Below are positions 1-64,000 of a stretch of DNA of 64,000 bases, in pieces. This stretch comes from Psammoneis japonica (taxonomy: Eukaryota): NCBI GenBank assembly GCA_008632985.1, contig QPGO01000048.1:434001-498000 (forward strand), written 5' to 3'. The notes beneath the pieces were generated by a model. The model made no database searches. It was not told the origin of the DNA and saw only the letters and a program-made list of their open reading frames with translations. The position numbers were made by a program, and so were the translations under genes. Positions within the stretch are counted from its first letter, which is position 1; each line of letters opens with the position of its first letter.

Positions 1-653
1 GTTCTTGGTCAATGTTTTGGTCTTCGCAGCAGTGACGCTCCTCTGTTGGTGCAACGTCACCTTTGGAACCTACAATCGAGGTCCGGACAAAGGGTTTCAG
101 CACACCCAGGTCAAACCAGACGACAACAAGATGCACAAGGTGACTGTGAAAGCGCTTTCTGTTGCCAAGGCACTGCTCAAAGGTGTCAAAGTTTGCGAGA
201 TGCCTGGCAACCCCTTGTGTCCCTTGAAACTGTTCAGAAAGTGTTGGGGATGGTGCCGCCCAGACCAAAAATGTTTCCTGCACCACTGCGCAAGAACAGG
301 TGCAATGACTTGCCACACCAAGTGGCAGAGAAGAAACAAATGGGGAAAACTGCGGTTGGCAATCAAATGAAATGTGCAGCCGAGCTTTGTGGGCTTGAAA
401 ATTGGGAAATGGTGACAAATCATTCAAGCTGAGTGCTCTTGATTGCAGCTTTGGTCTCTGTGAATCTCCACCCAAGAGAGATCGCCAACCGTGTCAGGCA
501 CAAGTCTGCGGAAAGCCAGAATGTCTGCATGCACGAGCATGAGAAGGTTGAGCCATGTGCAGGACGCGATTCGTCCAGCGTCCGTCGCAGCTGCCTCTGC
601 GGTTCAAGAAGTTGATGCTGCAATTCAAGGAGTTGATGCTGTGACAGTGACCT

Positions 654-1253
654 TTGCTGAGGGAGATTCCAGTGGTTCGTCTGCTCCTTCTGAAACAGAG
701 CTGGCGAGTTTGTGCTCTCAGTTTGTGCTCTCGGTGTGATGCCTTGTCGGCTGACAAAAACAATCTTGAGTCCACTGTTCAGGAGCTCAAAGCCACTGTT
801 GGCAATCTTGAGTCCGCCAATGCCATGTTGGTGTCAGAAAAAGACCACTTGGAAAGTGAAAAAGCTGTGCTCCAGGATGGTCTTCAGACAGCCAAACAGA
901 AAATCGAGAAAATGCCTGCAGCTTCCGACTTTGGTTCAATGGATTTTGGTTCAATGGCGGATCATGTTGCTCGTCGTGACAACGCGCTTGAGTTGATGGA
1001 CACCAAGCATTGTGAAGCAAAGAAAGAGAAAATGCAGGTGCTCAACCAGAGCACACAACTCGAGTTGCAGCTTGGAACAATTCAAAGCCATGAGGATGAG
1101 ATCAACTGCCTCAAGGATTCTCTGGCACAGGCAGGTGCCTTGAATCAAAACCTGACCAACAACTTCAGTCAATCTCAGATGCGTGCAGCACAGCTTTCGG
1201 GACGGGTTCATGATTTGCAGGAGCGGAGGAACCGAGTGTGCACAATCATGTAG
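654..1253 (+). pseudogene. Degenerate coiled-coil ORF remnant of unknown origin
   Basis: Heptad-like text (LSADKNNLESTVQELKATVGNLESANAMLVSEKDHLESEK) inside the hypermutated domain; no Tyr; no recognisable domain. Confidence 0.4.
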
Positions 1254-1989
1254 AGTGACTTTCTTTTAGACCAAATGGGGCAGTCTGTTGCAATCACAGT
1301 GAGCCAGCATTGCCAGACTCAATGCACTGCACTCAACACACTGTGCACTTGGCACGATCCTCCAAAAAGTGAGCTGCAGCACATCACTGCGCTCGCACCA
1401 GCCTCATCCAGAACAACCTCATGCACATGTTTGAATGCTCTCGCGTCATGCTTGTTCTGCACAAATTAAAAAGTTTCAATGTTGTCATTCGTTTCGTGAC
1501 ATCATCAGCCGTCATGGTGTGTGTGACACCATCATCTGTCTCGACCAATCAGCGTTCATGGAATCACATGATGATCCCGGCAAAGAACGTCTCAACCAAT
1601 CAACATTCAGGGAATCCAATCCCAGCATCGGAAATCACAGCCGGCGGCTGCACATGATTCTATGACAATTCTGCACTGAGACCCGGTGCGGGTCAGATTC
1701 CAGAAATCTGGAAAATGCCACCTCCGAGCGTCGACCCGGTGTGATTCCGTGGTTTTTTCGGCACAAAGCTCGGCGAAGTCATGCAAACACAGGGATCACA
1801 ACCCACGAATGTGACCGCGCTGCGGAACAAAGAACAGACACTGTCCAATGCAGCACCACCACCTGCCGCACAAAGTCAGGGCACCGCAGGGCGTGGCAAA
1901 CAACACGCAACAACAATGCATGCCGACAACAAAACAACCATCAGCACCACGTTCAAACAGTTGCTTCTTTAGAGACTCTTTACAGAGCT

Positions 1990-4772
1990 GTTGCCAAAAC
2001 AGTCGAGAGCCGTGTGTGTCAACAATTCCATCAGCGACGTGAGCGCATCAACAACTTCCACCAGACAGCTGGGACAAGCTGAAAGCACAGCAAGTGCAGA
2101 CAGATGCGCGTTGCGGTTGCACCAAATTTACAGAGTGTGGAAAGGAAAATTGCCGTTCGAGCAAATGCAGCTAATTGAAATTGAGGAAGACCACCTCGAG
2201 TTTGAAATGCTGTCTTGTGCAAAGTGGTGCTCTTCTGCTCCAATGCCAAAGAATTTTGATGATGACTTGCAACCAACACGCCACAATCAAGATGGGCCTG
2301 CAAAGCTGTTGGTGGCAACCACTCTTTCAAAATGCACCGGAAAGGTCCTGACATTGATCAGAAGACCCAACATTGATTGGAAGACAATGGCCCGACCACC
2401 CTGACTTTGCCAAGTTAAAGGAAAATGAACATCCAAGTTGGTGGACACGGATGAAAAGCCAATTTGAGAGAGAAATTGAGGCACATCACCTGCGACTCGG
2501 CAGTGAGTGTGCTTTTGGTGAATCGACAACGCATTCACTGCATTCAGACAATCAATGCGTTGGCTGTGACGGGGAGATTGCTTTGCCCATCAATGACTTT
2601 ATTTCCATCATTGACCTTCAAACTGTTCTCAAGAAGCTCTTTGAGGATGCAACTCTTGACTGTGGCAATGGAGGCAAGCTGCAACAATGCGCATGGCTTG
2701 CGATTTGTTTCAATGCCGTTGGTCGGGGAGGAGAAATGAAGTTTGTAGACATGGCTGAATGGGTGTGTCATCCAAGGTTTGAAGCCACTGACGTTGGATG
2801 GACTGAGCTCAAAATGAAGGAAAAGCATTCCATGCCAATGGCTCTGGACAAGAGCCGCTGTCTCCAAGATTTCTGCCATGCTGTGGGTTTGTTTTGGTCC
2901 GTTGAGAATGGATTGTTTTGAGTGGGGGAGGACCAGCTTGCAATTCAATCATTCCTCTTTCCAGATCTTCACAGCATCAATGACAATGGGGTGTCGAAGA
3001 AGGTCACCAGTGTCATTCGAGACAATTTGCCGCAGGGCTGCCCGAAAGACATCAAAGATTCATTTTTGACTAAATCAATGCAGAAAGGGAGCATGACGGA
3101 GCTCACGACTCACAAGGCAATGGACGCGTTGGACATTTGCGGTCACTCTGGTCATTCCACTGGCACCAACTTGGACACGTGCACAGACAAAACATTCATT
3201 GTACGAGGGCTTTGTGGAGCAAAGGCCTTGGCATGCTTTCGTGACATTGACGCAGATGCAAGAGTGCCAAGGCTTGAACACTTGGGAGCTCACACGGCTG
3301 CCGCCATTGACGCACTGATGCAGTCTCTCTTTGTTGTGTCTGTCCCGTCTTTCAAGTCTGGCAGATCGCTGCATGTTGTGCTGCGAACTTGCATGGCTTC
3401 CTTGATCATGCACCACACTGCGGTGTCAACCGAATGTTCTCCTGCGAATGCTGTTGCAACAGAACTTCGTATTGTGGCACGAGAAGCAGCTGTTTCTGAT
3501 TCTCGTCATCCAGGTTTGGCTCCCGAATGCATTCTGGACAAGTGGTTGGAAATTGTCATGAACGACTTTCAAGATCACAATCCTGAGATGGCGGAAGCTC
3601 AGCCGGACATGGTGTCCATGGCTGCTGCGATTAACCAACAATTGAGTGTCTTGAATCAAATGCATGCTGAGATGAAGGAGATGCGCAAAGAACAGGAGAG
3701 AGCCAACCTGCATGAATCGGCACAGCTGGAGTGCATTTCTGCACTCGAGAATGAAAACAAAGCCTTTCGACTTGATCTTTTGAGAGCAAATGAGAAGCTG
3801 GCGATCATCAGGACGCCAGAGAGCGCATCAACTGGTGCATCAATGAGCCGAACCAGTGTGTCATTGAGCCGCCCACGACAAGCAATTGGCGCTGATGAAT
3901 GCAACGAAGGCAACAAGAACCCACGCACTGCATTGTGCGCATCTCCCGGGCAAGCGGCAGCTTCGACAATGGAGACCAATGCTGCTGCTGATGCGTCATC
4001 TCAATTGAATGCAGCAACAACAACGGCACCAACTGAGGCAGCTGCTCAATCAACTGAGCAAGCGACTGCCGCTGTGACAGCTCACTCTGATCTGTTGACT
4101 GTGGCTTGTTGACTTCTTGTTCCATCAAGGCCATTGGTGCATGGCGCACAAGCAAAAGCAAGCTCAAGCAAGACAATGGGCAGAGGCATCACTGTCTCAT
4201 TGTTGCTGCAGGATCTACATCGACTCAGACGTTTGAAGAAGAAAAAATGGAAAGATTTGGAAGTTCCAAAGAAATGCACTGAAGCGCAGTGCACAAGGCA
4301 CATGGTCGAGTTGTGCCAGTGCGTGGTGTCCGATGCCGAGAAAGAGGTTCTCAAAGGCAGCAACAGTCTTTTGGACGAGGAGTTCCTCCAGCTTTTAAAT
4401 GACATTGAGGTGCGAGCTCTTGACAAAATGTGGGAATTGGAAGGAAAGGATCCTCATGTTGAACAACAGCTTCAAAAGCACTTGAATCCAAGCCAACAAG
4501 TCAAGGCAACCTGCATTGGATGGGGCAAGTGTGTGAAGATGCACAAAAAAATCTTCAGAAGCATGCAAAATCATCAAAAAACTTCAACAACGAAAAGCTT
4601 CGTCCGCTTCCTGAAGAATCGCCGCCTGGAACTCCCAAAGACAATCGATCGATTGCAAGTGCGTTTCGCACTGCTTCAGTGGCGATGGCTTCCGCACCTG
4701 CTCCCAATGACACAGCTGGTGAGTCACAGTTTCTTGACACCAGGAATTGGTGCTGCACCAGCAGTGACATAA
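1990..4772 (+). mobile_element. Degenerate Crypton-like tyrosine-recombinase transposon ORF
   Basis: YR-like motifs in order: FNAVGRGGE (catalytic R), TELK, TKSMQKGSMTEL (HSxRKG-like), GHSGH...NLDTC (expected ..DTY; TGC at 3180-3182). In-frame TGA at 2919-2921 separates ORFs 2373-2921 and 2922-4112. No RT nearby, so Crypton-like rather than DIRS. Confidence 0.65.
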
Positions 4773-5165
4773 AATGGGCAAGTGGCTTCGTGTCGCACAG
4801 CACGGCGCTCTTGCGCCAACTTTCAGAGCAAATTTGAGCTTGCTGTCATGCCGCCAATGTTTCACCTGTGCAAGCATTCTGATGACACGTGTTTGCTCGT
4901 GAGACACTGCATTTCCAGAGAGCAATGCACCAGAGTGAACATGAACTGGGAACACAGGTTCATGTCACGCCGCGCCTTTGCGCCGGTTGCAACTTCCTTT
5001 GGAAGATGTTGCACCCTCTTGCCACCAGATTCTTCTGTTGTCTCAACAAAAAACACATCTGCAACCTCTCCCTTTTCTTCAATTGCCATGCTGAAATGCT
5101 GGAATCCTGGTGCATGAAAGCTGCTGGTTGTTGCCAACACATTCGCGGCACCGCTGGTGTTGTCA

Positions 5166-5965
5166 TGGAGCTGCAATTTGGCTGCAAATTGGAGCTTGCT
5201 GTCAAACCACAAATGTCACCCACACAAACATTCTGATGACATGCGTGCACTCGTGAGACATTGCATTTCCAGGAAGTGATGCACCAGTGGACAGAAAATG
5301 GGAATGCAGCTTCATGTCGTGCCGCACCCACACGCCATTTGCAGAGCTGCAACTTGGCTGCAAATTGGAGCTTGCTTTCAAACCACAAACATCACTCATG
5401 CAAACATTCTGACAACATGCGTGCACTTGTGAGATGTTGCATTTCCAGGAAGTGATGCACCAGTGGACAGAAAATGGGAGTGCAGCTTCATGTCGTGCTG
5501 CACCTGCGCGCCATTTACAGAACTGCAACTTGGCTGCAAATTGGAGCTTGCCATCAAACCACAAATGTCACCTGTGCAAACATTCTGATGACACACATGC
5601 ACTTGTGAGACATTGTGTTTCCGGGAAGTGATGCACCAGTGGACAGAAAATGGGAGTGCAGCTTCACATCGTGCCGCACCTGCATGCCATTTACAGAGCT
5701 GCAACTTGGCTGCAAATTGGAGCTTGCTGTCAAACCACAAATGTCACCCACACAAACATTCTGGTGACATGCATGCACTCGCAAGACATTTTATTTCCAG
5801 GAAGTGATGCACTGGTGAACAAAAAATGAGAAAGCAGCTTCATGTCGCACCGGCGGCGCACTGTTGGCTCACTTTTCAGAGCAACATTTTTGCTGCAAAT
5901 TGAAGCTTGCTGTCACAACACAAACATCACCTGCACAAGCATTCTGATGACACATGCATGCTCAG
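5166..5965. repeat. 176-bp tandem repeat, about 4.5 copies, plus a diverged copy at about 4820-4990
   Basis: Anchor gctgcaaatt at 5181, 5357, 5533, 5709 (spacing 176) and 5892 (spacing 183). Confidence 0.95.
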
Positions 5966-6689
5966 AAGACATTGCATGACCAGAAAATGATGAACACGAC
6001 ATGGGAAAGCAGCATCACATCGCATCGCTCTCTTGCACCATCGTCGCATCTCTTTGTGCAGTGCACAGTGAGCACCGCAGAGTGTCGCTCAACTCTCAAC
6101 AAGGTTCTTTGACACCGATGTTGGGCTTTTGTGCTGCAGCGCGCTTTCGCAGTCGGCCGGTCGCCGGACGGCCCATTTGCATTGTCGCGGTTGCCACGCT
6201 TTGCGCTGTTGCTGCGCTTTGCACGTTTTTTTTCCGTGGCCCTGTCACGAATTTGCGGCTTTGTGGTTCTTGACCTGGTGCTGGATCGTGCTTTCCGAGT
6301 CGTGATTCCTGCCTGCCGGCGTTGAGCACACTGAGATTCCTGCACAGGATGTGCACAACGGAAACATTTTCACGCACACTTCTACAGGATTGCCGCACTT
6401 CGAAGTGCAAACCAAATGACTGACCAAGACTGCATGGATTCCGAAATTATGGAGCTCGCAGCTCTTCGGTGGCAGTTTTTTTTGTTTTGTGCAGGCCACC
6501 GTGAAGCCTGCAGAGGAATTGGCAGCAATTTTGGAAGTGCCAAGTTCCAACGAATGCTCTGCATGCAAACTCATGGGATTAATTCTACAAAGGTTCACAA
6601 AAATGACAGTGATTGAGAAATTTAGCAATGGTCACAACACAAACAAAATCTCAGAGAATCCATGTTTTTCGATCACAACTGTCATTTGC

Positions 6690-6975
6690 GGCACGATGTG
6701 TTTGTTGTTCACCAAGCCGGGGTGCAGCAACACCCAAGGATGGCTTGCCCTTCCTCTGGCTCTAATTGCTTTCTCTTGTTTGGTGTTCCACAGCATGTTT
6801 TGCTTGCGTGAAGTGTTGTCTCTCTTTTCAACTCGTCGTCTCGCACGATGTGTTGTTGTTTGCCAAGCCGGAATGCCGCAATCGCCAAAGGATGACTCGC
6901 CCTTCCTCTGGATTGAGACCTTGCATTTGTTTGGTGTTCCACAACATGTTTTGTTTGCACGAAGTGTTGTCTCTA
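6690..6975. repeat. Tandem duplication, about 151-bp unit, 2 copies
   Basis: gcacgatgtg..ccaagccgg at about 6691 and 6843; ttggtgttccaca..gaagtgttgtctct at about 6780 and 6931. Confidence 0.8.
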
Positions 6976-7634
6976 GGCGGCGCAGGTGTTGCCAGTTAAG
7001 TCCGGAGGTCGGGGCAAATCGAATGCGTGTCTCCAGCCTTGAGTCCATGTCACTCTTGTGTCTTTGAGCGCAGGAAGTTGCCTGTTTGCTTGACCCGTCA
7101 GGTCATGGCTGTTGAAACAGACAGCAGCGTTCGTCTGCGAAGCAGCAAAAGCTCGCCGAGCAGATCATGCCGTTGACGGAACACAGGTTTGGGGTTCTGT
7201 TGCATCAGTGACATGATGCGGCAAGTCTTCACTCGCAGGGAGTGTTGATTTAGAACGCGGTCGACTCGCAAGTTCTCTTGTTGTCTCCGCAGTGCGCCCC
7301 CTCTTTTTTCTTTTTTTGGGATGGTTTTCCACCCCAAAAACAGGAAAAAGCTTGAGCTCCATCTTCTGATGGTGCTCTTGAGGCAATGTTGTCCTGCGCG
7401 ACTGATTTCTGTCAACTTTTGATGTTGGCATGTTTCAAATGTTTGAAACACGCTTTGAAGCTGTTCCAACAGATGTGGAAAGCCTAAAAGTGCAAGACAG
7501 CAATCTACATTTGCGTGTGAGGCATTCCGCACGTGCATCAATGGACTGCAATGACGGTCGTAGCACCTGCATGCTTTGATGCTGTTGTTTCTGTTTGTGT
7601 GCCACACCGCTCTCTTTCTTTCAGATGCCGTCTC

Positions 7635-7955
7635 TTCACTGTCTGTCATTCCCTTGGGTCCACACTGGGCCATTCATTGCCGCATGCCCCAAGGCTTGTC
7701 GTTGACACCTGTCATGTGGTGGAATTCTGCCGCTGATCGCTTGCATGTCACAAATGGATTCATTGCACCCCAACCTGCAACGACACAACACACCTTCACT
7801 GTCCGTCATTCCCTTGGGTCCACGCTCGGCCATTCGTTGCCGCATGCCCCAAGGCTTGTCATCGACACCTGTCATGTGGTGGACATTCTGCCGCTGATCG
7901 CTTGCATGTCACACGTGGATTCATCGCACCCCAACCTGCAATGATGCAATGTACA
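7635..7955. repeat. Tandem duplication, about 160-bp unit, 2 copies
   Basis: gtc(t/c)gtcattcccttgggtccac...ccccaacctgcaa starts at 7641 and at 7801. Confidence 0.92.
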
Positions 7956-8079
7956 ATGCACATGCCCAAAGGTGCTTTGAGGTGCTGACTGTTCAATGGA
8001 TTAACCCAAGAGGCCATGGGATCAGGTTGTCACATGCCTGGAACTGAGCAGAGGGCTGCTCTTCCACCCTTTTCCCATC

Positions 8080-9150
8080 CTTGCAATGAGCGTTTGCATC
8101 ATTGCCAGTTGGATGGATTACAATCGTGTTGTCAAAGTCTGCCTTGGTCGCTCCCATCTTGACAGCTGCTGCAACACCTTCCATTGCTTCCATGTGCTGC
8201 TGAATCTGTTGCCAAATGAACCCCAACCACCTTGTCAGTCGCTGTCCAAAAGATGTTTTTGACATGGTGCACGTTTCTGACTCTGTGCACAGGAGTTCAG
8301 AGTGCATCATTGGTCGAAATTTGGTCTTGCAGACTGTTGTGTCTTTGAATTTCTCTGCCGCGTCCTCTTCTGCACCTGACAGTTGCAAATTTGGGATTCG
8401 TCAACACGGCAGATGCAACAACAAGTCGGTGTTGACCTCCGAAAAGTGCATCGGCAAGTCGGTGACCCTCCATCGATGCGACAGGCACAAGAGCAATGCG
8501 GCCCATTGCATCACCAACGGTTTGGACACCACTGACATTTGTTTTGAGTTTTCACAGACAGCAACAAAGCTGCCCTTTGTTTCGACTCCGGATGACATGA
8601 GTGCCGTTCAGCGGGATTCCTGTTGGATTGCAGATCAACATTGGTGTTCGTCTGCATCATTTCATCTCGCAGCAGCTCTCGCATGTGCTGATCTAAACCT
8701 CACAAGAACAAGTCTCCACGACACATGAGGGTCACGTCAGCGCCAATTGAGGCCGTTCATCATCTGTGCCAACTCAAGAGCCCACAGTGACGATTGGCTC
8801 TGGCTGTTCCTTTGGGTGAGACATTTCATTGGAAGAAACAGCGTGTTGGACACTGGGAATGTTGGGCTTGTTGGACCAGCCTCCGACCGCGATGACAACA
8901 TTCTTTGCTTTTGAAGTCTGCGACACTATCCGACCACAGTCAGTCAACACATCAACGACTGCATTGTCGGCCCGTTCAAAATGCCAAAGCCTTCGACAGC
9001 TTCAACGCCGGCGTTCTTTAGGACAGCTTGCAAGGGATGAGATCTCACATGTTGTGCTGATGTGTTCAACCAAGTGGAATCACCATCTCTTGCATGTCCC
9101 GCGAGTGCCATTGCGTGGATGCATTTTCTGGACAAACAGCAGAAAAAGTC
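8080..9150 (-). pseudogene. GSR: Glutathione reductase pseudogene (frameshifted, internally deleted, hypermutated)
   Basis: Ordered motifs across frames: VLKNAGVEAVEGFG; AKNVVIAVGGWSNKPNIP..SSNE; LELAQMMNGL..ADVTL; GRIALVPVASMEGHRLADALFGG; TTVCKTKFRPM; AVKMGATKADFDNTIVIHPT. Confidence 0.88.
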
Positions 9151-10159
9151 AGAGCATCCAACGAAATCACGATGAAATGACCACTCCTCGTCTTTGCTCT
9201 CCCTCCTCAACATTGCTGCTGCTGACATCTTCACAACATCCTTTTTGCCCACACAACTGTCAGGCCGTGACGTCACAACTGCTTTCAAAGCCGAGGTCGA
9301 CACAGCTTTCAGGTGCGCCCAAAGGCGAGAAGCACTTGGCTGCGAACTGCAGCAACATTCCATTTGCAGAAAACAACACTTTCGAATGCAGCGATTCGGG
9401 TGCAACTGAGGACTGCAGGAGGGCATCCTTGGAATGTGATGGCAGCAGAGCTTTTACCCCACACTGTCACGACCATTTCTGTCGTGGCTGGCACACTCTT
9501 TCTCCTTCCTCCTGATGCTGATTTTGCAGGTGTTTTCACCCCGTCACCCCTTCGTCATGACCACTGCATGTTGCTCGTCATCTTTGCATGATGATTTCTT
9601 CGAACAAGACGTTTGCTGTGTGCACAAACAGCCAAATGCACTCTTCCAAACAAAACCCAGTGGGTGACAAACCAAAAGAGCGTCATGGTGCATGCATCCA
9701 TTGGCGCGGCGGCTCATTCATTCGCTGTCTGCCCGTTGTCATGTGCAAAATTTCAAAATCGTGTGGACCTGCACATCACCTGTGCTGTGGTTTCTCCCTC
9801 CACTGCTGCGACTGATTCCAGATTCCAAATCTCCAAATTGGCCATGGCATTGGGCTCTGAAGTGGTTGAAGCAGTGAAGCACCACATGATCTCAAAGGCC
9901 GGTGCAGCGGCGGCACGAGCGCTCTCCAATGCTGCAGCATGAGAGCAGCTGCCTGCTGTTTGCCGCACTGCTTGTCCTTTGCATGCTTTTGCGGAAAGTG
10001 TGGTTGCGCTTGTTTCTCATTTGTTGTCTCAAACGACCAGGCGTTAGATCACATGATGCCAAAGATGCACATCTCCCATCATCAAACATCAATGAACACT
10101 TGACTCTCTGCTTGCACGTCAACCGGTGCACTGCTGGCACGGGCTTTTCTGTGCAACAA

Positions 10160-10500
10160 CCTCCTCTGGTCACAGTTGATTCCAGCACAACACTGCTGGC
10201 CAGAAGGACAGTCAATGTGTCCGTCGTGTTGCAAACGGCACCACAGCTGGTTTCCGCATCCTGCCAGTTCACTCCACACCTTGCAACAGGTGTGGGAGGA
10301 GGTCCACTTGATGAGGAGCACTCTTCAGAACCACAAGTCACCAAATGGGCATGGTTGCAGCACTGATTTGTCTCATCAAACAAGAGACCATCAGAGCAAG
10401 AAATGGGTGATCTGACAACCAAACCGTTCTTGCAGTGATGAAACTTGGTGCAGGCATCAATCAACTTGAGTCTGGTTTCTCCACTTTCACAACACATGGT
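10160..10500 (-). pseudogene. Chitin-binding (CBM14/peritrophin-A-like) domain relic plus Cys-rich module
   Basis: C..DACTKFHHCKNG..ISCSDGLLFDETNQCCNHAHLVTC matches CBM14 spacing (expected KFY.C, CNY), followed by RCGVNWQDAETSCGAVC and, after a frameshift, DCPSGQQCCAGINC. Confidence 0.75.
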
Positions 10501-10864
10501 GCCTGGGGAAGCAGCGGCTGCTGGGGGTGGAGAAGGGATCGCGCCAAACGCGCAGACACTTTCCAGGTCCAGGTGGGACCTCGCACTGCTGAACTGTGAC
10601 ATCGACAGTTTTTTGAATTGCATTGCATGTCGCGCACGCAGAATTCTGCATGATTTTGTTGACATTTTGTGTCATTTTGTGGCACACTCATTGAGCGATC
10701 CATCCAACAACTTTTGACATTTTTTGTTGCAGCGCGATTCTACAATGCTGAAAATCATCCGTTGTGTTGCGAATCTTTTGGCGTGATGAAAAACACAGAT
10801 GGCACAACAACAATGACATTGCAGCACTCACACAAGTCTTGCAAGTGTTGCAAAACATTTGTGA

Positions 10865-13800
10865 TTGCACAAATCTGTGCTTTTGGTGGTGAAAGTTCGA
10901 TCGCAAGTTGGGGACCGCGCAAAAATCGTGCAAATGTTGTTTTTGTGCACGATTTGGTTCACGTGCAGCTGGAACACGTCCATTGCAAAGCCTGGTGGAA
11001 AGCGACCAACATTTGACAGGAGCACACCGACGAAGAATGAAGAAGCGCTGCATGTTGTCATTGAAAGTGGTCAAGCCCATGTGGTGAAGATCGCAGCAGA
11101 ACGTCTGTGGAGAGTCGGTGCAAAGAAAAAGATCCCAGGACTTAATCTTCAATTCATTCCCTGTTGCTCCAACTCTGCCATCAAGTGCGCTCTGGACAGC
11201 GTCAAGAAAAATGTCGACAAACTCAAAAAAAGACAACACTTCTTTTGCACGTCTGTCATGGGACAAATTGACAACACCTTCATCGACAATCCGGGTTGCC
11301 GCGTTGACACTCCAGGAGGCAGTGTGACTCTGCGACAACACCCAATGCAGAAAAGAATCCCTGACCCAACCAATCCTGGCAAATTGATCTCGCTCGTGCA
11401 TCACATCAATGTCAAATGGAACAGGAAGTCGGACCATGTCATTGCCTTTCCAAGGAAATCAGTTGACCTTGTGACACAGATTCTGAACAACATGATTCCA
11501 GAATGTCTGCACGTGTGCGGTCCAGCAGCGGAAGCATGGTTCCAAGCGCCAGGCATCACAGTGTACAAGAATGCAGTCTGTGACCCCCGGAAACTGGACT
11601 GATGACCACTGCGGAGAACGGCGCACTTTCAGGCATTGTCAACGAAGATGCCTGGGGCATCGAAGGTCTGTGGGAAGCGGAGCAAGTGGATGAAGCCTCC
11701 ACGGAGCTCAGAGACTCCTCTGAGAATCAGACATCGGACCTGCCGGAAAACAGTCAACAGGATCAGGCCCCGCCGACGGCAGCCAAACAGGCAGCAGCTA
11801 AACTTGCACAGGCTGATGACGTGTCTTCAGTGGGACATCTTTGGAACAAGGACAATGACACACAATGTGCCAAGGCTCAACTTTCCACAACCTTCAACAA
11901 AGACAATCTTGAAGAATTCAAAGAATGTGTGCCAGACGATGACTTGATCAAAGCTGCCTCTTCAACATGGGCAAAACTCGTGCAACTCCAACAAGAAAAC
12001 AAAGCACTTGTTGAAGAAATGCAATGACTTTGAGCAAATCAGGCTCAAGCACCCGGTCCGGCCCCGGCGGAGAGTGCAGCAGACTCTTCCGTGGATGACC
12101 TTCCCAGCTCCCAGGCCGAGGGAGTGGGACAGAACACCTGGGCCACACCGTCCTCAGCAGAACAGTTGACGCCCGCAAGAGGAGGACATTAATTTGGAAA
12201 GCACAAGTCGACAAGCCGATGGGGCATGGGGTGACTCGGCCACCATTGAGAGTCTCAGTGTCACACGTTTTGCATTTCACAATGTCAGCGGTCTTCCCGT
12301 TACGATCTCTGCTGCAGACAAACACAAAGGAACAATTGACTGGATCAAGGATGACAATGTGGATGCAATGGGGATTTCCGAAGTCAATCTAAACTTTTCA
12401 AGAGCAGCGAAACATGAACAATGGAAAGACAGGTGGTGCAATCTTTGGGGGAACAGCTCCACAGTTGCGACAAACAAACACTGCTCTGCGGAAACGAAGT
12501 GCATGTGTGGCGGCGCAGGTCAGGTTCTGACAAGATCAGCAAATCATCGTCTGGTGGACAAGGGTGTGGACCCGACCGGCCTTGGAAGATGGACCTGGGC
12601 TGGAACAAGAGGGAAGTCAGGAATGCATGCAAGAATCATCAATGTCTGCAGACCGGTCAAGGACCATCAAGCCCATCCGGGCAGGGCATGCTCACAACAA
12701 GAAACCTGCTTGCTGCAAAATGATGATGTCAGATGCCCGAGGCAAGCAATGCTTGACAATCTTGGAGGACAAATTAGAGCCTGGCAGGAAAAAGGAGATC
12801 TCATCATTGTGGGAGGAGACTTCAATGAAAATGTGAGAGGCCTGCGATTTGTCAGCTGGTGCAGGAACCTCCATCTGGTGGACGCCATGCAAGAAGCACA
12901 TCCTGACACTGCACCGGTGGCTGCGTGTGACAAGAGTCAATCCAACATTCCCATTGACGCCACTCTGATCTCTCCGGCGCTTGAAGTGACCAAAGCAGGC
13001 ATGACAGGGTTCGGAGAAACGGACTGTCTGTCAGATCATAGAGTGTTGTGGTGGATCGACATTAACAAGCAAAGCACTCTTGGTTGCATGCCACCAAAAC
13101 TGGCGGACACGAAACCTGGTGCACTGGCCAGAAAGCTGCAAGATCCCAAGGTTGTCAGACGCTGTGTCAAACCAGTGGTGAAAGAGATCCAACGGCTGGG
13201 ACTGCTGCGACGAGCAATTAAACTGGAAAATGCTGCATCCTTTGGACTTGAAGAGCAGAGAAGAATGCAAAGAGATGTTTGCCCTCAACCATCAAATTTG
13301 TCTGGATGCCAAAGAAAAATGCAGGAAAATGCACATGAATGAAGTGGAGTCATCCAACACGATTGACAAGGCGAGAAAAGAGACACATCTGTGGTGTTTG
13401 GCATTTGAGCTTCACCACAATCAAAGAGTTGGCGTTGAGACGATCTGCCAACAGATGAAATGCACCTTGATGCACTGACCTTCCGGCCTCACCAAATGCA
13501 GGAACAACACAAGTTGGCCATGAAGCGCTGCCACAAACTCAAATGACAGGCTTCAAAATTACGACAAGATGAGCTCAAGAAGCGTTGTGCTAAGAGGGCA
13601 GAGGAGAATGGAACAACTCAAGTGCAAGAAGAGAAAATGACACAACATGGCTGCCGACAAAAAAGGATGTTTCGACGGATTGAGAGCATCACTGGCAGAC
13701 CAAAAGCAGCCCTGCAGGCCGTCGTTGCCAAAGGAAAGAATGGGAGAGATAGAGAACACCACACAAAATCAGGGATGGAAAGCGTCTGCAATGAAGAAGG

Positions 13801-16800
13801 GCAAGGCAGACACAGCCAAACATCTGCAGGCCCACACGCTGTCCCCTTCATGATGGAGCCATCAGTCAGTGACTTTGGACATGATGCAAACACGTCAAAG
13901 GCAAATCAAGTGCTCAGTGGCACCTGCAATGTCCCTCCTGATGTTGAGGAACATGCTGCAAAGTTTGTCAAACAGCTGAAGAAACCTGAACCTCCGCTTC
14001 CGGACCTGAAGCTAGAATGCATGACAGAGGAACACATCTCCGGTTGGAAGAAGATGAAACCACACACAACTGGCAGCCTGTTTGGTCCGTCTTTTGCTGA
14101 CTGCAAGGCCGGCAGCACTCATCCAGCAACAGCAGAATTCGACGCATGCATGTCAGCCATCCCGATGAAACAAGGACATGCACCAAAGTGCTGGACCAAG
14201 GTGATTGACGTGATGACACCAAAAAAGACGGCGTCGTCCCACGTCAAGAAACTTCGAACAATTGTCCTCTTCGATGCTGTGCGCAACAAGATGAACAAGT
14301 GCTGCGCCCGTGCCCTCGTGAGTCAAGCGGAGACATGCAAACAAATCCCATGGGAGGCATGCGGCAGCAGGAAACGACACTGAGCAATTCTCTGCACCCT
14401 TGACAAGGTCTTGACAGGAGACATGTTCCGGCAAAGCCACAAACCAGGGGCTGTCAATGGCACAGATGCGAAATCATGCTGCAACCGGATGCTTCACTCT
14501 GTTGCTGCACTGTGCATGCAAAGATTTGGCACTGGGGAAGATGAGGTGTTCATGATGACAGGAACATCAACTCAGATGCAACACTGCATCCGGACAGCAT
14601 GTGGGGACTCTGAAGAACCACATGGAGCATTGGAGATTCCACTTCAAGGCATCTTCCAAGGGCACGGCACGGCTCCTGCTGTCTGGCTGGTTGTGAGCAT
14701 TCCTGTCATCAACATGTTGAAGGAAGAAGGATTCGGCATTGAGGCAATGACACCAATTTCCAAACAAGCACGTCATTGCGTGTGCTGCACCCATGTGGAT
14801 GACACTGACCCACCATGCTGTCCCGCAAGTGAAGACGCCACTTGTGAGGATGTGATCTCAAGCATGCAGAAGATGTCAGACTGTTGGGAAGGTGGAGTCA
14901 GGGCAACGGGAGGCGCTCTTGTTCCTGAGAAGAGTCGCTGGTCCCTGGCTTCATTCAAGTGGATCAATGACACATGGAAGCACCAATCCATTGCCAAAAC
15001 TCCTGGCGAAATCACACTTGTGGATCACGAGGGAAAGCACACAACTGTGGACCATCTGGAAGCATCTGAGGCTGGAGAAAGCCTGGGCCTGTGGATTGCC
15101 CTTGATGGCAACTCCAATGCTCAAATGGAAGCTGTGAAAACCAAGGCAGTGAAATGGGCCGACCAAGTTAGATCAGGACATGTCAACAGGATGGAGGCCT
15201 GGTTTTCTCTTGCAGGAGGGATCATGATGAGTCTGGAACACCCACTGGTGGCAATGTCTTCATCAAAAAAAGAGTGTGTTGAAAGTGAGAAGCCACTGCA
15301 TGAGATTGCTTGTGCGCCCCGACACGATGCAATGGACTGGGACTCTCTGAGCTCTTTGTCAGGCAGGGCATCGCTGGAGTGGCAGTCTTCTTGCAACAGA
15401 TTGATTCACTTTCTGTGACAGGGCGGGAAACAAAGCATGTTTGCGAAACAATGGCACTGGAGCTTGGCCACGGGAGCAAGATGTTCTCCTTGGACTGCAA
15501 CACTCTGGCAACCACAACGACGAAAACATGGACCAAGTCTCTGTGGCAGTTTGTTGCTGTTGCCAAATTGATTTGCACTCACCCAAACCTGCAATCAATC
15601 TCACGCGGGAACAGGACACCTTCTTGATGGAGATGTTTGCGGCGTCAGGCCACAAAGGAGCGCATCTTCGGAAAACAAATCTCTGCAGAATGTGGCTGCA
15701 GGCAATCCGCATTTCTGACATTGCTTCTGGAGACGGCTCTAGAATTCTTCCCAAACATTGGCACGGAACCGAAAGATGCAACACAGAATTCCACTGGCCA
15801 AAGGCGGGAGTGCCTTCTCGACCATGCTGGCGACTTTGGCAGGAAGCTTTGACGACATGCTGTCTGGCACCTGGACGCAATGACAAACTTCGACTGTGGC
15901 GGGCACTTGGCAAATGGACCGAAACTCCCAGTGCCAAATGGCGATGCTCGCAACGGGAGGACAGGGTTTTCCACAAGACAGAGGACCAGATTGAACTGTT
16001 CATCAAACTGCTGAACAAATGAAGCAGCCGCAGGAATTGCTTTGTGTTGAATGGACATGTCAAAGATGAGCCAGACGATGCACTGCCAACTGGAGTTCAG
16101 AGAACATTGACGAAGATGATTCCCACAGGAGCTGAACCTGTCTTGCTGCAGGAGCCGGAGAGCTCCATCAACACAGTTGAGTGGCCATGCACTCCACACG
16201 GCTTCCAACCACCGGTTGAGCCATTGCTGCAAGGAATTAAAGATGGCACAGCCATCTGTGTGACTGACGGGTCCTGCAAGGAAGGCCTGGCAATGGCTGG
16301 CATGATTCTGCCACCTCGGCAGGGGCACACACACAGATGCAGGGGTGCAAACCAAACACCAGGAGAAATGCAGGATCTCACTCCATGTGGAGGAGAACTT
16401 GGAGGCACATTCAGTCTGGTGGCACACATTAGAAAGCTCTGCAAACAGCACAACATCACACAAGGAAAGGTGGTGCTCGGCTGCGACTGCGATGTTGGAC
16501 TTCGTGCATGTTTTTACAATGAATGTGACAATCCCACTCTAACCATCTGTGACCTCATTCACCCCATTCAGTCAATGGTTCAAGAACTGCCGACAGTTGT
16601 GGAAGCAGTGGAGGTCGACGGACACAAAGACAAACTCAAGCCTCTTCATGAGTTGTCCTGTGTGGAACAGCTGAGTGTGGAAATGGACTTGCTCGCGAAG
16701 GCCCATTGGGAGGCACTTTGTTCGCATCCTGGTGCTGAGCCACATCAAGCAGCCCAACCTGTCTGGTCGGTTTGACTTTGGGGCAGGACATTGACCTCAT

Positions 16801-17860
16801 GGAGGAAAAATGACGTGCCAGAACATGTGTGTGGCCCGCCAGCAGCAAGTTGTTGGAACAAGAAATTGTCCCTGGAACCAATGAGAGCAAATGTTGATTG
16901 GGATGCAATGGAGCGAGCTGTGAACAGATGCCCTGTGTTTCGAAAACTGTGGCAGCCTTGGTGGAACACTGGCTTTGTTCCAACGAACAACAACCTCTTT
17001 CGGTGGAAGAAACTCGAAAGTCCGGCATGCCCCAGATGTGGTGAGAATGAAGATGGCATTGATCATGTTCTATGATGCAGGGCATGCATGGCTCAAGAGC
17101 TGTGGACAAAGAAGATGTTGAACCTGGACAAGTGGCTTGAGGACCAGCTGACCCACCCCGATCTACGGAGCAGCATTCTTCATTTGCTTCAGGCGTGGCA
17201 TGAAGGACAGCCCTCCCCTGCAATTTCTTCAGAATGCCCTCACACACAGGAGGCTTTTGATGCACAAGAAGAACTGGGAGGTGGCACCCCAGTGCAAGGT
17301 TTTGTAGCAGAAGAATGGGTGGCTGCACAGCAAGCTTGCCGCGCATTTCTTGAACGACGCTGCACAGGCAAACGCTGGGTTTCGGGTCTGATGCAACAAC
17401 TCTGGAACACGGCATGGGACACATGGCACCATAGGATGCAAGCAGCCGAGACAACAACCTCTGAATCAAAACTCACTGTCAACAGCATTCTGGATGACCG
17501 CATCAAAGAACAACGCGGCAGGTTCTTCAGCGAACCTTCCGCAACTTCCCACTGTGCCCGGTGGTTTGCTGGGACAATGGAAGAGGTCCAGGCAGAGGAT
17601 GCAGACTTCAAACAACACTGGCTGGCTGCTGTGGAGGTGGCCATGAAAGCCACGGGGCACATGCCCCACTGTGAATCTCATGAAGAAGATGAACAGCAAC
17701 CAGCGCCCACAACTGAAAGCGCACATTGTGTGTGTTTTGTGAATGACGTTCTGACCCGCCCCACTCCATGGTTGTGGATTGAAAGGGAATGTCAGGCGTG
17801 ACTAAGCCTTAGGCGGTGTAAATTTTACTGTGAGATTGAATTGAAGTGAAGTGAATGAAG
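10865..17860 (+). mobile_element. Near full-length degenerate non-LTR retrotransposon (LINE): ORF1 plus APE-RT-RNaseH-Zn knuckle ORF2
   Basis: APE: FHNVSG, GISEVN, GGDFNE, PIDATLIS, SDHR (about 12270-13045). RT: KLRTIVL, DAKSCCNRM, QGIFQGHG, HVDDTD (14792-14809). RNase H: VTDGSCK, GELGG, GCDC, VDGHKD, EMDLLAK (about 16250-16700). CPRCGENEDGIDHVL*C at about 17030-17080. Many stops and frameshifts. Short (T/G)TGAA-type repeats at 17835-17862 may be the 3' tail. Confidence 0.93.
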
Positions 17861-18310
17861 TGCGGTAATTAGCAGCAAACCAACAACAAATCCAAAATGC
17901 TGGATGGATGCATAGATGCTGTAGATTCGATTACCGTATGTCGCATGTCTGTCTGCCGTCCATCCTGGGCCCAACCCCAGCCAAGGATTTGACCCCAGCA
18001 GACCCCAGCCCATCCCGCCCGCATCCGCACTCCGCACATTTTTTAACTCCAATCGCTCTTCTCAACTCTGGACGGTAGTCTAGCTACCGTAGTACCGTAG
18101 AGAGGAACCTATTGTATGGATATATCTCTTCATCTCATTCATCGGCGTCATCATCATTCATCGCTTCGCCATCATCAAATCCATACCTTCCCGTTCACAT
18201 TTCAAGTAAAGCCAGCAAAGAGGCCAAGTGGCCCGCGAGGCGAGAGAAACGCGCTCAATAATACCCACACGCTCCTACATCCGCGCCATTTGCTTTCTTG
18301 GTGCAGAGAA

Positions 18311-19259
18311 ATGAGAAAATTCCCTGAGAACTGGGCTTGTCTCGCAATGTGGGTTCTGTTTTATTGCCCCAAGAACGCTTCTTCATCTCGATGGACCTCG
18401 TTTGTACCTCTTATGAAACATATGGGAATTTCTTCAAAGAGACTACGCGGCTCAGAACGTCGCACGATTGGGCGCGTCTTTTCCTCAAGTACTCCTCTCT
18501 GCGATACAACTGATTCAGATGAGAGCACCTGGACCAATCATCCAGACCGCCGAGAAGAGAACGAAAAGGCGGAACAACCAAAATCGATTTCGTCAGCATG
18601 TCAACCCACTTTCGCGAAAGTTTCAGCAGCCTACTGTACTTACGTCGGATTGGCCCAACGATGTGTTTGACGACGTTTCTCTTCCACTTCACCTTGACAT
18701 TGGTTGCGGCAAGGGAGGTTTCTTGCTTGACATGGCAACGGCTTCGAGCGACAAAAATTACTTAGGATTGGAGATCCGACCATCTGTTGCCCAACTGGCA
18801 CAGGAACGCGTTACCAAGAGAAAGCAATTGACGGGGCGCTTGTGTTTTGTTGGTTGCAATGCTAATGTTGACCTCGAGAGACTCTTGTCACTCCACAAGG
18901 CAGCGTCAGAAAATGCTGGGCCATTGGATATGGTCTCTATTCAGTTTCCTGACCCACACTTCAAGAGCAGCCACGCAAAGCGTAGGGTGGTCACGCCAGA
19001 ACTTGTCACCTCGTTGGCAACGTTTATGCCCGAGGGCGCCCAAGTATTTCTTCAGAGCGACATCAAGTCGGTTCTAGACGAAATGCGACTACAATTTAGA
19101 ACCAAAGGCGGATACTTCCAAGATGAAATAGTCAATGTGGATGATTACATGGAATCAAACCCGTTGGGCGTCGAAACTGAACGTGAACGAAGCGTCATTG
19201 CAAAGGAGCTCCCAGTGTATCGAACCATGCTACAAAGAACAACCATTCCAGTGGAATGA
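18311..19259 (+). CDS. trmB: tRNA (guanine-N7)-methyltransferase, TrmB type, probably organelle-targeted; apparent 1-nt frameshift near 18530
   Basis: RFRQHVNPL, LDIGCGKGGFL, YLGLEIR, IQFPDPHFK..H.KRRVV, QSD, TERE motifs. The start is inferred from the upstream frame. Confidence 0.88.
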
Positions 19260-19323
19260 GACAATTGACAATTCTAAACTCTTCTAGCATTCGTTGCTCA
19301 AAAATCAACATTCAAATCTCCAT

Positions 19324-20529
19324 CTACAACAATACTTTTGACAGGCCCAAAGCGTGTCCAACCAAAATCGCCTGAGGGACTCTTTTGTGTTTGTTACATG
19401 AGCTTAATAAACAAATACCATGAATCGTGGGCTCGCCATCCAGTTGGACTTGAGAAACTGGATAGAGATCAACAGTTTCGGTCGATCTTCTCACGGCCGA
19501 CACGCGTCGAAGGGACCCGTCCGACGTTCCGAGGATCACTTCTGCAGAGACACCAAGATCGCTAACGCAAGCCAAAGCTGTGACTCGCAAAGGTTCTCCA
19601 GACACACCATCAATAACCAATGTTGCCGCAGGTGCCAAGGAGAATGGGTTGCCTTCTTTACTTAAGGCTCTGCATTGAAGTGTCCCGTCAACTCCAACCG
19701 AGAACAAGAATCCACCTTTGAATCCCACAACTAATCCAGTTACCCTTCCGTTGTGCGCCGCGATAGTCTGTTGTGGATTTTCAACCGTCACATCTCCAGA
19801 CCAGCAGTGAATGCGTCCGTCCACTCCACCTGCGTACGTACAGTCTGATTCTTCGTTTCTACAGAGGCACGACAAGTCACTCGACAAAGTCGAGCCCAGT
19901 TCAGGGCATGAGCTAATGGATCTCTTGGTTGCATGTCTCCACTTAGGAATTTTGTCATCATCGTGAAACCGCTCCCAGGTTTCGACGCAGTTGCAACCAA
20001 TACTGTGAACCAGATTGCGAGTCCTGTCGTAAGTAACGTCTTTTACCCAACCCGTGTGCGGTCCAAGATTCTGAGAGAATTGAGTTCCTTCGTCCGAAAG
20101 ATCCCATACAGAAACGAAACGATTGCCTCCTCCGCACATGAGTTGCGCTGTATCGAACCTATCATCACTCTGGAAGGTCGTCATGGAATAAACGGGCAAT
20201 GAAGTTGCTGAAGGATCGCGTAGTTCTCTGACAAGTTCAAACGATTCTTCGTTGTTATCGGATTTGACATACTCTTGGACGCTTCCTCGTTTTGTTCCAA
20301 CATAGAAAAAGTGGAGATGTCGTCCCTTGGGAGAGAATCGATGCAACGAAGTCACTCCCTCCCGATGGACATGGCATATGCTACCGGCGGTTGAGATGGT
20401 AAGGGCGACCACAGCATCGTGCCCAACTAAAAAAGCTGCGGATGCGACGAGACACTGAAGGCGCCACCTAGATGTTTTCAAATAATGATTGCGTCGAGAT
20501 GAGCAACACGGTGCAGATTCTCCGATCAT
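19324..20529 (-). CDS. WD40-repeat protein with N-terminal signal-like segment
   Basis: About 400-aa ORF with GGGNRFVSVWD, GPHTGWVKDV, GGVDGRIHCW, AAHNGRVTGL..FSVGVDGTL. Confidence 0.8.
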   Translation of the reverse strand: MIGESAPCCSSRRNHYLKTSRWRLQCLVASAAFLVGHDAVVALTISTAGSICHVHREGVTSLHRFSPKGRHLHFFYVGTKRGSVQEYVKSDNNEESFELVRELRDPSATSLPVYSMTTFQSDDRFDTAQLMCGGGNRFVSVWDLSDEGTQFSQNLGPHTGWVKDVTYDRTRNLVHSIGCNCVETWERFHDDDKIPKWRHATKRSISSCPELGSTLSSDLSCLCRNEESDCTYAGGVDGRIHCWSGDVTVENPQQTIAAHNGRVTGLVVGFKGGFLFSVGVDGTLQCRALSKEGNPFSLAPAATLVIDGVSGEPLRVTALACVSDLGVSAEVILGTSDGSLRRVSAVRRSTETVDLYPVSQVQLDGEPTIHGICLLSSCNKHKRVPQAILVGHALGLSKVLL

Positions 20530-21115
20530 CAAAACACTCGATATGGGCGCAGTCTACAATACCGGTATATGGATGGCCGGGACGGTAAAGAATCGATCGT
20601 CGACAACCATTTTGGCTACCGGTGCGGTACGGTATGATGTGGCATCATCTTTTGAAGCAAGCAGCTGTCATTCAGTGGTCCTCACCTGTTATGATGTATC
20701 CGTAGTTGAATATTTTATAATATTATGTCAGTATATCATGTGTAAACGTGTTACAAATTTTTTCGCCTCAATATGATATGTATAAATAGTCGAATAGGTA
20801 TAAATAAATATATAACATACATATTCAAAGAATGTTCATGAACGATGGTCCTGGTACAAATTCACATGAAAGTACATTTCTACACAGATATGTACCGAAG
20901 AAAAATCAACTCCGCCAAAAAATTGTACGAATTTGACAGTACAGAGAATCACGTAAGTTAGACAACTTCTGGAGTGCTGTGCTCTGCAATCACATAATGT
21001 TGTGAAAACCTTCATTTTTTATTTCGTCGACAACCTTGCATCTGCATTAACAAGGGATTTCCGGGCAAAACGATCGAAAAAGCAATAGAGACTGAAAGCT
21101 GTATCTTCTAACAAG

Positions 21116-23348
21116 ATGGAAGAATCTACGCAAAGACGCAGTTCAAGCTCCTCGCGCACGTCGCGATGCTTGGAAGCCTATCAAATCAGTTTCACTTGTT
21201 CGCACATTGGGAGATATGTGGCTGGGTCCAAGAGAAAGATTTCGTGGTAAGCATTAGGTTGGTGCTTGTTGTTTCGGGTTGGCTTTGCATCACTGGAATC
21301 TGGAAACGAGCGACGGCATAGGGTGTCATTGTTGTTGACGGGGTCGGAGACGCACAATTTGCGTACGGTACACAATCGGAGTCTCGCGGGACAGGAAAAA
21401 GTGGCGCGCTTTCGACCGGCGCTTTTTCTTCGTATTTTTTATTTCTTCATTTACGAAGCAACGTATTATTTTGATATCGTATTTTTTGTGAAATTTTGTT
21501 TTATTCGCTCTTGTATGTATGAAATCGACCGTTGTTGTTATAAATGTATACAGCGCATAATATATCAGTCGTCTTTATCACGTTGTTTATGGCGCGTGGA
21601 CATTTCCTCAGATTTCCTTCACTTTTTTGCTCCGTCGTAAACAACAGGCGGTTTGGGTTGATGGACTCAGTATGCTTAGAGTCATCTCGCGATGGACAAC
21701 CCAAGAGTGTTCCCTCAGGTCAAGATCACGAGGTAAAGATATCTGTAAATCGTCGGTAGCTTTCTCATAAAGACATTCATCGAATTATTATCGAGCTCAC
21801 AACTCACAACTAACCTTGTCTACTTTTTCATACGTTTCATAGATGCATCTCATTTGGTCAGTGCAGAGCAAGAAGTCGCGCGTCGTGTGGAACAACACTG
21901 ATATTACAAGCCTCATCAGTTCTGGAAACAAGGCTACAAGTACGCACTCCCATGTGGAATATGCTTGGGAGGGAAGTATGGGTATGAAGTTCAGAATTGT
22001 GGCACACGCTAACCCGTCTCCAGGCCGTCGACAGTACGATCTGTTCATATGCGAGAAAAGCTTCGTGTCTCTGCCTCAACTGTCTCAAGTATTGTCAAGA
22101 GATTACCAGAGTCATCAGATTGTGTCAGCTAACTCGAAAGATTGCCATGAGCAGGAGGAAAAGACTGATGTCCCCGTGAAGTTTTCTCTTCCTAGAGTTG
22201 ATAGCCGTTCTAGGTTGCGACAAAGTAGCCGCGAGCGTCCACTCACTCCTCAGCGACAGAATCGTCTTGCGGCCGCTGGATTTTCATGTGTGGATTCTTT
22301 TGACGAGCTCCAGTCAGATTTGTATTCTTCAAGCCTTGACAGACTTAGAGCTGAGATGGCTTTGTCTGTTCCGCAGACTGAAGACATGGTGTCTAGAGCG
22401 ATCGTAGACGCCTTTGCAGAAGACCACGAAAACATTTATCATTCCGTGTTATCCACGGAAGAATACGAGCTCGACCCTACTAAATTCGAAGCCGAAGTTC
22501 TTTGGGAAACAAAAGTTTGGGTCGAGAACAACGGAGATTTTAATGACTTGTACGCAGAAGAATCGAGGTTGCGATACATGCGCGAACAGGTCAACTGCAT
22601 TGTCTCCCATGTGCGGCATCAAAGACTGTCTGCGGCAGACGCCGCTGTCATACTGCGTAGTATTGCTGCGATCTTAGACTTGAATATTTCGAAACCGCTT
22701 CAAAGGAATACCGTCATCGTTTCTGGCCTTAGTAACGATGTCAACTGCGAGGATATGATAGCGGCTATGCAAGAATTTGGATGCATCCAAAGAGCTGCCT
22801 TAGTGGAAGGTCAAGGCGCTGGTATGTACTGTAGTCGTGGAGAATCAAATGCAAATGTTTGTACCACCACTTTTTGTTCATTCCTCTTCTTTTCACCGTT
22901 GCATTGTACAGGGATTTGTCGTTACGGATCATCGTTGGCTGTAAGTCTTGCGCTAAAGGCAGCAAATCAAAACCAACTGACAATTTTAAATTCAAAGCCT
23001 ACTCTATGTGACTTGAATGAATCGGACAGCGCCGGCATGCTAGACAGTCGCAACGATTCTACAAGTGGCCAAGAAACCAAGCTTGCAAGGCGAACGCGAT
23101 CTGATGAGCGACCCTTGTCACCGCTTCGTCACTTGTTCCAGCCCACGGAGCAGGATGTGTCGGAGTTTGACGCCTTGACTCCTCACAGAAGGTCATTTCC
23201 TTTCTACGAAACTAAACATCTTCACCACCGCTCGTCCGATGAAACGCCAGGAGCTCAGGTTCTATCACCTTCGGAGAGAACAACGAGTACGACGTCATCC
23301 GTGGAGGTAGATGACCTCCATGTCCTTTCCTTGAGAGTCCCTGAATGA
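21116..23348 (+). CDS. Uncharacterised multi-exon protein: N-terminal domain shared with the gene at 26424, plus a C-terminal RRM-like region
   Basis: Exons about 21116-21246, 21648-21732, 21843-22821, 22912-23348 with GT..AG introns. Reads YQISF..SKRKISW|RFGL..QDHE|MHLIWSVQSKK..RQYDLFI; RRM-like NTVIVSGLS..EFGCI. A further upstream exon near 20890 is possible. Confidence 0.7.
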
Positions 23349-23835
23349 AGTGATTGGGACCTGCTTTTCTTCATTGTGAATTCCAAGCTGCATTTGTCAA
23401 AGTATTCTTCTCATTAAATAGAATAGAGTGTTGTATAACGTGTTAATCGTCTGTTGTTTGACTGGTCCCGGAGAAGCAGCGCAAGTCGAAACCGCAACAG
23501 TCATTTGTGACTTCAATGCGGACTCTGTTCGTCTTGAGCGCGACGACCGCACTCGTAAACATAAAAGAAACAACTGCTTCCAGCAGTAGTAGGTTTCAAA
23601 GATGAGCGACACCTGTCAGCGCTTTGCGTCCCTTGGACGAGCACATCATGTCGGAGTTTTATGCCTGGATTGCTCCATTGCCAGACATATTGCCGACCAA
23701 GGTTGTTACTGATAAGGCAAACCGCCCGAAGCTCGGGTTCTCTATTTCACTTTCGAGGGAACAACCAGCACGATTTCATCTTTTTTATGATTTTGGACCT
23801 ATTATTGAAACGACAATGGCGATAACTCCTATCTA

Positions 23836-25005
23836 TTAGTTAGACATCGACAGTTTCTTTCTAAAGCTCCCTACAAAGAACAGAATGATCAAAGCCACAG
23901 TTCCACGCCAATGATCGAATTCGGCTCGTTCCATTAAAAGATGCAGGGCTTGCCGTGCCTTCTCGACAAGCTTTGTGAAAGAAGCGCGCCTCGGATCATG
24001 GGGCCTATTACCCATTTGTTCTGTCTCACCAATGTTTTGCTTGGCTACAAGAGCACCCAAAGCTCCAAGCGCAACACCCGCAAGGCTAGTTGCTGTAGCA
24101 CCCTGAACTAACCCCATTGTTACTCGCCGAGCAGTCGGACTGAACCTAAGCTGCATGGTCAGTGCCGCCGAAGCTGCTATACCAATACATTTCACGTAAC
24201 TCGCAGGGAGTGCATAGCATACATTCTTGAATCTCTCGGTAATGATTTCTTTAACGATTGAAACCACAACCTGTTCTGGGGTAGCATCAATCGGTGGTGA
24301 TGTTATTGGCCGTTGTTCGACTCCGGAATGTGAGCGTGGCTGGGATTCTCCTCTCGAGGACGAAGACCGCGGTCTTTGAACGGCACGCGGCGTTTGGAGA
24401 GGTTCCTTCGCCGGAGTTTCTGTCTCATCATCTGAATCATTACTACTAGCATCGCATTCTCTTTCAACTTGGGGTGGTTGTTTCTTGCTTGTTGATGAGG
24501 TTGCGACTACAGGCTCGGCTCCCGTATTTGATTCTGCGTCTACATCGATTGTTGATGGTTCGTTCAACCAATTCTGAACCGATTCAGGTAATACACGAAC
24601 CACACCTCCCGGAGTCGTCAAAATGGCCTCGGCGTCGCTCTCGCTAGTCTCCAAGCAGGAGCCGACTAATCTCACGCGTTGCTCGTGATTTCCAAAATTG
24701 TACATTGTCGCCTGTCCCACTACGGTTGACATTGTACATGCAATTATCCCGTCTTTATCAAAGATCCACCGAAGGACATCATCGAGTACAATAGATTGAG
24801 AGTGTTTTCGCAACGACGAACGAATCCATTCCTTGACAACCGCGAAGCAGTCAAGCACTGACAACACAACGCCGAAAGATAGAATTGACAGTCTAATCCA
24901 AGTCTCCACAGACACCTGTCTCAGAGTCGGGTAGAAAAGAGCGACAAGCACCGCTATAATGAGAATTGGCCCTCTCATTAGCAGGAATGCATATGAGTTT
25001 GCCAT
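23836..25005 (-). CDS. Hypothetical membrane protein
   Basis: Uninterrupted 389-aa ATG ORF with several hydrophobic segments and a central low-complexity linker. Confidence 0.75.
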   Translation of the reverse strand: MANSYAFLLMRGPILIIAVLVALFYPTLRQVSVETWIRLSILSFGVVLSVLDCFAVVKEWIRSSLRKHSQSIVLDDVLRWIFDKDGIIACTMSTVVGQATMYNFGNHEQRVRLVGSCLETSESDAEAILTTPGGVVRVLPESVQNWLNEPSTIDVDAESNTGAEPVVATSSTSKKQPPQVERECDASSNDSDDETETPAKEPLQTPRAVQRPRSSSSRGESQPRSHSGVEQRPITSPPIDATPEQVVVSIVKEIITERFKNVCYALPASYVKCIGIAASAALTMQLRFSPTARRVTMGLVQGATATSLAGVALGALGALVAKQNIGETEQMGNRPHDPRRASFTKLVEKARQALHLLMERAEFDHWRGTVALIILFFVGSFRKKLSMSN

Positions 25006-26423
25006 GATGTTGGTGCTACTAGAGTGTGACCTAACCCTCTACTGTATGGTCTCTTGCTCGTCGCTCGTGGTTAACAGGTTGGTTCCTGTCGCGGTGGTCG
25101 TCGCAGGTCGTCGTCTGCCATTTTCGGCTCCGTGAAAAAAGTGAGCGACGATGATGCCATGATAAAGTGCATGATGCATGCATTCCTGATGCATCTGTGA
25201 TGCATGATGCACTGCGAAGACTACGTGGTACATGTTTTACGAAGAACTCCGTACGTACAATGATTACTGAAGTCTATGCAACCCGAAATGTTATAATATG
25301 AGTTAGCCGGGGTAGGGCTAGTTGGTCGCGCACGTTTGGGTTCGATGCAGCCGTGCAACTAGCCATACCCTGCAGGAAGAGCTGTTGGTGGCGCGCGCGA
25401 ACAGAAGCAACAAAGTAAAGAACACGGCGTGGGTCAAAACGTTGTAAAATGACGCAACAACAAGCAGCGAGAAGAAACCCAACTTGACCCATGAATACAG
25501 CGCATACATATTGTCCAACCACTTCAATAGTATCTCGTATTCCCAGCTTGTAGATGAGGGGACGGCGTTCGCGTTTCTCGCCATGGTGTTGTTGTGAGTT
25601 CTCGTGTTGTTTGCGCGCGAAGAACACGGGATCTGTTTTGCTAATAGTAGATGTTTTACTATATAGAATATGTACATATTTTGAGAAGCGCTTCGGGGAA
25701 ACTCTGTTCGGACCGTTAAATAGAATTTTTTTTTATACAGATTCCAGAGTTCTTTCGGGGTGTTCTGTCAGACTTTTGAGTTGGTTTATATATATATATG
25801 AGGCATTAGCAAATTCAATGATATGTATTAGCCTCAGAGACCAACATAAATTTATGTTCCATGTAGACCGCGTAGATTGTGTACCGGCGGAAAATCCACC
25901 GCCTGTCAACTCATCAGTAGTAATTCTACGTATATTCTACTTACACCTCACACACGCACACACGCCTACACAGTCTAATAACCGCGCACACGTGCGCGAG
26001 ATAAACAACATACCGGTACGAATACAAACATTCTTGGTAGATGCGGTGACCTCTGGATATGTACTGTACTCTCACGTAGGACTCAGTACAAAAACAACGG
26101 TGAGCGGGTGACTCCTCCTCTCAGAAAAAAGACCGTGCTTCGTCGCGCTTCGCTCCTGAAATTTTTCTCAAACCGATCGTTGAGTTGCGTGGTTGTTGAG
26201 CCTTCATTGTGCTTCCATCGAGGGCTAAACAAACGCCGTGAGCAGCTGCATCGAACTCGAATAGGCATTGCCACAACCCGACGAAGTCATATCTATAGTG
26301 GCATCAACCGTGTTTGTCTTTCAGCCTTTGCAAATACAGTACAGGCAAAACATACCCAAAGATCCAGATTGGGTGATTCCGCTTTGTGACCCTTATAAGT
26401 AGAACATCACAACAGAAATCGAA

Positions 26424-28337
26424 ATGAGCAGTAACGTGAGAGCCGGTTCGCTGGCAGCACGCTTCCCCGTCTATCAAATCGACTTTGCTGCAGTTTGCAG
26501 TGGAAAGCGCATCGCATCGACAAAGCGACGTATCCGTGGTACGAAGCTACGTGACTTTCGATTTGCTCCAGCAGTATTATACCTTTTCCCTCACTATTTT
26601 CTGTTTCCGCGTCATGGTCATGGCAGGAAGTTTGGCTTTACCAATCCGGAGGCGATAGAAGCAGGCGAGACGGGAACATCGTGCCGTGGTGAGGAGCATG
26701 AGGTCACCATCATCTGGTCAGTAACTTCTGGAAAGCGCCAGATCCTCTGTGATGGGCAGGAGGTGCATTTTTCGACGAATCGAAGCGGTACGATTGAGTT
26801 TAGCTGGCCCATGCGTGGTGGTCATATGATCTCTGTTATTGCAAATGCGTCACCCCCGATGACAGCAAAGCCAGGGTTTCGGCAGTACGACTTGTTTGTT
26901 GATGGGCAATCCTTCTTTTCGATGCCAAAGGTTTATGAGCTTGGAATTAGGGGACCTAGTCCTTCTCATGCTCGCTCTCCAGGTGCGGATTACCATCAAC
27001 GGGCATTACCACCTGCTGATCAGGAAGACGCTGATTTGCAGCGGGCCATCAAAGAGTCGCTGGAGGAGTCAAGGAACCATTTTGCCAGGAATGCTGACAA
27101 CGGATATGCAAACCAACCTTCATATGTGAGCCAGCCTCCGCCCCCAGAACCTGTGGCCGCAGCTGCTGCCCCGCCTGCGTCGGATTTGCTTGACTTTAAC
27201 GCCTCAGCTCCTGCACCAACCCCTCCGGCGCTTCCGGCTGCAGTGCCGGCTCCTGTGGCAGCTCCTGCATATGATGCACAACCGGCTCCAAGTACTGCTC
27301 TTGTGCCTCAGCCAGTTGCCCCTGGATACCCAGGTGCACCGCCACCTCCTGCACACGATGCATACACGGTGGCGACTGCTCCACCGCCACAACCTGCTCC
27401 TGGATTTCCGTCTCCTTACGGAGCTGATGCCGCGTCTTTTGCCTCGGCTCCTCAGCCAGTACCTGCGGCTGACCCCCTCCTGCAGCCCGTTCAGCCCGTC
27501 CCGCCTGCTGATGATCCTTTCGCACCCAAGGCCCCAACGCACAATGACATTGCAAGCGCGGTATGTGTCTCTGGCTACGTCTTGTTGGTTTATTGCAATT
27601 TACCTGTCCCTCATCGTTTTTGATTTTCGTGTGACACTCAGATCCTTGGTGCATACGGTGGTGACTCCGTCCCGTCCCCTGGCGTTCCTGTCACTCCCGT
27701 TGCCCCGCAAGGAGCACCGCCTCAGGCCTACCAAACCCCGCAGCTTGAGAATGGACAGGGTCCCGAAGTCCCAGCACCTGCGGGTCCTCAGTTGAGCATG
27801 AACTCGCCTTACGAAGAAGAGAAGAAGACTGAACCGCTTAACGACGTTGATCGTGCTCTCAAGAATTTGGTTAACTTTGATGACATTAGCGCACCAGCGG
27901 AGCAAGAGATGTCTCTGACCATGAAACCAAAGGAAGAGAAAAAGACTAACCCTCATAAGAGTAAGCCTATTGCGCCCAAAGCCGTCTTTGGAGCTGCGAC
28001 TCTAGAGCAGATCAAGGACAAAGCGCCGCCGGTAAGTTTTATGGTTTGCTTTCTCTTCAATACAACGTGAGCAGTTTTTATTAACACCATTCTAATATTC
28101 TTGTGATAACAGGCGGCAACGAAGAACCCACAGGACATTATGAAGCCTCCTCCTCAGCTCTTTAGCCCAGACGCCGTCAATGCTGGAGCCCTGGTGGTTC
28201 ATGGCCAGGGCCCGCCTCCATTGCAGCCTCAAGGCTTTGGGTACGCAGCTCAAGCTGGTGGATATGGAATGCCGCAGATGCAGTATCAGCAGCAACCATA
28301 CAATGCACCACCTCAGTACGCCTACAACAACTACTGA
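26424..28337 (+). CDS. Uncharacterised Pro/Ala-rich protein with UIM motif (adaptor-like)
   Basis: YQIDF..TKRRIR(W)|KFGF..EEHEVTIIWSVTSGKR..RQYDLFVDG domain; UIM DQEDADLQRAIKESLEE. Introns about 26539-26626, 27561-27641, 28032-28113. Confidence 0.8.
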
Positions 28338-28759
28338 GTGCTTGTTGAGTTTTCACGGTACTTAAATCGTGTTCCTCTAGGCTTGTGTGGGACGACTGCT
28401 TCTGAGTAGATAAACTTGTTGTTAGTTACAGTTTATACTTTGAGGACTCGTCTCTCTAAAAGTAGCGCAGGTCATTCAGCTAGTCAGAAGTGCGCAGTTT
28501 GAAGCTGTCCAGTGAAGAATCCGAGGAATCATCTGCTCGATTCGATTGCCGTAGACTACCACGCACGCGTACGTACTTGCGTGGTGGAGGATTTTGATCT
28601 TGAGCTCGTTGTAGATTGTGTGGATCGCAGTCCTCGAGTCCGCATCAGCCGTTTCAAGTTTGGAGTTGTCAGACCAACAACCTGATGCGTCAAAGATCGA
28701 ATCGAGTGCCAAGATCGAAAAGAAGGTCAAGTTGCCAGACGAAATCATTGAAATTGGCG

Positions 28760-29587
28760 ATGAATTGCCTTATCTTTTATCTATCCATCGTTGGAATTTC
28801 TCTGTCTGTGCTCAGCGTAGCTAACGTGGAAGCATTCTCCCCGCACTTGCCTCCGCATGCGCAGCAAGTTGCATCCAAGCACGTGTGGGGTGTTTCCGAA
28901 CCCCATTTTAACACTTGGAGGCTGTTTGGTTCTAAGACAGATAGCGGCAGTGATGATGGTCTAAAGATAATTATTGCGGGAGCTCCAGCAAGTGGGAAGG
29001 GAACTCAGTGCGAAATAATCAAGGAAAAGTTCGGTGTTGTGCATCTCAGTACTGGTGACATGCTGCGGGCGGCGGTGGCGGCTGGGACAGAGGTTGGCAA
29101 GCAGGCAAAAGACTTTATGGATAGTGGAAAACTAGTGCCGGACGATGTTATTATTGGAGTTGTTAAGGACCGTTTGGATGAGGAGGATTGTAAGACGAAC
29201 GGTTGGCTCCTCGATGGCTTCCCTCGTACGCCAGCTCAAGCCCAGGCTCTAGAGGAGGCAGGAGTATCAGCTGACTGCTTTTTGTTTCTCAACGTGCCAG
29301 ATGATATTTTAGTCGAGCGTGTTGTGGGTCGCAGGACTGACCCAGAGACAGGCAAAATCTACCACATGAAATTTTCCCCGCCCGATGACGAGGAAGTGTT
29401 GGCACGCCTTGAACAAAGAAGTGACGACACGGAAGAGAAGGTGATGGTCCGTCTAGAACAGTTTCACGCAAACGTTGACGCTGTAAAAGGAAGCTACACT
29501 GACATTTCGGTTGATATCGATGGATCAAAGACGCCCGAAGAAGTTTCTAAGGCCATCAGTGAGGCAATAGCTAAGTTCGCCTCGTAG
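28760..29587 (+). CDS. adk: Adenylate kinase, probably plastid-targeted
   Basis: GAPASGKGTQ P-loop, HLSTGDMLR, GWLLDGFPRT, RSDD. Signal peptide followed by EAFSP. Confidence 0.96.
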   Translation: MNCLIFYLSIVGISLSVLSVANVEAFSPHLPPHAQQVASKHVWGVSEPHFNTWRLFGSKTDSGSDDGLKIIIAGAPASGKGTQCEIIKEKFGVVHLSTGDMLRAAVAAGTEVGKQAKDFMDSGKLVPDDVIIGVVKDRLDEEDCKTNGWLLDGFPRTPAQAQALEEAGVSADCFLFLNVPDDILVERVVGRRTDPETGKIYHMKFSPPDDEEVLARLEQRSDDTEEKVMVRLEQFHANVDAVKGSYTDISVDIDGSKTPEEVSKAISEAIAKFAS

Positions 29588-29837
29588 TTTGCTAGAGTCA
29601 AAATGTTGCTTCGTCCGCGTTCGCAGCCATACCGGTACCAGAAAGTCCCGCTACCACCTCAACCAAGTAGTCTAATCGAAATCAAAGAGAAGATTACCTA
29701 CATGTCGTTCTACTTTATCAATGAAAATTTGTACGTGTAAGGTAAAGAAAAGTCCATGCGAAAGTCAGCATGAAGATTGTGAAGGGGCACACTCAGCACA
29801 ACCACTTTCCTAATAGTTGAAACGTAAATGAATATTC

Positions 29838-30466
29838 TTAGCTTTCCATACCCTTGCTCAACGAAATCACCTCGTCAACTTCGATATGCTATGGCGCAAG
29901 ATAAACAATGTGAGATTGGAAAACGGAGTTCAGTCTTTCTTATTACAATAGCGCACCGTCGCTATTCTTACCGACAATTCACCCGCAAAATCATTTTCTT
30001 CGGTAAGGAAAAGCATGCAGTGACATTCATGTCGCTCTCTCATAGGGACGCACGGGCAATTCCAGTAGCCATCCTTTGCTTCCTTTTCTTTGTCTTCATA
30101 AAAGCGACATGGGCACAGCGGAGCCCCCAAAGATACCTTGTGCTCTGCCAGCCCTTTAATTACGACGGCGGGGATGGACAAGTCAGAACACAATTTCGTG
30201 CTCGAAATCTCCAGATACTTGTTAGAGAAAGCAGTCATGGCTTTTGTAGCTTTCTCTAATGCAACATCTCTTTCCTCGTTCGTCATACCATCATCGTTCG
30301 ACGACATTCTCAATCGATTCCGTCTAGATGCTACTATCGACATTTCTCTCCTCGACAGAGTCCATGCAGGAGCAAAAGCATTCGCGCCGGTACCGTAAAG
30401 GAAGATCTGTGCAAAAAGAGCTGCAGATATCGTTCGAAGACGAATCATACTGCGTCGTAAATACAT
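29838..30466 (-). CDS. ftrB: Ferredoxin-thioredoxin reductase catalytic subunit, plastid-targeted
   Basis: CPCR..WNCPCVPMRERHECHCMLFL Fe-S/active-site motifs; ANAFAP leader; intron 29889-29971; last exon HIEVDEVISLSKGMES*. Confidence 0.95.
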
Positions 30467-30859
30467 GGCCGTGAGATGAATAGAGAATAGATAAACTCGC
30501 TCAAGGTGATAGCTACCTGAAAGCTTTCGTAACTTACCCTGCACTCAAACAAAAATTCAAAATTAGTTCTACTTTCTCCAAAATAGCCAAATTGGAAAGC
30601 CTATGAGACAGGTCGAGTGAAGGCGGAGCACAAGCGTCAAGCCCAGCAACAGTGTGTCGAGCTTCGAAACAAGTGGTGTCGACAAGTGTCAGCCACGTCA
30701 CACACCGGCGCGGCAATACCCCTGATCAGCGATTGAACGAGAAAGATGTCGAGTTGTGTGCTTCCCTTCTACGCTATGTACTTCATCGTACTCTAGTTAG
30801 AGCTACTAGCTAGAGGGCGACCAAATTCTATACATGCTGTACCTGCTTGATGCTTTATT

Positions 30860-31220
30860 TTAACGACACTGCAGTCTTAATCCATGAGGTTGGGTTAGAA
30901 GATTTCTTTTACTGCGTCAAGACTCACCAGGCCTGAAACGTGTAGCCTGCGGCAGCAATCCATACCACCCAAGTGCATGGTCGCTCCATACCGGTCCAGA
31001 ACAACATGTTAAACCCGATATATTAGGTAGGCCCTATGAGACAGGCTCTAATACCTCTCTCTAGAGAGCGCTTCACTGTTCGTAATTCTCAACGCACTGC
31101 TTAGAACACTGAAGTCCTGATCCACGAGGTTGGGTTAGAAGATTCCATTTACTGCGTCAAGACTCGCCAGGAGTGTAGCCCGCGGCAGTAATCCACATAC
31201 AACTCAAGTGCATGGTCGCT
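30860..31220. repeat. Local direct duplication (about 125 bp, offset about 240) of the MBD4-like gene 3' end
   Basis: tcca(t/c)gaggttgggttagaagatt..tttactgcgtcaagactc..caagtgcatggtcgct at about 30861-30985 and 31101-31220. Confidence 0.88.
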
Positions 31221-32819
31221 TGGAGAAACCTGGTGACACTGCTGAACAAAGATTCGATAAGCATCATAGGCGTATTGGCCACAACTATAAAGGCTGAGGA
31301 CTTCTTTCCGTGTAAGAAGGAATTCCACAGGAGAAACTTCTATCCTCACGCATTGATTGGAGGATCGTTTCCTCAAGCCATCAGACTCTTTCGATCGAGA
31401 GTTCGCTGCTTCTTTCTGTTTGATAAGAGCTACGTACTCCATTGAAAAGCGGACAATAGCTTTTGAACGTCTATTGCAGATTCCCATGGTTCGAATGACG
31501 CTGGCAATTGCGGCTGGGGATGCAGCTGACGCACTCTTAGGGTCTGGCCATTCTTGTAGAAAGTCGTGCATGGCTGAATCTACCTGTACTCGACTTGTGC
31601 GGTTTAACATAATTGTAGACAACAGAAGGCGCCAGGGATCATCCGAAAAGAGTTCCTCGAGCAGTCCAAACGGAGACGCAGGAAACACATTTGCCCAGGG
31701 TCGCAGTAGAAAGTCTCTTGAACGTTCAGGACGTCCCCGCGCTTCATCTTCGCCAAGCGATTGATCAAGATTGAGTGGGGGCAAGCCGATAGCCAGTGAC
31801 CCATCAATTGCTTTTCCGGATGCACAGATCTCACTTTCTTGTGGAAACCGGCTTCGCACCAAAGGCGGTGTTGACGGCGGTCGCGGTCGTTTTCGACGAT
31901 TCTTCGTGCTGGGGACCAACCCTAGACTTTCCAGGGAGGATGATATACTTGAAAAAGTCTTTGAATAAACGATAAGATAAAATTTTGTTAGAACGTTCCG
32001 CCCTACGAGCCAAATGCGCCAAATTTGTTTCAAAACTCTTACGCTTTTAAACGGGTCGATGTATATGATTTGTGTTGCTTGACGAGAAGGCTTGAGAGAA
32101 CTTTCCTGCTCCATCAGATCCTTTTTGTCTGTCCAGAAGAAGAACAAGAAGGCGGAACCAAGAGACATTTCCACCTGGCCAAAACGTGTTCTAAATTGGC
32201 GTACGCGGAAGCTGATGTCTTGAGTTGAAGCTGAAAAAGAACAGTGTTGAACGTCATGATGTTTCAAGTTCACGCACCTGGTGATCGGCCAGTGATATCG
32301 TGAACGCGACTACGAAGCGCATGCCAGCCTCTCATAGCAGCAAAGGCACGGAGATAGCATCCGTTTCCGCATAAATGCCTAACAGTCCGATCGATGACTA
32401 TGTCGGCGTGTTCCAAGCAGGAGCATCCATATTCTTTGGGTGGAGCTGAATCTGCCCTTCTGGAGATCTTGAATTTTCTCGTCGTGTTCATATTCCATCA
32501 GGGTTTCCTTCTCTCTAATCTCGACATCGGACTCTTTTTTGAATTTCTCAGCAAAGACTGGACAATGTTTGAAGTGGCTTGCAGCTGCATTCATCAATTG
32601 CAAACGACAAGATCGATTTCCTCGTTCGGAACGGCAACATTCACGTGGACACGGCATTTTGATATCAGTTAGTGTTGAAATTAACGAGCCAGCACTAACG
32701 AAAGACCCATGTGCAGACGAAGGAGCTCTCACAAAATGCCGGCTACCATTCTGGCTCATATCAACGCGACTCCCTCGAATTTGTGATCGCACCTTCCGAA
32801 AGTATGGACTTTCTGACAT
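31149..32819 (-). CDS. MBD4: MBD4-like HhH-GPD DNA glycosylase (G:T/G:U mismatch); 5' exon structure uncertain
   Basis: SPFGLLEELFSDDPWRLLLSTIMLNRT, WPDP, LYSCGQYAYDAYRIF, DHALELYVD match the MBD4 catalytic domain. Probable first exon MSESPYFRK at 32819. Confidence 0.85.
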
Positions 32820-33206
32820 TTTGACGGCTCGATTACTGCTTCTATTACTATGCGCTTTTTATAAAGCACTACAGCATATCTTAATGATACGTGAGACGGA
32901 CCCCGTCGAAACACAGCTATGATATCTGAGGTGGTGCCTCGGTGCCGCACTCATCGTTGTGATGTGCACCTTTGTAAAATTTCATTTTGCGCCAAAAACG
33001 ATCTTGTGCTGTCCGTACGTCGATCGTCACGATGATTGAGCGTTTTTCGGACGAAGGTCAGTCGCAATAATGCACACCATTGAAAAATTCAAACAAAAGC
33101 ATCCAGCTTTGATATGCAACAAAGAGATTTCAAAGCAACCATCATCATTATTTCTTCGTTCAGTGTCGACAGACAAGAAGGCTCGCGTTGTTGCGTGAAA
33201 AAGAAA

Positions 33207-36128
33207 ATGGATTTTGGTTGGCGCTCGGTCAGGAATGGCATTCTGCCGCCGCCGCCACGCTCTGTGGGGGGCTCGCGTGCTTTCGAAAACGTCGGACAAC
33301 GGTTGCTAGCACTGGTACGATCGCTTGACAAGGCCGACGAAAGCACTACGCAGGAAATAGTGGAAGATATCTCTGAAGTTTTACTGAATATTATAGCGTT
33401 CTACTCTCGTCGAGGACTGCTTCAGGGTGATTTAGATGCGGCAGAGAAAGTGCTGGCGAATAACGCTGTGTTGTCATCGACAAACAGCGCAAGCGCGGGC
33501 CGACGAGAAAAGCGTTCTCGAAAGTCAGGAAGAAGGGGTGACAGCAAAGAAATAGATTTTATCACACAAGACTCAACTTTCAACAATGGAGAATCAACTT
33601 CCAACAACGGAGTCCAGGATGAATCTCTCGTGGTGTCGGCGATTGTAAGGATTCTTGATCAGCACGGGGAAGAAAAGGAAGAGTCGACTTCTACAGTCCA
33701 TCGCTTTCATTTAGTTGGCCTTGCAGCGCAGTTAATCTCTTCAATCACTGAACCTATAAAGTCAAGTCCGTCGAATTCCAGTTGTGCAGAAGCTGAGAAT
33801 GAAATCCTTGGCGCCAACAGTCGTGCTCTTCTCACTGGCCTTTCCAAGTCGATAGACACAATATTGAAATACATGGCACGGGATTCTTTGGAAATCAAGG
33901 GAAACTCTGGCGTAGTTCTATGTGATGGTAGAAGTAAAACAGTATCAACCGAGGAACCACGGCACGCTGGGCCTACAAATTATGCATTGCCGTGTTGCCT
34001 GCAGGCAGCCGCATTTCTTCTTGCGCTCTTCGGCACAAGTCTTTCGCGAAGTTCTGCATTGCTATCCAGCTTGAATCGCGCTGGATGGACGGCTCTTACG
34101 ATACCGAACGATGAGATACAGTGGTGCGCAGCCAGACTGCTCGGCTCAATCCCTCTTGCTGGTGGTGTTTCGAAGTCGACGCCAGCCGAAGCCTGGAATG
34201 CTTCCGTCGTTGAATCCGCTGCCGTTATATTCACACTTCTTGGCAACATTGCAATCTCCAAGGGAAAATCCAAGGAACCAACCAATGAAGAGTATTTATC
34301 CGAAGACCTACAAGTACTTCTTCCTACTTGGCTTGACCACATTCGTGCGTCCCTCAAACCGGAGCAGCGAGGAAAAGCCTTCTATTGCCTGCTCAGCGGA
34401 TGGGTGACGTACCTCGTTTCATTGCTTCGAAGAGATGGGTACGGTTCTCGCTCACATTCAGTTTTGATAACAACTCACCTGCCCGTAACATATTTGTTGG
34501 ACTTGACAGAGGCAATGGTCTCGTTCACGACAGCTTCGGAGAGCTTTTACTACGCGACGAAGAAGCGGCTTCGACAGGAAACAATCGCCGGTGGGTTGGT
34601 ATCTGCTCAAACGGTTGCGTTTGATATTGCTTCATTTGTTAAGTCTCTTGGCCATGATGTTTTTGATGCATTGTTGGCGGCAATGAGTGGGACAGCATTA
34701 TTGCCTCATGCTCGACGAGTCGCAAGAATTTCCTACGTCTCCCTATTCACCTCATGTTCTGGGCCGCTCCGTAGAGTTTTGGATCCAACAAGTTCTACAC
34801 AGCTTGATGGAAATAGAAGAAGATGGCTCCATAGTTCCATTCTGCTGCGCGTGAGAGCTGTAGAAACGTTCAAGGCTGTCGTTTCTGCGTGCGGATCCAA
34901 TGTCGTTGTTGCTTCGTCACCGCATCAAGGCGAGGACAAAACAAGAGCGAATGTTTGCTGTCAGGGCATATCTGTCGTCGCCGGGTGCCTTCTAGAACAA
35001 GTAATGTGGCACACGGCATCGGAAGAGATCGCTGACGATGATTGGGGGGCGTTCGATGAAAGACGAGAGCTAGTGTAAGTGGCCGCTATCTGGAGTGTGG
35101 GCAATACTCACCTTGAAACAGAGGTTTGCTAAACGACGTGCGACCGCCTTTTTACCTCATGTAGCGTGGCTGCAGCGGAGACACTTGCTGCATGCGTTGT
35201 AGTGTGTAGAGGCTTCATGCCAATTCCAACACGTCAACTTCTTGACTCTGTTGTATCGACTTGTCTTTCAATGCTCTGCGACAGACATACCAACCACTTG
35301 AGCTCGTTGAGCGACGTTCGTTCCTCCCTTTTGATTCTGGGTACAAAGTGCATCTACGCCAGTACTGCTGACGGAGCGCTGAGTTCCTTCACCGATACAT
35401 TACGTCAGGCTGCGCAAATGTATACACAAGATTCCAACCCAACTGTCACGACAGCCGCATACTCGGCGTTGTGTGTGTGCGACACAGTGGCAATGCCACG
35501 GGTTCCGCCCCTCTCTTTCACCGTGCGTTCGGAACTGGCTAGTGAAAGGAACAGTCAACCACACGAAGAAACCGCTTCGTCTCTGACGGAGCAACTGTTG
35601 GAGTTTCATCAGAAGCAGTCCATGAAGATCAAGACAGACTTAAAGGAACCACCGGCTCGAGAGGAATTGGACGCCGAGACGCCTGCCACACAAGAAAAGC
35701 GCAAACGCCGGAAGACAGAACCTCGTGGTAGTGAATCTAGCTCGACAACTCACCCAGAAATGATAGCAATGACGGCGAATGCCACTTCGACTCCACTCAT
35801 GGATGATTCAAGAACGGTCGATCGAAATCCGGAGCATACAGAGCACTCTAAAGCTGCTGACCACGCCGATGATGCCGACGACACTAGAATATGCGAAGAT
35901 TCAATGGCATTACTCTCTGGCACCGACGGAACTTTGAACTCTGTCGTGAAAGAAGCCTCTGGTGAAGCCGAGTCTTCCAAAGACAGCAGGGAAGTGCTTC
36001 TGAAGACTGATTCAGAAGCTACTGGTATGACGAAAGAGGTAGCTGAAGAAAAAGCTGACGGTGATAGCGACGATGAAAGCGATGTTCCAGATATTTTTGA
36101 CGGCGGGCCTGATGAAGATGACGTTTAA
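33207..36128 (+). CDS. PELP1: PELP1/Rix1-like pre-rRNA processing protein
   Basis: Long helical N-terminus; NUC202-like ALCVCDTVAMPRVPPL; acidic tail ending DVPDIFDGGPDEDDV; intron about 35075-35164. Confidence 0.7.
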
Positions 36129-36689
36129 AAGTAAGAAGTAAATGCCTATGCCTTTTCTAAAACCTTTTTAAAATGGCATCAGTTCATTTTTAAAAAGCTG
36201 CTGTAGCCTTAGTGTGGTAATCCACAACACAAAGCTACTTAGTAGCACCCTGGCTCAAGCTTTAAGTTAGTCTCTACTCTCTCTGGGCCTACTACCGGTA
36301 GTCTAAAAGCACAGATAATAATGGATGGGGGATTCAAATAATGTAGGCCCTACTACCGGTAACTGTAGTCTTTCTGTTTGTTGGATTGTCAGTGTGCGGC
36401 TTGTGTGTGTGCGGAACATTCGCGAACTGACCGGAACGACGTCATCATCATGATCTTCTGATCCTTTAGAAAATATTTAGCATACGATTACGAATAATTC
36501 GGTAATACAAAATGCGAAGCCCAGCCATATGATGTATTTACCGGTATCTTTCAATGCGAACACTTGCGCGGGCTTCACAACATCAAGACGCCACGACGAA
36601 GTCACACTGCCTCATCCCCCCATCACCGCACAAAAAACAGAAGGACCGATCGAAACAGGATCGAAACGCTAAACACACTAAGAAAGAGA

Positions 36690-38461
36690 ATGATGGCTGT
36701 TGCCCACGAGAAGGTTCACAGGATGACAAGTGAAGACGATCTATGGAAGGATGCTTTTGAGAAAGAGGTCAACGGCGGTGGATGCATTGTGCAGATGACG
36801 GGACTTCATTCGTCCGATCACACCGTCTTTGCTCGTGTCGCGACCGGCTCTGAGGTGACGATTGGGACCGTCGTGGAAAGTATGGTGGAAGAAGGCTGGA
36901 GAAATGTAGCCAGAGATATTCTAGAAAAGAAACAGCATATTGAAACGAACGGCACGTATCCTTCAGCGACTCAGTTGCTGGAACTTGGATCCGTATGGCT
37001 TTGCAACGAAACGTAAGTTTGTCGGAACTTTGGAGCAGGCATCGTTGAGTTCTGACGGGGTTTAATCTTGTACTTACGCATAGTTTTATTTCTTGATTTG
37101 TTCCTCAACTCTAGTCTTTGGAAACAGCACAAAGGGGCGCATGGTGTGTTTGTCTGTTCTTTTTCTCTGTTCGTCCTACCTACTACGGGATTTCAGCTCA
37201 CCCATCCTTTCTTACGTTCGTCATCAACGGCTTAGCCCATCGAGTCGCACCCAGTGTACGTTCTATTTTTGTTTTACTTGTATCCTGTATTATCTGTCAA
37301 GTATCTAGCTTCTTTTCTAACTCACTCACCACTATCTTTTTTTTTTTCGACGATCGCAGGAGGAGTCCATGGTTCCCAACTGGGAGGATATGACATTGCG
37401 CGTGCACTTTGTTCCCGATCGTTTCCACGCCGCTAACGAATTCGATTTTGGGAAATACTGCCGTGGATTGTTAGTTGACAAGACGATCGAAGTTCAAATC
37501 GGGGACGAAGTGCCACACGTGCCGGTTATTGAGGGTCTCCCGGACACCAAGGACGGCGTGATTGTTTATGAGGACGATAAACTTGGTTTTGCGGTAATCA
37601 ACAAACCGGGAAACGTTCCGGTGCACGCAACCGCAGTAATCACAGGGAAGATGCGGTTTCAATGTTCACATATTCGCTGAACGAGGAGCGTAACAAGGGA
37701 CGCAAGTTTCATGTGTCCGTACCTCAACGTCACGACGCCAACCTGGATATGGAATGCCAGGGGTTGCTGACGGTGTCAACATCGCACGAGTTCACGGCAT
37801 ACATGATGAAGCAACTTGACCAAAATACCATGACGAGAAAGTTCAAGTGTCTTGTCTGCGTTACCGACCCAGAAAGAATGGGCCTCTTGGAACATTTTCA
37901 GAAGTCGGGGAAACTAGTGACTCACTATTTTGACCACACTGCTCCTGCACCCATCAAATTCTATCGCAACAAGCCAAACCATCCAAGTCGTGGTGACTGG
38001 CAAGAGTGCAAGCTACGCATTACCAAAGTTGGTGACGAGAAATTCCGGGCTGCTTGTGTAAAGTCAGTCTACAAAGACTCGATTGACTGCAGTCTTGCAC
38101 ACCGGCTTTGGGGTCCTGATTCTGACACCCCTGCGGAGGATCTTGGTGTCGAGTACGTCATGGAGTTAGAATTAGAACTCATCACGTCGAGGAAACAGCA
38201 GATCAGAGGCCAACTGGCCGCGTTGGGCTTCCCGTTGGTGGGCGACACGATCTACGGCGGTGGGCATGTGAATTTCATTCGCACAAACATAAGTGGAATC
38301 GTGTGGCGATTGCATGCTCTGAAGTATCCTTCTTCGAGCCGATGAAGGAGGAGGACGAGTTGGTCCCTTCCGAGCGCAGATGCGTCTTCCGCCTCAAGAA
38401 AGCATGGTGGACTGAATACTTGCAGCAGTACGAGATGTATCACACAGCTTCAACTAATTAA
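36690..38461 (+). CDS. RluA-family pseudouridine synthase-like protein (introns and apparent frameshifts)
   Basis: IVYED..AVINKPGNVPVH, QRHDANLDMECQGLL, LELITSRKQQIRGQLAALGFPLVGDTIYG. Confidence 0.78.
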
Positions 38462-38707
38462 AAACGAAAGAAAAAATTGGATCAAGATATCTGCGAGGGA
38501 AGACAAGGGACAAGTGCATCTAATGGACGCAAGAGCACAGCTTATCTACATAACTATTTATTATCATCATTGTATTGCTAGATGTGGTTCTTGAAGTACT
38601 GAATGGTAGCAACTAGAGTTTGCAACATCTGAATGCAGGGAGCGGTGCGACTTTTTTGTATCACAAGGCATTCAGCAATGACAAAAATGCAAAGCGTAGG
38701 AAACGTA

Positions 38708-41460
38708 TTAGGGAGCTCCTTCTGATCCCTGCACTCGCCCAAGTTCCCTCGTATTGTAAGAACCACAGCAAGGGCACTTAAATCCGACAAAATGATATTG
38801 TACCTCGCCTGTATTGCCGCAGTCCTGGCAATAGATGGTACTCATTGTTTTCGAGTATGCCGCGGGCATTGGCTGCATGCGAACGGCGGAATCAAGAAGG
38901 CTGAAGTAGTCATTCATGTCTTCAACGCTCTTCTTACATAGCGGGCAAGTGTATGAATGCCCACGTTTGTACATGCTGAAGCATGACAGATGCATTGCGT
39001 GTCCACACTTCAACCCACGAAGAGGCTCCGTCGACTCAAACATGCTTTCGTGACAGATCGGGCAAGAGGCCTGTAAGCGTTGTGGAATACAGTGGTGCTT
39101 ATCTTCTGCGAGAGAAACGCATGCGTTGCAGCGCATACAGTGGCGGTAGTCGATTCCGAGGCCGAGGCCTTGCCTACAGGTATTGCAAAAGGGACAATGG
39201 CTACCAAGTCGAAGCAAGATCGTGAGCAGCAAACAAACGGGATATGACAAGTTGTAACCAAAGTGGTGCACTCACTATATGTTCTTGTTCGGATCATCGT
39301 CGTAGAGATTGCATAGCCGGCATGTGTACTTGGAGAAGGGTTTTCCTCGGGACTCACACATCGTGTTGACGCAGTGCTCACCGGCGGGTTGCAACGCTCC
39401 ACATCGCATACAGAGGATTTCCGTCACGGCATATCGATCCAGCGGCGAATCGTGATCCTTCATTGGCATCTCGCGCTCTTGCTCGCAGCAAAGTCGACAC
39501 GTATATAGCCTGCCTGATGAAGGATGCCGCAACTTGCCTTTGATTCATAGAGCAAGACTTTGGTGAGCTTCGTGTCTACGAGCCGACCGTGAGAAAAGAA
39601 AAATCACGCGGTCATTATTGTACTTACAAGCTCTGGCATAGTGAGGACAGCCAAGGACAGCTCCTGTTGCCCCATCATGGTACGTAGGAGCCAATTCAGA
39701 AGCAGAAAAAAGAGGGATAGACCCATGCTGGGGTGGGAAGGTTGAATGGGGAGAATCGCTAGCATATGGCACCGACGCAACAACCACAACACATTTAGAT
39801 TCAAGAGAAAAGAAAAACAACGAATCAAAACCGGAATCGTCTGTGCATAGTTCAACTCACCTGCTCCATACAAGCTCTACTTTTCCTTCGCGATTCTTTT
39901 TGTAGTAAAGCGGAGGAGGAGTCACCCTCCTTAACCGTGTAGCTTTGGCCGCCGATAATCGAGCCCCATGTGTATTCCTACGTGGTAAAAGGGAGCAAAT
40001 CGACGAGGTGAAAGGCAAGGATGTCAAATTGATGGCAACGCTCACAAGAAAACCACTTACACTGTCGGTGCAGGAATTGAATTCATTCCTTCGTAGAAAT
40101 GGCCAATCTGCTGCGGCGTTTGCGGAGCAATCGCAGTTGCTACAGCCGTGCCAGTGTGAAAACAAGAGCGCATCTTACATTTGAGATTGCTCTTAAAGAC
40201 AGAATCTCTAAGACCCTGAATAGTTGTGTTCTTTTGAATAGGCGTAAGCTCGTGGTTTGACGCTATAGCCCGAATGAGTTTTTCCAATTCGGCTTGGCTG
40301 GTAGTGTCGGCAGACTGGACAGCATCACTGTCTTCTGCCACAGGCGACGCACATTCCTGGCAAACAGTTTGTACCGCAGCGACCTTTTCAGATTCTTCAT
40401 TGCTACCCTCTGACTTCAGCCTCTTGACGTTTGATGACGATGGTTCCTGGTTAACACACAATGAGAAAGTTCTCTTCTTTTCGTCAGATTGACTGATTTC
40501 TTCTTGAGTTTTTCCATTCTTCGCTGCATCCTTTTCGGTTCCTTCTTCGTCTCTCTTAAAAAGTTTCGCGGCGGCAGACTTCTTTGCGTCATCTGGAGTT
40601 GCAGATGCTCGTGTCTCGGACGCTTGTTGTGTCCACCCACCCATGGATAACCATGTTTCAAAGAAAGTCCCTACCATTGCTTGTTTCATGTAGTGCACCA
40701 TTTCGTCCCGTTCAGCTTCATCAAGATTCTGTACTGCCATGTTCAATATATTTGAAATCGTGTCACACGATCGCTTGCCCATAATTCGTCCCACTAATTC
40801 ATTGATTTCTGAACTGGTAAGATGTTTGGCAACAAGAGGCATACACTGCGTCTCCTCCTTCTCCAAATGGTTCAAGAGGTGCTTTGAAAGTTCGCGAGTA
40901 AGATCAACGACAGCTGAAGCAACTTGAGAAACCGAATCCTCGTTGTTCGAGATAACTCTATGTTGGTTGGATAACCCTTTTCTGAGTTTGCTCAAAAGCT
41001 CATCCATATTGCGAAACATCCTCTCTTCGTCGGCGTGATCTTCTTCGTATTCTTCTTGTTCAATAACAACAGGTCTGTTCTTGCCTCTATGTTCCAACGG
41101 TGGTGCCTGCTGTGGTCCGGTCTTGGACCGAAGAGCCGGCCAGATGAATTCATCTTCAGCCGCCGAGTGAGATCGAAAGACGCTCCAAATGACCTGAAAT
41201 CGCCCCGCCACTCTTCTCTCAAGATCTGCGATTCGCGAATCTCCACCGCTTCCGTCAAGTACCGATTTGTTCAAATCTGAAACATCTCGCTGCAGAGCTC
41301 GAATTGCGCCTCGTAAACAATCGTGCAAATGGATGATCTCCACTAAAGCACAATCACCAAACATTTCTTTTCGTCGTTGTGCTTTGGCCGCAGCTTCTCC
41401 GCTTGCGTCAGCAGCCGCAAGAGACATCATGGTGCGTGCTTGAACTTTGCGGTTGTTCAT
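38708..41460 (-). CDS. BRUTUS/HRZ-like E3 ligase: hemerythrin + CHY zinc finger + RING + zinc ribbon
   Basis: Hemerythrin motifs HLHDCLR, HSAAEDEFIWPAL, EEDHADEE, HLEKEE. CHY: LGCPHYARACK, YTCRLCC, YTCRLCNLYD. RING: CPICHE..CGHAMHLSC..YTCPLC. C-terminal CQDC..YHFVGFKCPCCGSYNT. Several introns. Confidence 0.9.
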
Positions 41461-41768
41461 TGTGGTTGTGGAGTCGTCGGGAGTCGGGGTGTGAGTATTT
41501 TCATTTGGTTTTTCGCTTTTTCCCGCAATTTTGTTCGATCGGCGTCTGCTCGCTTGCCCTGCAAGACACGCACTAGCGCACGCACTGCCACGGGATTGCA
41601 CGCCGCAGCCACGAACTCCCCACGCCGCACTCCCGCATGAAGCAGACAAACGGACAAGACTCGGCGCGCCATTTTTTTTTCGGCTCGACGACCGACGACC
41701 GACGACCGACGACGACGACGGCTGACTTTTCTTTTGAGAGCGACAGGAGAGCGAGAGTACTGTAGTCT

Positions 41769-42740
41769 ATGATAGTTCAAAGTGGTGAGACGACTGTACT
41801 GCGAACTGCGACTCACTCTTATTTTGCGTGTTGTGACGAGAGGAAAGTAACGAGCAGCATCATAGAGAAAAATAGTGCGATGTGCATCGCTGGCAAAATA
41901 GAGCAAAAAAAGGAAATGCCAAAGTCCGCTGCTGCAGGTCGCGACACAACAAAGATTGAGCTCAAGAACAATCCGAGAGAGATTGTACCGCAGGCGAGAG
42001 CCACGAAGAGCAAAACGGGGCAGGTTCAGTGCTGGGCGCATTCGCGACAAGGCGTTCGATGCACGGCAAAAGTCACCAGTCGCGAAGGAGAGCCGATTCC
42101 AATCCCTTATTGCGCCCGTCATTTAAAATCCGGTGATGGAGCACTCAAAGTTACGTATCATCCCATAGCGGGCAAGTGCTTGGTTGCTCGGTACGACTTG
42201 CCGGCCAAGTACCGTATCGCCTTTTGGGGGGAGAGAGGTAGGTGTCCGACGAGTGATAAGGAGGATCGATCGATTTCTTTTTACCCTCCCAATCCCGAAA
42301 CCGGGTCGAATCGACTTCCCAAGAGCCGAAACTTCAAAACGGATAATTACAACGGGGTGTTGAATCCAAAAGATACGGGAGATGTTGTCCAGTATGCGGC
42401 GTGTCCAGGACCGAATGAGCGACAAAATATGAGGTGAGATCAGTCGAAATGATTCCTTCTGCATTTGTCTTTGTGAAGAAGGTAAGATTCTCTAACATTG
42501 GCGCGGCTTTGTGGCGATTTGTCTGATTGTGATCCAAGATCTACCTTTCAGTATTGGGGAAAGCGACACGGCGAATTTGGAGGATTAGAGTTCATCACCT
42601 TGGAAAGAATTCCAAAGAATCATCAGCTCTGCCATTGGTACGGATCAGGATGGTGGGAAGCGAGGGACGTGAAAAGAATTGATGTCGGAACCACCAAACA
42701 CCCGGCGCCGAGGAGAAATGGTTGTACGGAGCAAAAGTAG
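41769..42740 (+). CDS. SET-domain-like protein (start uncertain)
   Basis: GKCLVARYDLP..IAFWG, QYAACPG..QN, LEFITLERIPKNHQLCHWYG..WW resemble SET strands; intron about 42434-42538. Confidence 0.55.
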
Positions 42741-43090
42741 CCCTCTCCAATACGGCTGACTGTAGTATCTTAGAGGAACTCTCGCGATTTCGTTGCAAAA
42801 AACTGTAGCTAGCTTGCGAGAGTAGAGGATCATTGTATCATGTTCTAGAAACAACAGAGTAGCAAGGTTGGTCTTGATTGATAGCCATAGCTTCTTTGCA
42901 CAGCTACGAGATGGAACAATGTGGTGAATAAAGTAGTAAAATATCTCTACCAGCATACTTCTAGAATTACTTTTCAACGAATCATTGGTTTCAAAGGCAA
43001 TTTGACACTCTCTAGATATCTTCTGCTCTGCCAAAGTTTAGTTTATGCTAGACACAGAGTAAAGACGGTTTGGTGGGTAGGTAGGTACGG

Positions 43091-43124
43091 CTCTCTCTCT
43101 CTCTCTCTCTCTAGCTAGAGAGAG
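43091..43124. repeat. (CT)n microsatellite running into ctagctag(ag)n
   Basis: ctctctctctctctctctctctagctagagagag. Confidence 0.85.
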
Positions 43125-43787
43125 TACTTCTACTAGAGGATAGACTCCACGACGCCTCCTGTATCGATCGAATCGACGACGCGACAGCACACATACAGTA
43201 CAGCACATACAGACAGACAGTGACTTTTCGGCAAAGCGAAGCGCAGCACAATCCTCCAATCGCAATAGGATCAAGCGAAATCGGCCCAGTCATCCTGGCA
43301 GCTAAAAATATTTTAACTATGGCAAAGACTGATGTTTTCTTGGATGGGTCTGACGAAGAATTCGGCAATGGTGAGTTGGTCATCGAATTGTTGTTAAGTA
43401 ATTTGGCGCCAAAACACGACGACGGATGTTTCGTGTCGAGTCTCGGACTGACGCCACCCACGTCATCCTTGTCATTATCAATCTCTACGAGGTTTCTGCG
43501 TAAGAATCCTACGGGACAATCACCTTGAAGCAGGCGCAAAAGAAGATCTTTATCATGCGAACCCTTTGTTAATTAAACTTTTCGAAAATTCACGTGCGTT
43601 CGCATGTGCCTTCTGTTCCCACCTGGTTGATATCACTGCCTTCGCACTGTTGAAGGCGCCACTGCTCATGATACCAGAAGGAACGCGGCAAGTGACATGG
43701 CTGTGACACCACATCACTGGTACATTTTGATCGTAGTTCTGCCACAGCGTTGATCACTTTGGTGGTTCCGTATTTGCAAGGGGAACC

Positions 43788-44882
43788 ATGGACGGGAACG
43801 GTTCCGCCGACCTGCGTTGCGTCTCCCAGGTCGGTCCTCAACACGAGAGAGATGTCAGTGTTCAAAACAGCAGCGAGAACGAGCTGGCTGCCATGATTGA
43901 AACTGAGGCCACCATGTTCGCGAGCAAGGAATTCGGCTCTTTGCGAACCGCGAAGCACCCCTCAAATGTTGTGTGGCGTGAGAAGGTTTGCCAGTGGTGC
44001 TACGACGTTGTTGATCACCTAGACGTTTCGAGAGACGTTGTTTACGTCGCCATGAACATCCTGGACAGATTCTACGCGCTGGAGGCTTGCTCTCAACTCG
44101 CAAGAAACGAGAAGGTATACGAGCTAGCAGCAATGACAGGCCTTTTTCTTGCGATTCGGCTTTCTGGAAAGGCCCGTGTCGCAGCTTGTGACATGACGAG
44201 AATGAGTCGCAGAGGTATTCATGCGCAGGACCTGCTCAAGATGGGAAAATCTATGCTGGAAAAACTTCGTTGGGACCACCGCCTGTCGACTCCTTCCAGT
44301 TTCGTCGACGCCTTCGTGGCTTTGCTCACACCTTCGGTTGGGGAGATCGCCAAGCGAGCAGTTCTAGATACTGCGTGCTACCTTGTTGAAGTATCAGTGT
44401 GCGACTCCTTCTTTTCAGGTATTCCAGCTTCACAAGTGGCTTATGCCGCTGTCGTCAACGCAGCAAGCACCCGACTTCGCGACCAACAGCGCCAAGACTT
44501 GCACAACGCAATCCATGCCATGACTGGTATTCAAGGCGATGCCTCTGAGATTCGAGCATTGCGTTCTAGACTTCTACACATTTACTCACAGAGCGAAGCC
44601 GGCAACACACCTGTCGCCCATGTCATTCCAGAAGCCGAAACAGAAGAGAACATCCCTACGCTTTCCAAGCCGGTGCCCAGGAGATGCGTGTCGGACAATG
44701 ACTTGCCGTTGGCCTTTGCGCCAGCTATCAAGAGCGAGTCGTTGGCTTCTCAAGCCATATGCGAGTCCTGTCTATCGCCATTGACGGACTGCCATGACAC
44801 TGCCCCCAACAAACGACCCGTTTCGCCTCCGCCCAATCCAGGGGAAGATCCAATCATCAACAAGAGGGCACGAACTTGTTAA
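43788..44882 (+). CDS. Cyclin, diatom-specific (dsCYC) type
   Basis: WREKVCQWCYDVVDH..VYVAMNILDRF, YELAAMTGLFLAIRL, L.W..TP..FV cyclin box. Confidence 0.9.
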   Translation: MDGNGSADLRCVSQVGPQHERDVSVQNSSENELAAMIETEATMFASKEFGSLRTAKHPSNVVWREKVCQWCYDVVDHLDVSRDVVYVAMNILDRFYALEACSQLARNEKVYELAAMTGLFLAIRLSGKARVAACDMTRMSRRGIHAQDLLKMGKSMLEKLRWDHRLSTPSSFVDAFVALLTPSVGEIAKRAVLDTACYLVEVSVCDSFFSGIPASQVAYAAVVNAASTRLRDQQRQDLHNAIHAMTGIQGDASEIRALRSRLLHIYSQSEAGNTPVAHVIPEAETEENIPTLSKPVPRRCVSDNDLPLAFAPAIKSESLASQAICESCLSPLTDCHDTAPNKRPVSPPPNPGEDPIINKRARTC

Positions 44883-45286
44883 GAACCATCACACCAGCCC
44901 AGCCATTGTTTATATCACAGCGACCAAGCTTCTGTGTTCACGACGAACACCTACAAGGCTGAATTCATATTCATACACCAGGTAATCGTACCCGGCCTTC
45001 ACTCACCATATCAGGAGTCACGCATCACACCAAACTACTCGCTCCACAAGAAGTAGTGAGAAATAATAGAGACCACTCAAAGGATGACCCGTTATGCCGT
45101 CTGTGAGATTCACGAACCAACCATGCGCTAACAATAGAGACACCGCGGAAATGGCATACTCGTACAACCAAACCTGTAACCGCTGTAAATAACGAAGTGT
45201 TACAGTACAAACGATATTCTATAATGTACCTAGCAGTACGCGAAAATGACTTGGGTAGTGTTCCTTCCTAATGTTGTTACTAAAGC

Positions 45287-46917
45287 CTACTTCAAGGTTG
45301 GCAGAGCTAAATCGTCATGTGATTGCTCTGTCGCGACCACCGCAGGTTCGCCTGATTGCGCGGGACTTCTCCAGGATTCAATGGACTTCACAGCCGGACT
45401 CCGCTTCAGCTTCTCGAATACAGAGCCGCGACCGAGACGTTTCCAATCAAAAGATTCCGTTGCACTATCGTTTTCGATCAATTCCTCCGTTTGGGAATTG
45501 GAAGAAGAGGAGGTCTCATCATCTGACCGGGAACGGAACTTGTCCGTCGAGGAGTCTGTCATCATGCTATTGAAAGCAGCACCAATGTTCTCGACATTCT
45601 CTAGAAGCGATCTACGCGATCCTTCATTTCACTGCTCGTATCACTGGAGTCACCTCGTAATTCAGGCGAGAACCGTCCCAGGAAGCCCTTGCTTGAGTCG
45701 CCTTTCCTAGAGCTTGCCTGTTTCCCTTTGCTCTTGTTGAGTTCAGTGTACAGTTTTGAGGAGTTTTTTCGAAGTCGAGTGATCTCTGCTTCCAACTGAG
45801 GTACCTTCTTCTCCGTCTCCTCCATATTCATCAATTTCTCTTCACACTCTGTCAAGAGTACTTTGGTCTCGACTAGTTGGTCGTTCAACTTTGCGTTGGT
45901 CACTTCACAGATTTCATTCTCGAGAATGACCTTTAGATATTCTGTTGTACGAGTTGATGCACCAGGATATGCCATAAGTGCACGACGTCTCGTCCATTTG
46001 CGTCGACGCACCTTTCGTCGATACACAGATGATGATTCGCCAGTCTCACCAGCAGAATCCCAACATAATTCCGTTGGATTGGTTTGAAAGTGCCTTGGAT
46101 CTTCAGCGTACGACCAACCATTCTCGTCACAATCAATCTTGCTTTTCGGAGAACCACCAAGGTTTGGGTCGACAACTGCTCGCTTGTCAATCCTCCAGCC
46201 GCCAATCCATTGCCAAGTACCAGAGTCCTTGGGCAACGGAAATCCATCATTAACGTTGAAGACTCGCGTTGCCGCAGCGTCCGTCATGACGCATTGTTTT
46301 GGAGGCGCTTCCCCACCGAATATGCGTCGAGAAAAGTTTCGTCCATTCAAATCATTTGATGCCATACTCTCATCCATTGTATGGCCCGGAGTAGGCTTTG
46401 TGATTGGCATGGTTCTGAAGAAAGGTGGGAACTGTCGCAACTGACTAGTCCACCTCGAACCTTTTACATCATAAATTTGCCACTCGTAGACCTCCTCGGT
46501 GGCAACAGCGTGTTGCCTCGCTCGTTGATCCCATGGCATAAGTTCAAGCAATCTGATGACGTGCATCGGTAACGACGCTGCGCTCGGAGATGGCTTTGAT
46601 GCAGCTGAAATTGCGTCGTTGTCGCTCGTCATAGCATCAACCAGCTTGACGAGTTCGTCTCGCTCTGTCTGCAACGCCAACAATTCACGTTTTTCAATTA
46701 GGCTCTGATTGTCTTTATCTAGAGAAGTCGTCTGACGGAGTTGCTCTTCTGTCAGTGACCTGACTTGCGCTTCGAGCTCTGCTCTTCTCGTTCTTTCGCG
46801 ATCGAGTTCTTGCAAAACATCATTCAATACTCCTTCTTCTTGGTGTTGCTGAGAAGGAGTTGTCAGTGTCCCCACTACTACTGGTACATTCTGACTGTCG
46901 TCATTCGGGTTATCCAT
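45287..46917 (-). CDS. Coiled-coil protein with DysF (dysferlin/Pex23-type) domain; apparent frameshift near 45600
   Basis: EVYEWQ, WQWIGGWRID, DENGWSYA, VRRRKWTRRR. Downstream frame 45287-45565 looks coding. Confidence 0.75.
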
Positions 46918-47490
46918 CACAGTTCTAGCTTTCTTCTTGCCGCCAGTTCATCGGAGAGAGGTGATGTTGATGGTTTTGGTTGTGTCTTGTGTTGTTGCTG
47001 TAGTGTCCAAAACAACAATCCGTTTTCTTTTTTTTTCGTTGCTTTCCTTTTCTTGTTATGCCCCGAGTGACCTGGTTATGCCCCCCTGTTTTTCGTGCTC
47101 TGCTCGCGCGTGTAGTAGCATTCTACGTGACTTTGTACTGAGATTCCGACATTTATCAGTCGTGCCGCGATTTCTGAACACGAACTCGGAATAAGGAATA
47201 GGGAATGTCAAATAATGTGAGGTCATTGTGCTACGTCAGCAGCCACGTAGGTACGTAGAAATCATAATATGTACATGCCGGTACAGTACAGTAGGAGTAC
47301 GACCCACCAACACAAACACGCCCACACCGCACCCACAGCCCTGCCTTTGCGTCGTCTTGCGTGTTGATGAGTGACACAGGAAAGGAACTCGTCAACGAAT
47401 TCAGAATACATCAATCCACAATCCCCCTAACTAATACAGTAAAACAACAACAACCGCACAAAACGCAGTACTGAAGCGACCTTTCAAAAG

Positions 47491-49404
47491 ATGCAAAGGG
47501 AAAGTAGATACCGGACAAAGGAACATACAAGATGGATACGTCTTGCTTCGATAGCAAGCGCGATTGTCGCTTCGGGAGAGGGAACCGCCGCATTCCAGGC
47601 ATCAATCACAAGAAACAGCAAGAATACCGCCCAACCGAGTCGTCGTGCTGGGCAGGCACCTCTCTTTGTACTTTCACCACAGTCAAGTGAACAAGTACCT
47701 CCACTGTTTGAAATAGATAAAGAGAACCTTTTTCCAACCTCCAGCGAAGCTCTGGATGGTAATTCGTTTTATGACGTGGACTACGAAGATGATGCAGATT
47801 GGAATGATTTAAATTCCGATATTCTGCAAGACGTAGAAACGTCAGAATTGGAGGGATTTATTCGTGACGAGGACGAAATTTTGACAGAGAGAGAAGACCG
47901 TATGTTTGTAGACGAAGATGGTGTGAAACGAAAGGTTGAAAAATGTGTACTTGTTGGTGTTGAAGATTTAAGCGCGAAACGAAAATATCAAAAGCTAGAA
48001 AGAGCGTCCAATTCAGAGCAAGGCGACGAAGATGTGTATTTTTCTCTCGAGGAGAGTATGACGGAAATGAAAGAACTTATCAAGACGGCTGGTATGGAGT
48101 GCGTCGGCGAAATTACGCAGCGTCTCCAAGAAGTCAATCCGAAAACATATATTGGAACAGGAAAAGTAGCCGAGGCTAATGAGCTTTTGCATAAGCACGA
48201 TACATGCACGATTGTGTTTGATGCCGAACTTACGCCTGGTCAGCAAAAGGCGCTCGAAAATGCCTTCAACAAGAAAATCATTCAGAACGATTTTCTGGGA
48301 GCGGAGCAGGAGGGAGAGATCAAGGTTATCGATCGGACGGCCCTCATTCTTGACATTTTCGCGCAACACGCAAAGACTCGTGAGGGAAAGCTGCAAGTTG
48401 ATTTGGCATTGTGCGTCTATCGAAAGCCGAGACTCACCAGAATGTGGACGCATTTAGAGAGACAGAGTGGAGCAGGCGGTGTTGGATTACGCGGTCCCGG
48501 TGAATCGCAGCTGGAAATCGACAAACGTTTAGTACGCGATAGAATCATCACTCTCAAGCAGAAGATTGACGACGTCCAGAAACAGCGTGATTTGCATCGA
48601 AGAGGACGAACGCGTACTGGTTTACCAGTTCTTGCGTTAGTGGGGTACACAAACGCAGGAAAGAGTACTATGCTAAACTTTCTCACGAGAGCTGGTGTTA
48701 TGGCTGAAAGCATGCTGTTTGCAACCTTGGATCCTACAACGCGGAGGGTAAAACTACCTGGATTAAAGACGCACCCCGAGGTCATGCTGACAGATACTGT
48801 TGGCTTCATTCAAAAGTTACCTACACAGTTGGTGGCTGCTTTTCGTGCTACACTTGAGGAAGTACGAGAGGCTGATGTGTTGATTCATGTGATTGATGTG
48901 TCCAGTCCGTCCTGGAAAAAGCAGGAGAAGTCTGTAAGATCTGTGCTAGCTGAGATCGACGCGAGCGACAAACCAATCGTTCGTGTGCTGAACAAGATTG
49001 ATCTGCTGCCTCCAGAGGAAGCAGAGTTTTTAAAAGTTGAGGCTGCATTGACTAGTTCTTCTGTGGCAGTATCGTCGTTGCATGGAGATGGCATGCAAGA
49101 CTTTGTTGCCGTGGTGGAGGATGCCTTATCCGAGTTGTTGGTGCCAATCGAAATGGAGATCCCATATAGTAAAGGCGATGACGTCAATCTGATCCATGAA
49201 GTTGGAAACGTCGAAACGATTGATTATAGAGAGAGTGGCACGTATGTTGTTGGTCGCGTTCCTAAAGCAGTCGCGAATCGGTTGCAGTGTTACAGTGTAG
49301 GCGGTGGAGCGACTGAGTTGGAAGCGACTCCAAAAGATGAAGACGCCGTTGATTGGGTAGCGCTTGGACGAGGTCGCCATGGGTCCAAAGAAGCAGATGC
49401 ATAA
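47491..49404 (+). CDS. hflX: GTPase HflX, probably plastid-targeted
   Basis: [58 protein letters not shown]. Confidence 0.96.
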
Positions 49405-49654
49405 GCTAGAGTATGTTTTGAGTAGTTCTAAGCTAAATAGCGGATAGAAGTTGGGAACACTGCTCGTAACTCCATCCAAGCAAGGCAAGGATCGCTCGTT
49501 TCAAGAATACTGAAAAACAGGTGTTGAGCTCACATGACTAACTCTCGAGCGCCAACCACACAAATTTTGCCGAACGAAACCTAATTTTCTTCTCTACTGT
49601 ACATGAAACGAAGCGTAACTTGTCTGTAAAAAGAACGAGGTGAAAGGGCTGATC

Positions 49655-52238
49655 ATGAAGGGACGTCAAAGGCAGCCTCAGATAGTGGAGGAGATAGATT
49701 CGGAAGATGATGAAGAAATTCCTGAGGATGAAGCTTTCAACTCAGAGGATGAACGGCGGTACGGCGCTTTCTTTGGCCACAAGCCCAAGACTAGAAGTGA
49801 CGAGAGTGACAGTGACAACTCAGAGGGGAGTGAAGAGTCTGATAGCGACGATGATGACGGTATAGCGTCAGATGATGATTCAGATGAGGGTGACGGGGGA
49901 CAGTATATGTTGGATTTGCTGAACAAGCTTGACGGGCCTTCGGCCGAAGCAAAAGGAGAGAACACGTCTTCTATTCAGCTTGCGACAAGTATCAAGGAGT
50001 CAGAGTTTTCGTCGTCAGTAGTGAAGCGTGCGGATTTGACGCTCGATTCTTTAATGAAGGGATTGGAAGATACAAAGGGTTTTGGTGTTATGCAAAAGAC
50101 AATGAAAGATATGTCCAAAGGGGAAGCAACGTCGGCACCAGCTTCCAGAAAAGTTTCCGATCGGGCCGAACGTAAAGTGCACTACGAACATCAGTCTGAA
50201 GAAGTCTCTCAATGGATTGAACCCGTGAAGCGAAATCGTGAGGCAGAAACTCTCGACTTTCGTCCAAAGGACCGCATGCAGGTTACACGTGACGGACTGG
50301 TGGAGAAGTTTGTCCCCACAACTGATTTTGAGATAGAGCTGGCGGCAGCTTTAGAGAAGGCAGGAGAGCAAGACGAGAAAGCAATTTTGGAGAAAGAGAA
50401 AGCTTTGCTTCAGGCAGAAGATGATTTGGGTTCCAATAAACTCACCATGGAAGAGTACAAGAAACGTCGGGGTGAATTGGCAAAAATCAGAGCTCTCATG
50501 TTTTATCACGAGCAAAAGCGTCATCATATCAACAAGATCAAATCAAAGAAGTACCGTCGAATTCGTAAGAGGCAGCGGGCAAGACAAAAAGAAGCAGAAC
50601 TATCGGCGGAAATGGAAAATTACCCTGACCTGGCAAGGGACATGGAGGAGAAAGAGGAAGTCGAGCGCATGAAGGAGCGGATGACACTGGCTCACAAGAA
50701 CACGAGCAAGTGGGCCAGGCGTATCCTCAAAAGGGGTAAAAACGTTGACGTAGACACACGACGTGCACTTTCGGCGCAGCTTAAGCGTGGCGATGACTTG
50801 AGAAAGAAAATGGAAGGACCGGGAGATGATGCAGAAGACTTAGATGACGGAAACGAGAATCTCGCTGAAGCTGCGCGCCAGGTGCTTGCTAGCACAGAAG
50901 ATGATTCGCAGGACCCCGTAAGAGGAACAGGTCTCTTTCAGTTATCATTTATGAAACGTGGCATTGAAAAGCAGCGCGAACGCGCAAAGGAAGAAGCACG
51001 CCAGCTGTTACGCGAATTAGAAGCCAACGAAGACAGTGACAGTCGAAGTCAGGGCGACGAAAGTGACATCGACAGCCCGAGGCCGAAAAAGACGAAGGTG
51101 GCTTCCAAAGAAGAGTTGAGACAAGTCCTCACTGACGGAACATTGGTAGCGTCGTCATTGGAATTTGGGAACTCAAACTCAATTGCCGTTAGTGGGGGTA
51201 TCGAAGTTTCTCTTCCCGGCCAAGAGGACAAAGGTGCACAAGGCAGAAAGGATGGTGAACTGACTCCCAAATTGACTACCAGTAGTCACTCGGATACGTT
51301 GAGCGTGTCAAACAAAAGTGCACCCGAAGCTTCGACATCAACGAACGAATCCAATATTCCCACTGGAAGGACGAAGAAGGCTAAGCTGGCACAGCCAGGA
51401 TCGGACAAGGACAAGGACAAGGAGCAAAATCCATGGATGGCAGCACTTTCAAAGAAAGATTCTTTCAGTTCAAAGAAGAAACGAGAATCAAAATCCCAGA
51501 CAGGGAATCCAGTCGTTGACGTCGCTGGTGCAGCAGCGGGTTTCGACAATGAAACAAGTGACAGCCAGGATCTGGATGCATCAAATGTTGATGAAGTTAG
51601 CGGGCAAAACAAAGAAACAAAAGCAGAGTCTGCGGTGATTACTTCGCTGACTCAGGAGCAGCTAGTAAAGATGGCGTTTGCTGCATCTGACGAGCCAGAA
51701 GTTGTGCAAGAGTTTGCCAAGGAAAAGGTAAGGAAAATTCACAACGAGGTTTTGAACTTTGTCGCAGCCGTTACTGATTGATTCTGTTTCCTTTACAAAA
51801 TTTCAGGAGCGATCAGCAGAACGAGATGATCCTACTCGGAAGAAAGAAGACAACTCCAATTATGTGTCGGGCTGGGGCAGCTGGGCTGGGCAAGGCGCGC
51901 CGGCTCCAAGACGTCCGCGCAAGCTTCCAGAACGCTTGAAAGCCCCGGAGAAGAAATTACCGAAACGAAAGCGGCAAGATGACAAAAAGCCTTTTGTCAT
52001 TATCAACGAAAAGAGGCTCAAGAAGACGGCAAATAATTTCCAAATTGCTCATATACCGTACCCATATAAATCTCGAGAAGAGTACGAACGAGCCATGACT
52101 GGTGGAGTCGGTTCTGAGTGGAATGTGACAAGTGCTGTTAAAAATCTGACTCGCCCTGAAATATATACACGCGCCGGAAAAGTGATCCAGCCTTTGTCAA
52201 AGAAGGCGAAAGTGAAACGAGCTCCAGCGAAATTCTAG
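49655..52238 (+). CDS. UTP14: U3 snoRNA-associated protein 14
   Basis: KIKSKKYRRI, ERMTLAHKNTSKWA, GWGSWAG, IINEKR, PYPY..EYER..G.EWN; intron 51728-51807. Confidence 0.93.
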
Positions 52239-53283
52239 ATAGCTCCGTTGAGATAATGTACGTAGTTTTAACTGCTTTCTTCAATAACATGCGTAAAGTT
52301 TAGGGTTCATCTGAAAGTCGATTTAGACTCTTCGTGGATGAAAATAACGTGGGTACTACTAGAGAATATCGCACGGGTCGAGGAGCGGCAGATTCGGGTG
52401 AAAAGTTCTGCCAACACCTCCTCTCTAGAGTGGAAAAGCTACCAGTTTGAATCCTCGACAACTCGCAAAGATAATTGAAGCAGAGGCAGCTTAAATGATC
52501 TTTCCGGACATGACAGTAACCACCATTTTGTACTTCTGAGACTAGCATCGGCTTAGCATACCCCGACACTGTTCGGGCGGGAGATCGCAATGTCCTCATT
52601 CCTAGTTTACACCTAGACTAAGAGTGAAAAATAACGCCAGTCTCCACAAGACTAAACTTCGCAAAACAGATATCGAGTTCTTTGGAATTATTTGGAGAAG
52701 GCTGTGTGGCCGTTCAGTTGATTTCGTAGTGACAGATCTAACCTTGTGTGTCTTGATTCTTGGCCTAGTCACCCGGTGCTCTCTCGATCAAGATCAGTTT
52801 GCTGTGGCTGGCAACCGTGTTCCGCCTCTGGAGACAATGATTCGCAAAAAGTACGAACAAAGATCCTCAGACTCCTACTTCCGCGTCCAGCAGGATAAAG
52901 TTGTAACACTTGACCAGAACGCCATCAAGCCCCGCGCCAAGACATCGACCGTCTGCCTCCTCCAAGTCCATTCATCTCTGACACGAGACTCCTCTGGTAC
53001 GAATGCTCGTGCCGCATTGGCGAGTCCCAAAGAAGTCAGTCAAACTGAGGGATTCTTCCGGTCGCGACAACAGTAAATTACAACAACGACATCGTCTTGT
53101 TCTGAGGCGTTGGGACTCAATCACTTCCAAAGCTTCCACCTCCACCTTGTCGGCCATGAGGAAGAAACATCCCACGGGAATCCCTCGTGACATCCATCGG
53201 TACTGTAGGCAAGTCACTCAAACGGTTTCATTTTTCGTGACCAGCTTTCTCACCCTTCAAAAGTAGGGTAGAATATTGCGCTG

Positions 53284-54387
53284 TTAAGAATCGTGCTCGT
53301 TTCTGTTCTTCATTTCATTTTGCAGTATTCTTGCTTCATCTTGCATCTCCGATGAACGTACGCTGCTTTGGATTGGTGTAAAATGCTTTGGATTTGTTGA
53401 ATAATAGACAATACTGAATCGTCCATGTCCCTTCCACCCTTCGACCCAATGAATGTTGCGTCCATCCATACATCCTAATCGGTTGAAAATGTCAATTCTT
53501 ACGACATGGTCTCCTTGATCGACACACAATCGCCCACCATCTTGTTCAAAGTCTCCCAGTGCAATGACATGCTGGACGGTGGTGTCGTGACGATCAACGT
53601 GGGGTGAACCGGTGAAGTTGAAGGTAATGGCCAAGGCCGTATAGGGAGTCGCTGATTCGCCCAACGTTTCGTGATACAAAAGACGACACGCCTCCCATAC
53701 GGCTTTTTGCTCCAGTGTGAAGCTACCAGACTGCTTCTCTCGCAACGTCAAGTACCGCCCGGCTTGGACGCCTGCACGATTGTCACAAAGAGGAGGCCAC
53801 AAACGGGTATCGTCGTGATGACAATGATCTTGCAAGAGTCGCAAGAGAGATTCTCTCCGATCCATGGCGACCGGAACGCCTTTGATATCCTGCATGGGAC
53901 GGTCATGGCCATAAGAATGACACAAGTCACGCAACAATTGAAAATGATAGTGAAAGCGTCCCAATTTTCCTTGGGGTTTGTGAAGTTTGGAAATTCCCAA
54001 TCGATATTTCAAGTCCGGCGTCGACAAGGGCAGCAACTGGACATGCAAACAAGGGGATTTGGTCGAAATCGGCGTTCGAGTTGCCAAGGGATTCCGATGT
54101 CGACTGTCAAATCTATAATAATGATACCCGTGCGTCATGGGAACCGCCAATCCTTCATACTGCGCCCTACAGGCTTCAGCCTGATGAGCCGAGGAAAACT
54201 CCAAGCGAGCCTGGAGGAGACGAGACATATGAATTAAGCCAGGAATGCGGATCTGGTTGGGTTGCAATTGTACGGTAGAGTCGAGGATTAAGTCCTTGTT
54301 GATCAAGAGAGCAATGGTTTCCGTGGTCCACGTTGGCGCCAAATCAATCATGTCCAAGTAATAACCAGTGGGTGATGGTGTGCTCAT
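53284..54387 (-). CDS. 2-oxoglutarate/Fe(II) dioxygenase-like protein (TET/JBP- or AlkB-like signature)
   Basis: Intact 367-aa ORF with SPHVDRHD (HxD), IALGDF..GGRL, DGRNIHWV (distal H), GRFSIVYY (RxS). Confidence 0.65.
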   Translation of the reverse strand: MSTPSPTGYYLDMIDLAPTWTTETIALLINKDLILDSTVQLQPNQIRIPGLIHMSRLLQARLEFSSAHQAEACRAQYEGLAVPMTHGYHYYRFDSRHRNPLATRTPISTKSPCLHVQLLPLSTPDLKYRLGISKLHKPQGKLGRFHYHFQLLRDLCHSYGHDRPMQDIKGVPVAMDRRESLLRLLQDHCHHDDTRLWPPLCDNRAGVQAGRYLTLREKQSGSFTLEQKAVWEACRLLYHETLGESATPYTALAITFNFTGSPHVDRHDTTVQHVIALGDFEQDGGRLCVDQGDHVVRIDIFNRLGCMDGRNIHWVEGWKGHGRFSIVYYSTNPKHFTPIQSSVRSSEMQDEARILQNEMKNRNEHDS

Positions 54388-54807
54388 GACGGCACGGACA
54401 GATATTATGCTAACTACAGCAATGTCATTTGTTCTTTTTGATCATCACAACACGCCACACCCTCAACAAAAAATATGTTATCTATCTCGCTACCTACTCT
54501 ACGGCCGGTACTCCCACAGCTGGCGTCGGTCCTTCCATCAGCCCGGAGGGTGCGGCAACCACGCACACGATATGTTCAGCCGCCGCGTCGTCGCCTTACA
54601 CAAGTCACAGAACAACGCTCATGTCAATCTTGCTCATTGCCTTTTTGACATGTGCACTTTTCAAGCATGGTATCATGGAAGTGGCACTGGGTGGCGCAAG
54701 TCTCCATTGTTGAAACACTGCTGCAGAAGTGTTCTTTGCACCCTTCCCTGTCACCACGAGACAAGAGCAAGGCGGCTGAAGACATCTTTTCAAACAGCAA
54801 CATGTGC

Positions 54808-54833
54808 GGGGGGGGGGGNGGGGGGGGGGGGGG
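54808..54833. repeat. Poly-G tract containing an N
   Basis: About 26-nt G run with n at 54819. Confidence 0.85.
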
Positions 54834-55728
54834 TTGGGAGTTTAGAGGACCCCAGCTTTCTTTGCCTTTGAGCAGAACATCAATGAGTTGGCCATGATTC
54901 TTGTCAGCTTGAGACTTTGTCTGCAAAAACAGCAGAGAAGAGTCATTGGAAAAAGCCACTTGAAGCAGTGTTTGTGTGTGCTTCATGTGCATCATTGGCC
55001 AGGCCATTGTTTCTTCATTGACTCAGCTTCTTTCCTCACATCACATGGATTGGGCTTTTTTCTTGACAGTGCAAAGAAGGTTGCCCATGTGTTGCATTGT
55101 CATGGCAGCTGCTTTTGCCATCTTGAGAAGTTGCTCGAACACAAGCGTGCACTTTGGCAGTGTTCTGTTGGATGCAGTTGGTCACAACCACTTCAATTTC
55201 TTGAGTGCACCTTGCCCATTTGCTCAATTTGCCTGCACTGTTTCTTCAAGTGTGGCGCCCAAAATCTGGCCAGATCCACTGCATCATGTGCACAACAATT
55301 TTTGGAAACCAGACACGAGTGCACTTTTTCAGCTCCTTCTCTTTGGTGTGTGGCATGTTGCTTTTGTCACCTGATGGCAGGATCCTTGCATCTTTTGGTG
55401 CTTCCATTTGTGGAACTGGCTTGTCAAGTGCAGTGCAGCCACCCATCTCAATGTGCTCTTTTTCCATTGCATCCTCTTGGTGTGGTGTTTTCAAACATTG
55501 TCACAGCCTTGCCACACTTTGCCACTTTCGGTTCACTGCCAAGTTGGCTCAGCTCTCACACCTGCTGACAAAATCTTGCTTCTGCCAGCACCAGTTCAAT
55601 CTTGTGCTGGTTTGTGCCTGACATCCCTGTCTTGTGCCTGTGCCCAGATGCAGTGGCAACCTTGCCATGGGTCACTGCATGCCCAACAAACCTGCCTCCT
55701 GAGAATGGCAAAGCTTTCTCAGCCTTTT

Positions 55729-55778
55729 TCTCTGTCTCTCTCTCTCTCTCTGCCTGTCTCTCTCTCTCTCTCTCTCTC
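55729..55778. repeat. Imperfect (CT)n microsatellite
   Basis: tctctgtctctctctctctctctgcctgtctctctctctctc... Confidence 0.85.
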
Positions 55779-58700
55779 CCTCAGCAGCTTCAAGGCTCTG
55801 GCAGCCATCAGCATCATCAGCTGGGCAGCCCTGGGGCATTTGTTGCCCCTCAGTTTCGTTCCCCTCACTTCAATTTTGTGAGAGGGAGGTTGTCAAGGTT
55901 CAGAGGGGGGTGGTCATTTTTGTTTGGACAGCCAGGGTCTTTGGAAAGCACACACATTGCAAACATGGCACACAACATTTTGCACCCACTCCAATGTCTC
56001 ACAACAAGTGCCGCCATCATGAGTTGTTGAACATCTGGCCATCACACAGTTTGCTGCATGGTCTGCTGCCCCTCAGGTGATGCCTTCTCTTCTTCATCTT
56101 TGCCACTCCTGTTTCTCTGCAGGCACACAAGTGCTCATCAAATTTTGCATTCTTGCCAAAGAGCACTCATGCTGTGCTGCCATTTTGCCCCCAACAATCA
56201 TTGCACCCTTCAACCCAAAATGGGCCTTGGTGGCCACTTCAAAAGAAAAATTTGGTGGCACTTGTGCTTGGGTGAGTTTGTTGCATTGCACATCTCCATG
56301 GCACACAGGTTCTCCATTTGCTCAAGTCACAAACAGCGTGCCAGCTCCACCAAAGTGTTCTGTTGTGGTGTGTTGCATGCCATGCACACTCTTTCAATGT
56401 TCATCTTCCAGCCAACCCTGGCCATCAGAGTGTTGTTTGAGCTTTTCTCATTTTTTCTCACATTGTCCATGTGGACCTTCTTGACAACCAGCACAGGCCA
56501 TTTTCACCTGTGTCCCCCACTGTTTTGGCATGGGTTTGACCATGTCACTCTTGCTCCTTAAAAACAAACTGAATGTCAGATTGGTGCATTCATTGACCAT
56601 GCATTGTTCCAGAATGACCTTGAGGCCATTCTTCTCTCCCAATTGTGGGCATGTGACAAGACAGAGGAGCCAAGCACATTTTCCATTGCCATCTTGTGCT
56701 CATTCTGCTGCAGCATGCTCTTTTTTGACTTTCCAGTGGCACATGATTTGCATGGGGGGACACGCTGCCTTGTGGTGCTGGACTTCACTCAAACTGCTCC
56801 TTGGCAGACTCTCAGGTGCTTTCTTTTAACACATGATGATCCAACAAACAGAGCACCTTGGCTTTGCTGTGGTGGGTCTTTTTCATCTCAGAATCACTTT
56901 GCTTGGCACAGCAGCTGAACATGATGACCTTGTGCCTGTTCCTCAGCAGCCCATGCATGACTCTTGTCACCACCCAGCATCAAGCCCTGCGTTTGTTGTG
57001 CTGTGAAGCTGAGCAGGTTGAGCTTGTTCTCAGGCCCAACCCTCACACTCTGCACATGCACAATGTGCATTTTGTTGTAAATTTGGCTCCATTGCCATTT
57101 GCCAGAGCTTCTTGTTGCTGCTGCTTGCTTTTTTTTAACATTCGCTGCTCCCGTGCTGCACAATGATGATGGGTGCCATCCACACTTGCTCCAGCATTTG
57201 CAAGTTTTGCACACATGGGTTTGCAAAAGCAGTTGGCCAATTTGGGAAACCCCAGCTGCATGCTCAACAGCATGAGTTTGTCCATGTTGGCTGGCTCCTG
57301 CCCATTCTGTTTTTGACTTTCTTTTCATGACCTTCTCAGCCAACTTGGTTTTGTGCCAATGAGGGGCCTCACTTGCATTTCTTGGGTTGTGCCAACAACA
57401 CTCCATTTTCCTTGTGACCAACATCCACCCTTGCCTCAATGGCCGCAAGCTTGAGATTGTGGCTTTTGCCTTTTGTGTCATCTTTCTTTGGGCACTCATG
57501 CATTTTGTTGCCAGTGTCACCATGTCAGAAGTGCTTGCTGTGATCCTGCCAGACAGCCCCACTTGTTGATGTTGGTGTGCAGTCTTGGCTGTTGCTCCTT
57601 CAAAAGTGTCATCATTTCTTGAAAGTCTGCCATTCCACACACATTTCCTCTCCCATGCTTTGCTTTTTGTTGCTGTGGCTGACACTCCAGGGTGTTCTTT
57701 TGTGGCATTTTTGATGCTGCCTTGATTGTGTCTTCCTTGTTGACTCATTGTGAATGCCCCTGAGTTTCTTGAGTGGATTTGGCTGTGCTCTTGTCTTGTT
57801 TCACATGCAAGCCATCATTTGCCCATGCAAGAACACACGTGTGTCTTGTGGCACACAACTCCTGAACAAAGCATCTGCTGAACTGGCATCAAGTGATGTT
57901 TGAACAGTGCCTTTAATGATGCCACCCACCACTGACCACTGGAACAAAAAGTGCTTCTTTGTGACTGGGGTGGCTGCCAAGAAATCTCCTGTGCAGCTCT
58001 TTGATTTTGTGCCTGCTTTTCAACACCAGCTGCTCTTGTTCTCAGCTCACCCTGCAGTGCCAACACTGACCTTCTCAGATGGTGTTTTGTGCTGGGTGTG
58101 TGACAAGCTAATGTTGGCCATTTCTGCAGTGCAAGAACCACATCACAGGATGACAAGCAATGTTGTCTGGCAGAAAACTGCAAGCATTGATGCCTTGTGA
58201 GCTGCAAGCTTGCTGCCCTTTGTCATGATTTTCTGCTGATTCAGCAAACGTTCCATGCAGGCTCCAGCAGCACAAATCCTGTGTGCTTCAGAAATGACCT
58301 CCAATGATTGCTTCATCAAATCTCTAAACTTCTGTCCATGCCCATCAGTGATTGTCAATGATCTTGTTTTCTTCTGTTGGCTTGTCAAGTTCTTCACTCC
58401 AAGTTGTGAAAGTGCCATTTCTGTGGTTGTGGCACTCATGACTGTCAGCTTCAGTCAACGTTTGGCATCACTTGGCTGCCATTGTCCATTTCTGTGCAAG
58501 ATCCAGTGCTGTCTCTATGTGCAACACATCAACGCATTTCACTTCATGACTCCCAGTCCTGAACAAACTCTCTCTTAATTGCTGGCACATCAAGCTTGCT
58601 GCTCTGTGTGGCAAACTTTCTGCTGTTGCCACAGCACCCAAAAGTGTGAAGTTGAGTCTCTCCTTGCCAAAAGCAAGCTGGTGCTGTGGAAGCCACACTT

Positions 58701-59984
58701 CTGTCTTAGAACTCATGCTGCTCTTAAACCAAGTTCTGAGTGTGACTTTTCTTTGCCATTTGGGCATGGCTGCCATGGTTTCAGTCCCAAAGAAAGCAAC
58801 AACTCCTGCTTTGTGCCATTTTGTTGTTGCCATCAGGTGCTGCCACAAGGTGGCATCAACCTTGGCCAGCCCTTGCATCCTTCTGCTGCACACTCCTGTG
58901 TGCTGGAAGTGCAGGTCAACCATGTCAGCCTTGCTGGCAAATGGCACAATGACAGCACTCAAAGCTGGATTTGAGGTTGTCAAGTTTGTGCCTCCAGCTT
59001 GGCCAGATTGTGGCCTTCTCAAATGGTCTGACAAACAGCTCCACCTTGGTGTGCATGGCTGCTTGGTTGCTCTCTTCGTAGAAGGCTTGTGTGCAGGTGG
59101 GGATTGAAGTCTTGCACTCACAAGAATGGTTGCTTTTTTGTTTTGGCACCTTTGCAGATGCTGACAACTTGCACCTTGATGACAGGCCATGGACCTTTCA
59201 GATGGGGTGGTCTTTGCTTGGAATGCCTTGCCAGCTTTACACTGCTCATTTGTGTTGCCAAGGCATCTTTGTTCATGCTCTTGAAGATCTCAACTTAAAT
59301 TGGCTGATTGGCAGCACACTGGCCCAGTGGTGCCTTGTCACACTGGTTGGAATTTGTTGCCACGGCACAGTGTGGCACCAACTTGGTCTGTCCTTGGTGT
59401 TTGATGCAGGTGGGGCTGAGAGCACTTGGTGGTGCAGCCATGTGCTTTTCTCAGCAGCCCATGGGTGCAGGCCAGCCAGTTGAATCTTGATGATCTTGTT
59501 CTCAAAACTGTGAGCACTCATCCACATGGGACTCATGTCTGGCCACTTCCAACATTTGTTGGTGTACTCTGCAACTCTCTCCTGCAAGCTTGCTTCGCGT
59601 CGTTTGGAGCCACTTTGTTCAATCATGCACACATCATTGCCGTCGTCGACTTTTCGCATGCGTCGAGCCACCAGGGCGCTCACCAAGCTTGTGTGGCTGT
59701 GCCCTCTCTCTACGGTATACTTAAGAGCAGGAGAGAGTCAATCCAGCTGCGACAGATTCTGGTGTCTATCCTGCTGCAGAGAGAAGAAGGAGCGAGCATA
59801 TGGTGTTCAATACAGTATAGCGACACACAATCGACCTTCACTGAGCTTTCTATGGACCTTAGAGCTCTACTTGTTCAGTGTTTCCCGCTGCCATTGTTTT
59901 AAAATTGAAGGAGGCTTTGCCGTCACACATTTGACATGTAGCCAAGTGCATAAGGTCTATTCAGCACCGCGTGTTGCGCAAGTC

Positions 59985-60652
59985 TTAGAGGGGCTCATTA
60001 GACGCGACCCACATGCGTTCCTTTGTCGTTGTTGTGTCCTGTTGCTCGCCGAGCTCAACGGCTTTGACAATGTCGTTCTTAATTGCTTCAATTAGTTTGT
60101 CGATGCCTTCGAAAGGGAGCTCTGGACGGAGATAACCCACCACCGACAAGCGAATCGGCTCGCCATAAAACTCCCGCAACACAGTCTCACCGCAGCTTGA
60201 CAAGTGCCGTCTGCTATCTTGGTCAGAAGCGATCAAATGAGGCTCAACAGTTTTTTCCTTGTTGCCATATGTAGGGTTATATCCAATCGAAATCGCCGCC
60301 TTGAACACTCGACAGGCATCCTCGTCTTCTTTGCTGCTACTTGGGTCGCCGATCCGAGCAAACCCCCAATAGATGCCGCACGGTAGCTCACCAAAGTTCA
60401 CGCCGTGATATGAACCAGAATCACGAGAAAGGTTCGCTGTTGGAACTGTGCAGTTCAAAAGTCATCAGAATTTTACGTTACATTACAGTTGGGGGTAGAG
60501 AGACGCCAACGAATATGTGACTTACTGCCTAAATCGGAGCTTCCCCTTCCGAATCCTCGTACAACAGTGCTTGTCATTCTTATGGGCAACTGCGAGTTTG
60601 CGATCCCATCTCCGTTGATGGCGCCATTTTCTCGGGTCATTTCGCTCTTCAT
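59985..60652 (-). CDS. RFK: Riboflavin kinase
   Basis: VVRGFGRGSSDLG|(I)PTANL, GIYWG, SIGYNPTY.N, VEPHL, FYG, YLRPE, I..DI; one intron at about 60446-60525. Confidence 0.95.
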
Positions 60653-61024
60653 AGTCGTCTTTCTTGGCAACCAACAGCAACCGGTTGGGCAACCGTGATG
60701 GCTTACTGTACCTACTTCTCTCGAAGCTGTTGCAACACGAAACGCGATCTTGAAGCAGGGCGCAGTTGGCAGATGGCATGATAATGGATGATGGCAGCGC
60801 AACCTGCGCGCGCACCGAAACCACTCATAGCACACGACACAACACCCAACACACCATCTACTCTCTCTAGAGAGCTACAGTAGCTACCGTACTAGATATC
60901 ACTACTTCTATCACTCGACAAGCTTGCAGTTTATTCAGTTATCGCTTTGAGTTTGCGGGGGATCACCATCTTTAATCTATAGCGTGAACCTACCGTATTC
61001 ACACAGAGAAATTCCCCTAGTAAA

Positions 61025-62203
61025 ATGGAATTGAATCCTTGTCGAACTGTTGTTACGAATTTCGCGTCTCGTTCCTCACCTCATACAGCTTCCGCTTTAA
61101 CGAATGAGGACAGTGATGTGTATGAAAAGGGTGTGTGGGTGCTCTTTGTCGCTGCCAACTCTTTCAGCCAAAGTAGAAAATGGATAAGTGCCGCTTTAAG
61201 TAGTGGTGACATTTGTACGTACGATCAGGAGCGGCTGCAGCAGATCCATTCAAAAGCGTGCGCACATGGTGACGCCAGTGTCACCGATTTAACAGTCGGC
61301 GGCGAAAATTTGCTAGCGAGTTCTGGAAAAGATGGAAGTGTATGCCTATTTGACATTCGGCAGCCATCAGTTGCCCTCCAGTTTCATCTGACCCGTTCTG
61401 AGGAAGCTCTGTCTGTCAGTATCGGATATGATGGTGCATTGGCAGCTGTGGGAGGGAGTAGGGCGAAGATCCATTTCTTTGATCTACGACAAGGGGGGAG
61501 TCTATTGGGTTCCTACGTAGATTGCCACACTGAAGAAGTAACGAGGGTTAGATTTCAACCGAATCCTGAAAATGAATGCACCACTACGCCAACGCTGGTT
61601 TCCGCATCAGAAGATGGATTGGCGTGCGTTTTCGACACCAGTCAGCCGTCAGAGGATGCTGCATTGACGTCTGTTTTGAATATTCAAACGCCTCTACGTG
61701 ACATTGGTTTCTTTGGCCCTTCGTATGAAGGATTGTATTGCTTAACCGGCAGCGAAACAATGAGCATATGGCACCACAACTCAGCACAGCGCATATGCGA
61801 TTTTGGAATGGACTTGCGGTCGAAGCTTTCGCGGGCTGCTGGAGGCTTAAACATTGACTACCTCGTTGGCTGCAGTTGGGACTCCAAGTTGAGCAGACTA
61901 TCACTATTGTCAGGTAACTCCAATGGTGGGGCCGCTCTTTTCATGGTGGATGCCAAATCCATCACGTTGGACCATTTACTTTGTGGTGGACACAAAGGCT
62001 GTGTCCGAAGTTGGTGCGCCCTTTCACAGACGTCATTTGTAACAGGTGGAGAAGACGCGCGTCTGTGTGAATGGAATCGATCAAACAGCGGAGACTCGTC
62101 TTCAACTATGGCGGTTACCAGGAACTGTGTGAAAACGCCAGCTGTGACAAGAGGTATCCCCAGTCGACGAGAGAGGAAGAAACAGACAATGGCACCTTAT
62201 TAG
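61025..62203 (+). CDS. WD40 protein, WDR89-like
   Basis: LLGSYVDCHTEEVTRVRF, LVSASEDGLACVFD..SEDAAL, GGHKGCVR, VTGGEDARLCEW. Confidence 0.8.
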   Translation: MELNPCRTVVTNFASRSSPHTASALTNEDSDVYEKGVWVLFVAANSFSQSRKWISAALSSGDICTYDQERLQQIHSKACAHGDASVTDLTVGGENLLASSGKDGSVCLFDIRQPSVALQFHLTRSEEALSVSIGYDGALAAVGGSRAKIHFFDLRQGGSLLGSYVDCHTEEVTRVRFQPNPENECTTTPTLVSASEDGLACVFDTSQPSEDAALTSVLNIQTPLRDIGFFGPSYEGLYCLTGSETMSIWHHNSAQRICDFGMDLRSKLSRAAGGLNIDYLVGCSWDSKLSRLSLLSGNSNGGAALFMVDAKSITLDHLLCGGHKGCVRSWCALSQTSFVTGGEDARLCEWNRSNSGDSSSTMAVTRNCVKTPAVTRGIPSRRERKKQTMAPY

Positions 62204-62769
62204 GTCTCCGACAGGTCATTGCTATTGCAGTAGAAGCGAGACGTTTCTTCGTCACTCTTTATTTCCTTCATTGTCTTTCAGCATACCTTGAGCAAAAGAT
62301 AGACAAGGAACATGGTGGAATTCGAAGTTCGGGGTGCAGAAAGAACTGGGAAAACACCGCCTACAGATTATGCGTGATTTAGTCATCGGTGTTTTGACAC
62401 GACCTTCATGCGAAAAGTCCTAGGGCCCTACTTTAGCTTTAACCCAAGCTCCAAATAGCCGTAACCAGCCTTACACTAGTTCATCACCGTTTGCTGGCAA
62501 GTAAAGAAGAAGAGACAGAAGTTGCTCTGGCGCTCACTTGGAAGGAAGCACCCAGAGCCTCATGCCTTTTTGGTTTTGTCGACGGCACAGGGGAAAAAGT
62601 AAGGATGCGGAACACGATAACTTTTGAATTTCTCATTCCGAGTTTTTGCGGCCTTACCTGAAGCAGCCGCTAATCACATCGCAAAGACCAGATGCAGTCC
62701 CCAGGAAGGACACGTCTGGAACCATCCCATTTAGGCGCATTGTATGAAATATCAGGTTGATCTGTCGTA

Positions 62770-63187
62770 GAATTGACAGATGGCTTTTTGCGAGGGCGGC
62801 TTTGTTGATTGCACTTGTGCTTCCATTTGAGCACACATGCCTTGAACAGGGAAGGTGTCGGGAACACAGTCACCACAGCAAAAGCACCCTCCTCCAAAAT
62901 GCCTGCTTTGCTGAAGAAAAGATGAGGAAACAATGTTGAGAGCACAAGAAATGACACTTTCGGCCCCATTGCTCAAGAAAAGCATGCCCAATGCAGCCAT
63001 TGACAACATTGCACCATCCACCAGAGTTGGGGTGCACATTAAAAAAACCACTCGCAACTCTGAAGGCAAGGGCACTGGTGGAAATTTTTTCACAAGTGCC
63101 GTGGACTTCAGCCTTGGCTCCACCAGGAAACAACTCTGACAAGCAACACAGTGGCAATTGTCTTGTCAACATCCTGTCAAGCATGAC

Positions 63188-63220
<33 letters not shown>

Positions 63221-64000
63221 TCAAAGCATTGCTCAAGCACAGGAAGGAGTTGGCTTGGGGTCAATTGCTTGTCACTCCAGCACAGCACATTGTTGCATCT
63301 GTCCACACATTGCCAGAGACGAGCTGTCTGCTTTTCCACTGGCATCTTGCCAAAAATCTTCTGGCTTGGCCATCTTCTTTTTGGGGCAGCTCAAAAGTGA
63401 CAAAGCTCAGTGCCATCCAAGCCAACATTTCCTGAGCTGCCAGTGACAGAAAGCTGCTGGGGTGCCCCTTTGACAGCCAGCACAGGGGATGCACAGTGTT
63501 TTTTTTTTCCTGGCTTTTCCATTTTCTCAGCTTGCAATGGGGAAAGCAGCTCACAATCTAGATGGTCACTTGCCTTTCCTCATGCTGCTCCACTTGTTTG
63601 GGAAGTCTTGCCCCAAGTTTGTGCAGTGTTGTCAGATGTGTGCTCGCAGGGTCAGCTGTGGCATGTGCTGTGTCACAGCAGCAGTGGAGCAGCATTGCTG
63701 ATGATGAGACTGTTGTCCAGGCTCATGGGAGCTTTGCTGTGCATTTTCACAGGGGCGCGCCAATCAACCATGGCAAAGTGTTGTGCTTTCTTCAGGGTTT
63801 TTGTTGTCAAGTGATGCAATGCCAGTGAAGCTCCATCTAGAGCCATGAGCCATTTGGCAAACATTGACCAAGTCATGATCTTGTTGACTTGCATGTCTCA
63901 TGCAGTGCACCTCATCACATGCCTCAAATTTTAGTTGGATTTTTAATTGCAGTTGCTGCACTCAAAGTCTGTGCCACCAGGAAAATGAATGAAGGGCACC
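62770..64000. other. Hypermutated domain 3 (TpA/CpG-depleted, runs off the window), with (GA)n at about 63192-63216
   Basis: Same TG/CA-saturated, TA- and CG-poor composition as domain 2. Confidence 0.85.

Follow-up and report, generated by a model that had tools for sequence, protein, structure and literature searches.

Three sharply bounded blocks in a 64,000-nt stretch of the Psammoneis japonica genome (the window; GCA_008632985.1, contig QPGO01000048.1, 434,001-498,000, forward strand) have lost almost every TpA dinucleotide, and we are highly confident that they carry a directional TpA->TpG/CpA signature restricted to these blocks. Block 1 (1..17801) has a TA observed/expected ratio (o/e) of 0.06 and a TG+CA rho of 1.67, and extends past the left end of the window. 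Block 2 (54600..59710) has a TA o/e of 0.05 and block 3 (62770..64000), which extends past the right end, one of 0.06-0.08. Together the blocks contain 87 TA in 23,872 bp (3.6/kb) versus 1555 in 38,852 bp of normal DNA (40.0/kb; Poisson P ~1e-288), in agreement with the first-pass annotation, which had noted about 24 kb almost devoid of TpA beside normal flanks. The TpA o/e is 0.02-0.13 in all 17 of the 1-kb windows over 1-17000, 0.00-0.09 in the four over 55001-59000 and 0.08 in 63001-64000. Outside the blocks it is mostly 0.33-0.96, the three 1-kb windows that straddle block edges having values of 0.25, 0.47 and 0.37.

The GC content is ~0.5 across the whole window, blocks included. Inside the blocks only TA (o/e 0.06), CG (0.46) and TG/CA (1.7; 1.4-2.3 in 1-kb windows) depart from expectation, the other 12 dinucleotides lying between 0.79 and 1.24. 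Compared with normal DNA, TA is lower by 36/kb, CG is lower by 30/kb and TG+CA is higher by 73/kb; the lost TA and the lost CG thus add up to the gained TG+CA. The CG o/e is ~0.5 in block 1 versus 0.05-0.10 in blocks 2 and 3 (0.10 in block 3). The edges range in width from <10 bp, at 17.8 kb, up to ~270 bp. There are 67 TA in block 1 (1-17800), the last of these sparse sites being at 17432, followed by 17803, 17810, 17819 and 17826. This right edge (17799..17803, + strand) is formed by the TGA that closes the reading frame of a LINE, with normal TA density from 17803. The TA and CG densities shift together at the left edge of block 2 (~54.6 kb), and both shift within ~30 bp of 62.78 kb at the left edge of block 3.

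The flanking sequence consists of diatom genes. Besides the LINE, block 1 combines gene relics with tandem arrays, high-copy repeats and an ORF whose family is multi-copy. The three transposable-element (TE) frames contain one Tyr in 2277 codons, as against 1.9% in the 6174 codons of 13 flanking ORFs, and 4.3% Cys, as against 1.9%. Content searches of blocks 2 and 3 gave nothing recognisable; block 2 has no Pfam match, and its longest ORF is without real homologues. The earlier description of the recognisable content as dead TEs, repeats and relics therefore holds for block 1 and does not extend to blocks 2 and 3, for which "mobile DNA" is an assumption because nothing identifiable lies inside them.

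The LINE (12170..17801, + strand) is full-length, but its frame is dead: its ~1,880 codons include a single Tyr and 10 in-frame stops, and the reading shifts by +1 near 15405-15415. It comprises an apurinic-type endonuclease domain (12170..13339, + strand; Pfam Exo_endo_phos, E 4e-6, above the curated cut-off), a reverse-transcriptase core (14384..15415, + strand), whose homologues carry PF00078, and a zinc-binding domain (16776..17072, + strand; zf-RVT, E 2e-4, below the curated cut-off). Twelve homologues, seven of them 1,873-1,898 aa long, are 43-47% identical to the reverse-transcriptase part and contain 2.4-3.3% Tyr. The active-site box reads HVDD in the window and F/YVDD in the relatives (alignment consensus YTFVDDTD). 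All 80 of 80 related environmental loci have a TA o/e of 0.35-0.89; since their TpA is ordinary, the family as such is not TA-free.

The direction of the change follows from the 28 columns in which Tyr is conserved in at least 70% of the 12 homologues. The window LINE has no Tyr at any of them; 11 are Cys (TGY), 6 His (CAY), 2 Arg (CGC), 3 Phe and 6 other residues. Independent tblastn mapping of the same columns again left no Tyr, with 13 Cys and 5 His. Other conserved residues are largely retained (Trp in 38/43 columns, Cys in 14/18, Gly in 59/73), and the loss of Tyr is significant against the Phe columns (Fisher P = 3e-5) and the Trp columns (P = 5e-15). What changes is the A:T pair in which the A comes after T, and it becomes G:C. 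The Tyr outcomes and the dinucleotide spectrum bear out two claims of the first-pass annotation, that TGY or CAY stands in place of conserved Tyr codons and that a strand-symmetric, TpA-specific A:T->G:C process acts in TE and repeat blocks. Relative to 30 near-full-length loci among the 80 relatives, the window LINE has gone from 43.0 to 3.7 TA/kb, from 57.8 to 30.7 CG and from 141.7 to 206.5 TG+CA, a loss of 66.4 balanced by a gain of 64.9. An excess of TA->TG/CA among copy-versus-consensus changes, whose absence the first-pass annotation would have taken as refutation, is indicated indirectly. On the sense strand TG has gained 46/kb and CA 18/kb. The TG fraction predicted from context is 0.53-0.58, and the TG excess over this prediction may therefore reflect a strand or transcription bias.

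The remainder of block 1 is equally altered. An ORF at 2922..4109 (+ strand) has no Tyr in 396 codons; its four homologues (49-61% identity, one cluster having 54 members) belong to a multi-copy family with normal TA and Tyr, and the conserved Tyr of their GHS..LD.Y motif is replaced by Cys (TGC at 3180). Homology searches gave no family assignment for this ORF and no confirmation of the "Crypton" label used earlier. A 176-bp tandem array (4828..5961) contains 4.5 units and one diverged unit. At its 14 columns that are TG/CA polymorphic among units, CG is kept in some unit at 5 and TA at 1; because these columns could descend from CG or TA, the array alone is no proof of TA mutation in place. 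A 151-bp tandem pair (6691..6974) lies within a high-copy repeat region, as found by repeat comparison and read-contig depth. Two relics are on the - strand: a glutathione reductase of which the C-terminal dimerisation domain remains (7996..8400; Pyr_redox_dim, E 1e-6; human glutathione reductase chains matched at E 7e-10) and an ORF with a chitin-binding peritrophin-A domain (9895..10671; CBM_14, E 1.2e-6, above the curated cut-off). A very high-copy short repeat occupies 10561..10980, with a summed contig depth of 30,000-36,000 versus ~40 nearby, and many read contigs diverge at 10561 and at 10980.

Survival of TA depends on its neighbours. Relative to normal density it is 0.27 for YTAR, 0.10 for YTAY, 0.041 for RTAR and 0.017 for RTAY, and YTAR accounts for 48/87 surviving TA versus 288/1555 in normal DNA (P = 2e-13). 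Tyr codons preceded by a pyrimidine became Cys and His in a ratio of 9:1, those preceded by a purine in a ratio of 3:5 (P = 0.043). The target preference, deduced from 87 surviving TA and 18 polarised Tyr codons, is T-A-pyrimidine, equivalent to purine-T-A on the opposite strand; the pattern of survivors could be due in part to TA sites re-forming with a bias. Among neighbouring sites in the tandem array 32/65 adjacent outcomes are identical (shuffle p = 0.52), which shows no strand coordination. Both strands are affected, site by site, without single-strand runs. The sequence looks alike whether the A or its paired T was hit, and on this basis adenine deamination cannot be told apart from thymine oxidation as the chemistry.

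CpG decay proceeds at its own pace in the same blocks and shares the TG/CA sink with the loss of TA. Such decay is expected in TE blocks, given the 5-methylcytosine (5mC) described on diatom TEs (PMC9998398). The two processes are separable. In a ~150-bp direct-repeat pair (7634..7944; start-to-start spacing 160 bp, 92.7% identical) there are 10 differing positions, 7 of which are CG versus TG or CA, with no TG/CA swaps. L065, an environmental LINE copy on an unrelated metagenome contig, combines a TA o/e of 0.35 with a CG o/e of 0.96. At consensus TA positions L065 has TG 6 times, CA 3, TA 2 and other dinucleotides 4 times, while the controls keep 9/12 and 11/16 (P = 0.004); it carries a partial form of the signature. 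Part of the TG/CA excess stems from this CpG decay, a contribution that the first-pass annotation had not separated out.

The blocks may be regarded as silenced mobile and repeated DNA of the diatom nuclear genome, in which a local mutational process would have turned nearly every TpA into TpG or CpA. A targeted process at the DNA level, acting in place and presumably cumulatively, is probable. Action in place rather than on each element is indicated because the whole 17.8 kb, including the arrays and the glutathione-reductase and CBM_14 relics, is TA-poor, and because the edge at 17.8 kb is <10 bp wide and TA and CG change at shared edges (54.6 and 62.78 kb); the LINE by itself might have been edited ahead of its insertion. 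The process, plausibly of the same kind as that measured in the alga Bigelowiella natans, would be directed by the block's silenced state. As chemistry we tentatively favour an ADAT/TadA-type enzyme that deaminates adenine in DNA, the resulting hypoxanthine then pairing with C. The natural substrates of such enzymes have U directly before the edited A. ADAT2/3-mediated editing of fungal mRNA prefers U at -1 (PMC11156358, PMC11087585), and ADAT2 homologues are reported to edit DNA (10.64898/2026.01.13.699255). Taken as a whole, signature, targeted process and chemistry together, this explanation is somewhat favoured.

That the affected families, or foreign donor DNA, were written without TA has nothing but the composition itself to recommend it and is scarcely credible: the relatives, LINE homologues included, have normal TA and Tyr, against the possibility raised in the first-pass annotation that the TEs are intrinsically free of both, conserved catalytic and structural Tyr residues have become Cys or His in dead frames, and host-type gene relics are affected too. 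A long-read basecaller might have misread TA as TG or CA in TpA-modified heterochromatin and the error persisted in the assembly, as domain-restricted modification would yield a domain-restricted artifact. However, read contigs (~37x word depth) are identical to the window, without a single difference, over 2503-5207, 5734-6625, 7343-7857, 7960-10377 and 10951-16877. Such exact agreement of independently built contigs, over as many as 5,927 bases, is not what noisy reads would yield and argues against a polishing artifact, although the runs come from one sample, probably that of the assembly and not an independent individual, with no library type on record. Over those stretches the contigs lack the TA that, if present in raw reads, would for the first-pass annotation have pointed to a polishing artifact. 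The blocks also have frameshifts, in-frame stops and CpG decay, L065 shows the signature in part, and in Bigelowiella it apparently occurs in short-read mutation-accumulation data (10.64898/2026.01.13.699255), all of which makes misreading extremely unlikely. Editing could have preceded integration, if TE RNA edited from A to I by an ADAR- or ADAT-like enzyme, or deaminated first-strand cDNA, was then inserted, the sharp edges being TE ends. The right edge of block 1 is indeed the 3' end of the LINE, the sense strand gained more TG than CA, as expected for A->G at the RNA level, and U at -1 is preferred in ADAR and fungal ADAT editing (10.64898/2026.01.13.699255; PMC11156358). This sequence of events is nevertheless very unlikely, considering that both strands are affected (11-13 Cys versus 5-6 His), that saturating loss (0/28 Tyr) is implausible within one retrotransposition cycle of an element killed by the edits, that the arrays, both relics and all spacer DNA of the 17.8-kb block are equally TA-poor, and that the Bigelowiella mutations arose in integrated DNA in a mutation-accumulation experiment (10.64898/2026.01.13.699255).

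With the same targeting in place, a TET/JBP-type dioxygenase could instead modify the thymine of TpA on silenced TEs. The resulting 5-hydroxymethyluracil (5hmU) or 5-formyluracil (5fU) would occasionally, and presumably with sufficient frequency, pair with G, giving T->C and hence CpA on one strand and TpG on the other. This would also produce a strand-symmetric, site-by-site outcome as observed, and the R-T-A reading of the context rule fits equally well. In dinoflagellates a TET/JBP homologue makes 5hmU, which is enriched on TEs, silences them and, according to earlier work, preferentially replaces T in TA and TC (PMC11572971); dinoflagellates share the SAR group with diatoms and chlorarachniophytes (PMC9998398). 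However, the consulted portions of the 5hmU literature contain no report of it in diatoms, and TC is not depleted in the blocks (o/e 1.00 versus 1.15), so that thymine modification appears unlikely, though it deserves serious consideration. The trigger might alternatively be duplication, as in RIP, with the same chemistry started by homology pairing, perhaps in the sexual cycle, and not by chromatin state. Edges that are sharp to within tens of bases, the affected tandem arrays and the high repetition of parts of block 1 (a summed depth of 700-36,000 over 6-8 kb and 10-11.3 kb) agree with this. The 5.6-kb LINE, on the other hand, has a read-contig depth of 40-56x, equal to that of single-copy genes, at a likeness of at least 80%, and independent TG/CA resolution of ~40 TA/kb would part copies by only ~4%. 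A host-type gene relic, that of glutathione reductase, is affected too, and the Bigelowiella targets are two single viral insertions (10.64898/2026.01.13.699255). A duplication trigger is accordingly improbable, and the term "repeat-targeted" in the first-pass annotation finds no support in the LINE, which is single-copy at that likeness in the read contigs.

In fungal RIP, as in the window, both strands of mobile or repeated DNA undergo dinucleotide-specific transitions, with sharp edges and destroyed reading frames. RIP in ascomycetes, however, turns CpA into TpA by C->T, whereas here TpA is destroyed, CpA and TpG are created and GC is not lowered; the RIP indices are inverted (TpA/ApT 0.06-0.08, (CpA+TpG)/(ApC+GpT) 1.8-2.2). 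Decay of 5mC shares blocks, products and edges with the loss of TA, but cannot remove TpA. ADAT2/3 (Tad2/Tad3) and ADAR likewise cause A to be read as G with U/T directly 5' (PMC11156358, PMC11087585 and 10.64898/2026.01.13.699255), but act on RNA and are not inherited, while the change here affects both strands of genomic DNA and occurs in sequence of a non-transcribed type. Dinoflagellate 5hmU is TE-directed, occurs in a SAR lineage and prefers T in TpA, but also in TpC, and serves as an epigenetic mark for which no mutational footprint is reported (PMC11572971).

The first-pass annotation knew of no description of such a process, but one exists: TpA->TpG/CpA hypermutation of integrated viral DNA was measured in B. 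natans (Mettrop et al., bioRxiv 2026, 10.64898/2026.01.13.699255). There too nearly all changes are A->G or T->C, every one falls on TpA and they are confined to foreign DNA; RT, endonuclease-RT and DDE domains are over-represented in clustered TpA-poor, CpA+TpG-rich 1-kb windows of the genome. The thresholds for such clusters pick out 24/64 1-kb windows here, all within or straddling the three blocks. The host is a stramenopile rather than a rhizarian; the targets are a LINE, a multi-copy ORF family, arrays and gene relics rather than NCLDV and virophage DNA; and depletion is near saturation (rho 0.05-0.06) versus 0.45 in the Bigelowiella NCLDV region. CpG decay accompanies the TA loss in the window, while "CpG" does not occur in the available preprint text, nor does this text have a "context" or "trinucleotide" analysis to set beside the T-A-Y preference. 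The process mirrors fungal RIP, and the one earlier description found is from an unrelated alga. New here are the T-A-pyrimidine preference, the lack of strand coordination, the separability of TA loss from CpG decay, and the second instance, L065. In the diatom the process may serve, or result from, genome defence.

The TpA depletion occupies three blocks, at about 1-17.8, 54.6-59.7 and 62.8-64 kb (blocks 1, 2 and 3), the first and last of which run off the window ends. The observed-to-expected ratio (o/e) of TpA per 1-kb window is 0.02-0.13 over 1-17000, 0.00-0.09 over 55001-59000 and 0.08 over 63001-64000. Outside the blocks it is mostly 0.33-0.96, except in three 1-kb windows that straddle block edges. 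The pooled blocks have 87 TA in 23,872 bp (3.6/kb) compared with 1555 in 38,852 bp (40/kb) of normal DNA (Poisson P ~1e-288), showing that the loss reported in the first-pass annotation is both real and extreme. The o/e of TG and CA rises to as much as 1.4-2.3 in the blocks, while the GC content is about 0.5 throughout. Only TA (0.06), CG (0.46) and TG/CA (1.7) depart from expectation; the remaining twelve dinucleotides lie at 0.79-1.24. As a result of the TA loss the stop triplets TAA (34) and TAG (24) have nearly gone, beside 544 TGA, and with TGA essentially the only stop that remains, the blocks contain long spurious ORFs.

The ordinary genes of the window are long, intron-poor ORFs and include Utp14 (49640-51781), an HflX-type GTPase (47491-49404) and WD40 proteins. 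The best named relatives of Utp14, with 45-56% identity, come from Phaeodactylum, Nitzschia, Seminavis, Epithemia, Pseudo-nitzschia and Thalassiosira. These named relatives are all diatoms and the best match without a name has 60% identity, showing that the window belongs to the nuclear genome of a diatom, one with a proteome that lies outside the searched collection. Three ORFs in the normal-TA region, at 21843-23348 (501 aa), 33114-35078 (654 aa) and 23836-25005 (389 aa), match no Pfam family at E <= 0.01.

Block 1 has 67 TA in 1-17800. The last sparse TA is at 17432 and is followed by those at 17803, 17810, 17819 and 17826; the switch at 17.8 kb is at most 10 bp wide and coincides with the end of the LINE. 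Block 2 spans positions 54600 (approximately) to 59710, and after 62768 block 3 begins. At 54.6 and 62.78 kb the TA and CG densities shift together. At the right edge of block 2, the segment 59596-59710 has 10 CG and 0 TA, the CpG density returning about 115 bp before that of TpA. The sole ambiguous base of the window, an N at 54819, is situated at the left edge of block 2.

The LINE (12170-17801, forward strand), which has one frame change near 15405 and ten in-frame stops, makes up the right third of block 1. It contains an apurinic-type endonuclease (Exo_endo_phos, E 4e-6) and zf-RVT. Its own reverse transcriptase is below the Pfam threshold, and homologues of the intervening frame carry RVT_1. 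Seven of the 12 homologues have lengths of 1,873-1,898 aa, with which the window frame is colinear, so that the element is a full-length but dead LINE copy, having endonuclease and reverse transcriptase in one long frame, the latter assigned through the homologues of up to 1,898 aa. The frame extends about 33 codons beyond the end of the homologue P0127, where the window reads CAG CAA. This is consistent with, though it cannot prove, mutation of a TAG/TAA that would have been the original stop of the LINE.

The ORF at 2922-4109 belongs to a multi-copy family with four homologues (49-61% identity), one of which is a cluster of 54 members. It had been labeled a Crypton, a label that could not be verified: neither the ORF nor its four homologues have any Pfam match, a profile search of PDB sequences was empty, and the AlphaFold model has a pLDDT of 31. 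The only feature that bears on assignment to the Cryptons (tyrosine-recombinase DNA transposons) is a 'GHS..LD.Y' motif spotted by eye. Block 1 also contains a 176-bp tandem array, two smaller repeat pairs, a relic of a glutathione reductase C-terminal domain (E 7e-10 to the human enzyme) and a CBM_14 relic. Its foreign or mobile content, that is the LINE, the multi-copy ORF family and the repeats, is accompanied by host-type gene relics. According to the read contigs, two segments of block 1 are very highly repeated in the genome. The summed read-contig depth is 700-6,600 at 6004-8004 and 30,000-36,000 at 10006-11339, compared with about 40 nearby. Many contigs split off at 10561 and 10980, and between these positions lies a very high-copy element of about 420 bp. 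A search of 1-18000 against Rfam gave no matches at E <= 0.01, indicating that the region of extreme depth at 10.5-11 kb does not correspond to a known RNA gene. No content of blocks 2 and 3 was recognized with Pfam or by a homologue search of the longest ORF of block 2 (56897-57814, minus strand), which gave just two weak, partial matches among 1.84 billion representatives.

The sequence of block 1 was compared with independently built read contigs from sequencing run X1 (word depth about 37x). These match the assembly with no differences over 2503-5207, 5734-6625, 7343-7857, 7960-10377 and 10951-16877, which excludes a polishing error. The runs are of one sample, probably the assembly's own, and do not represent an independent individual. 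The exact-match contigs of block 1 have a word depth of about 35-40, the gene region 17959-20000 about 56, and the diverged contigs over 1-500 about 44, so that block 1 may be heterozygous or haplotype-specific.

The direction of change was established at conserved columns, defined as those with the same residue in at least 70% of the 12 LINE homologues. None of the 28 conserved Tyr columns is kept in the window LINE: 11 are Cys (TGY), six His (CAY), two Arg, three Phe and six other residues. Both Arg codons are CGC, in which both bases have changed. A separate tblastn mapping of the same columns gave no Tyr, 13 Cys and five His. Other conserved residues are retained (Trp 38/43, Cys 14/18, Gly 59/73), and the loss of Tyr differs from the retention of Phe with P = 3e-5 and from that of Trp with P = 5e-15 (Fisher). 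Tyr accounts for 2.4-3.3% and Cys for about 2% of residues in the homologues; the window LINE has a single Tyr among its 1,881 codons and a Cys share of 4-5%. Likewise, ORF 2922-4109 has no Tyr in 396 codons (1.8-3.1% in its homologues), and the conserved Tyr of its motif is TGC. Judged from these codons, the change in the LINE is unambiguously one of A:T->G:C at TpA, giving TpG or CpA. The mutational reading put forward in the first-pass annotation is thus upheld in its core, as conserved TAY codons read TGY, CAY or CGC and the mass balance described below fits.

The TA loss is not intrinsic to the LINE family. Among related loci from metagenome contigs, the best 80 of 138, ranked by similarity to an intact protein and hence tilted towards intact copies, all have a TA o/e of 0.35-0.89. 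Loss of Tyr was found in only one of these 80 loci, the environmental LINE locus L065 (1,927 bp), which has the lowest TA o/e (0.35) and a CG o/e of 0.96. Its 12 conserved Tyr columns read one Tyr, four Cys, two His and five Phe; the other 79 loci have at most two Cys each. L065 has no blastn match to the window LINE and was compared instead with the consensus of its five nearest relatives among the 79 (60-68% identical). At 15 TA sites on which at least four of the five relatives agree, L065 has TG six times, CA three times, TA twice and another dinucleotide four times. Control lineages keep 9/12 and 11/16 such TA (P = 0.004 versus L065). The A->G changes in L065 affect 6/15 A that follow T and 14/148 that follow A, C or G (P = 0.004). 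Small as these numbers are, L065 has the look of a LINE copy that was edited in part, in a different organism.

Relative to the window's own genes, the blocks have lost 36 TA/kb and 30 CG/kb and gained 73 TG+CA/kb. A second reference is given by the ORFs of the 30 near-full-length relatives among the 80 loci. From these to the window LINE, TA changes from 43.0 to 3.7, CG from 57.8 to 30.7, TG from 54.7 to 101.0 and CA from 87.0 to 105.5 per kb. The combined loss of TA and CG (66.4) matches the gain of TG and CA (64.9), so that both TA and CG drain into TG/CA. CpG decay, with CpG down and TpG/CpA up, co-occurs with the TpA process inside the blocks. Such decay would be expected in methylated diatom transposable elements (PMC9998398). 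The two processes are separable on the evidence of a repeat pair, the blocks and L065. The 7634-7944 pair (92.7% identical) has ten differences, seven of which are CG versus TG or CA and none of which is a TG/CA swap; block 1 has exhausted its TA with CpG merely halved, whereas blocks 2 and 3 have lost both; and L065 is low in TA at an ordinary CG o/e.

Both strands are affected, as the 28 Tyr columns include 11-13 Cys (sense A->G) and 5-6 His (sense T->C). The 176-bp array has 14 TG/CA-polymorphic columns in six units, with 40 TG, 31 CA, five CG and one TA among the cells. Neighbouring sites are resolved independently, since of 65 adjacent outcomes 32 are alike (p = 0.52 by shuffling). The array columns show that a symmetric step was hit on both of its strands after amplification; they do not imply TA ancestry, and a CG ancestor is possible. 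As proof of TA mutation in place, the TG/CA swaps of the array were for this reason downgraded. A diverged read contig has TG at 2416-2417 where the window has TA, and TG/CA swaps at 245/246, 261/262 and 434/435.

The survival of TA relative to normal density depends on the flanking bases, being 0.27 in YTAR, 0.10 in YTAY, 0.041 in RTAR and 0.017 in RTAY. YTAR makes up 48 of the 87 survivors and 288 of the 1555 TA in normal DNA (P = 2e-13). Where an ancestral Tyr codon followed a pyrimidine, the outcome was Cys in nine cases and His in one; where it followed a purine, Cys in three and His in five (P = 0.043). A single rule fits both observations, namely that in the changed A:T pair the A is followed by a pyrimidine (T-A-Y, equivalent to R-T-A on the other strand). 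Among pooled-block survivors, YTAY (24) is more frequent than its reverse complement RTAR (10), compared with 392 and 395 in normal DNA, a mild strand asymmetry. The sense strand of the LINE has gained 46 TG/kb and 18 CA/kb over the 30 relatives, and the TG part is above the context-predicted share of 0.53-0.58; this excess could reflect a transcription- or strand-linked bias. Base composition gave no closed balance when used to separate TA->TG from TA->CA, as G rises by 40-42/kb and A falls by just 2-11/kb. Both bases have changed at about one site in ten, with CGC at 2/28 Tyr columns (14936 and 17514) and CG in 5/77 array cells. CG at an ancestral TA would arise either when both strands are hit before replication or through a later second transition, and such TA->CG events would make new CpG within the blocks.

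For the LINE by itself, editing at the RNA or cDNA stage, before integration, is conceivable. As a general explanation, editing before integration is opposed by the antisense-strand outcomes and by the completeness of the TA loss, which is hardly reachable in one cycle of an element that the edits kill. Moreover, the tandem arrays, the host-type gene relics and all of the spacer of the 17.8-kb composite block are equally depleted. RNA A-to-I editing fixed by retrotransposition, which would give A->G on the sense strand and in retroelements only, is not borne out, since 5-6 of the 28 columns are His and the arrays and gene relics are depleted as well. GC-biased gene conversion and a general AT->GC bias were rejected because AT, AA and TT are unchanged, and UV photoproducts at TpA because they would not be confined to blocks. 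As for a trigger by sequence duplication, as in RIP, the LINE is present at single-copy depth (at >=80% likeness) and high repetition is seen elsewhere in block 1; at that depth of the LINE, triggering by homology is not shown and the description of the process as repeat-targeted is unproven.

The familiar form of targeted hypermutation in mobile DNA is C->T editing (RIP, APOBEC). Fungal RIP changes C to T at CpA and is recognized by TpA/ApT above about 0.89 and (CpA+TpG)/(ApC+GpT) below about 1.03. In the blocks these indices are inverted, at 0.06-0.08 and 1.77-2.18 respectively, and RIP is not indicated. To our knowledge, the only report of a TpA-restricted A:T->G:C counterpart dates from 2026 and concerns a single chlorarachniophyte. 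For diatoms and other stramenopiles, the literature searched contained no account of the signature. The novelty claim of the first-pass annotation has been overtaken by that report, a preprint on Bigelowiella natans (10.64898/2026.01.13.699255). In its mutation-accumulation experiment, an integrated giant-virus region and a virophage region changed at about 6e-7 per site per generation, a local de novo rate raised about 1000-fold, and 210/211 and 20/20 changes are A->G or T->C, every one at TpA (10.64898/2026.01.13.699255). Clusters of TpA-poor, CpA+TpG-rich windows across that genome are enriched in RT, endonuclease-RT and DDE domains (10.64898/2026.01.13.699255). The present window agrees with that account in A:T->G:C change at TpA and in the use of both strands. 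The preprint text deals with neither diatoms, CpG nor context past the dinucleotide; its supplements could hold context data. Under the cluster criteria given there, 24 of the 64 1-kb windows qualify: 18 in succession (1-18000), another five (55001-60000) and the last one (63001-64000), which the end of the window truncates. Assuming equilibrium within the blocks, their densities of 3.6 TA/kb and 215 TG+CA/kb give a rough estimate of a TpA-specific rate at least about 60 times that of the reverse transition.

From sequence, a hit on the A cannot be told from one on the paired T. Adenine deamination by an ADAT/TadA-type enzyme would give the observed change and is tentatively favoured on our analysis, at a little under an even chance. 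The A targeted by ADAT/TadA-type enzymes has a U just before it, a preference that persists when fungal ADAT2/3 edits mRNA (PMC11156358, PMC11087585). The Bigelowiella authors propose an ADAT2-like DNA adenine deaminase, and they cite reports of DNA editing by ADAT2 homologues (10.64898/2026.01.13.699255). The main rival is that a TET/JBP enzyme oxidizes thymine. In dinoflagellates, transposable elements carry 5hmU, with a reported preference for TA and TC (PMC11572971); however, TC is not depleted in the blocks.

A conceivable but on balance doubtful broader reading is a genome defence conserved across the SAR group, in stramenopiles and rhizarians and perhaps related to the thymine modification of TpA in dinoflagellates. 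It would recognize silenced mobile or viral DNA and edit the A:T pair of duplex T-A-Y on either strand until TpA, Tyr codons and TAA/TAG are gone. Its operation would not depend on cytosine methylation, and L065, a partly edited copy, hints that it would be at work in environmental populations. If this is true, the SAR defence would mirror fungal RIP in function.

The diatom blocks join a barely described kind of sequence, to which they add the target motif, the strand behaviour and the independence from CpG decay. The T-A-Y motif is a constraint that any candidate enzyme must explain, and the process can be separated from decay of methylated CpG. Because the blocks are GC-neutral they are missed by RIP-type detectors, and the transposable element families inside them are hard to recognize. 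A saturated footprint in a diatom makes the phenomenon less an oddity of a single alga and brings it closer to a mechanism of defence or mutation that is widespread in eukaryotes. It also places the process in a major and tractable group of algae with genetic tools and great ecological weight.

Follow-up and report, generated by a model that had tools for sequence, protein, structure and literature searches.

How does the second open reading frame of a LINE come to encode a single tyrosine? The question is raised by one element in the 64,000-nucleotide stretch of DNA analysed here (the window):

12197–17801, + strand: degenerate ORF2 of a non-LTR retrotransposon (LINE), comprising an endonuclease, a reverse transcriptase (RT) region and a zinc-binding tail.

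Its seven stop-to-stop fragments, which lie on the + strand between 12170 and 17801 (390, 278, 344, 205, 250, 99 and 241 amino acids), hold one Tyr in 1,814 codons, the TAC at 16515 in the sequence FYNE. An earlier note on this DNA had claimed a single Tyr in about 1,740 codons; the fragments proved slightly longer than first counted. Assuming 2% Tyr, the Poisson probability of finding at most one is 6.5e-15. Cys and His make up 4.63% and 4.19% of the residues, and all nine in-frame stops are TGA. Two frameshifts are located near 15310–15370 and 15555–15590; when the frames were traced by tblastn of 34 relatives, the alignment passed through frames 2, 1 and 3. An alternative code with TGA as a sense codon was rejected, since the relatives have Arg, Trp, Lys and other residues at the positions of TGA, as expected from decay of CGA or TGG.

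The endonuclease domain occupies residues 38–290 of the first fragment (Pfam Exo_endo_phos, E = 4.3e-6, 27.1 bits against a cut-off of 24.5). The window has no Pfam RT match of its own; a 623-amino-acid query from it aligns over 77–98% of its length with 34 proteins, and PF00078 is present in 21 of these. With its stops, its frameshifts and the loss of all 23 strongly conserved Tyr residues, the window LINE is a dead copy.

The 34 intact relatives contain 2.0–3.6% Tyr and 1.0–2.4% Cys. At the 33 codons where at least half of them have Tyr, the window encodes Cys 14 times, His nine times and Tyr never, so both outcomes that the earlier note had described do occur in one element. With conservation defined as the same residue in at least 60% of the relatives aligned at a position, of which there had to be 20 or more, Tyr was kept at 0 of 23 positions (Cys at 11, His at five), in contrast to 436 of 600 positions for other residues, about 70–73% (Fisher p = 3.5e-13). 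Six individual sites had been cited as ancestrally Tyr, and for five of them most relatives indeed have this residue: 14480 (TGC; Tyr in 32 of 34), 14600 (TGT; 22 of 34), 14360 (TGC; 29 of 34), 12647 (TGC; 28 of 28) and 15239 (CAC; 32 of 33). The sixth, the presumed catalytic YxDD, does read HVDD in the window, with CAT at 14792 and V, D and D at 14795–14803, but its first residue is Phe in 31 of 34 relatives and Tyr in only three. Val and the first Asp are present in 34 of 34 relatives and the second Asp in 33. Judged from this alignment, the box C motif of the family is probably FVDD rather than YVDD, with Phe in most members.

The missing Tyr codons reflect a wider deficit. The window LINE has 3.6 TA per 1000 dinucleotides, compared with a mean of 42.1 and a minimum of 31.0 among 39 full-length related LINEs. 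Relative to this family baseline, TA is lower by 38.5 and CG by 29.3 per 1000, and TG is higher by 44.7 and CA by 20.7; the losses of TA and CG match the gains of TG and CA. Dividing the gain into TA-derived and CpG-derived shares by base composition failed, the family baseline not being the true ancestor. In 1,864 codons, eight TA-bearing codons are left where the rates of the relatives imply about 138, and 12 T|A codon junctions where they imply about 95. This equal loss within codons and at their junctions means that the depletion is not codon-driven. All 80 related loci recovered from metagenomes, by a search whose patterns favoured intact copies, have normal TA (observed/expected 0.56–0.86), so that no second case is known.

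Nor is the deficit specific to the ORF2. The loss of TA is regional: it extends over 24 kb of the window and affects sequence other than the LINE as well. TpA is nearly absent from three blocks with sharp borders, in which TG and CA are in excess and CpG is also lowered:

1–17802, no strand: block A, TA-poor, 67 TA in 17,800 bp.
54598–59710, no strand: block B, TA-poor, 17 TA and 25 CG in 4,981 bp (54620–59600).
62769–64000, no strand: block C, TA-poor, 5 TA and 8 CG in 1,201 bp, continuing past the right end of the window.

Together the blocks make up 23,982 bp and contain 89 TA, whereas the other 40,018 bp contain 1,609; the longest TA-free run is 1,716 bp inside the blocks and 230 bp outside. 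Some 90–97% of TA steps are lost from the affected DNA, and AA, CA and GA are not depleted. Calculated per kilobase, TA observed/expected is 0.02–0.13 in block A as far as position 17000 and 0.33–0.96 in intergenic DNA outside the blocks; 12 open reading frames with Pfam matches outside the blocks have 1.85% Tyr (84 of 4,548 residues). Block A continues past the window start on its left side, and its right border falls between 17432 and 17803. Its 67 residual TA and its longest TA-free runs (up to 1,180 bp) are scattered throughout. In block B, TA and CpG drop jointly at the left and right borders, and in blocks B and C each TA border lies within 200 bp of the corresponding CpG border. CpG observed/expected is 0.37–0.86 in block A and 0.05–0.10 at 55001–59000 in block B. 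Block B has no Pfam match at E ≤ 0.01, and a 442-amino-acid read-through gave a single marginal match (E = 8.8e-4) among 1.84 billion proteins. An N stands within a run of G near its left border. The different blocks have no repeats in common at E = 1e-10, and Rfam and tRNA scans found no RNA genes in the window.

As to the context of the TA that survive, TTAA is the best kept. The flanks show a trend in the small sample that this window provides, with RTAY lost most and TGC and GCA in excess.

Block A is a mosaic of relics on both strands, a tandem array and high-copy segments, and TA is equally low in all of them. Besides the LINE it contains:

2069–4568, + strand: relic of a repeated ORF family, unclassified, with a frameshift near 2362–2376 and one TGA.
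5168–5961, no strand: tandem array of 176-bp units (TRF: period 176, 4.5 copies).
8056–9093, − strand: glutathione-reductase-like pseudogene fragment, C-terminal two thirds, frameshifted.
9895–10671, − strand: open frame with a match to the chitin-binding peritrophin-A domain.

The reductase relic matches Pfam Pyr_redox_dim (29.3 bits, cut-off 25.3) and Pyr_redox_2 (E = 4.9e-5). Of its 93 homologues, several bear the name glutathione reductase, and those from named eukaryotes come from diatoms. Conserved Tyr is kept at 0 of 12 positions (Cys at five, His at one). The unclassified relic has four homologues, the best of which is 51% identical over 96% and comes from a cluster of 54 members; where the 15 Tyr of P0130 align to it, the window has five Cys, four His, one Tyr and five other residues. 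A resemblance in R...H...Y spacing had suggested a tyrosine recombinase, which was not supported: the family has no Pfam match even at E = 10, the single sequence has no PDB match, a profile search gave only chance matches to coiled coils (best E = 0.19), and the AlphaFold model, with a mean pLDDT of 33.6, was of no use. In four ungapped units of the array, 54 of 176 columns vary, mainly at TG, CA and CG steps (29 of the 54 lie in TA, TG, CA or CG steps), and ten dinucleotide positions differ as TG versus CA only. The peritrophin-A frame (Pfam CBM_14, E = 1.2e-6, 29 bits, cut-off 22.1) has no Tyr and 24 Cys. The same signature, with its polarity, its strand symmetry and the sharp borders around it, is shared by a tandem array and three coding relics that are unrelated to one another.

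Could TA be under selection, through avoidance of transposases that target TA or TTAA, or of RNA cleavage? We rejected this explanation on three grounds: these sequences are pseudogenes, codons and codon junctions have lost TA to the same extent, and TTAA survives best.

Reads provided a view of other copies of this DNA. Assembled from the reads, a contig of 5,927 bp (10951–16877) is identical to the window at a word depth of 37. By the same reads, block A has some high-copy parts and others that are single-copy at 85% likeness. Differences between the window and other genomic copies comprise 290 transitions and 53 transversions. Among the 40 differences listed, four are adjacent TG/CA swaps, and at five sites other high-copy repeat copies keep TA where the window has CA or TG. 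Together with the complete loss of conserved Tyr from the LINE, these five sites bear out the polarity previously proposed, from TA to TG or CA.

The signature would be spurious if a modified base at TpA in repeats were misread, or if the blocks were foreign or chimeric pieces of the assembly. The sequence occurs in one sample only, with a library type that is not on record, and no RNA data set is listed among the sequencing runs that contain it; this sample is probably the source of the assembly itself, and the read support is therefore not independent. The N near block B would also fit such an artefact. Yet if both modified thymines of a TA step were misread, each site would read CA on one strand and TG on the other, whereas in fact it shows one fixed state, and the read-built contig agrees with the window over its entire length. 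Moreover, the pseudogenes in the blocks have diatom-like relatives, and four borders within 64 kb make chimerism unlikely. We regard an artefact as very improbable.

A second possibility is a passive regional bias, whereby old, silent, methylated DNA slowly loses TA by context-dependent errors of replication or repair, as it loses CpG, with no dedicated system involved. This would be in keeping with the depletion of CpG in all three blocks, with the age of the relics, which have accumulated stops and frameshifts, and with the predominance of transitions among the differences from other copies. The blocks do show the loss of CpG and gain of TpG and CpA typical of methyl-CpG decay, which has the same end products, affects the same blocks and has nearly the same borders. 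Cytosine deamination, however, cannot remove TpA; methyl-CpG decay thus accounts for part of the gain in TG and CA and not for the loss of TA. In block A, as in the LINE, TA has fallen to 0.06 of expectation and CpG only to 0.47. Methyl-CpG decay is the fastest known of the spontaneous context-dependent changes, and we know of no spontaneous lesion specific for TpA to TpG or CpA. The bias would also have to spare the conserved residues other than Tyr, most of which are still in place, and the intergenic DNA outside the blocks, which retains its TA. A purely passive origin therefore seems unlikely.

Alternatively, editing may have preceded insertion. A-to-I hyperediting of retroelement RNA that is fixed by retrotransposition, for example in mammalian retrotransposons, leaves clustered A-to-G changes in the copies; it marks a single strand, does not come near saturation and is not limited to a 5' U. 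The window shares with it the clustering of A-to-G changes in a retroelement copy. In contrast, TG and CA occur here in one element, nearly all TA is gone and sequence beyond the LINE is hit. The changes are not confined to one strand, whether counted as Cys and His codons in the LINE or as dinucleotides in block A (TG 1,813, CA 1,896). Strong strand bias would have spoken against the earlier reading that both DNA strands were affected; with the reductase relic included, the outcomes are 19 Cys and 10 His (p = 0.14). The argument that the note drew from this against RNA-level ADAR editing holds for editing of the sense RNA alone. It does not cover a UA/TA-specific adenosine deaminase that acts twice, first on the RNA of a retroelement, with TG in the sense strand as the result, and afterwards on the first-strand cDNA, with CA as the result, so that block A would be a pile of insertions that arrived TA-free. 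Such a scheme would suit the facts that the best-characterised element is a LINE, that the TA-poor state stops at about 17802, a few bases at most from its last codon, that the reductase fragment resembles a retro-copy in having neither its 5' third nor a visible intron, and that the Tyr outcomes lean, albeit not significantly, to the sense A-to-G product. The gene fragment, the tandem array and unassigned DNA are affected as well, and passage through RNA is possible for each. On the other hand, the raw products are near parity in block A, no normal DNA is left between elements of mixed orientation across 17.8 kb, no trace of poly(A) adjoins the reductase fragment, and the TA borders match those of CpG decay, a property of a chromosomal domain. 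We consider editing before insertion improbable.

The explanation that we favour, and hold to be probable, is a process at the level of DNA that is aimed at repeats or silent chromatin and turns TpA into TpG or CpA, following the logic of RIP with the opposite chemistry. Its targets would be repeat-rich blocks of chromosomal DNA, presumably silenced or methylated. The change would be an A:T to G:C transition on either strand of the palindromic TA step; a site already converted to TG or CA would no longer be a target, and conversion within the blocks would be almost complete. Every sequence in the blocks, on whichever strand it lies, would lose its TAY codons for Tyr, which become TGY (Cys) or CAY (His), together with its ATA, TTA, CTA and GTA codons and its TAA and TAG stops. 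The missing Tyr of the LINE would thus be a by-product of block-wide TA conversion. That the process acts on DNA after insertion, is enzymatic and is targeted in the manner of RIP is what we infer from this pattern. Against action on DNA, the LINE, the gene fragment (a possible retro-copy) and the unclassified repeat could in principle all be derived from RNA.

RIP, known from ascomycete fungi, resembles the process proposed here in its saturating, dinucleotide-specific transitions on both strands, in its action on repeated or silent DNA with sharp borders, and in the destruction of coding capacity, which extends to cellular genes that are duplicated. The direction, however, is opposite: RIP converts C:G to T:A, mostly at CpA, and thereby creates TpA (PMC2621366), whereas the window blocks lose TpA (3.6 versus 42.1 per 1000) and gain G:C, TG and CA. 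The host also differs, being a photosynthetic, diatom-like eukaryote. Diatoms have DNMT4 enzymes related to RID, whose function is given as unknown (PMC9998398).

Two candidate chemistries may be envisaged for the 5'-TA-3' step: its adenine might be deaminated, or its thymine might be oxidised and subsequently be read as C. Both routes would give the same pattern, and sequence cannot separate them. In E. coli, depletion of CTAG is ascribed to very-short-patch repair. It likewise drives T to C at a TA-containing word, as a by-product of the handling of methyl-cytosine damage; unlike the loss described here, it is bacterial, genome-wide, mild and limited to one tetranucleotide. As for thymine oxidation, a preference of 5-hydroxymethyluracil for TpA comes from older biochemical work. 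In dinoflagellates, another lineage of the same supergroup, this modified thymine is made by a TET/JBP enzyme and is enriched on transposable elements (PMC11572971). As far as that account is used here, it describes an epigenetic mark and reports neither loss of TA nor T-to-C mutation (PMC11572971).

A bolder form of the DNA-level explanation may well apply, although we advance it tentatively. It is a novel hypermutation system of genome defence, with an enzyme that is brought to silent chromatin or to repeats and there rewrites chromosomal TpA to TpG or CpA. The enzyme would be a thymine oxidase whose product is copied as C, or else a DNA adenine deaminase that prefers a 5' T, and it would quickly erase Tyr codons and the stops TAA and TAG from all resident elements. 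Such a system would be to A:T-to-G:C changes what RIP is to changes in the other direction. The 64-kb window itself encodes no candidate for the enzyme, and we found no report in the literature of a TA to TG/CA signature of this kind.

Without TA, DNA cannot contain the stops TAA and TAG and therefore forms long open frames in all six frames; a scan of 18.5 kb from the three blocks, in block A as far as 12200, counted 130 frames of at least 75 amino acids. In such blocks gene finders would report false genes, homology searches would miss transposons, and codon and amino-acid statistics would mislead. The signature can be screened for in any genome, as TA observed/expected below 0.15 over a kilobase. 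If driven by an enzyme, it would represent the first natural system to hypermutate chromosomal A:T to G:C at a defined dinucleotide, and a natural DNA adenine deaminase or mutagenic thymine oxidase would be of interest to research on genome defence and base editing alike. It would also mean that the problem which RIP solves has been solved a second time, by the opposite chemistry.

Seven stop-to-stop frames of 390, 278, 344, 205, 250, 99 and 241 aa, all terminated by TGA, make up the LINE, a degenerate non-LTR retrotransposon ORF2 relic, at 12170-17801 on the forward strand. An apurinic-type endonuclease domain in the first frame exceeds the Pfam cut-off, and a reverse-transcriptase zinc-binding motif in the sixth falls below it; the Pfam search of the frames returned no reverse transcriptase match, that region being too degraded. 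With the middle 623 aa as the query, we recovered 34 intact proteins of 1,092-1,989 aa (31-43% identity), 21 of them annotated with PF00078. Between 12197 and about 17640, tblastn places these relatives in frames 2, 1 and 3 in turn, so that two frameshifts are implied; the alignments cross nine in-frame stops, all TGA. Opposite these stops stands Arg at three (in at least 50% of the relatives), Trp at one, Lys at one and a mixture at the rest. We rejected reassignment of TGA as a sense codon, since the aligned residues fit decay of CGA or TGG.

The earlier note had described this LINE as nearly free of Tyr. Indeed, the seven frames hold a single Tyr in 1,814 codons, with Cys at 4.63% and His at 4.19%; in the relatives, Tyr makes up 2.0-3.6% and Cys 1.0-2.4%. 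For 33 codons, 15 or more relatives are aligned and at least half of them carry Tyr. The window never does: it has Cys at 14 (TGC 11, TGT 3) and His at nine (CAT 5, CAC 4), the two replacements named in the earlier note; the remaining ten are Phe (3), Met (2), Arg encoded by CGC (2), Asp, Ser and Pro. Under a stricter rule (20 or more aligned relatives, at least 60% of which share the residue), conserved Tyr was kept at 0 of 23 positions and all other residues at 436 of 600 (Fisher p = 3.5e-13), examples being Trp (38/42), Gly (58/67) and Cys (11/12). The next-worst large class was Ile, kept at 20 of 42 positions, whose replacements include ATG four times and ACA three times, as expected from ATA. 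At five of the six sites that the earlier note had singled out as former Tyr, 22-32 of the 28-34 aligned relatives have Tyr, but at the sixth, the HVDD box, 31 of 34 have Phe and only three Tyr. The proposed polarity, from TA to TG or CA with both strands affected, is supported.

As a baseline we used 80 related LINE loci found in metagenome contigs by a pattern search. TA observed/expected was 0.56-0.86 in all 80, the lowest 1-kb window reaching 0.31; because the search patterns favour intact copies, the lack of a second TA-free case among these loci is weak evidence. Per 1000 dinucleotides, TA stands at 42.1 in 39 full-length relatives (sd 5.8, minimum 31.0) and at 3.6 in the window LINE, CG at 59.8 and 30.5, TG at 56.7 and 101.4, and CA at 84.9 and 105.7. 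The joint loss of TA and CG (67.8) thus equals the joint gain of TG and CA (65.4). Among 1,864 codons, eight TA-bearing codons are left where the relatives' rates imply about 138, and 12 T/A codon junctions where they imply about 95; TA loss in the LINE is independent of codon position.

The loss of Tyr has a regional cause, one that does not lie in the LINE itself.

TA observed/expected along the window
12170-17801 (LINE): 0.06
1-11000: 0.06
55001-59000, each kb: 0.00-0.09
63001-64000: 0.08
18001-54000, each kb: 0.33-0.96

The change is confined to three sharply bounded blocks, A (1-17802), B (about 54600-59710) and C (62769-64000), which have also undergone CpG decay. They contain 89 TA in 23,982 bp, compared with 1,609 in the 40,018 bp outside, and TA-free runs of up to 1,716 bp, compared with a maximum of 230 bp and a mean of 25 bp. 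Observed/expected values in the TA-poor stretches are 1.4-2.3 for TG and CA; for CpG they are 0.37-0.86 in block A, 0.05-0.10 at 55001-59000 and 0.10 at 63001-64000. The final TA-free run of block A (17432-17803) is followed by ten TA within 200 bases, and TA and CpG shift jointly inside one 200-bp bin at the borders of blocks B and C. Within block B, some 200 bases from its left border, a run of about 30 G (54806-54835) holds the window's only N (54819) and may mark an assembly join.

The DNA outside the blocks carries ordinary genes, among them those for a tRNA methyltransferase-like protein, adenylate kinase, the ferredoxin-thioredoxin reductase catalytic chain, cyclin, Utp14, and riboflavin kinase, and the Tyr content of its gene products is 1.85%. 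One ORF there (31152-32309, reverse strand) weakly matches the HhH-GPD base-excision repair superfamily (25.4 bits; cut-off 26.2). With TAA and TAG gone, all six reading frames of the TA-poor blocks stay open over long distances: 130 open frames of at least 75 aa, the longest of 396 aa, lie in the 18.5 kb that we scanned (block A as far as 12200), and they are easily mistaken for genes.

Block A holds further relics and matches.

7996-8400 and 8777-9001, reverse strand: pyridine-nucleotide disulphide oxidoreductase dimerisation and FAD/NAD domain matches (Pfam)
8056-9093, reverse strand: glutathione-reductase relic with frameshifts (homologue alignment)
2069-4568, forward strand: relic of a repeated ORF family (best homologue 51% identical, cluster of 54 members)
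9895-10671, reverse strand: chitin-binding domain match in an open frame (Pfam)

The homologues of the second are glutathione reductases, the named eukaryotic ones being from diatoms. None of its 12 conserved Tyr was kept (Cys 5, His 1), and Cys or His occupies five of the seven Tyr positions that have at least 40 aligned homologues. Similarly, of 15 Tyr in the longest homologue of the repeated ORF, five align to Cys, four to His and one to Tyr. The spacing of Arg, His and Tyr (Cys in the window, LDTC) at 2358-3400 (forward strand) recalls tyrosine recombinases, a likeness for which Pfam, PDB sequence and profile searches gave no support. Short tandem duplications lie at 6691-6974 and 7634-7944 (periods about 151 and 160 bp, identity 82% and 93%), and the 6671-7337 bin is high-copy in reads.

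The change from TpA to TpG or CpA is polarised, strand-symmetric and near-saturating; it covers a tandem array as well as three unrelated coding relics, which lie on both strands, and is present in reads. We consider it probable that an enzymatic process acted on the chromosomal DNA after insertion and was aimed at repeats or silent chromatin. We favour this reading on three grounds: throughout the 17.8-kb mosaic the effect is uniform, and normal DNA is nowhere left between elements; the TA borders double as borders of CpG decay; and TA loss has run ahead of the loss of CpG, with the majority of other conserved residues persisting. Editing that struck first the RNA and then the cDNA, ahead of insertion, is in our view unlikely, though every identified relic could have passed through RNA. 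A passive regional mutation bias seems to us equally improbable.

In four ungapped 176-bp units of the tandem array (5168-5871), 54 of 176 columns vary, 29 of them in TA/TG/CA/CG steps. Ten dinucleotide positions show TG versus CA only, one shows TG, CA and TA, and six involve CG. A TG/CA swap takes two adjacent transitions unless both states derive from TA (or CG), and because roughly half of CpG survives in block A but no more than a few percent of TA, positions without CG in any unit are mostly of TA origin. In one sample, whose read-built contigs were aligned to 1-20000, a 5,927-bp contig (10951-16877) is identical to the window at a word depth of 37, and other contigs represent many diverged copies of other parts of this stretch. 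Their differences comprise A>G 74, G>A 74, C>T 66 and T>C 76, compared with 53 transversions. Among the 40 listed of 355 differing positions, the other copy has CG at 12 where the window has TG and at four where it has CA; eight make up four adjacent TG/CA swaps, five have TA opposite CA or TG in the window, and one has TG opposite TA. Some high-copy family members therefore retain TA where the window copy lacks it. These data are evidence that the TA changes are independent of one another and later than the sequences they affect. That the pattern is an artefact is very unlikely given one fixed state per site in reads, although these reads are probably the assembly's own.

In the same sample, summed word depth reaches about 29,000-36,000 at 10006-11339, compared with about 35-56 in neighbouring DNA, so a few hundred bases there belong to a very high-copy repeat; loose contig ends occur at 10561, 10691, 10747 and 10980. 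Single-copy parts of block A (2503-17342) have a depth of about 34-45, compared with 56 in the adjacent gene region (17959-20000), a gap that may stem from allelic difference, from hemizygosity or from sequence bias.

Raw TG and CA counts are similar, at 1,813 and 1,896 in block A, 628 and 539 in block B, and 127 and 144 in block C. The double product CG occurs at only two of the 33 Tyr sites, a scarcity that fits a TA site ceasing to be a target once either strand has changed. By strand-symmetrised counts, whose significance is overstated, residual TA is enriched in TTAA (42/178 in blocks versus 140/3,202 outside) and is never found as ATAT in blocks (274 outside). Relative to the family level, about 2-4% of TAT and TAC but 14-27% of TAA and TAG survive in the LINE. 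TGC and its mirror GCA are the most over-represented product in all three blocks, and at Tyr sites a purine precedes His in 7/10 and a pyrimidine Cys in 12/18 (one-sided p = 0.07). Taken together, these observations suggest as preferred target the adenine in 5'-TAY-3' or, equivalently, the thymine in 5'-RTA-3', though the numbers are small and residual TA may be new mutations. As the TA step is palindromic, deamination of adenine and oxidation of thymine read as C would leave the same sequence.

Repeat-induced point mutation (RIP) of ascomycete fungi follows a similar logic, repeat-directed hypermutation, but with opposite chemistry: RIP creates TpA, which the blocks lose. The change in the blocks differs from RNA hyperediting of retroelements in affecting both strands, in its saturation, in its strict 5' T and in its reach into non-LINE DNA; methyl-CpG decay accompanies the TA loss but is unable to remove TA. 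RID-related DNMT4 enzymes of unknown function occur in diatoms (PMC9998398), and a TET/JBP enzyme marks dinoflagellate repeats with 5-hydroxymethyluracil (PMC11572971); the available portions of these two papers do not report TA loss. Our full-text literature search, limited to journals outside subscription and mostly to search listings, covered diatom hypermutation, RIP and methylation, TpA depletion, DNA adenine deaminase, and 5-hydroxymethyluracil in dinoflagellates and transposable elements, and yielded no published report of TpA-to-TpG/CpA hypermutation of repeats. The larger finding, beyond the loss of Tyr from one LINE, is the extinction of TpA across whole blocks, and the chemistry behind it has a substantial chance of being new.

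Follow-up and report, generated by a model that had tools for sequence, protein, structure and literature searches.

The window analysed here, a stretch of 64,000 nucleotides from the diatom Psammoneis japonica (GCA_008632985.1, QPGO01000048.1:434001-498000), contains three blocks from which the dinucleotide TA has been almost erased, and in two of them CG is nearly gone as well. This raises the question of whether one or two mutational processes have been at work, and whether the loss of TA extends further than the loss of CG, as the initial annotation of the locus proposed. We consider it probable that these silent, repeat-derived blocks are all subject to two distinct mutational processes, and that the apparent further reach of TA loss follows mainly from the difference in their rates.

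The ratio of observed to expected TA is 0.06, 0.05 and 0.07 in domains 1, 2 and 3, against 0.59 in the gene-rich background, where genes retain TA; the corresponding ratios for CG are 0.58, 0.07 and 0.10 against 1.03. The description of domains 2 and 3 as having cores without TA and CG, and of domain 1 as TA-poor yet CG-retaining, is therefore borne out by the counts. Expressed as the fraction remaining, TA has reached a common floor in the three domains (0.10, 0.09 and 0.11), and CG stands at 0.56, 0.07 and 0.10. In domain 1 the loss amounts to about 90% for TA but only about 44% for CG (apparent rate ratio at least 3.9), and about 90% of both TA and CG is gone from domains 2 and 3. All of the CG-depleted regions (3/3) fall within TA-erased domains, and no region with CG depletion but normal TA was found in the window, so that a faster conversion of TpA, as originally suggested, fits these data.

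CA and TG are over-represented in all three domains (observed/expected 1.6-2.1), and in each of them the mass balance between the TA and CG lost and the TG and CA gained closes. In domain 1 the TA and CG deficit is 1089 and the TG and CA surplus 1192, split about equally between the two products (+638 TG, +554 CA). The domain 2 core contains 16 TA where 178 are expected and 19 CG where 284 are expected, with a TG and CA surplus of 464 (+229 TG, +234 CA), and in the domain 3 core a deficit of 107 is matched by a surplus of 101. Since the TG and CA surpluses are about equal, both strands have been mutated. The GC content of the domains is 0.48-0.50, which is not lower than that of the background (0.48). 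Introns identify the source as a eukaryote.

Features of the window, with positions counted from its first nucleotide
Feature	Position	Strand	Basis
Domain 1, TA-erased, about half of CpG left; continues past window start	1..17802		TA step at 17803
Tandem array of 176-bp units in domain 1	4578..6064	+	copy comparison
CpG-intact, TA-free patch in interior of domain 1	6000..6400		CG/TA counts
LINE-like relic (AP-type endonuclease and reverse transcriptase)	12128..17801	+	Pfam, tblastn
Domain 2 overall	about 54598-59710		TA observed/expected
Domain 2 left margin, TA-erased, CpG intermediate	54598..54807		TA/CG counts
Poly-G run, contains the window's only N	54808..54834	+	sequence
Domain 2 core, TA and CG erased	54835..59595		observed vs expected counts
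CA/TG swap cluster in domain 2 core	56499..57184		window vs run X1 contig
Domain 2 right margin, TA-free, CpG fully retained	59596..59710		change points
Domain 3 left margin, TA-free, 3 CpG	62769..62870		offset not significant
Domain 3 core, TA and CG erased; continues past window end	62871..64000		observed/expected

The LINE-like relic of domain 1 allows both losses to be read against its relatives. It matches Exo_endo_phos in Pfam (E = 4e-6), and the relatives that cover it in tblastn are about 1880 aa long and carry PF00078. The relic has at least one frameshift and nine in-frame stops, all of them TGA, four of which align where at least five of six relatives have Arg. Not one Tyr is kept in the 26 columns where at least five of the six relatives have Tyr (0/26); 12 have become Cys (TGY) and 5 His (CAY). 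Among the residues used for comparison, Trp is kept in 38 of 42 columns and Gly in 57 of 67. The 68 conserved Arg columns include 17 in which CGN is kept and 10 that now read TGA, CAR or CAY, which means that 10 of 27 inferred CGN codons have decayed. The codons at 2919, 14381 and 17073, previously cited as stops consistent with a change from CGA, are TGA, and the relatives carry Arg at 14381 (6/6) and at 17073 (3/6). Judged from these codons, the losses of TA and of CG in the relic are both mutational.

The copies of the tandem array differ almost solely by transitions at TA- or CG-derived sites, and transitions outnumber transversions by 23-24 to 1 among the four core 176-bp copies. Nineteen array sites vary only within the set TA, CG, TG and CA: 11 show CA and TG only, 2 have TA in some copies and CA or TG in others, and 6 keep CG. 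Domain 1 also includes a 300-bp patch whose CpG density exceeds that of the background and which is nevertheless TA-free; positions 6026-6325 hold 28 CG, where the domain averages 10.9 in 300 bp (Poisson P = 1e-5 per 300-bp window), with 1 TA in 6000-6399. With the window start about 6 kb and the domain edge about 11 kb away, this patch shows that CpG retention is uneven and not specific to margins. Together with the unequal losses from domain 1, it upholds the earlier view that the loss of TA and the loss of CG are separable. As a whole, domain 1 is a mosaic of the LINE relic, the tandem array, the CpG-rich patch and a chitin-binding-domain fragment, and these unrelated pieces are uniformly TA-erased over 17.8 kb.

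For domains 2 and 3, a Pfam scan of 27 ORFs gave six hits at E <= 0.1, all under the curated cut-offs, and searches for homologues gave no hits by either the word-based or the exhaustive phmmer method. Contigs of run X1 from elsewhere resemble parts of the domain 2 core at 90-95%. Domains 2 and 3 may accordingly be described as putatively repeat-derived, these partial look-alikes being the sole basis for that assignment.

To place the block edges we used maximum-likelihood change points with support intervals, for the four edges that lie in the window. At the right edge of domain 2 the TA change point (59711, support 59663-59716) lies 115 bp outside that for CG (59596, support 59559-59596), and the supports are disjoint; this is the sole clear offset among the four. 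The change points for TA and CG are 54672 and 54617 at the left edge of domain 2 and 62769 and 62798 at the left edge of domain 3, with overlapping supports in both cases, and the right edge of domain 1 (TA 17803) has no usable CG step and no offset. The fine-scale profiles called for in the initial annotation give, at these four edges, one significant offset, and its proposal that TA loss reaches further than CG loss holds clearly only at the right edge of domain 2, the offsets at the two left edges being within error. Its further statement that the margins keep many CpGs is correct for the domain 2 right margin, where 59570-59709 holds 0 TA and 10 CG (CG observed/expected 0.95) and where the CpG-rich strings it quoted are located (59594-59666). 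At the two left edges retention is only intermediate and depends on very few events, with 5 CG and 1 TA in 54601-54810 (CG observed/expected 0.40) and 3 CG and 0 TA in 62771-62870 (0.53). When the margins are delimited as in the table, the left margin of domain 2 contains 4 CG, and the right margin has 0 TA and 10 CG with CG observed/expected at 1.08. When the margin width was fixed at 100, 150 or 200 bp, an excess of CpG directly inward of the TA boundary reached significance only at the domain 2 right edge (P = 5e-5 to 3e-7), and for the two left edges combined the same test gives P = 0.09, 0.29 and 0.08.

When the edges of domains 2 and 3 are pooled, TA drops in a single step, and CG declines as a ramp over about 200 bp. 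Immediately outside the boundaries there are 80 CG and 67 TA per kb; inward, by successive distance bins, CG falls through 40, 40, 20, 20, 6.7, 3.3 and 6.7 per kb, and TA in the matching bins is 0, 6.7, 6.7, 0, 6.7, 3.3 and 2 per kb. We compared this pattern with a rate-only model, in which the two processes are given a common targeting profile and differ in rate alone. For the outermost 200 bp at the three domain 2 and 3 edges the model predicts 3.3 TA, against 2 observed (P = 0.36), and it is not rejected. A TA process that is faster and saturated suffices to produce these edges, and the wider spread that had been attributed to TpA conversion is not required, with one of four edges significant.

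The process acting on TA would turn TpA on either strand into TpG or CpA, which is an A:T to G:C change. It would be fast, having already reached the common floor in all three blocks, and its limit at every block edge would be a step of about 10-75 bp. It also has an extended context preference, with ATA erased best and TTA worst; the bias in the context of the surviving TA has the same direction in domain 1 (P = 3e-10) and in domains 2 and 3 (P = 3e-8), which fits enzyme-like specificity. The most likely chemistry is deamination of adenine in DNA by an enzyme, the mechanism suggested for Bigelowiella natans. The process acting on CG would convert CpG to TpG or CpA, a G:C to A:T change, at least about four times more slowly, unevenly between and within blocks, and with a taper across approximately the outermost 200 bp of blocks 2 and 3. 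Here 5-methylcytosine deamination is the most likely cause, favoured because diatom transposons are CG-methylated. A saturated fast TA process would mark the full extent of the targeted block, and a slow CG process would show tapering intensity or local protection of CpG.

The margins could be explained in other ways, one being that they arose by chance, as short GC-rich stretches lacking TA beside the true domain edge. Their coordinates were picked post hoc from the data, gaps of 115 bp or more without TA number 22 in the 36.5 kb of background, and once the high GC of the 115-bp right margin of domain 2 is taken into account only 2.8 TA are expected there, so that its zero TA, taken alone, is weak evidence (Poisson P(0) about 0.06). 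Nevertheless the margins are TA-poor, as was first claimed: the fraction of equal-length background windows as TA-poor is 0.006 for 54601-54810, 0.008 for 59570-59709 and 0.029 for 62771-62870, and none of 786 background windows of 300 bp has one TA or fewer. The margins are also enriched in the expected products (CA about 2.0-2.15, TG about 1.3-1.7), the TG and CA surplus in the left margin of domain 2 being 19 against a TA and CG deficit of 16, and we regard chance as very improbable. It is doubtful, though less so, that the margins are separate units with their own histories, either parts of an insertion mosaic or the CpG-island-like 5' end of a transposon, in which case the contrast between margin and core would reflect age or methylation. 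A poly-G run of at least 26 bases separates the left margin of domain 2 from the CpG-free core exactly where CG drops to the core level, and two run X1 DNA contigs terminate inside it; run X1 contigs also break at 59642, within the right margin, from which a minus-strand, ATG-led open frame runs into the core as from a CpG-rich 5' end; and domain 1 is itself a mosaic. Against this, a search around domain 2 revealed neither terminal repeats nor a target-site duplication (best local alignment 20, shuffle 95th percentile 22), and the margins have no homology to other parts of the window, even in purine/pyrimidine coding. The conclusion of two processes with different rates would be unaffected by such an origin.

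A wider reach of the TpA mutator, 100-200 bp or about one nucleosome past the methylated zone, with a chromatin mark spreading further than methylation, seems unlikely to us. It would account for the disjoint supports at the domain 2 right edge and for CpG above the core level up to 100-200 bp inward of the TA step at all three domain 2 and 3 edges, and an 11.7-kb DNA contig that joins the left margin of domain 2 to the neighbouring single-copy gene fits mutated host flank. However, the offsets at the left edges of domains 2 and 3 are not significant (combined P = 0.08-0.29), the right edge of domain 1 has none, the rate-only model fits, the patch deep in domain 1 shows CpG retention away from any margin, and the TA boundary is a step where simple chromatin spreading predicts a gradient. 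We give very little weight to one bifunctional deaminase or repair pathway that converts both TA and CG to TG/CA with TA as the better substrate. The perfect co-localisation of the two losses and their identical products agree with it, and enzymes of the ADAT2 type are reported to deaminate A and C in DNA (cited in the available part of 10.64898/2026.01.13.699255). The hypermutable regions of B. natans, as described there, nevertheless show almost solely A>G and T>C at TpA, and the target A has its fixed neighbour on the 5' side, the target C on the 3' side. Because CpG survival varies, under constant TA erasure, from full (right margin of domain 2, 6000-6400 patch) to about 7%, the dose of a single enzyme does not easily explain the data.

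The two-process reading can be compared with known systems. In mutation-accumulation lines of B. natans, A>G or T>C changes made up 210 of 211 mutations for the NCLDV region and 20 of 20 for the virophage region, and the GC-biased mutations were all on TpA (Mettrop et al., bioRxiv 10.64898/2026.01.13.699255, available part), a pattern implying that a TpA process can run without CpG changes. Going by that part of the preprint, the P. japonica locus shares with B. natans the conversion of TpA to TpG/CpA on both strands, the clustered TA depletion with CA and TG enrichment as a long-term signature, and the enrichment of reverse-transcriptase and endonuclease-reverse-transcriptase domains in TA-depleted coding sequences. 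Confinement to foreign or mobile DNA may be a further parallel: domain 1 holds a LINE relic and a tandem array, the background genes keep TA, and domains 2 and 3 match no family. Here the A>G/T>C change at TpA is found in 17 of the 26 Tyr codons (now TGY or CAY), at array sites and in the mass balance. The two cases differ in that erasure is saturated here (observed/expected 0.05-0.07, against Rho 0.45 in the NCLDV region), that the targets at this locus are not integrated viral DNA but a LINE relic, a tandem array and relics beyond recognition, and that mutation-accumulation lines speak for B. natans, whereas the evidence here for a raised de novo mutation rate is indirect, namely four CA/TG swaps and one TA/TG difference between the window and a run X1 DNA contig. 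CpG decay is overlaid on TA loss at this locus, and a flanking-base preference is seen; the available portion of the preprint contains no treatment of CpG and no mention of such a preference.

Deamination of 5-methylcytosine leads to CpG decay in methylated transposons, and here too silent repeat DNA has TG/CA in place of CG, Arg CGN codons now read TGA, CAR or CAY, and CG/TG differences occur between alleles and tandem copies. Such changes are found at the 10 of 27 Arg codons, the TGA at 14381 (Arg in 6/6), six array sites, and positions 58249 and 59208, which show CG/TG differences. Unlike simple CpG decay, the loss here is nested in a second, faster dinucleotide-specific process with the same products. 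In diatoms, transposable elements are the main targets of CG methylation, and loss of DNMT5a removes CG methylation in P. tricornutum (PMC9998398, in the part available).

Two other systems resemble the locus and were rejected. RIP, known from Neurospora and other ascomycetes, makes TpA from CpA/TpG by C>T changes and lowers GC; it likewise riddles repeats with dinucleotide-specific transitions, kills transposons and has fairly sharp limits, but its direction is opposite to that seen here, where TpA is destroyed by A>G/T>C and depleted about 10-fold, and where the domains are not lower in GC than the background. Editing by APOBEC or ADAR is comparable as deaminase-type hypermutation of retroelements, and the preference of ADAR for a 5' U, quoted in the available part of 10.64898/2026.01.13.699255, matches the TA motif. 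In contrast to such editing, both strands are about equally mutated here, and so is a tandem array that is not a retroelement. Because the array is mutated and its copies differ from one another, the changes postdate integration or duplication and were made in chromosomal DNA, not in an RNA or cDNA intermediate; this, the similar TG and CA surpluses and the uniform erasure of the 17.8-kb mosaic led us to reject editing before integration.

We tentatively put forward a stronger version of the two-process reading, possible but not one we would favour, in which the TpA eraser is an active, context-dependent DNA-editing defence that is independent of cytosine methylation, recently active and limited by steps. 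Its efficiency would depend on the base preceding TA in the order A > G > C > T, and its independence of methylation would follow from the CpG-intact patches and margins being erased as fully as the cores. The eraser would also have been active after the two sampled lineages of the locus split, which would explain four swaps that fall in a 700-bp stretch of the domain 2 core, with CA in the window and TG in the run X1 contig, where a uniform-rate model expects 0.01-0.05. The swaps could have originated by independent conversion of the same TpA in each lineage, or by conversion on both strands followed by segregation. One TA/TG difference was also found between the window and a run X1 DNA contig. 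Since both processes yield the same products, the ancestral state of a single TG/CA site is ambiguous without an unmutated copy.

The suggestion that the CG/TA ratio could date each domain does not hold. Because TA stands at the same floor (0.09-0.11) in the three domains it carries no information on age, and CG retention is patchy within a domain; moreover, standard CpG-decay dating is confounded where CpG loss is nested in a faster process with the same products. The LINE relic of domain 1 is still recognisable and domains 2 and 3 match nothing, and it is plausible from this that domain 1 is younger, but lower methylation of domain 1 would give the same picture. If the stronger version, an active DNA-editing defence, is true, the saturated TA step could serve as an anchor against which the slower CpG ramp would record the extent and duration of methylation at each edge.

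The three blocks of the window in which TpA has been erased (domains D1, D2 and D3) have TA at a common floor, and CA and TG in the blocks reach elevated observed/expected (obs/exp) ratios of 1.6-2.1. The excess of TG is about equal to that of CA, indicating that both strands are affected. In the mass balance of missing TA and CG against excess TG and CA, the obs/exp values of the gene-rich rest of the window (the background) were assumed as the starting state. The background contains no cryptic TA-free patches (0 of 786 windows of 300 bp have one TA or fewer), so freedom from TA is a specific feature of the blocks.

Dinucleotide content and positions of the blocks, their margins and edges, and other features of the window (remaining, fraction relative to background; supports, 2-lnL intervals)
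Feature	Position	TA obs/exp	CG obs/exp	TA remaining	CG remaining	Missing TA+CG	Excess TG+CA	Detail
Background		0.59	1.03
D1	1-17802	0.06	0.58	0.10	0.56	1089	1192
D2	about 54598-59710	0.05	0.07
D2 core				0.09	0.07	426	464
D3	62769 to window end	0.07	0.10			107	101
D3 core				0.11	0.10
D2 left margin			0.40			16	19	5 CG
D2 right margin			0.95					10 CG in 140 bp
D3 left margin			0.53					3 CG
D1 right edge	TA step 17803
D2 left edge	TA step 54672, CG step 54617							supports overlap
D2 right edge	TA step 59711 (59663-59716), CG step 59596 (59559-59596)
D3 left edge	TA step 62769, CG step 62798							supports overlap
CpG-rich patch in D1	about 6000-6400
LINE-like relic in D1	12128-17801
TGA	14381							Arg in 6/6 relatives
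TGA	13406							Arg in 5/6 relatives
TGA	16020							Arg in 5/6 relatives
TGA	17073							Arg in 3/6 relatives
Poly-G run	54808-54834							at least 26 bases
(CT)n in D2	55721-55789
(GA)n in D3	63178-63226							orientation opposite to (CT)n

The loss of TA and the loss of CG in the blocks are both mutational. An almost full-length LINE-like relic lies in D1. Its domains include an AP-type endonuclease (Pfam Exo_endo_phos, E 4e-6), and its relatives, of about 1880 aa, have the reverse-transcriptase family PF00078. We aligned six relatives to the reading frames of the window and read out the codons at columns where at least five of the six agree. At the 26 columns with conserved Tyr the window has no Tyr at all, showing instead 12 Cys (TGY), 5 His (CAY), 2 Arg (CGC), 2 Phe and 5 others, while the control residues Trp and Gly are retained at 38 of 42 and 57 of 67 columns, respectively. 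Conserved Arg is retained at 36 of 68 columns (17 CGN and 19 AGR), and a further 10 have turned into the products of CpG decay [TGA (3), CAR (4) and CAY (3)]. All nine in-frame stops of the relic are TGA. The initial annotation had called TGA stops consistent with CGA to TGA changes, a reading that the relatives support at 14381 and only in part at 17073 (table); the codon at 2919 is also TGA, at a position that no relatives cover. In a 176-bp tandem array in D1, the differences among the four core copies amount to 23-24 transitions for a single transversion, and 19 sites vary solely within {TA, CG, TG, CA}, with TA persisting in some copies at 2 of them, CG at 6, and the other 11 being CA versus TG only.

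To locate the block edges we fitted step change points with 2-lnL support intervals. The margins, or rims, of D2 and D3 had been described as lacking TA while keeping many CpGs, with coordinates and quoted strings that proved correct. Their TA poverty is confirmed (empirical p 0.006, 0.008 and 0.029 for the three margins), but the retention of CpG applies fully at the D2 right margin only, and the D2 left and D3 left margins are intermediate in CpG (table). At the right edge of D1, CG stays at the half-depleted level of that block up to the edge (obs/exp 0.50 in the last 370 bp). With margin widths set in advance at 100, 150 and 200 bp, CpG enrichment is significant at D2 right only, and the D2 left and D3 left margins combined give p 0.09, 0.29 and 0.08, respectively. 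The composition-adjusted expectation of TA in the 115-bp D2 right margin is only 2.8, and the offset at this edge therefore leans equally on the CpG and the TA sides. When the three D2/D3 edges are pooled, TA forms a step, its density dropping from 67 per kb immediately outside the boundary to 0 immediately inside, and CG forms a ramp that starts at 80 per kb immediately outside and passes through 40, 40, 20 and 20 over the first 200 bp inside to about 5 per kb deeper than ~200 bp. More than half of these pooled marginal CpGs are supplied by the single clear edge, D2 right. Profiles of block edges across the genome could be anchored sharply on the step-like TA boundary.

CpG retention is not a property of margins. 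A patch inside D1, far from the TA edges, has 28 CpG in 300 bp versus a D1 mean of 10.9 (Poisson P 1e-5 per window), with 1 TA in 400 bp. It was flagged by the scan statistic alone, binary segmentation of CG across D1 giving no step above threshold. The presence of this CpG-rich, TA-poor patch indicates that TA erasure is uniform, whereas CpG loss varies both between and within blocks.

D1 puts the ratio of the TA rate to the CG rate at no less than about 3.9. Of the two proposals made for TpA conversion, that it is faster than CpG decay is therefore sufficient, and that it spreads wider is unneeded: if both processes shared one spatial targeting profile and differed in rate only, the ramp of CpG would lead one to expect 3.3 TA still present within the outermost 200 bp at the three edges, against 2 observed (P 0.36). 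The CG/TA ratio, put forward as a clock for the domains, is not supported as one, because with TA at a common floor it collapses to CG alone, and the patchy retention of CpG makes CG itself an unreliable clock. That the two processes are decoupled in rate and fine-scale extent is a sound conclusion, and as a rule about edges it is weakly supported. In this genome, dating by CpG decay and inference of methylation from TG/CA are confounded by a second process with equal products.

DNA contigs from sequencing run X1 differ from the window at several places. The D2 sequence is confirmed by X1 DNA contigs at a depth equal to that of the flanking genes. Four adjacent double changes, the window reading CA where the X1 contig reads TG, all lie in 56499-57184 (700 bp of the D2 core), where a uniform-rate model expects 0.01-0.05; CG/TG differences occur at 58249 and 59208 and a TG/TA difference at 55170. 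The CA/TG swaps suggest recent conversion of one ancestral dinucleotide (TA or CG) in two lineages, independently or on both strands, and these lineages may be alleles, strains or subclones. Both alleles of the flanking SNPs at 61315 and 62115 are in the sample, since run X1 and a second run, X2, disagree at these positions. Relative to the window at 56241-59641, the X1 contig has six extra single bases (57231, 57400, 57546, 57562, 57710 and 59133), while the 4.8 kb of left flanking gene sequence has no single-base gaps; the six bases missing from the window are possibly residual long-read assembly errors in a repeat-like block. Run X2 looks like cDNA, because its cover is restricted to genic parts and is interrupted by two intron-like skips, 79 and 80 bp in length, with GT..AG and CT..AC ends; none of its contigs among the matches listed lies on D2, D3 or their margins, an absence of cover that proves nothing. 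A contig joint 54838>60859 was taken as spurious (24-letter side).

The TA process of the window resembles the TpA to TpG/CpA hypermutation directly measured in Bigelowiella natans. In mutation-accumulation lines of that species, 210 of 211 and 20 of 20 mutations are A>G or T>C; according to the preprint, the GC-biased mutations are all on TpA, and its authors propose a DNA adenine deaminase (bioRxiv 10.64898/2026.01.13.699255). By analogy, the chemistry of the TA process would most likely be DNA adenine deamination. The CG process would most simply be read as deamination of 5mC, with methylation at the locus presumed, because diatom transposons are reported as the main targets of CG methylation (PMC9998398). 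RIP is excluded as the cause by the direction of change, and editing of an RNA or cDNA intermediate is excluded because the strands are affected equally and the tandem copies have diverged in place. Among the TA that survive in 1-17802, 54598-59710 and 62769-64000, TTAA is over-represented 5.4-fold and CTAA/TTAG 2.8-fold, ATAC/GTAT are at 0.17 and ATAT is absent, and the bias is alike in D1 (p 3e-10) and in D2 and D3 together (p 3e-8). This bias among survivors implies a flanking-base preference of the mutator, which is new here, although the supplementary tables of the B. natans preprint might contain flanking-base data. Together with the allele swaps it provides signatures that are testable against candidate adenine deaminases and in mutation-accumulation lines. 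Our literature search found no description of TpA erasure in diatoms and surfaced only the B. natans preprint, and a search on methylation of diatom transposable elements found nothing on their CpG depletion among the papers listed. The specific addition made here is the decoupling of the two processes in rate and fine-scale extent. Should the TA-free stretches that retain CpG prove to be unmethylated, targeting of the TpA mutator would be independent of cytosine methylation, and this would narrow the search for what directs it.

A single 11.7-kb X1 DNA contig carries both the D2 left margin and the neighbouring single-copy gene without a break. A poly-G run, which holds the only N of the window, parts this CpG-intermediate margin from the CpG-free core, and its true length is uncertain because two X1 DNA contigs terminate within it. 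An ATG-led minus-strand open frame in the D2 right margin extends into the core, and an X1 contig breaks at 59642 in that margin. No terminal repeats or target-site duplication were found around D2 (best local alignment 20, shuffle 95th percentile 22), and no tRNA or Rfam elements (0 and 0) were found in the window as boundary markers. Sensitive blastn of D1, D2, D3 and the margins against the window returned only (CT)n/(GA)n matches, and blastn within the window on purine/pyrimidine-coded sequence reached no more than 85 bits for D2/D3, whereas a shuffled control reached 133 bits. The (CT)n tract of D2 and the (GA)n tract of D3 are the sole sequence matches between these two blocks. A Pfam scan of 5 D2 ORFs and 22 D2/D3 ORFs gave six matches at E ≤0.1, all under the curated cut-offs, and no homologues of D2/D3 were found by word-based search (306-aa ORF) or by exhaustive phmmer (273-aa ORF). 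Among the 30 X1 contigs compared, 11 are look-alikes at 90-95% identity and 21 fit only partly; these partial look-alikes suggest that D2 and D3 may be repeat-derived.

Within D1, the TA-free state stops one base past the TGA (17799-17801) that closes the LINE-like frame, and four TA lie inside 24 bp past the edge (17799-17830); the expected 3' untranslated tail of the LINE would thus be unmutated or missing. Three successive open frames on the plus strand at 2358-4772 share a single reading frame, broken only by the TGA codons at 2919 and 4110. None matches Pfam, and together they probably represent a further dead element of unrecognised type. A minus-strand open frame at 9892-10671, with a match to the chitin-binding domain Peritrophin-A (PF01607, E 1.2e-6), is a fragment of a host-like gene trapped in the erased block.
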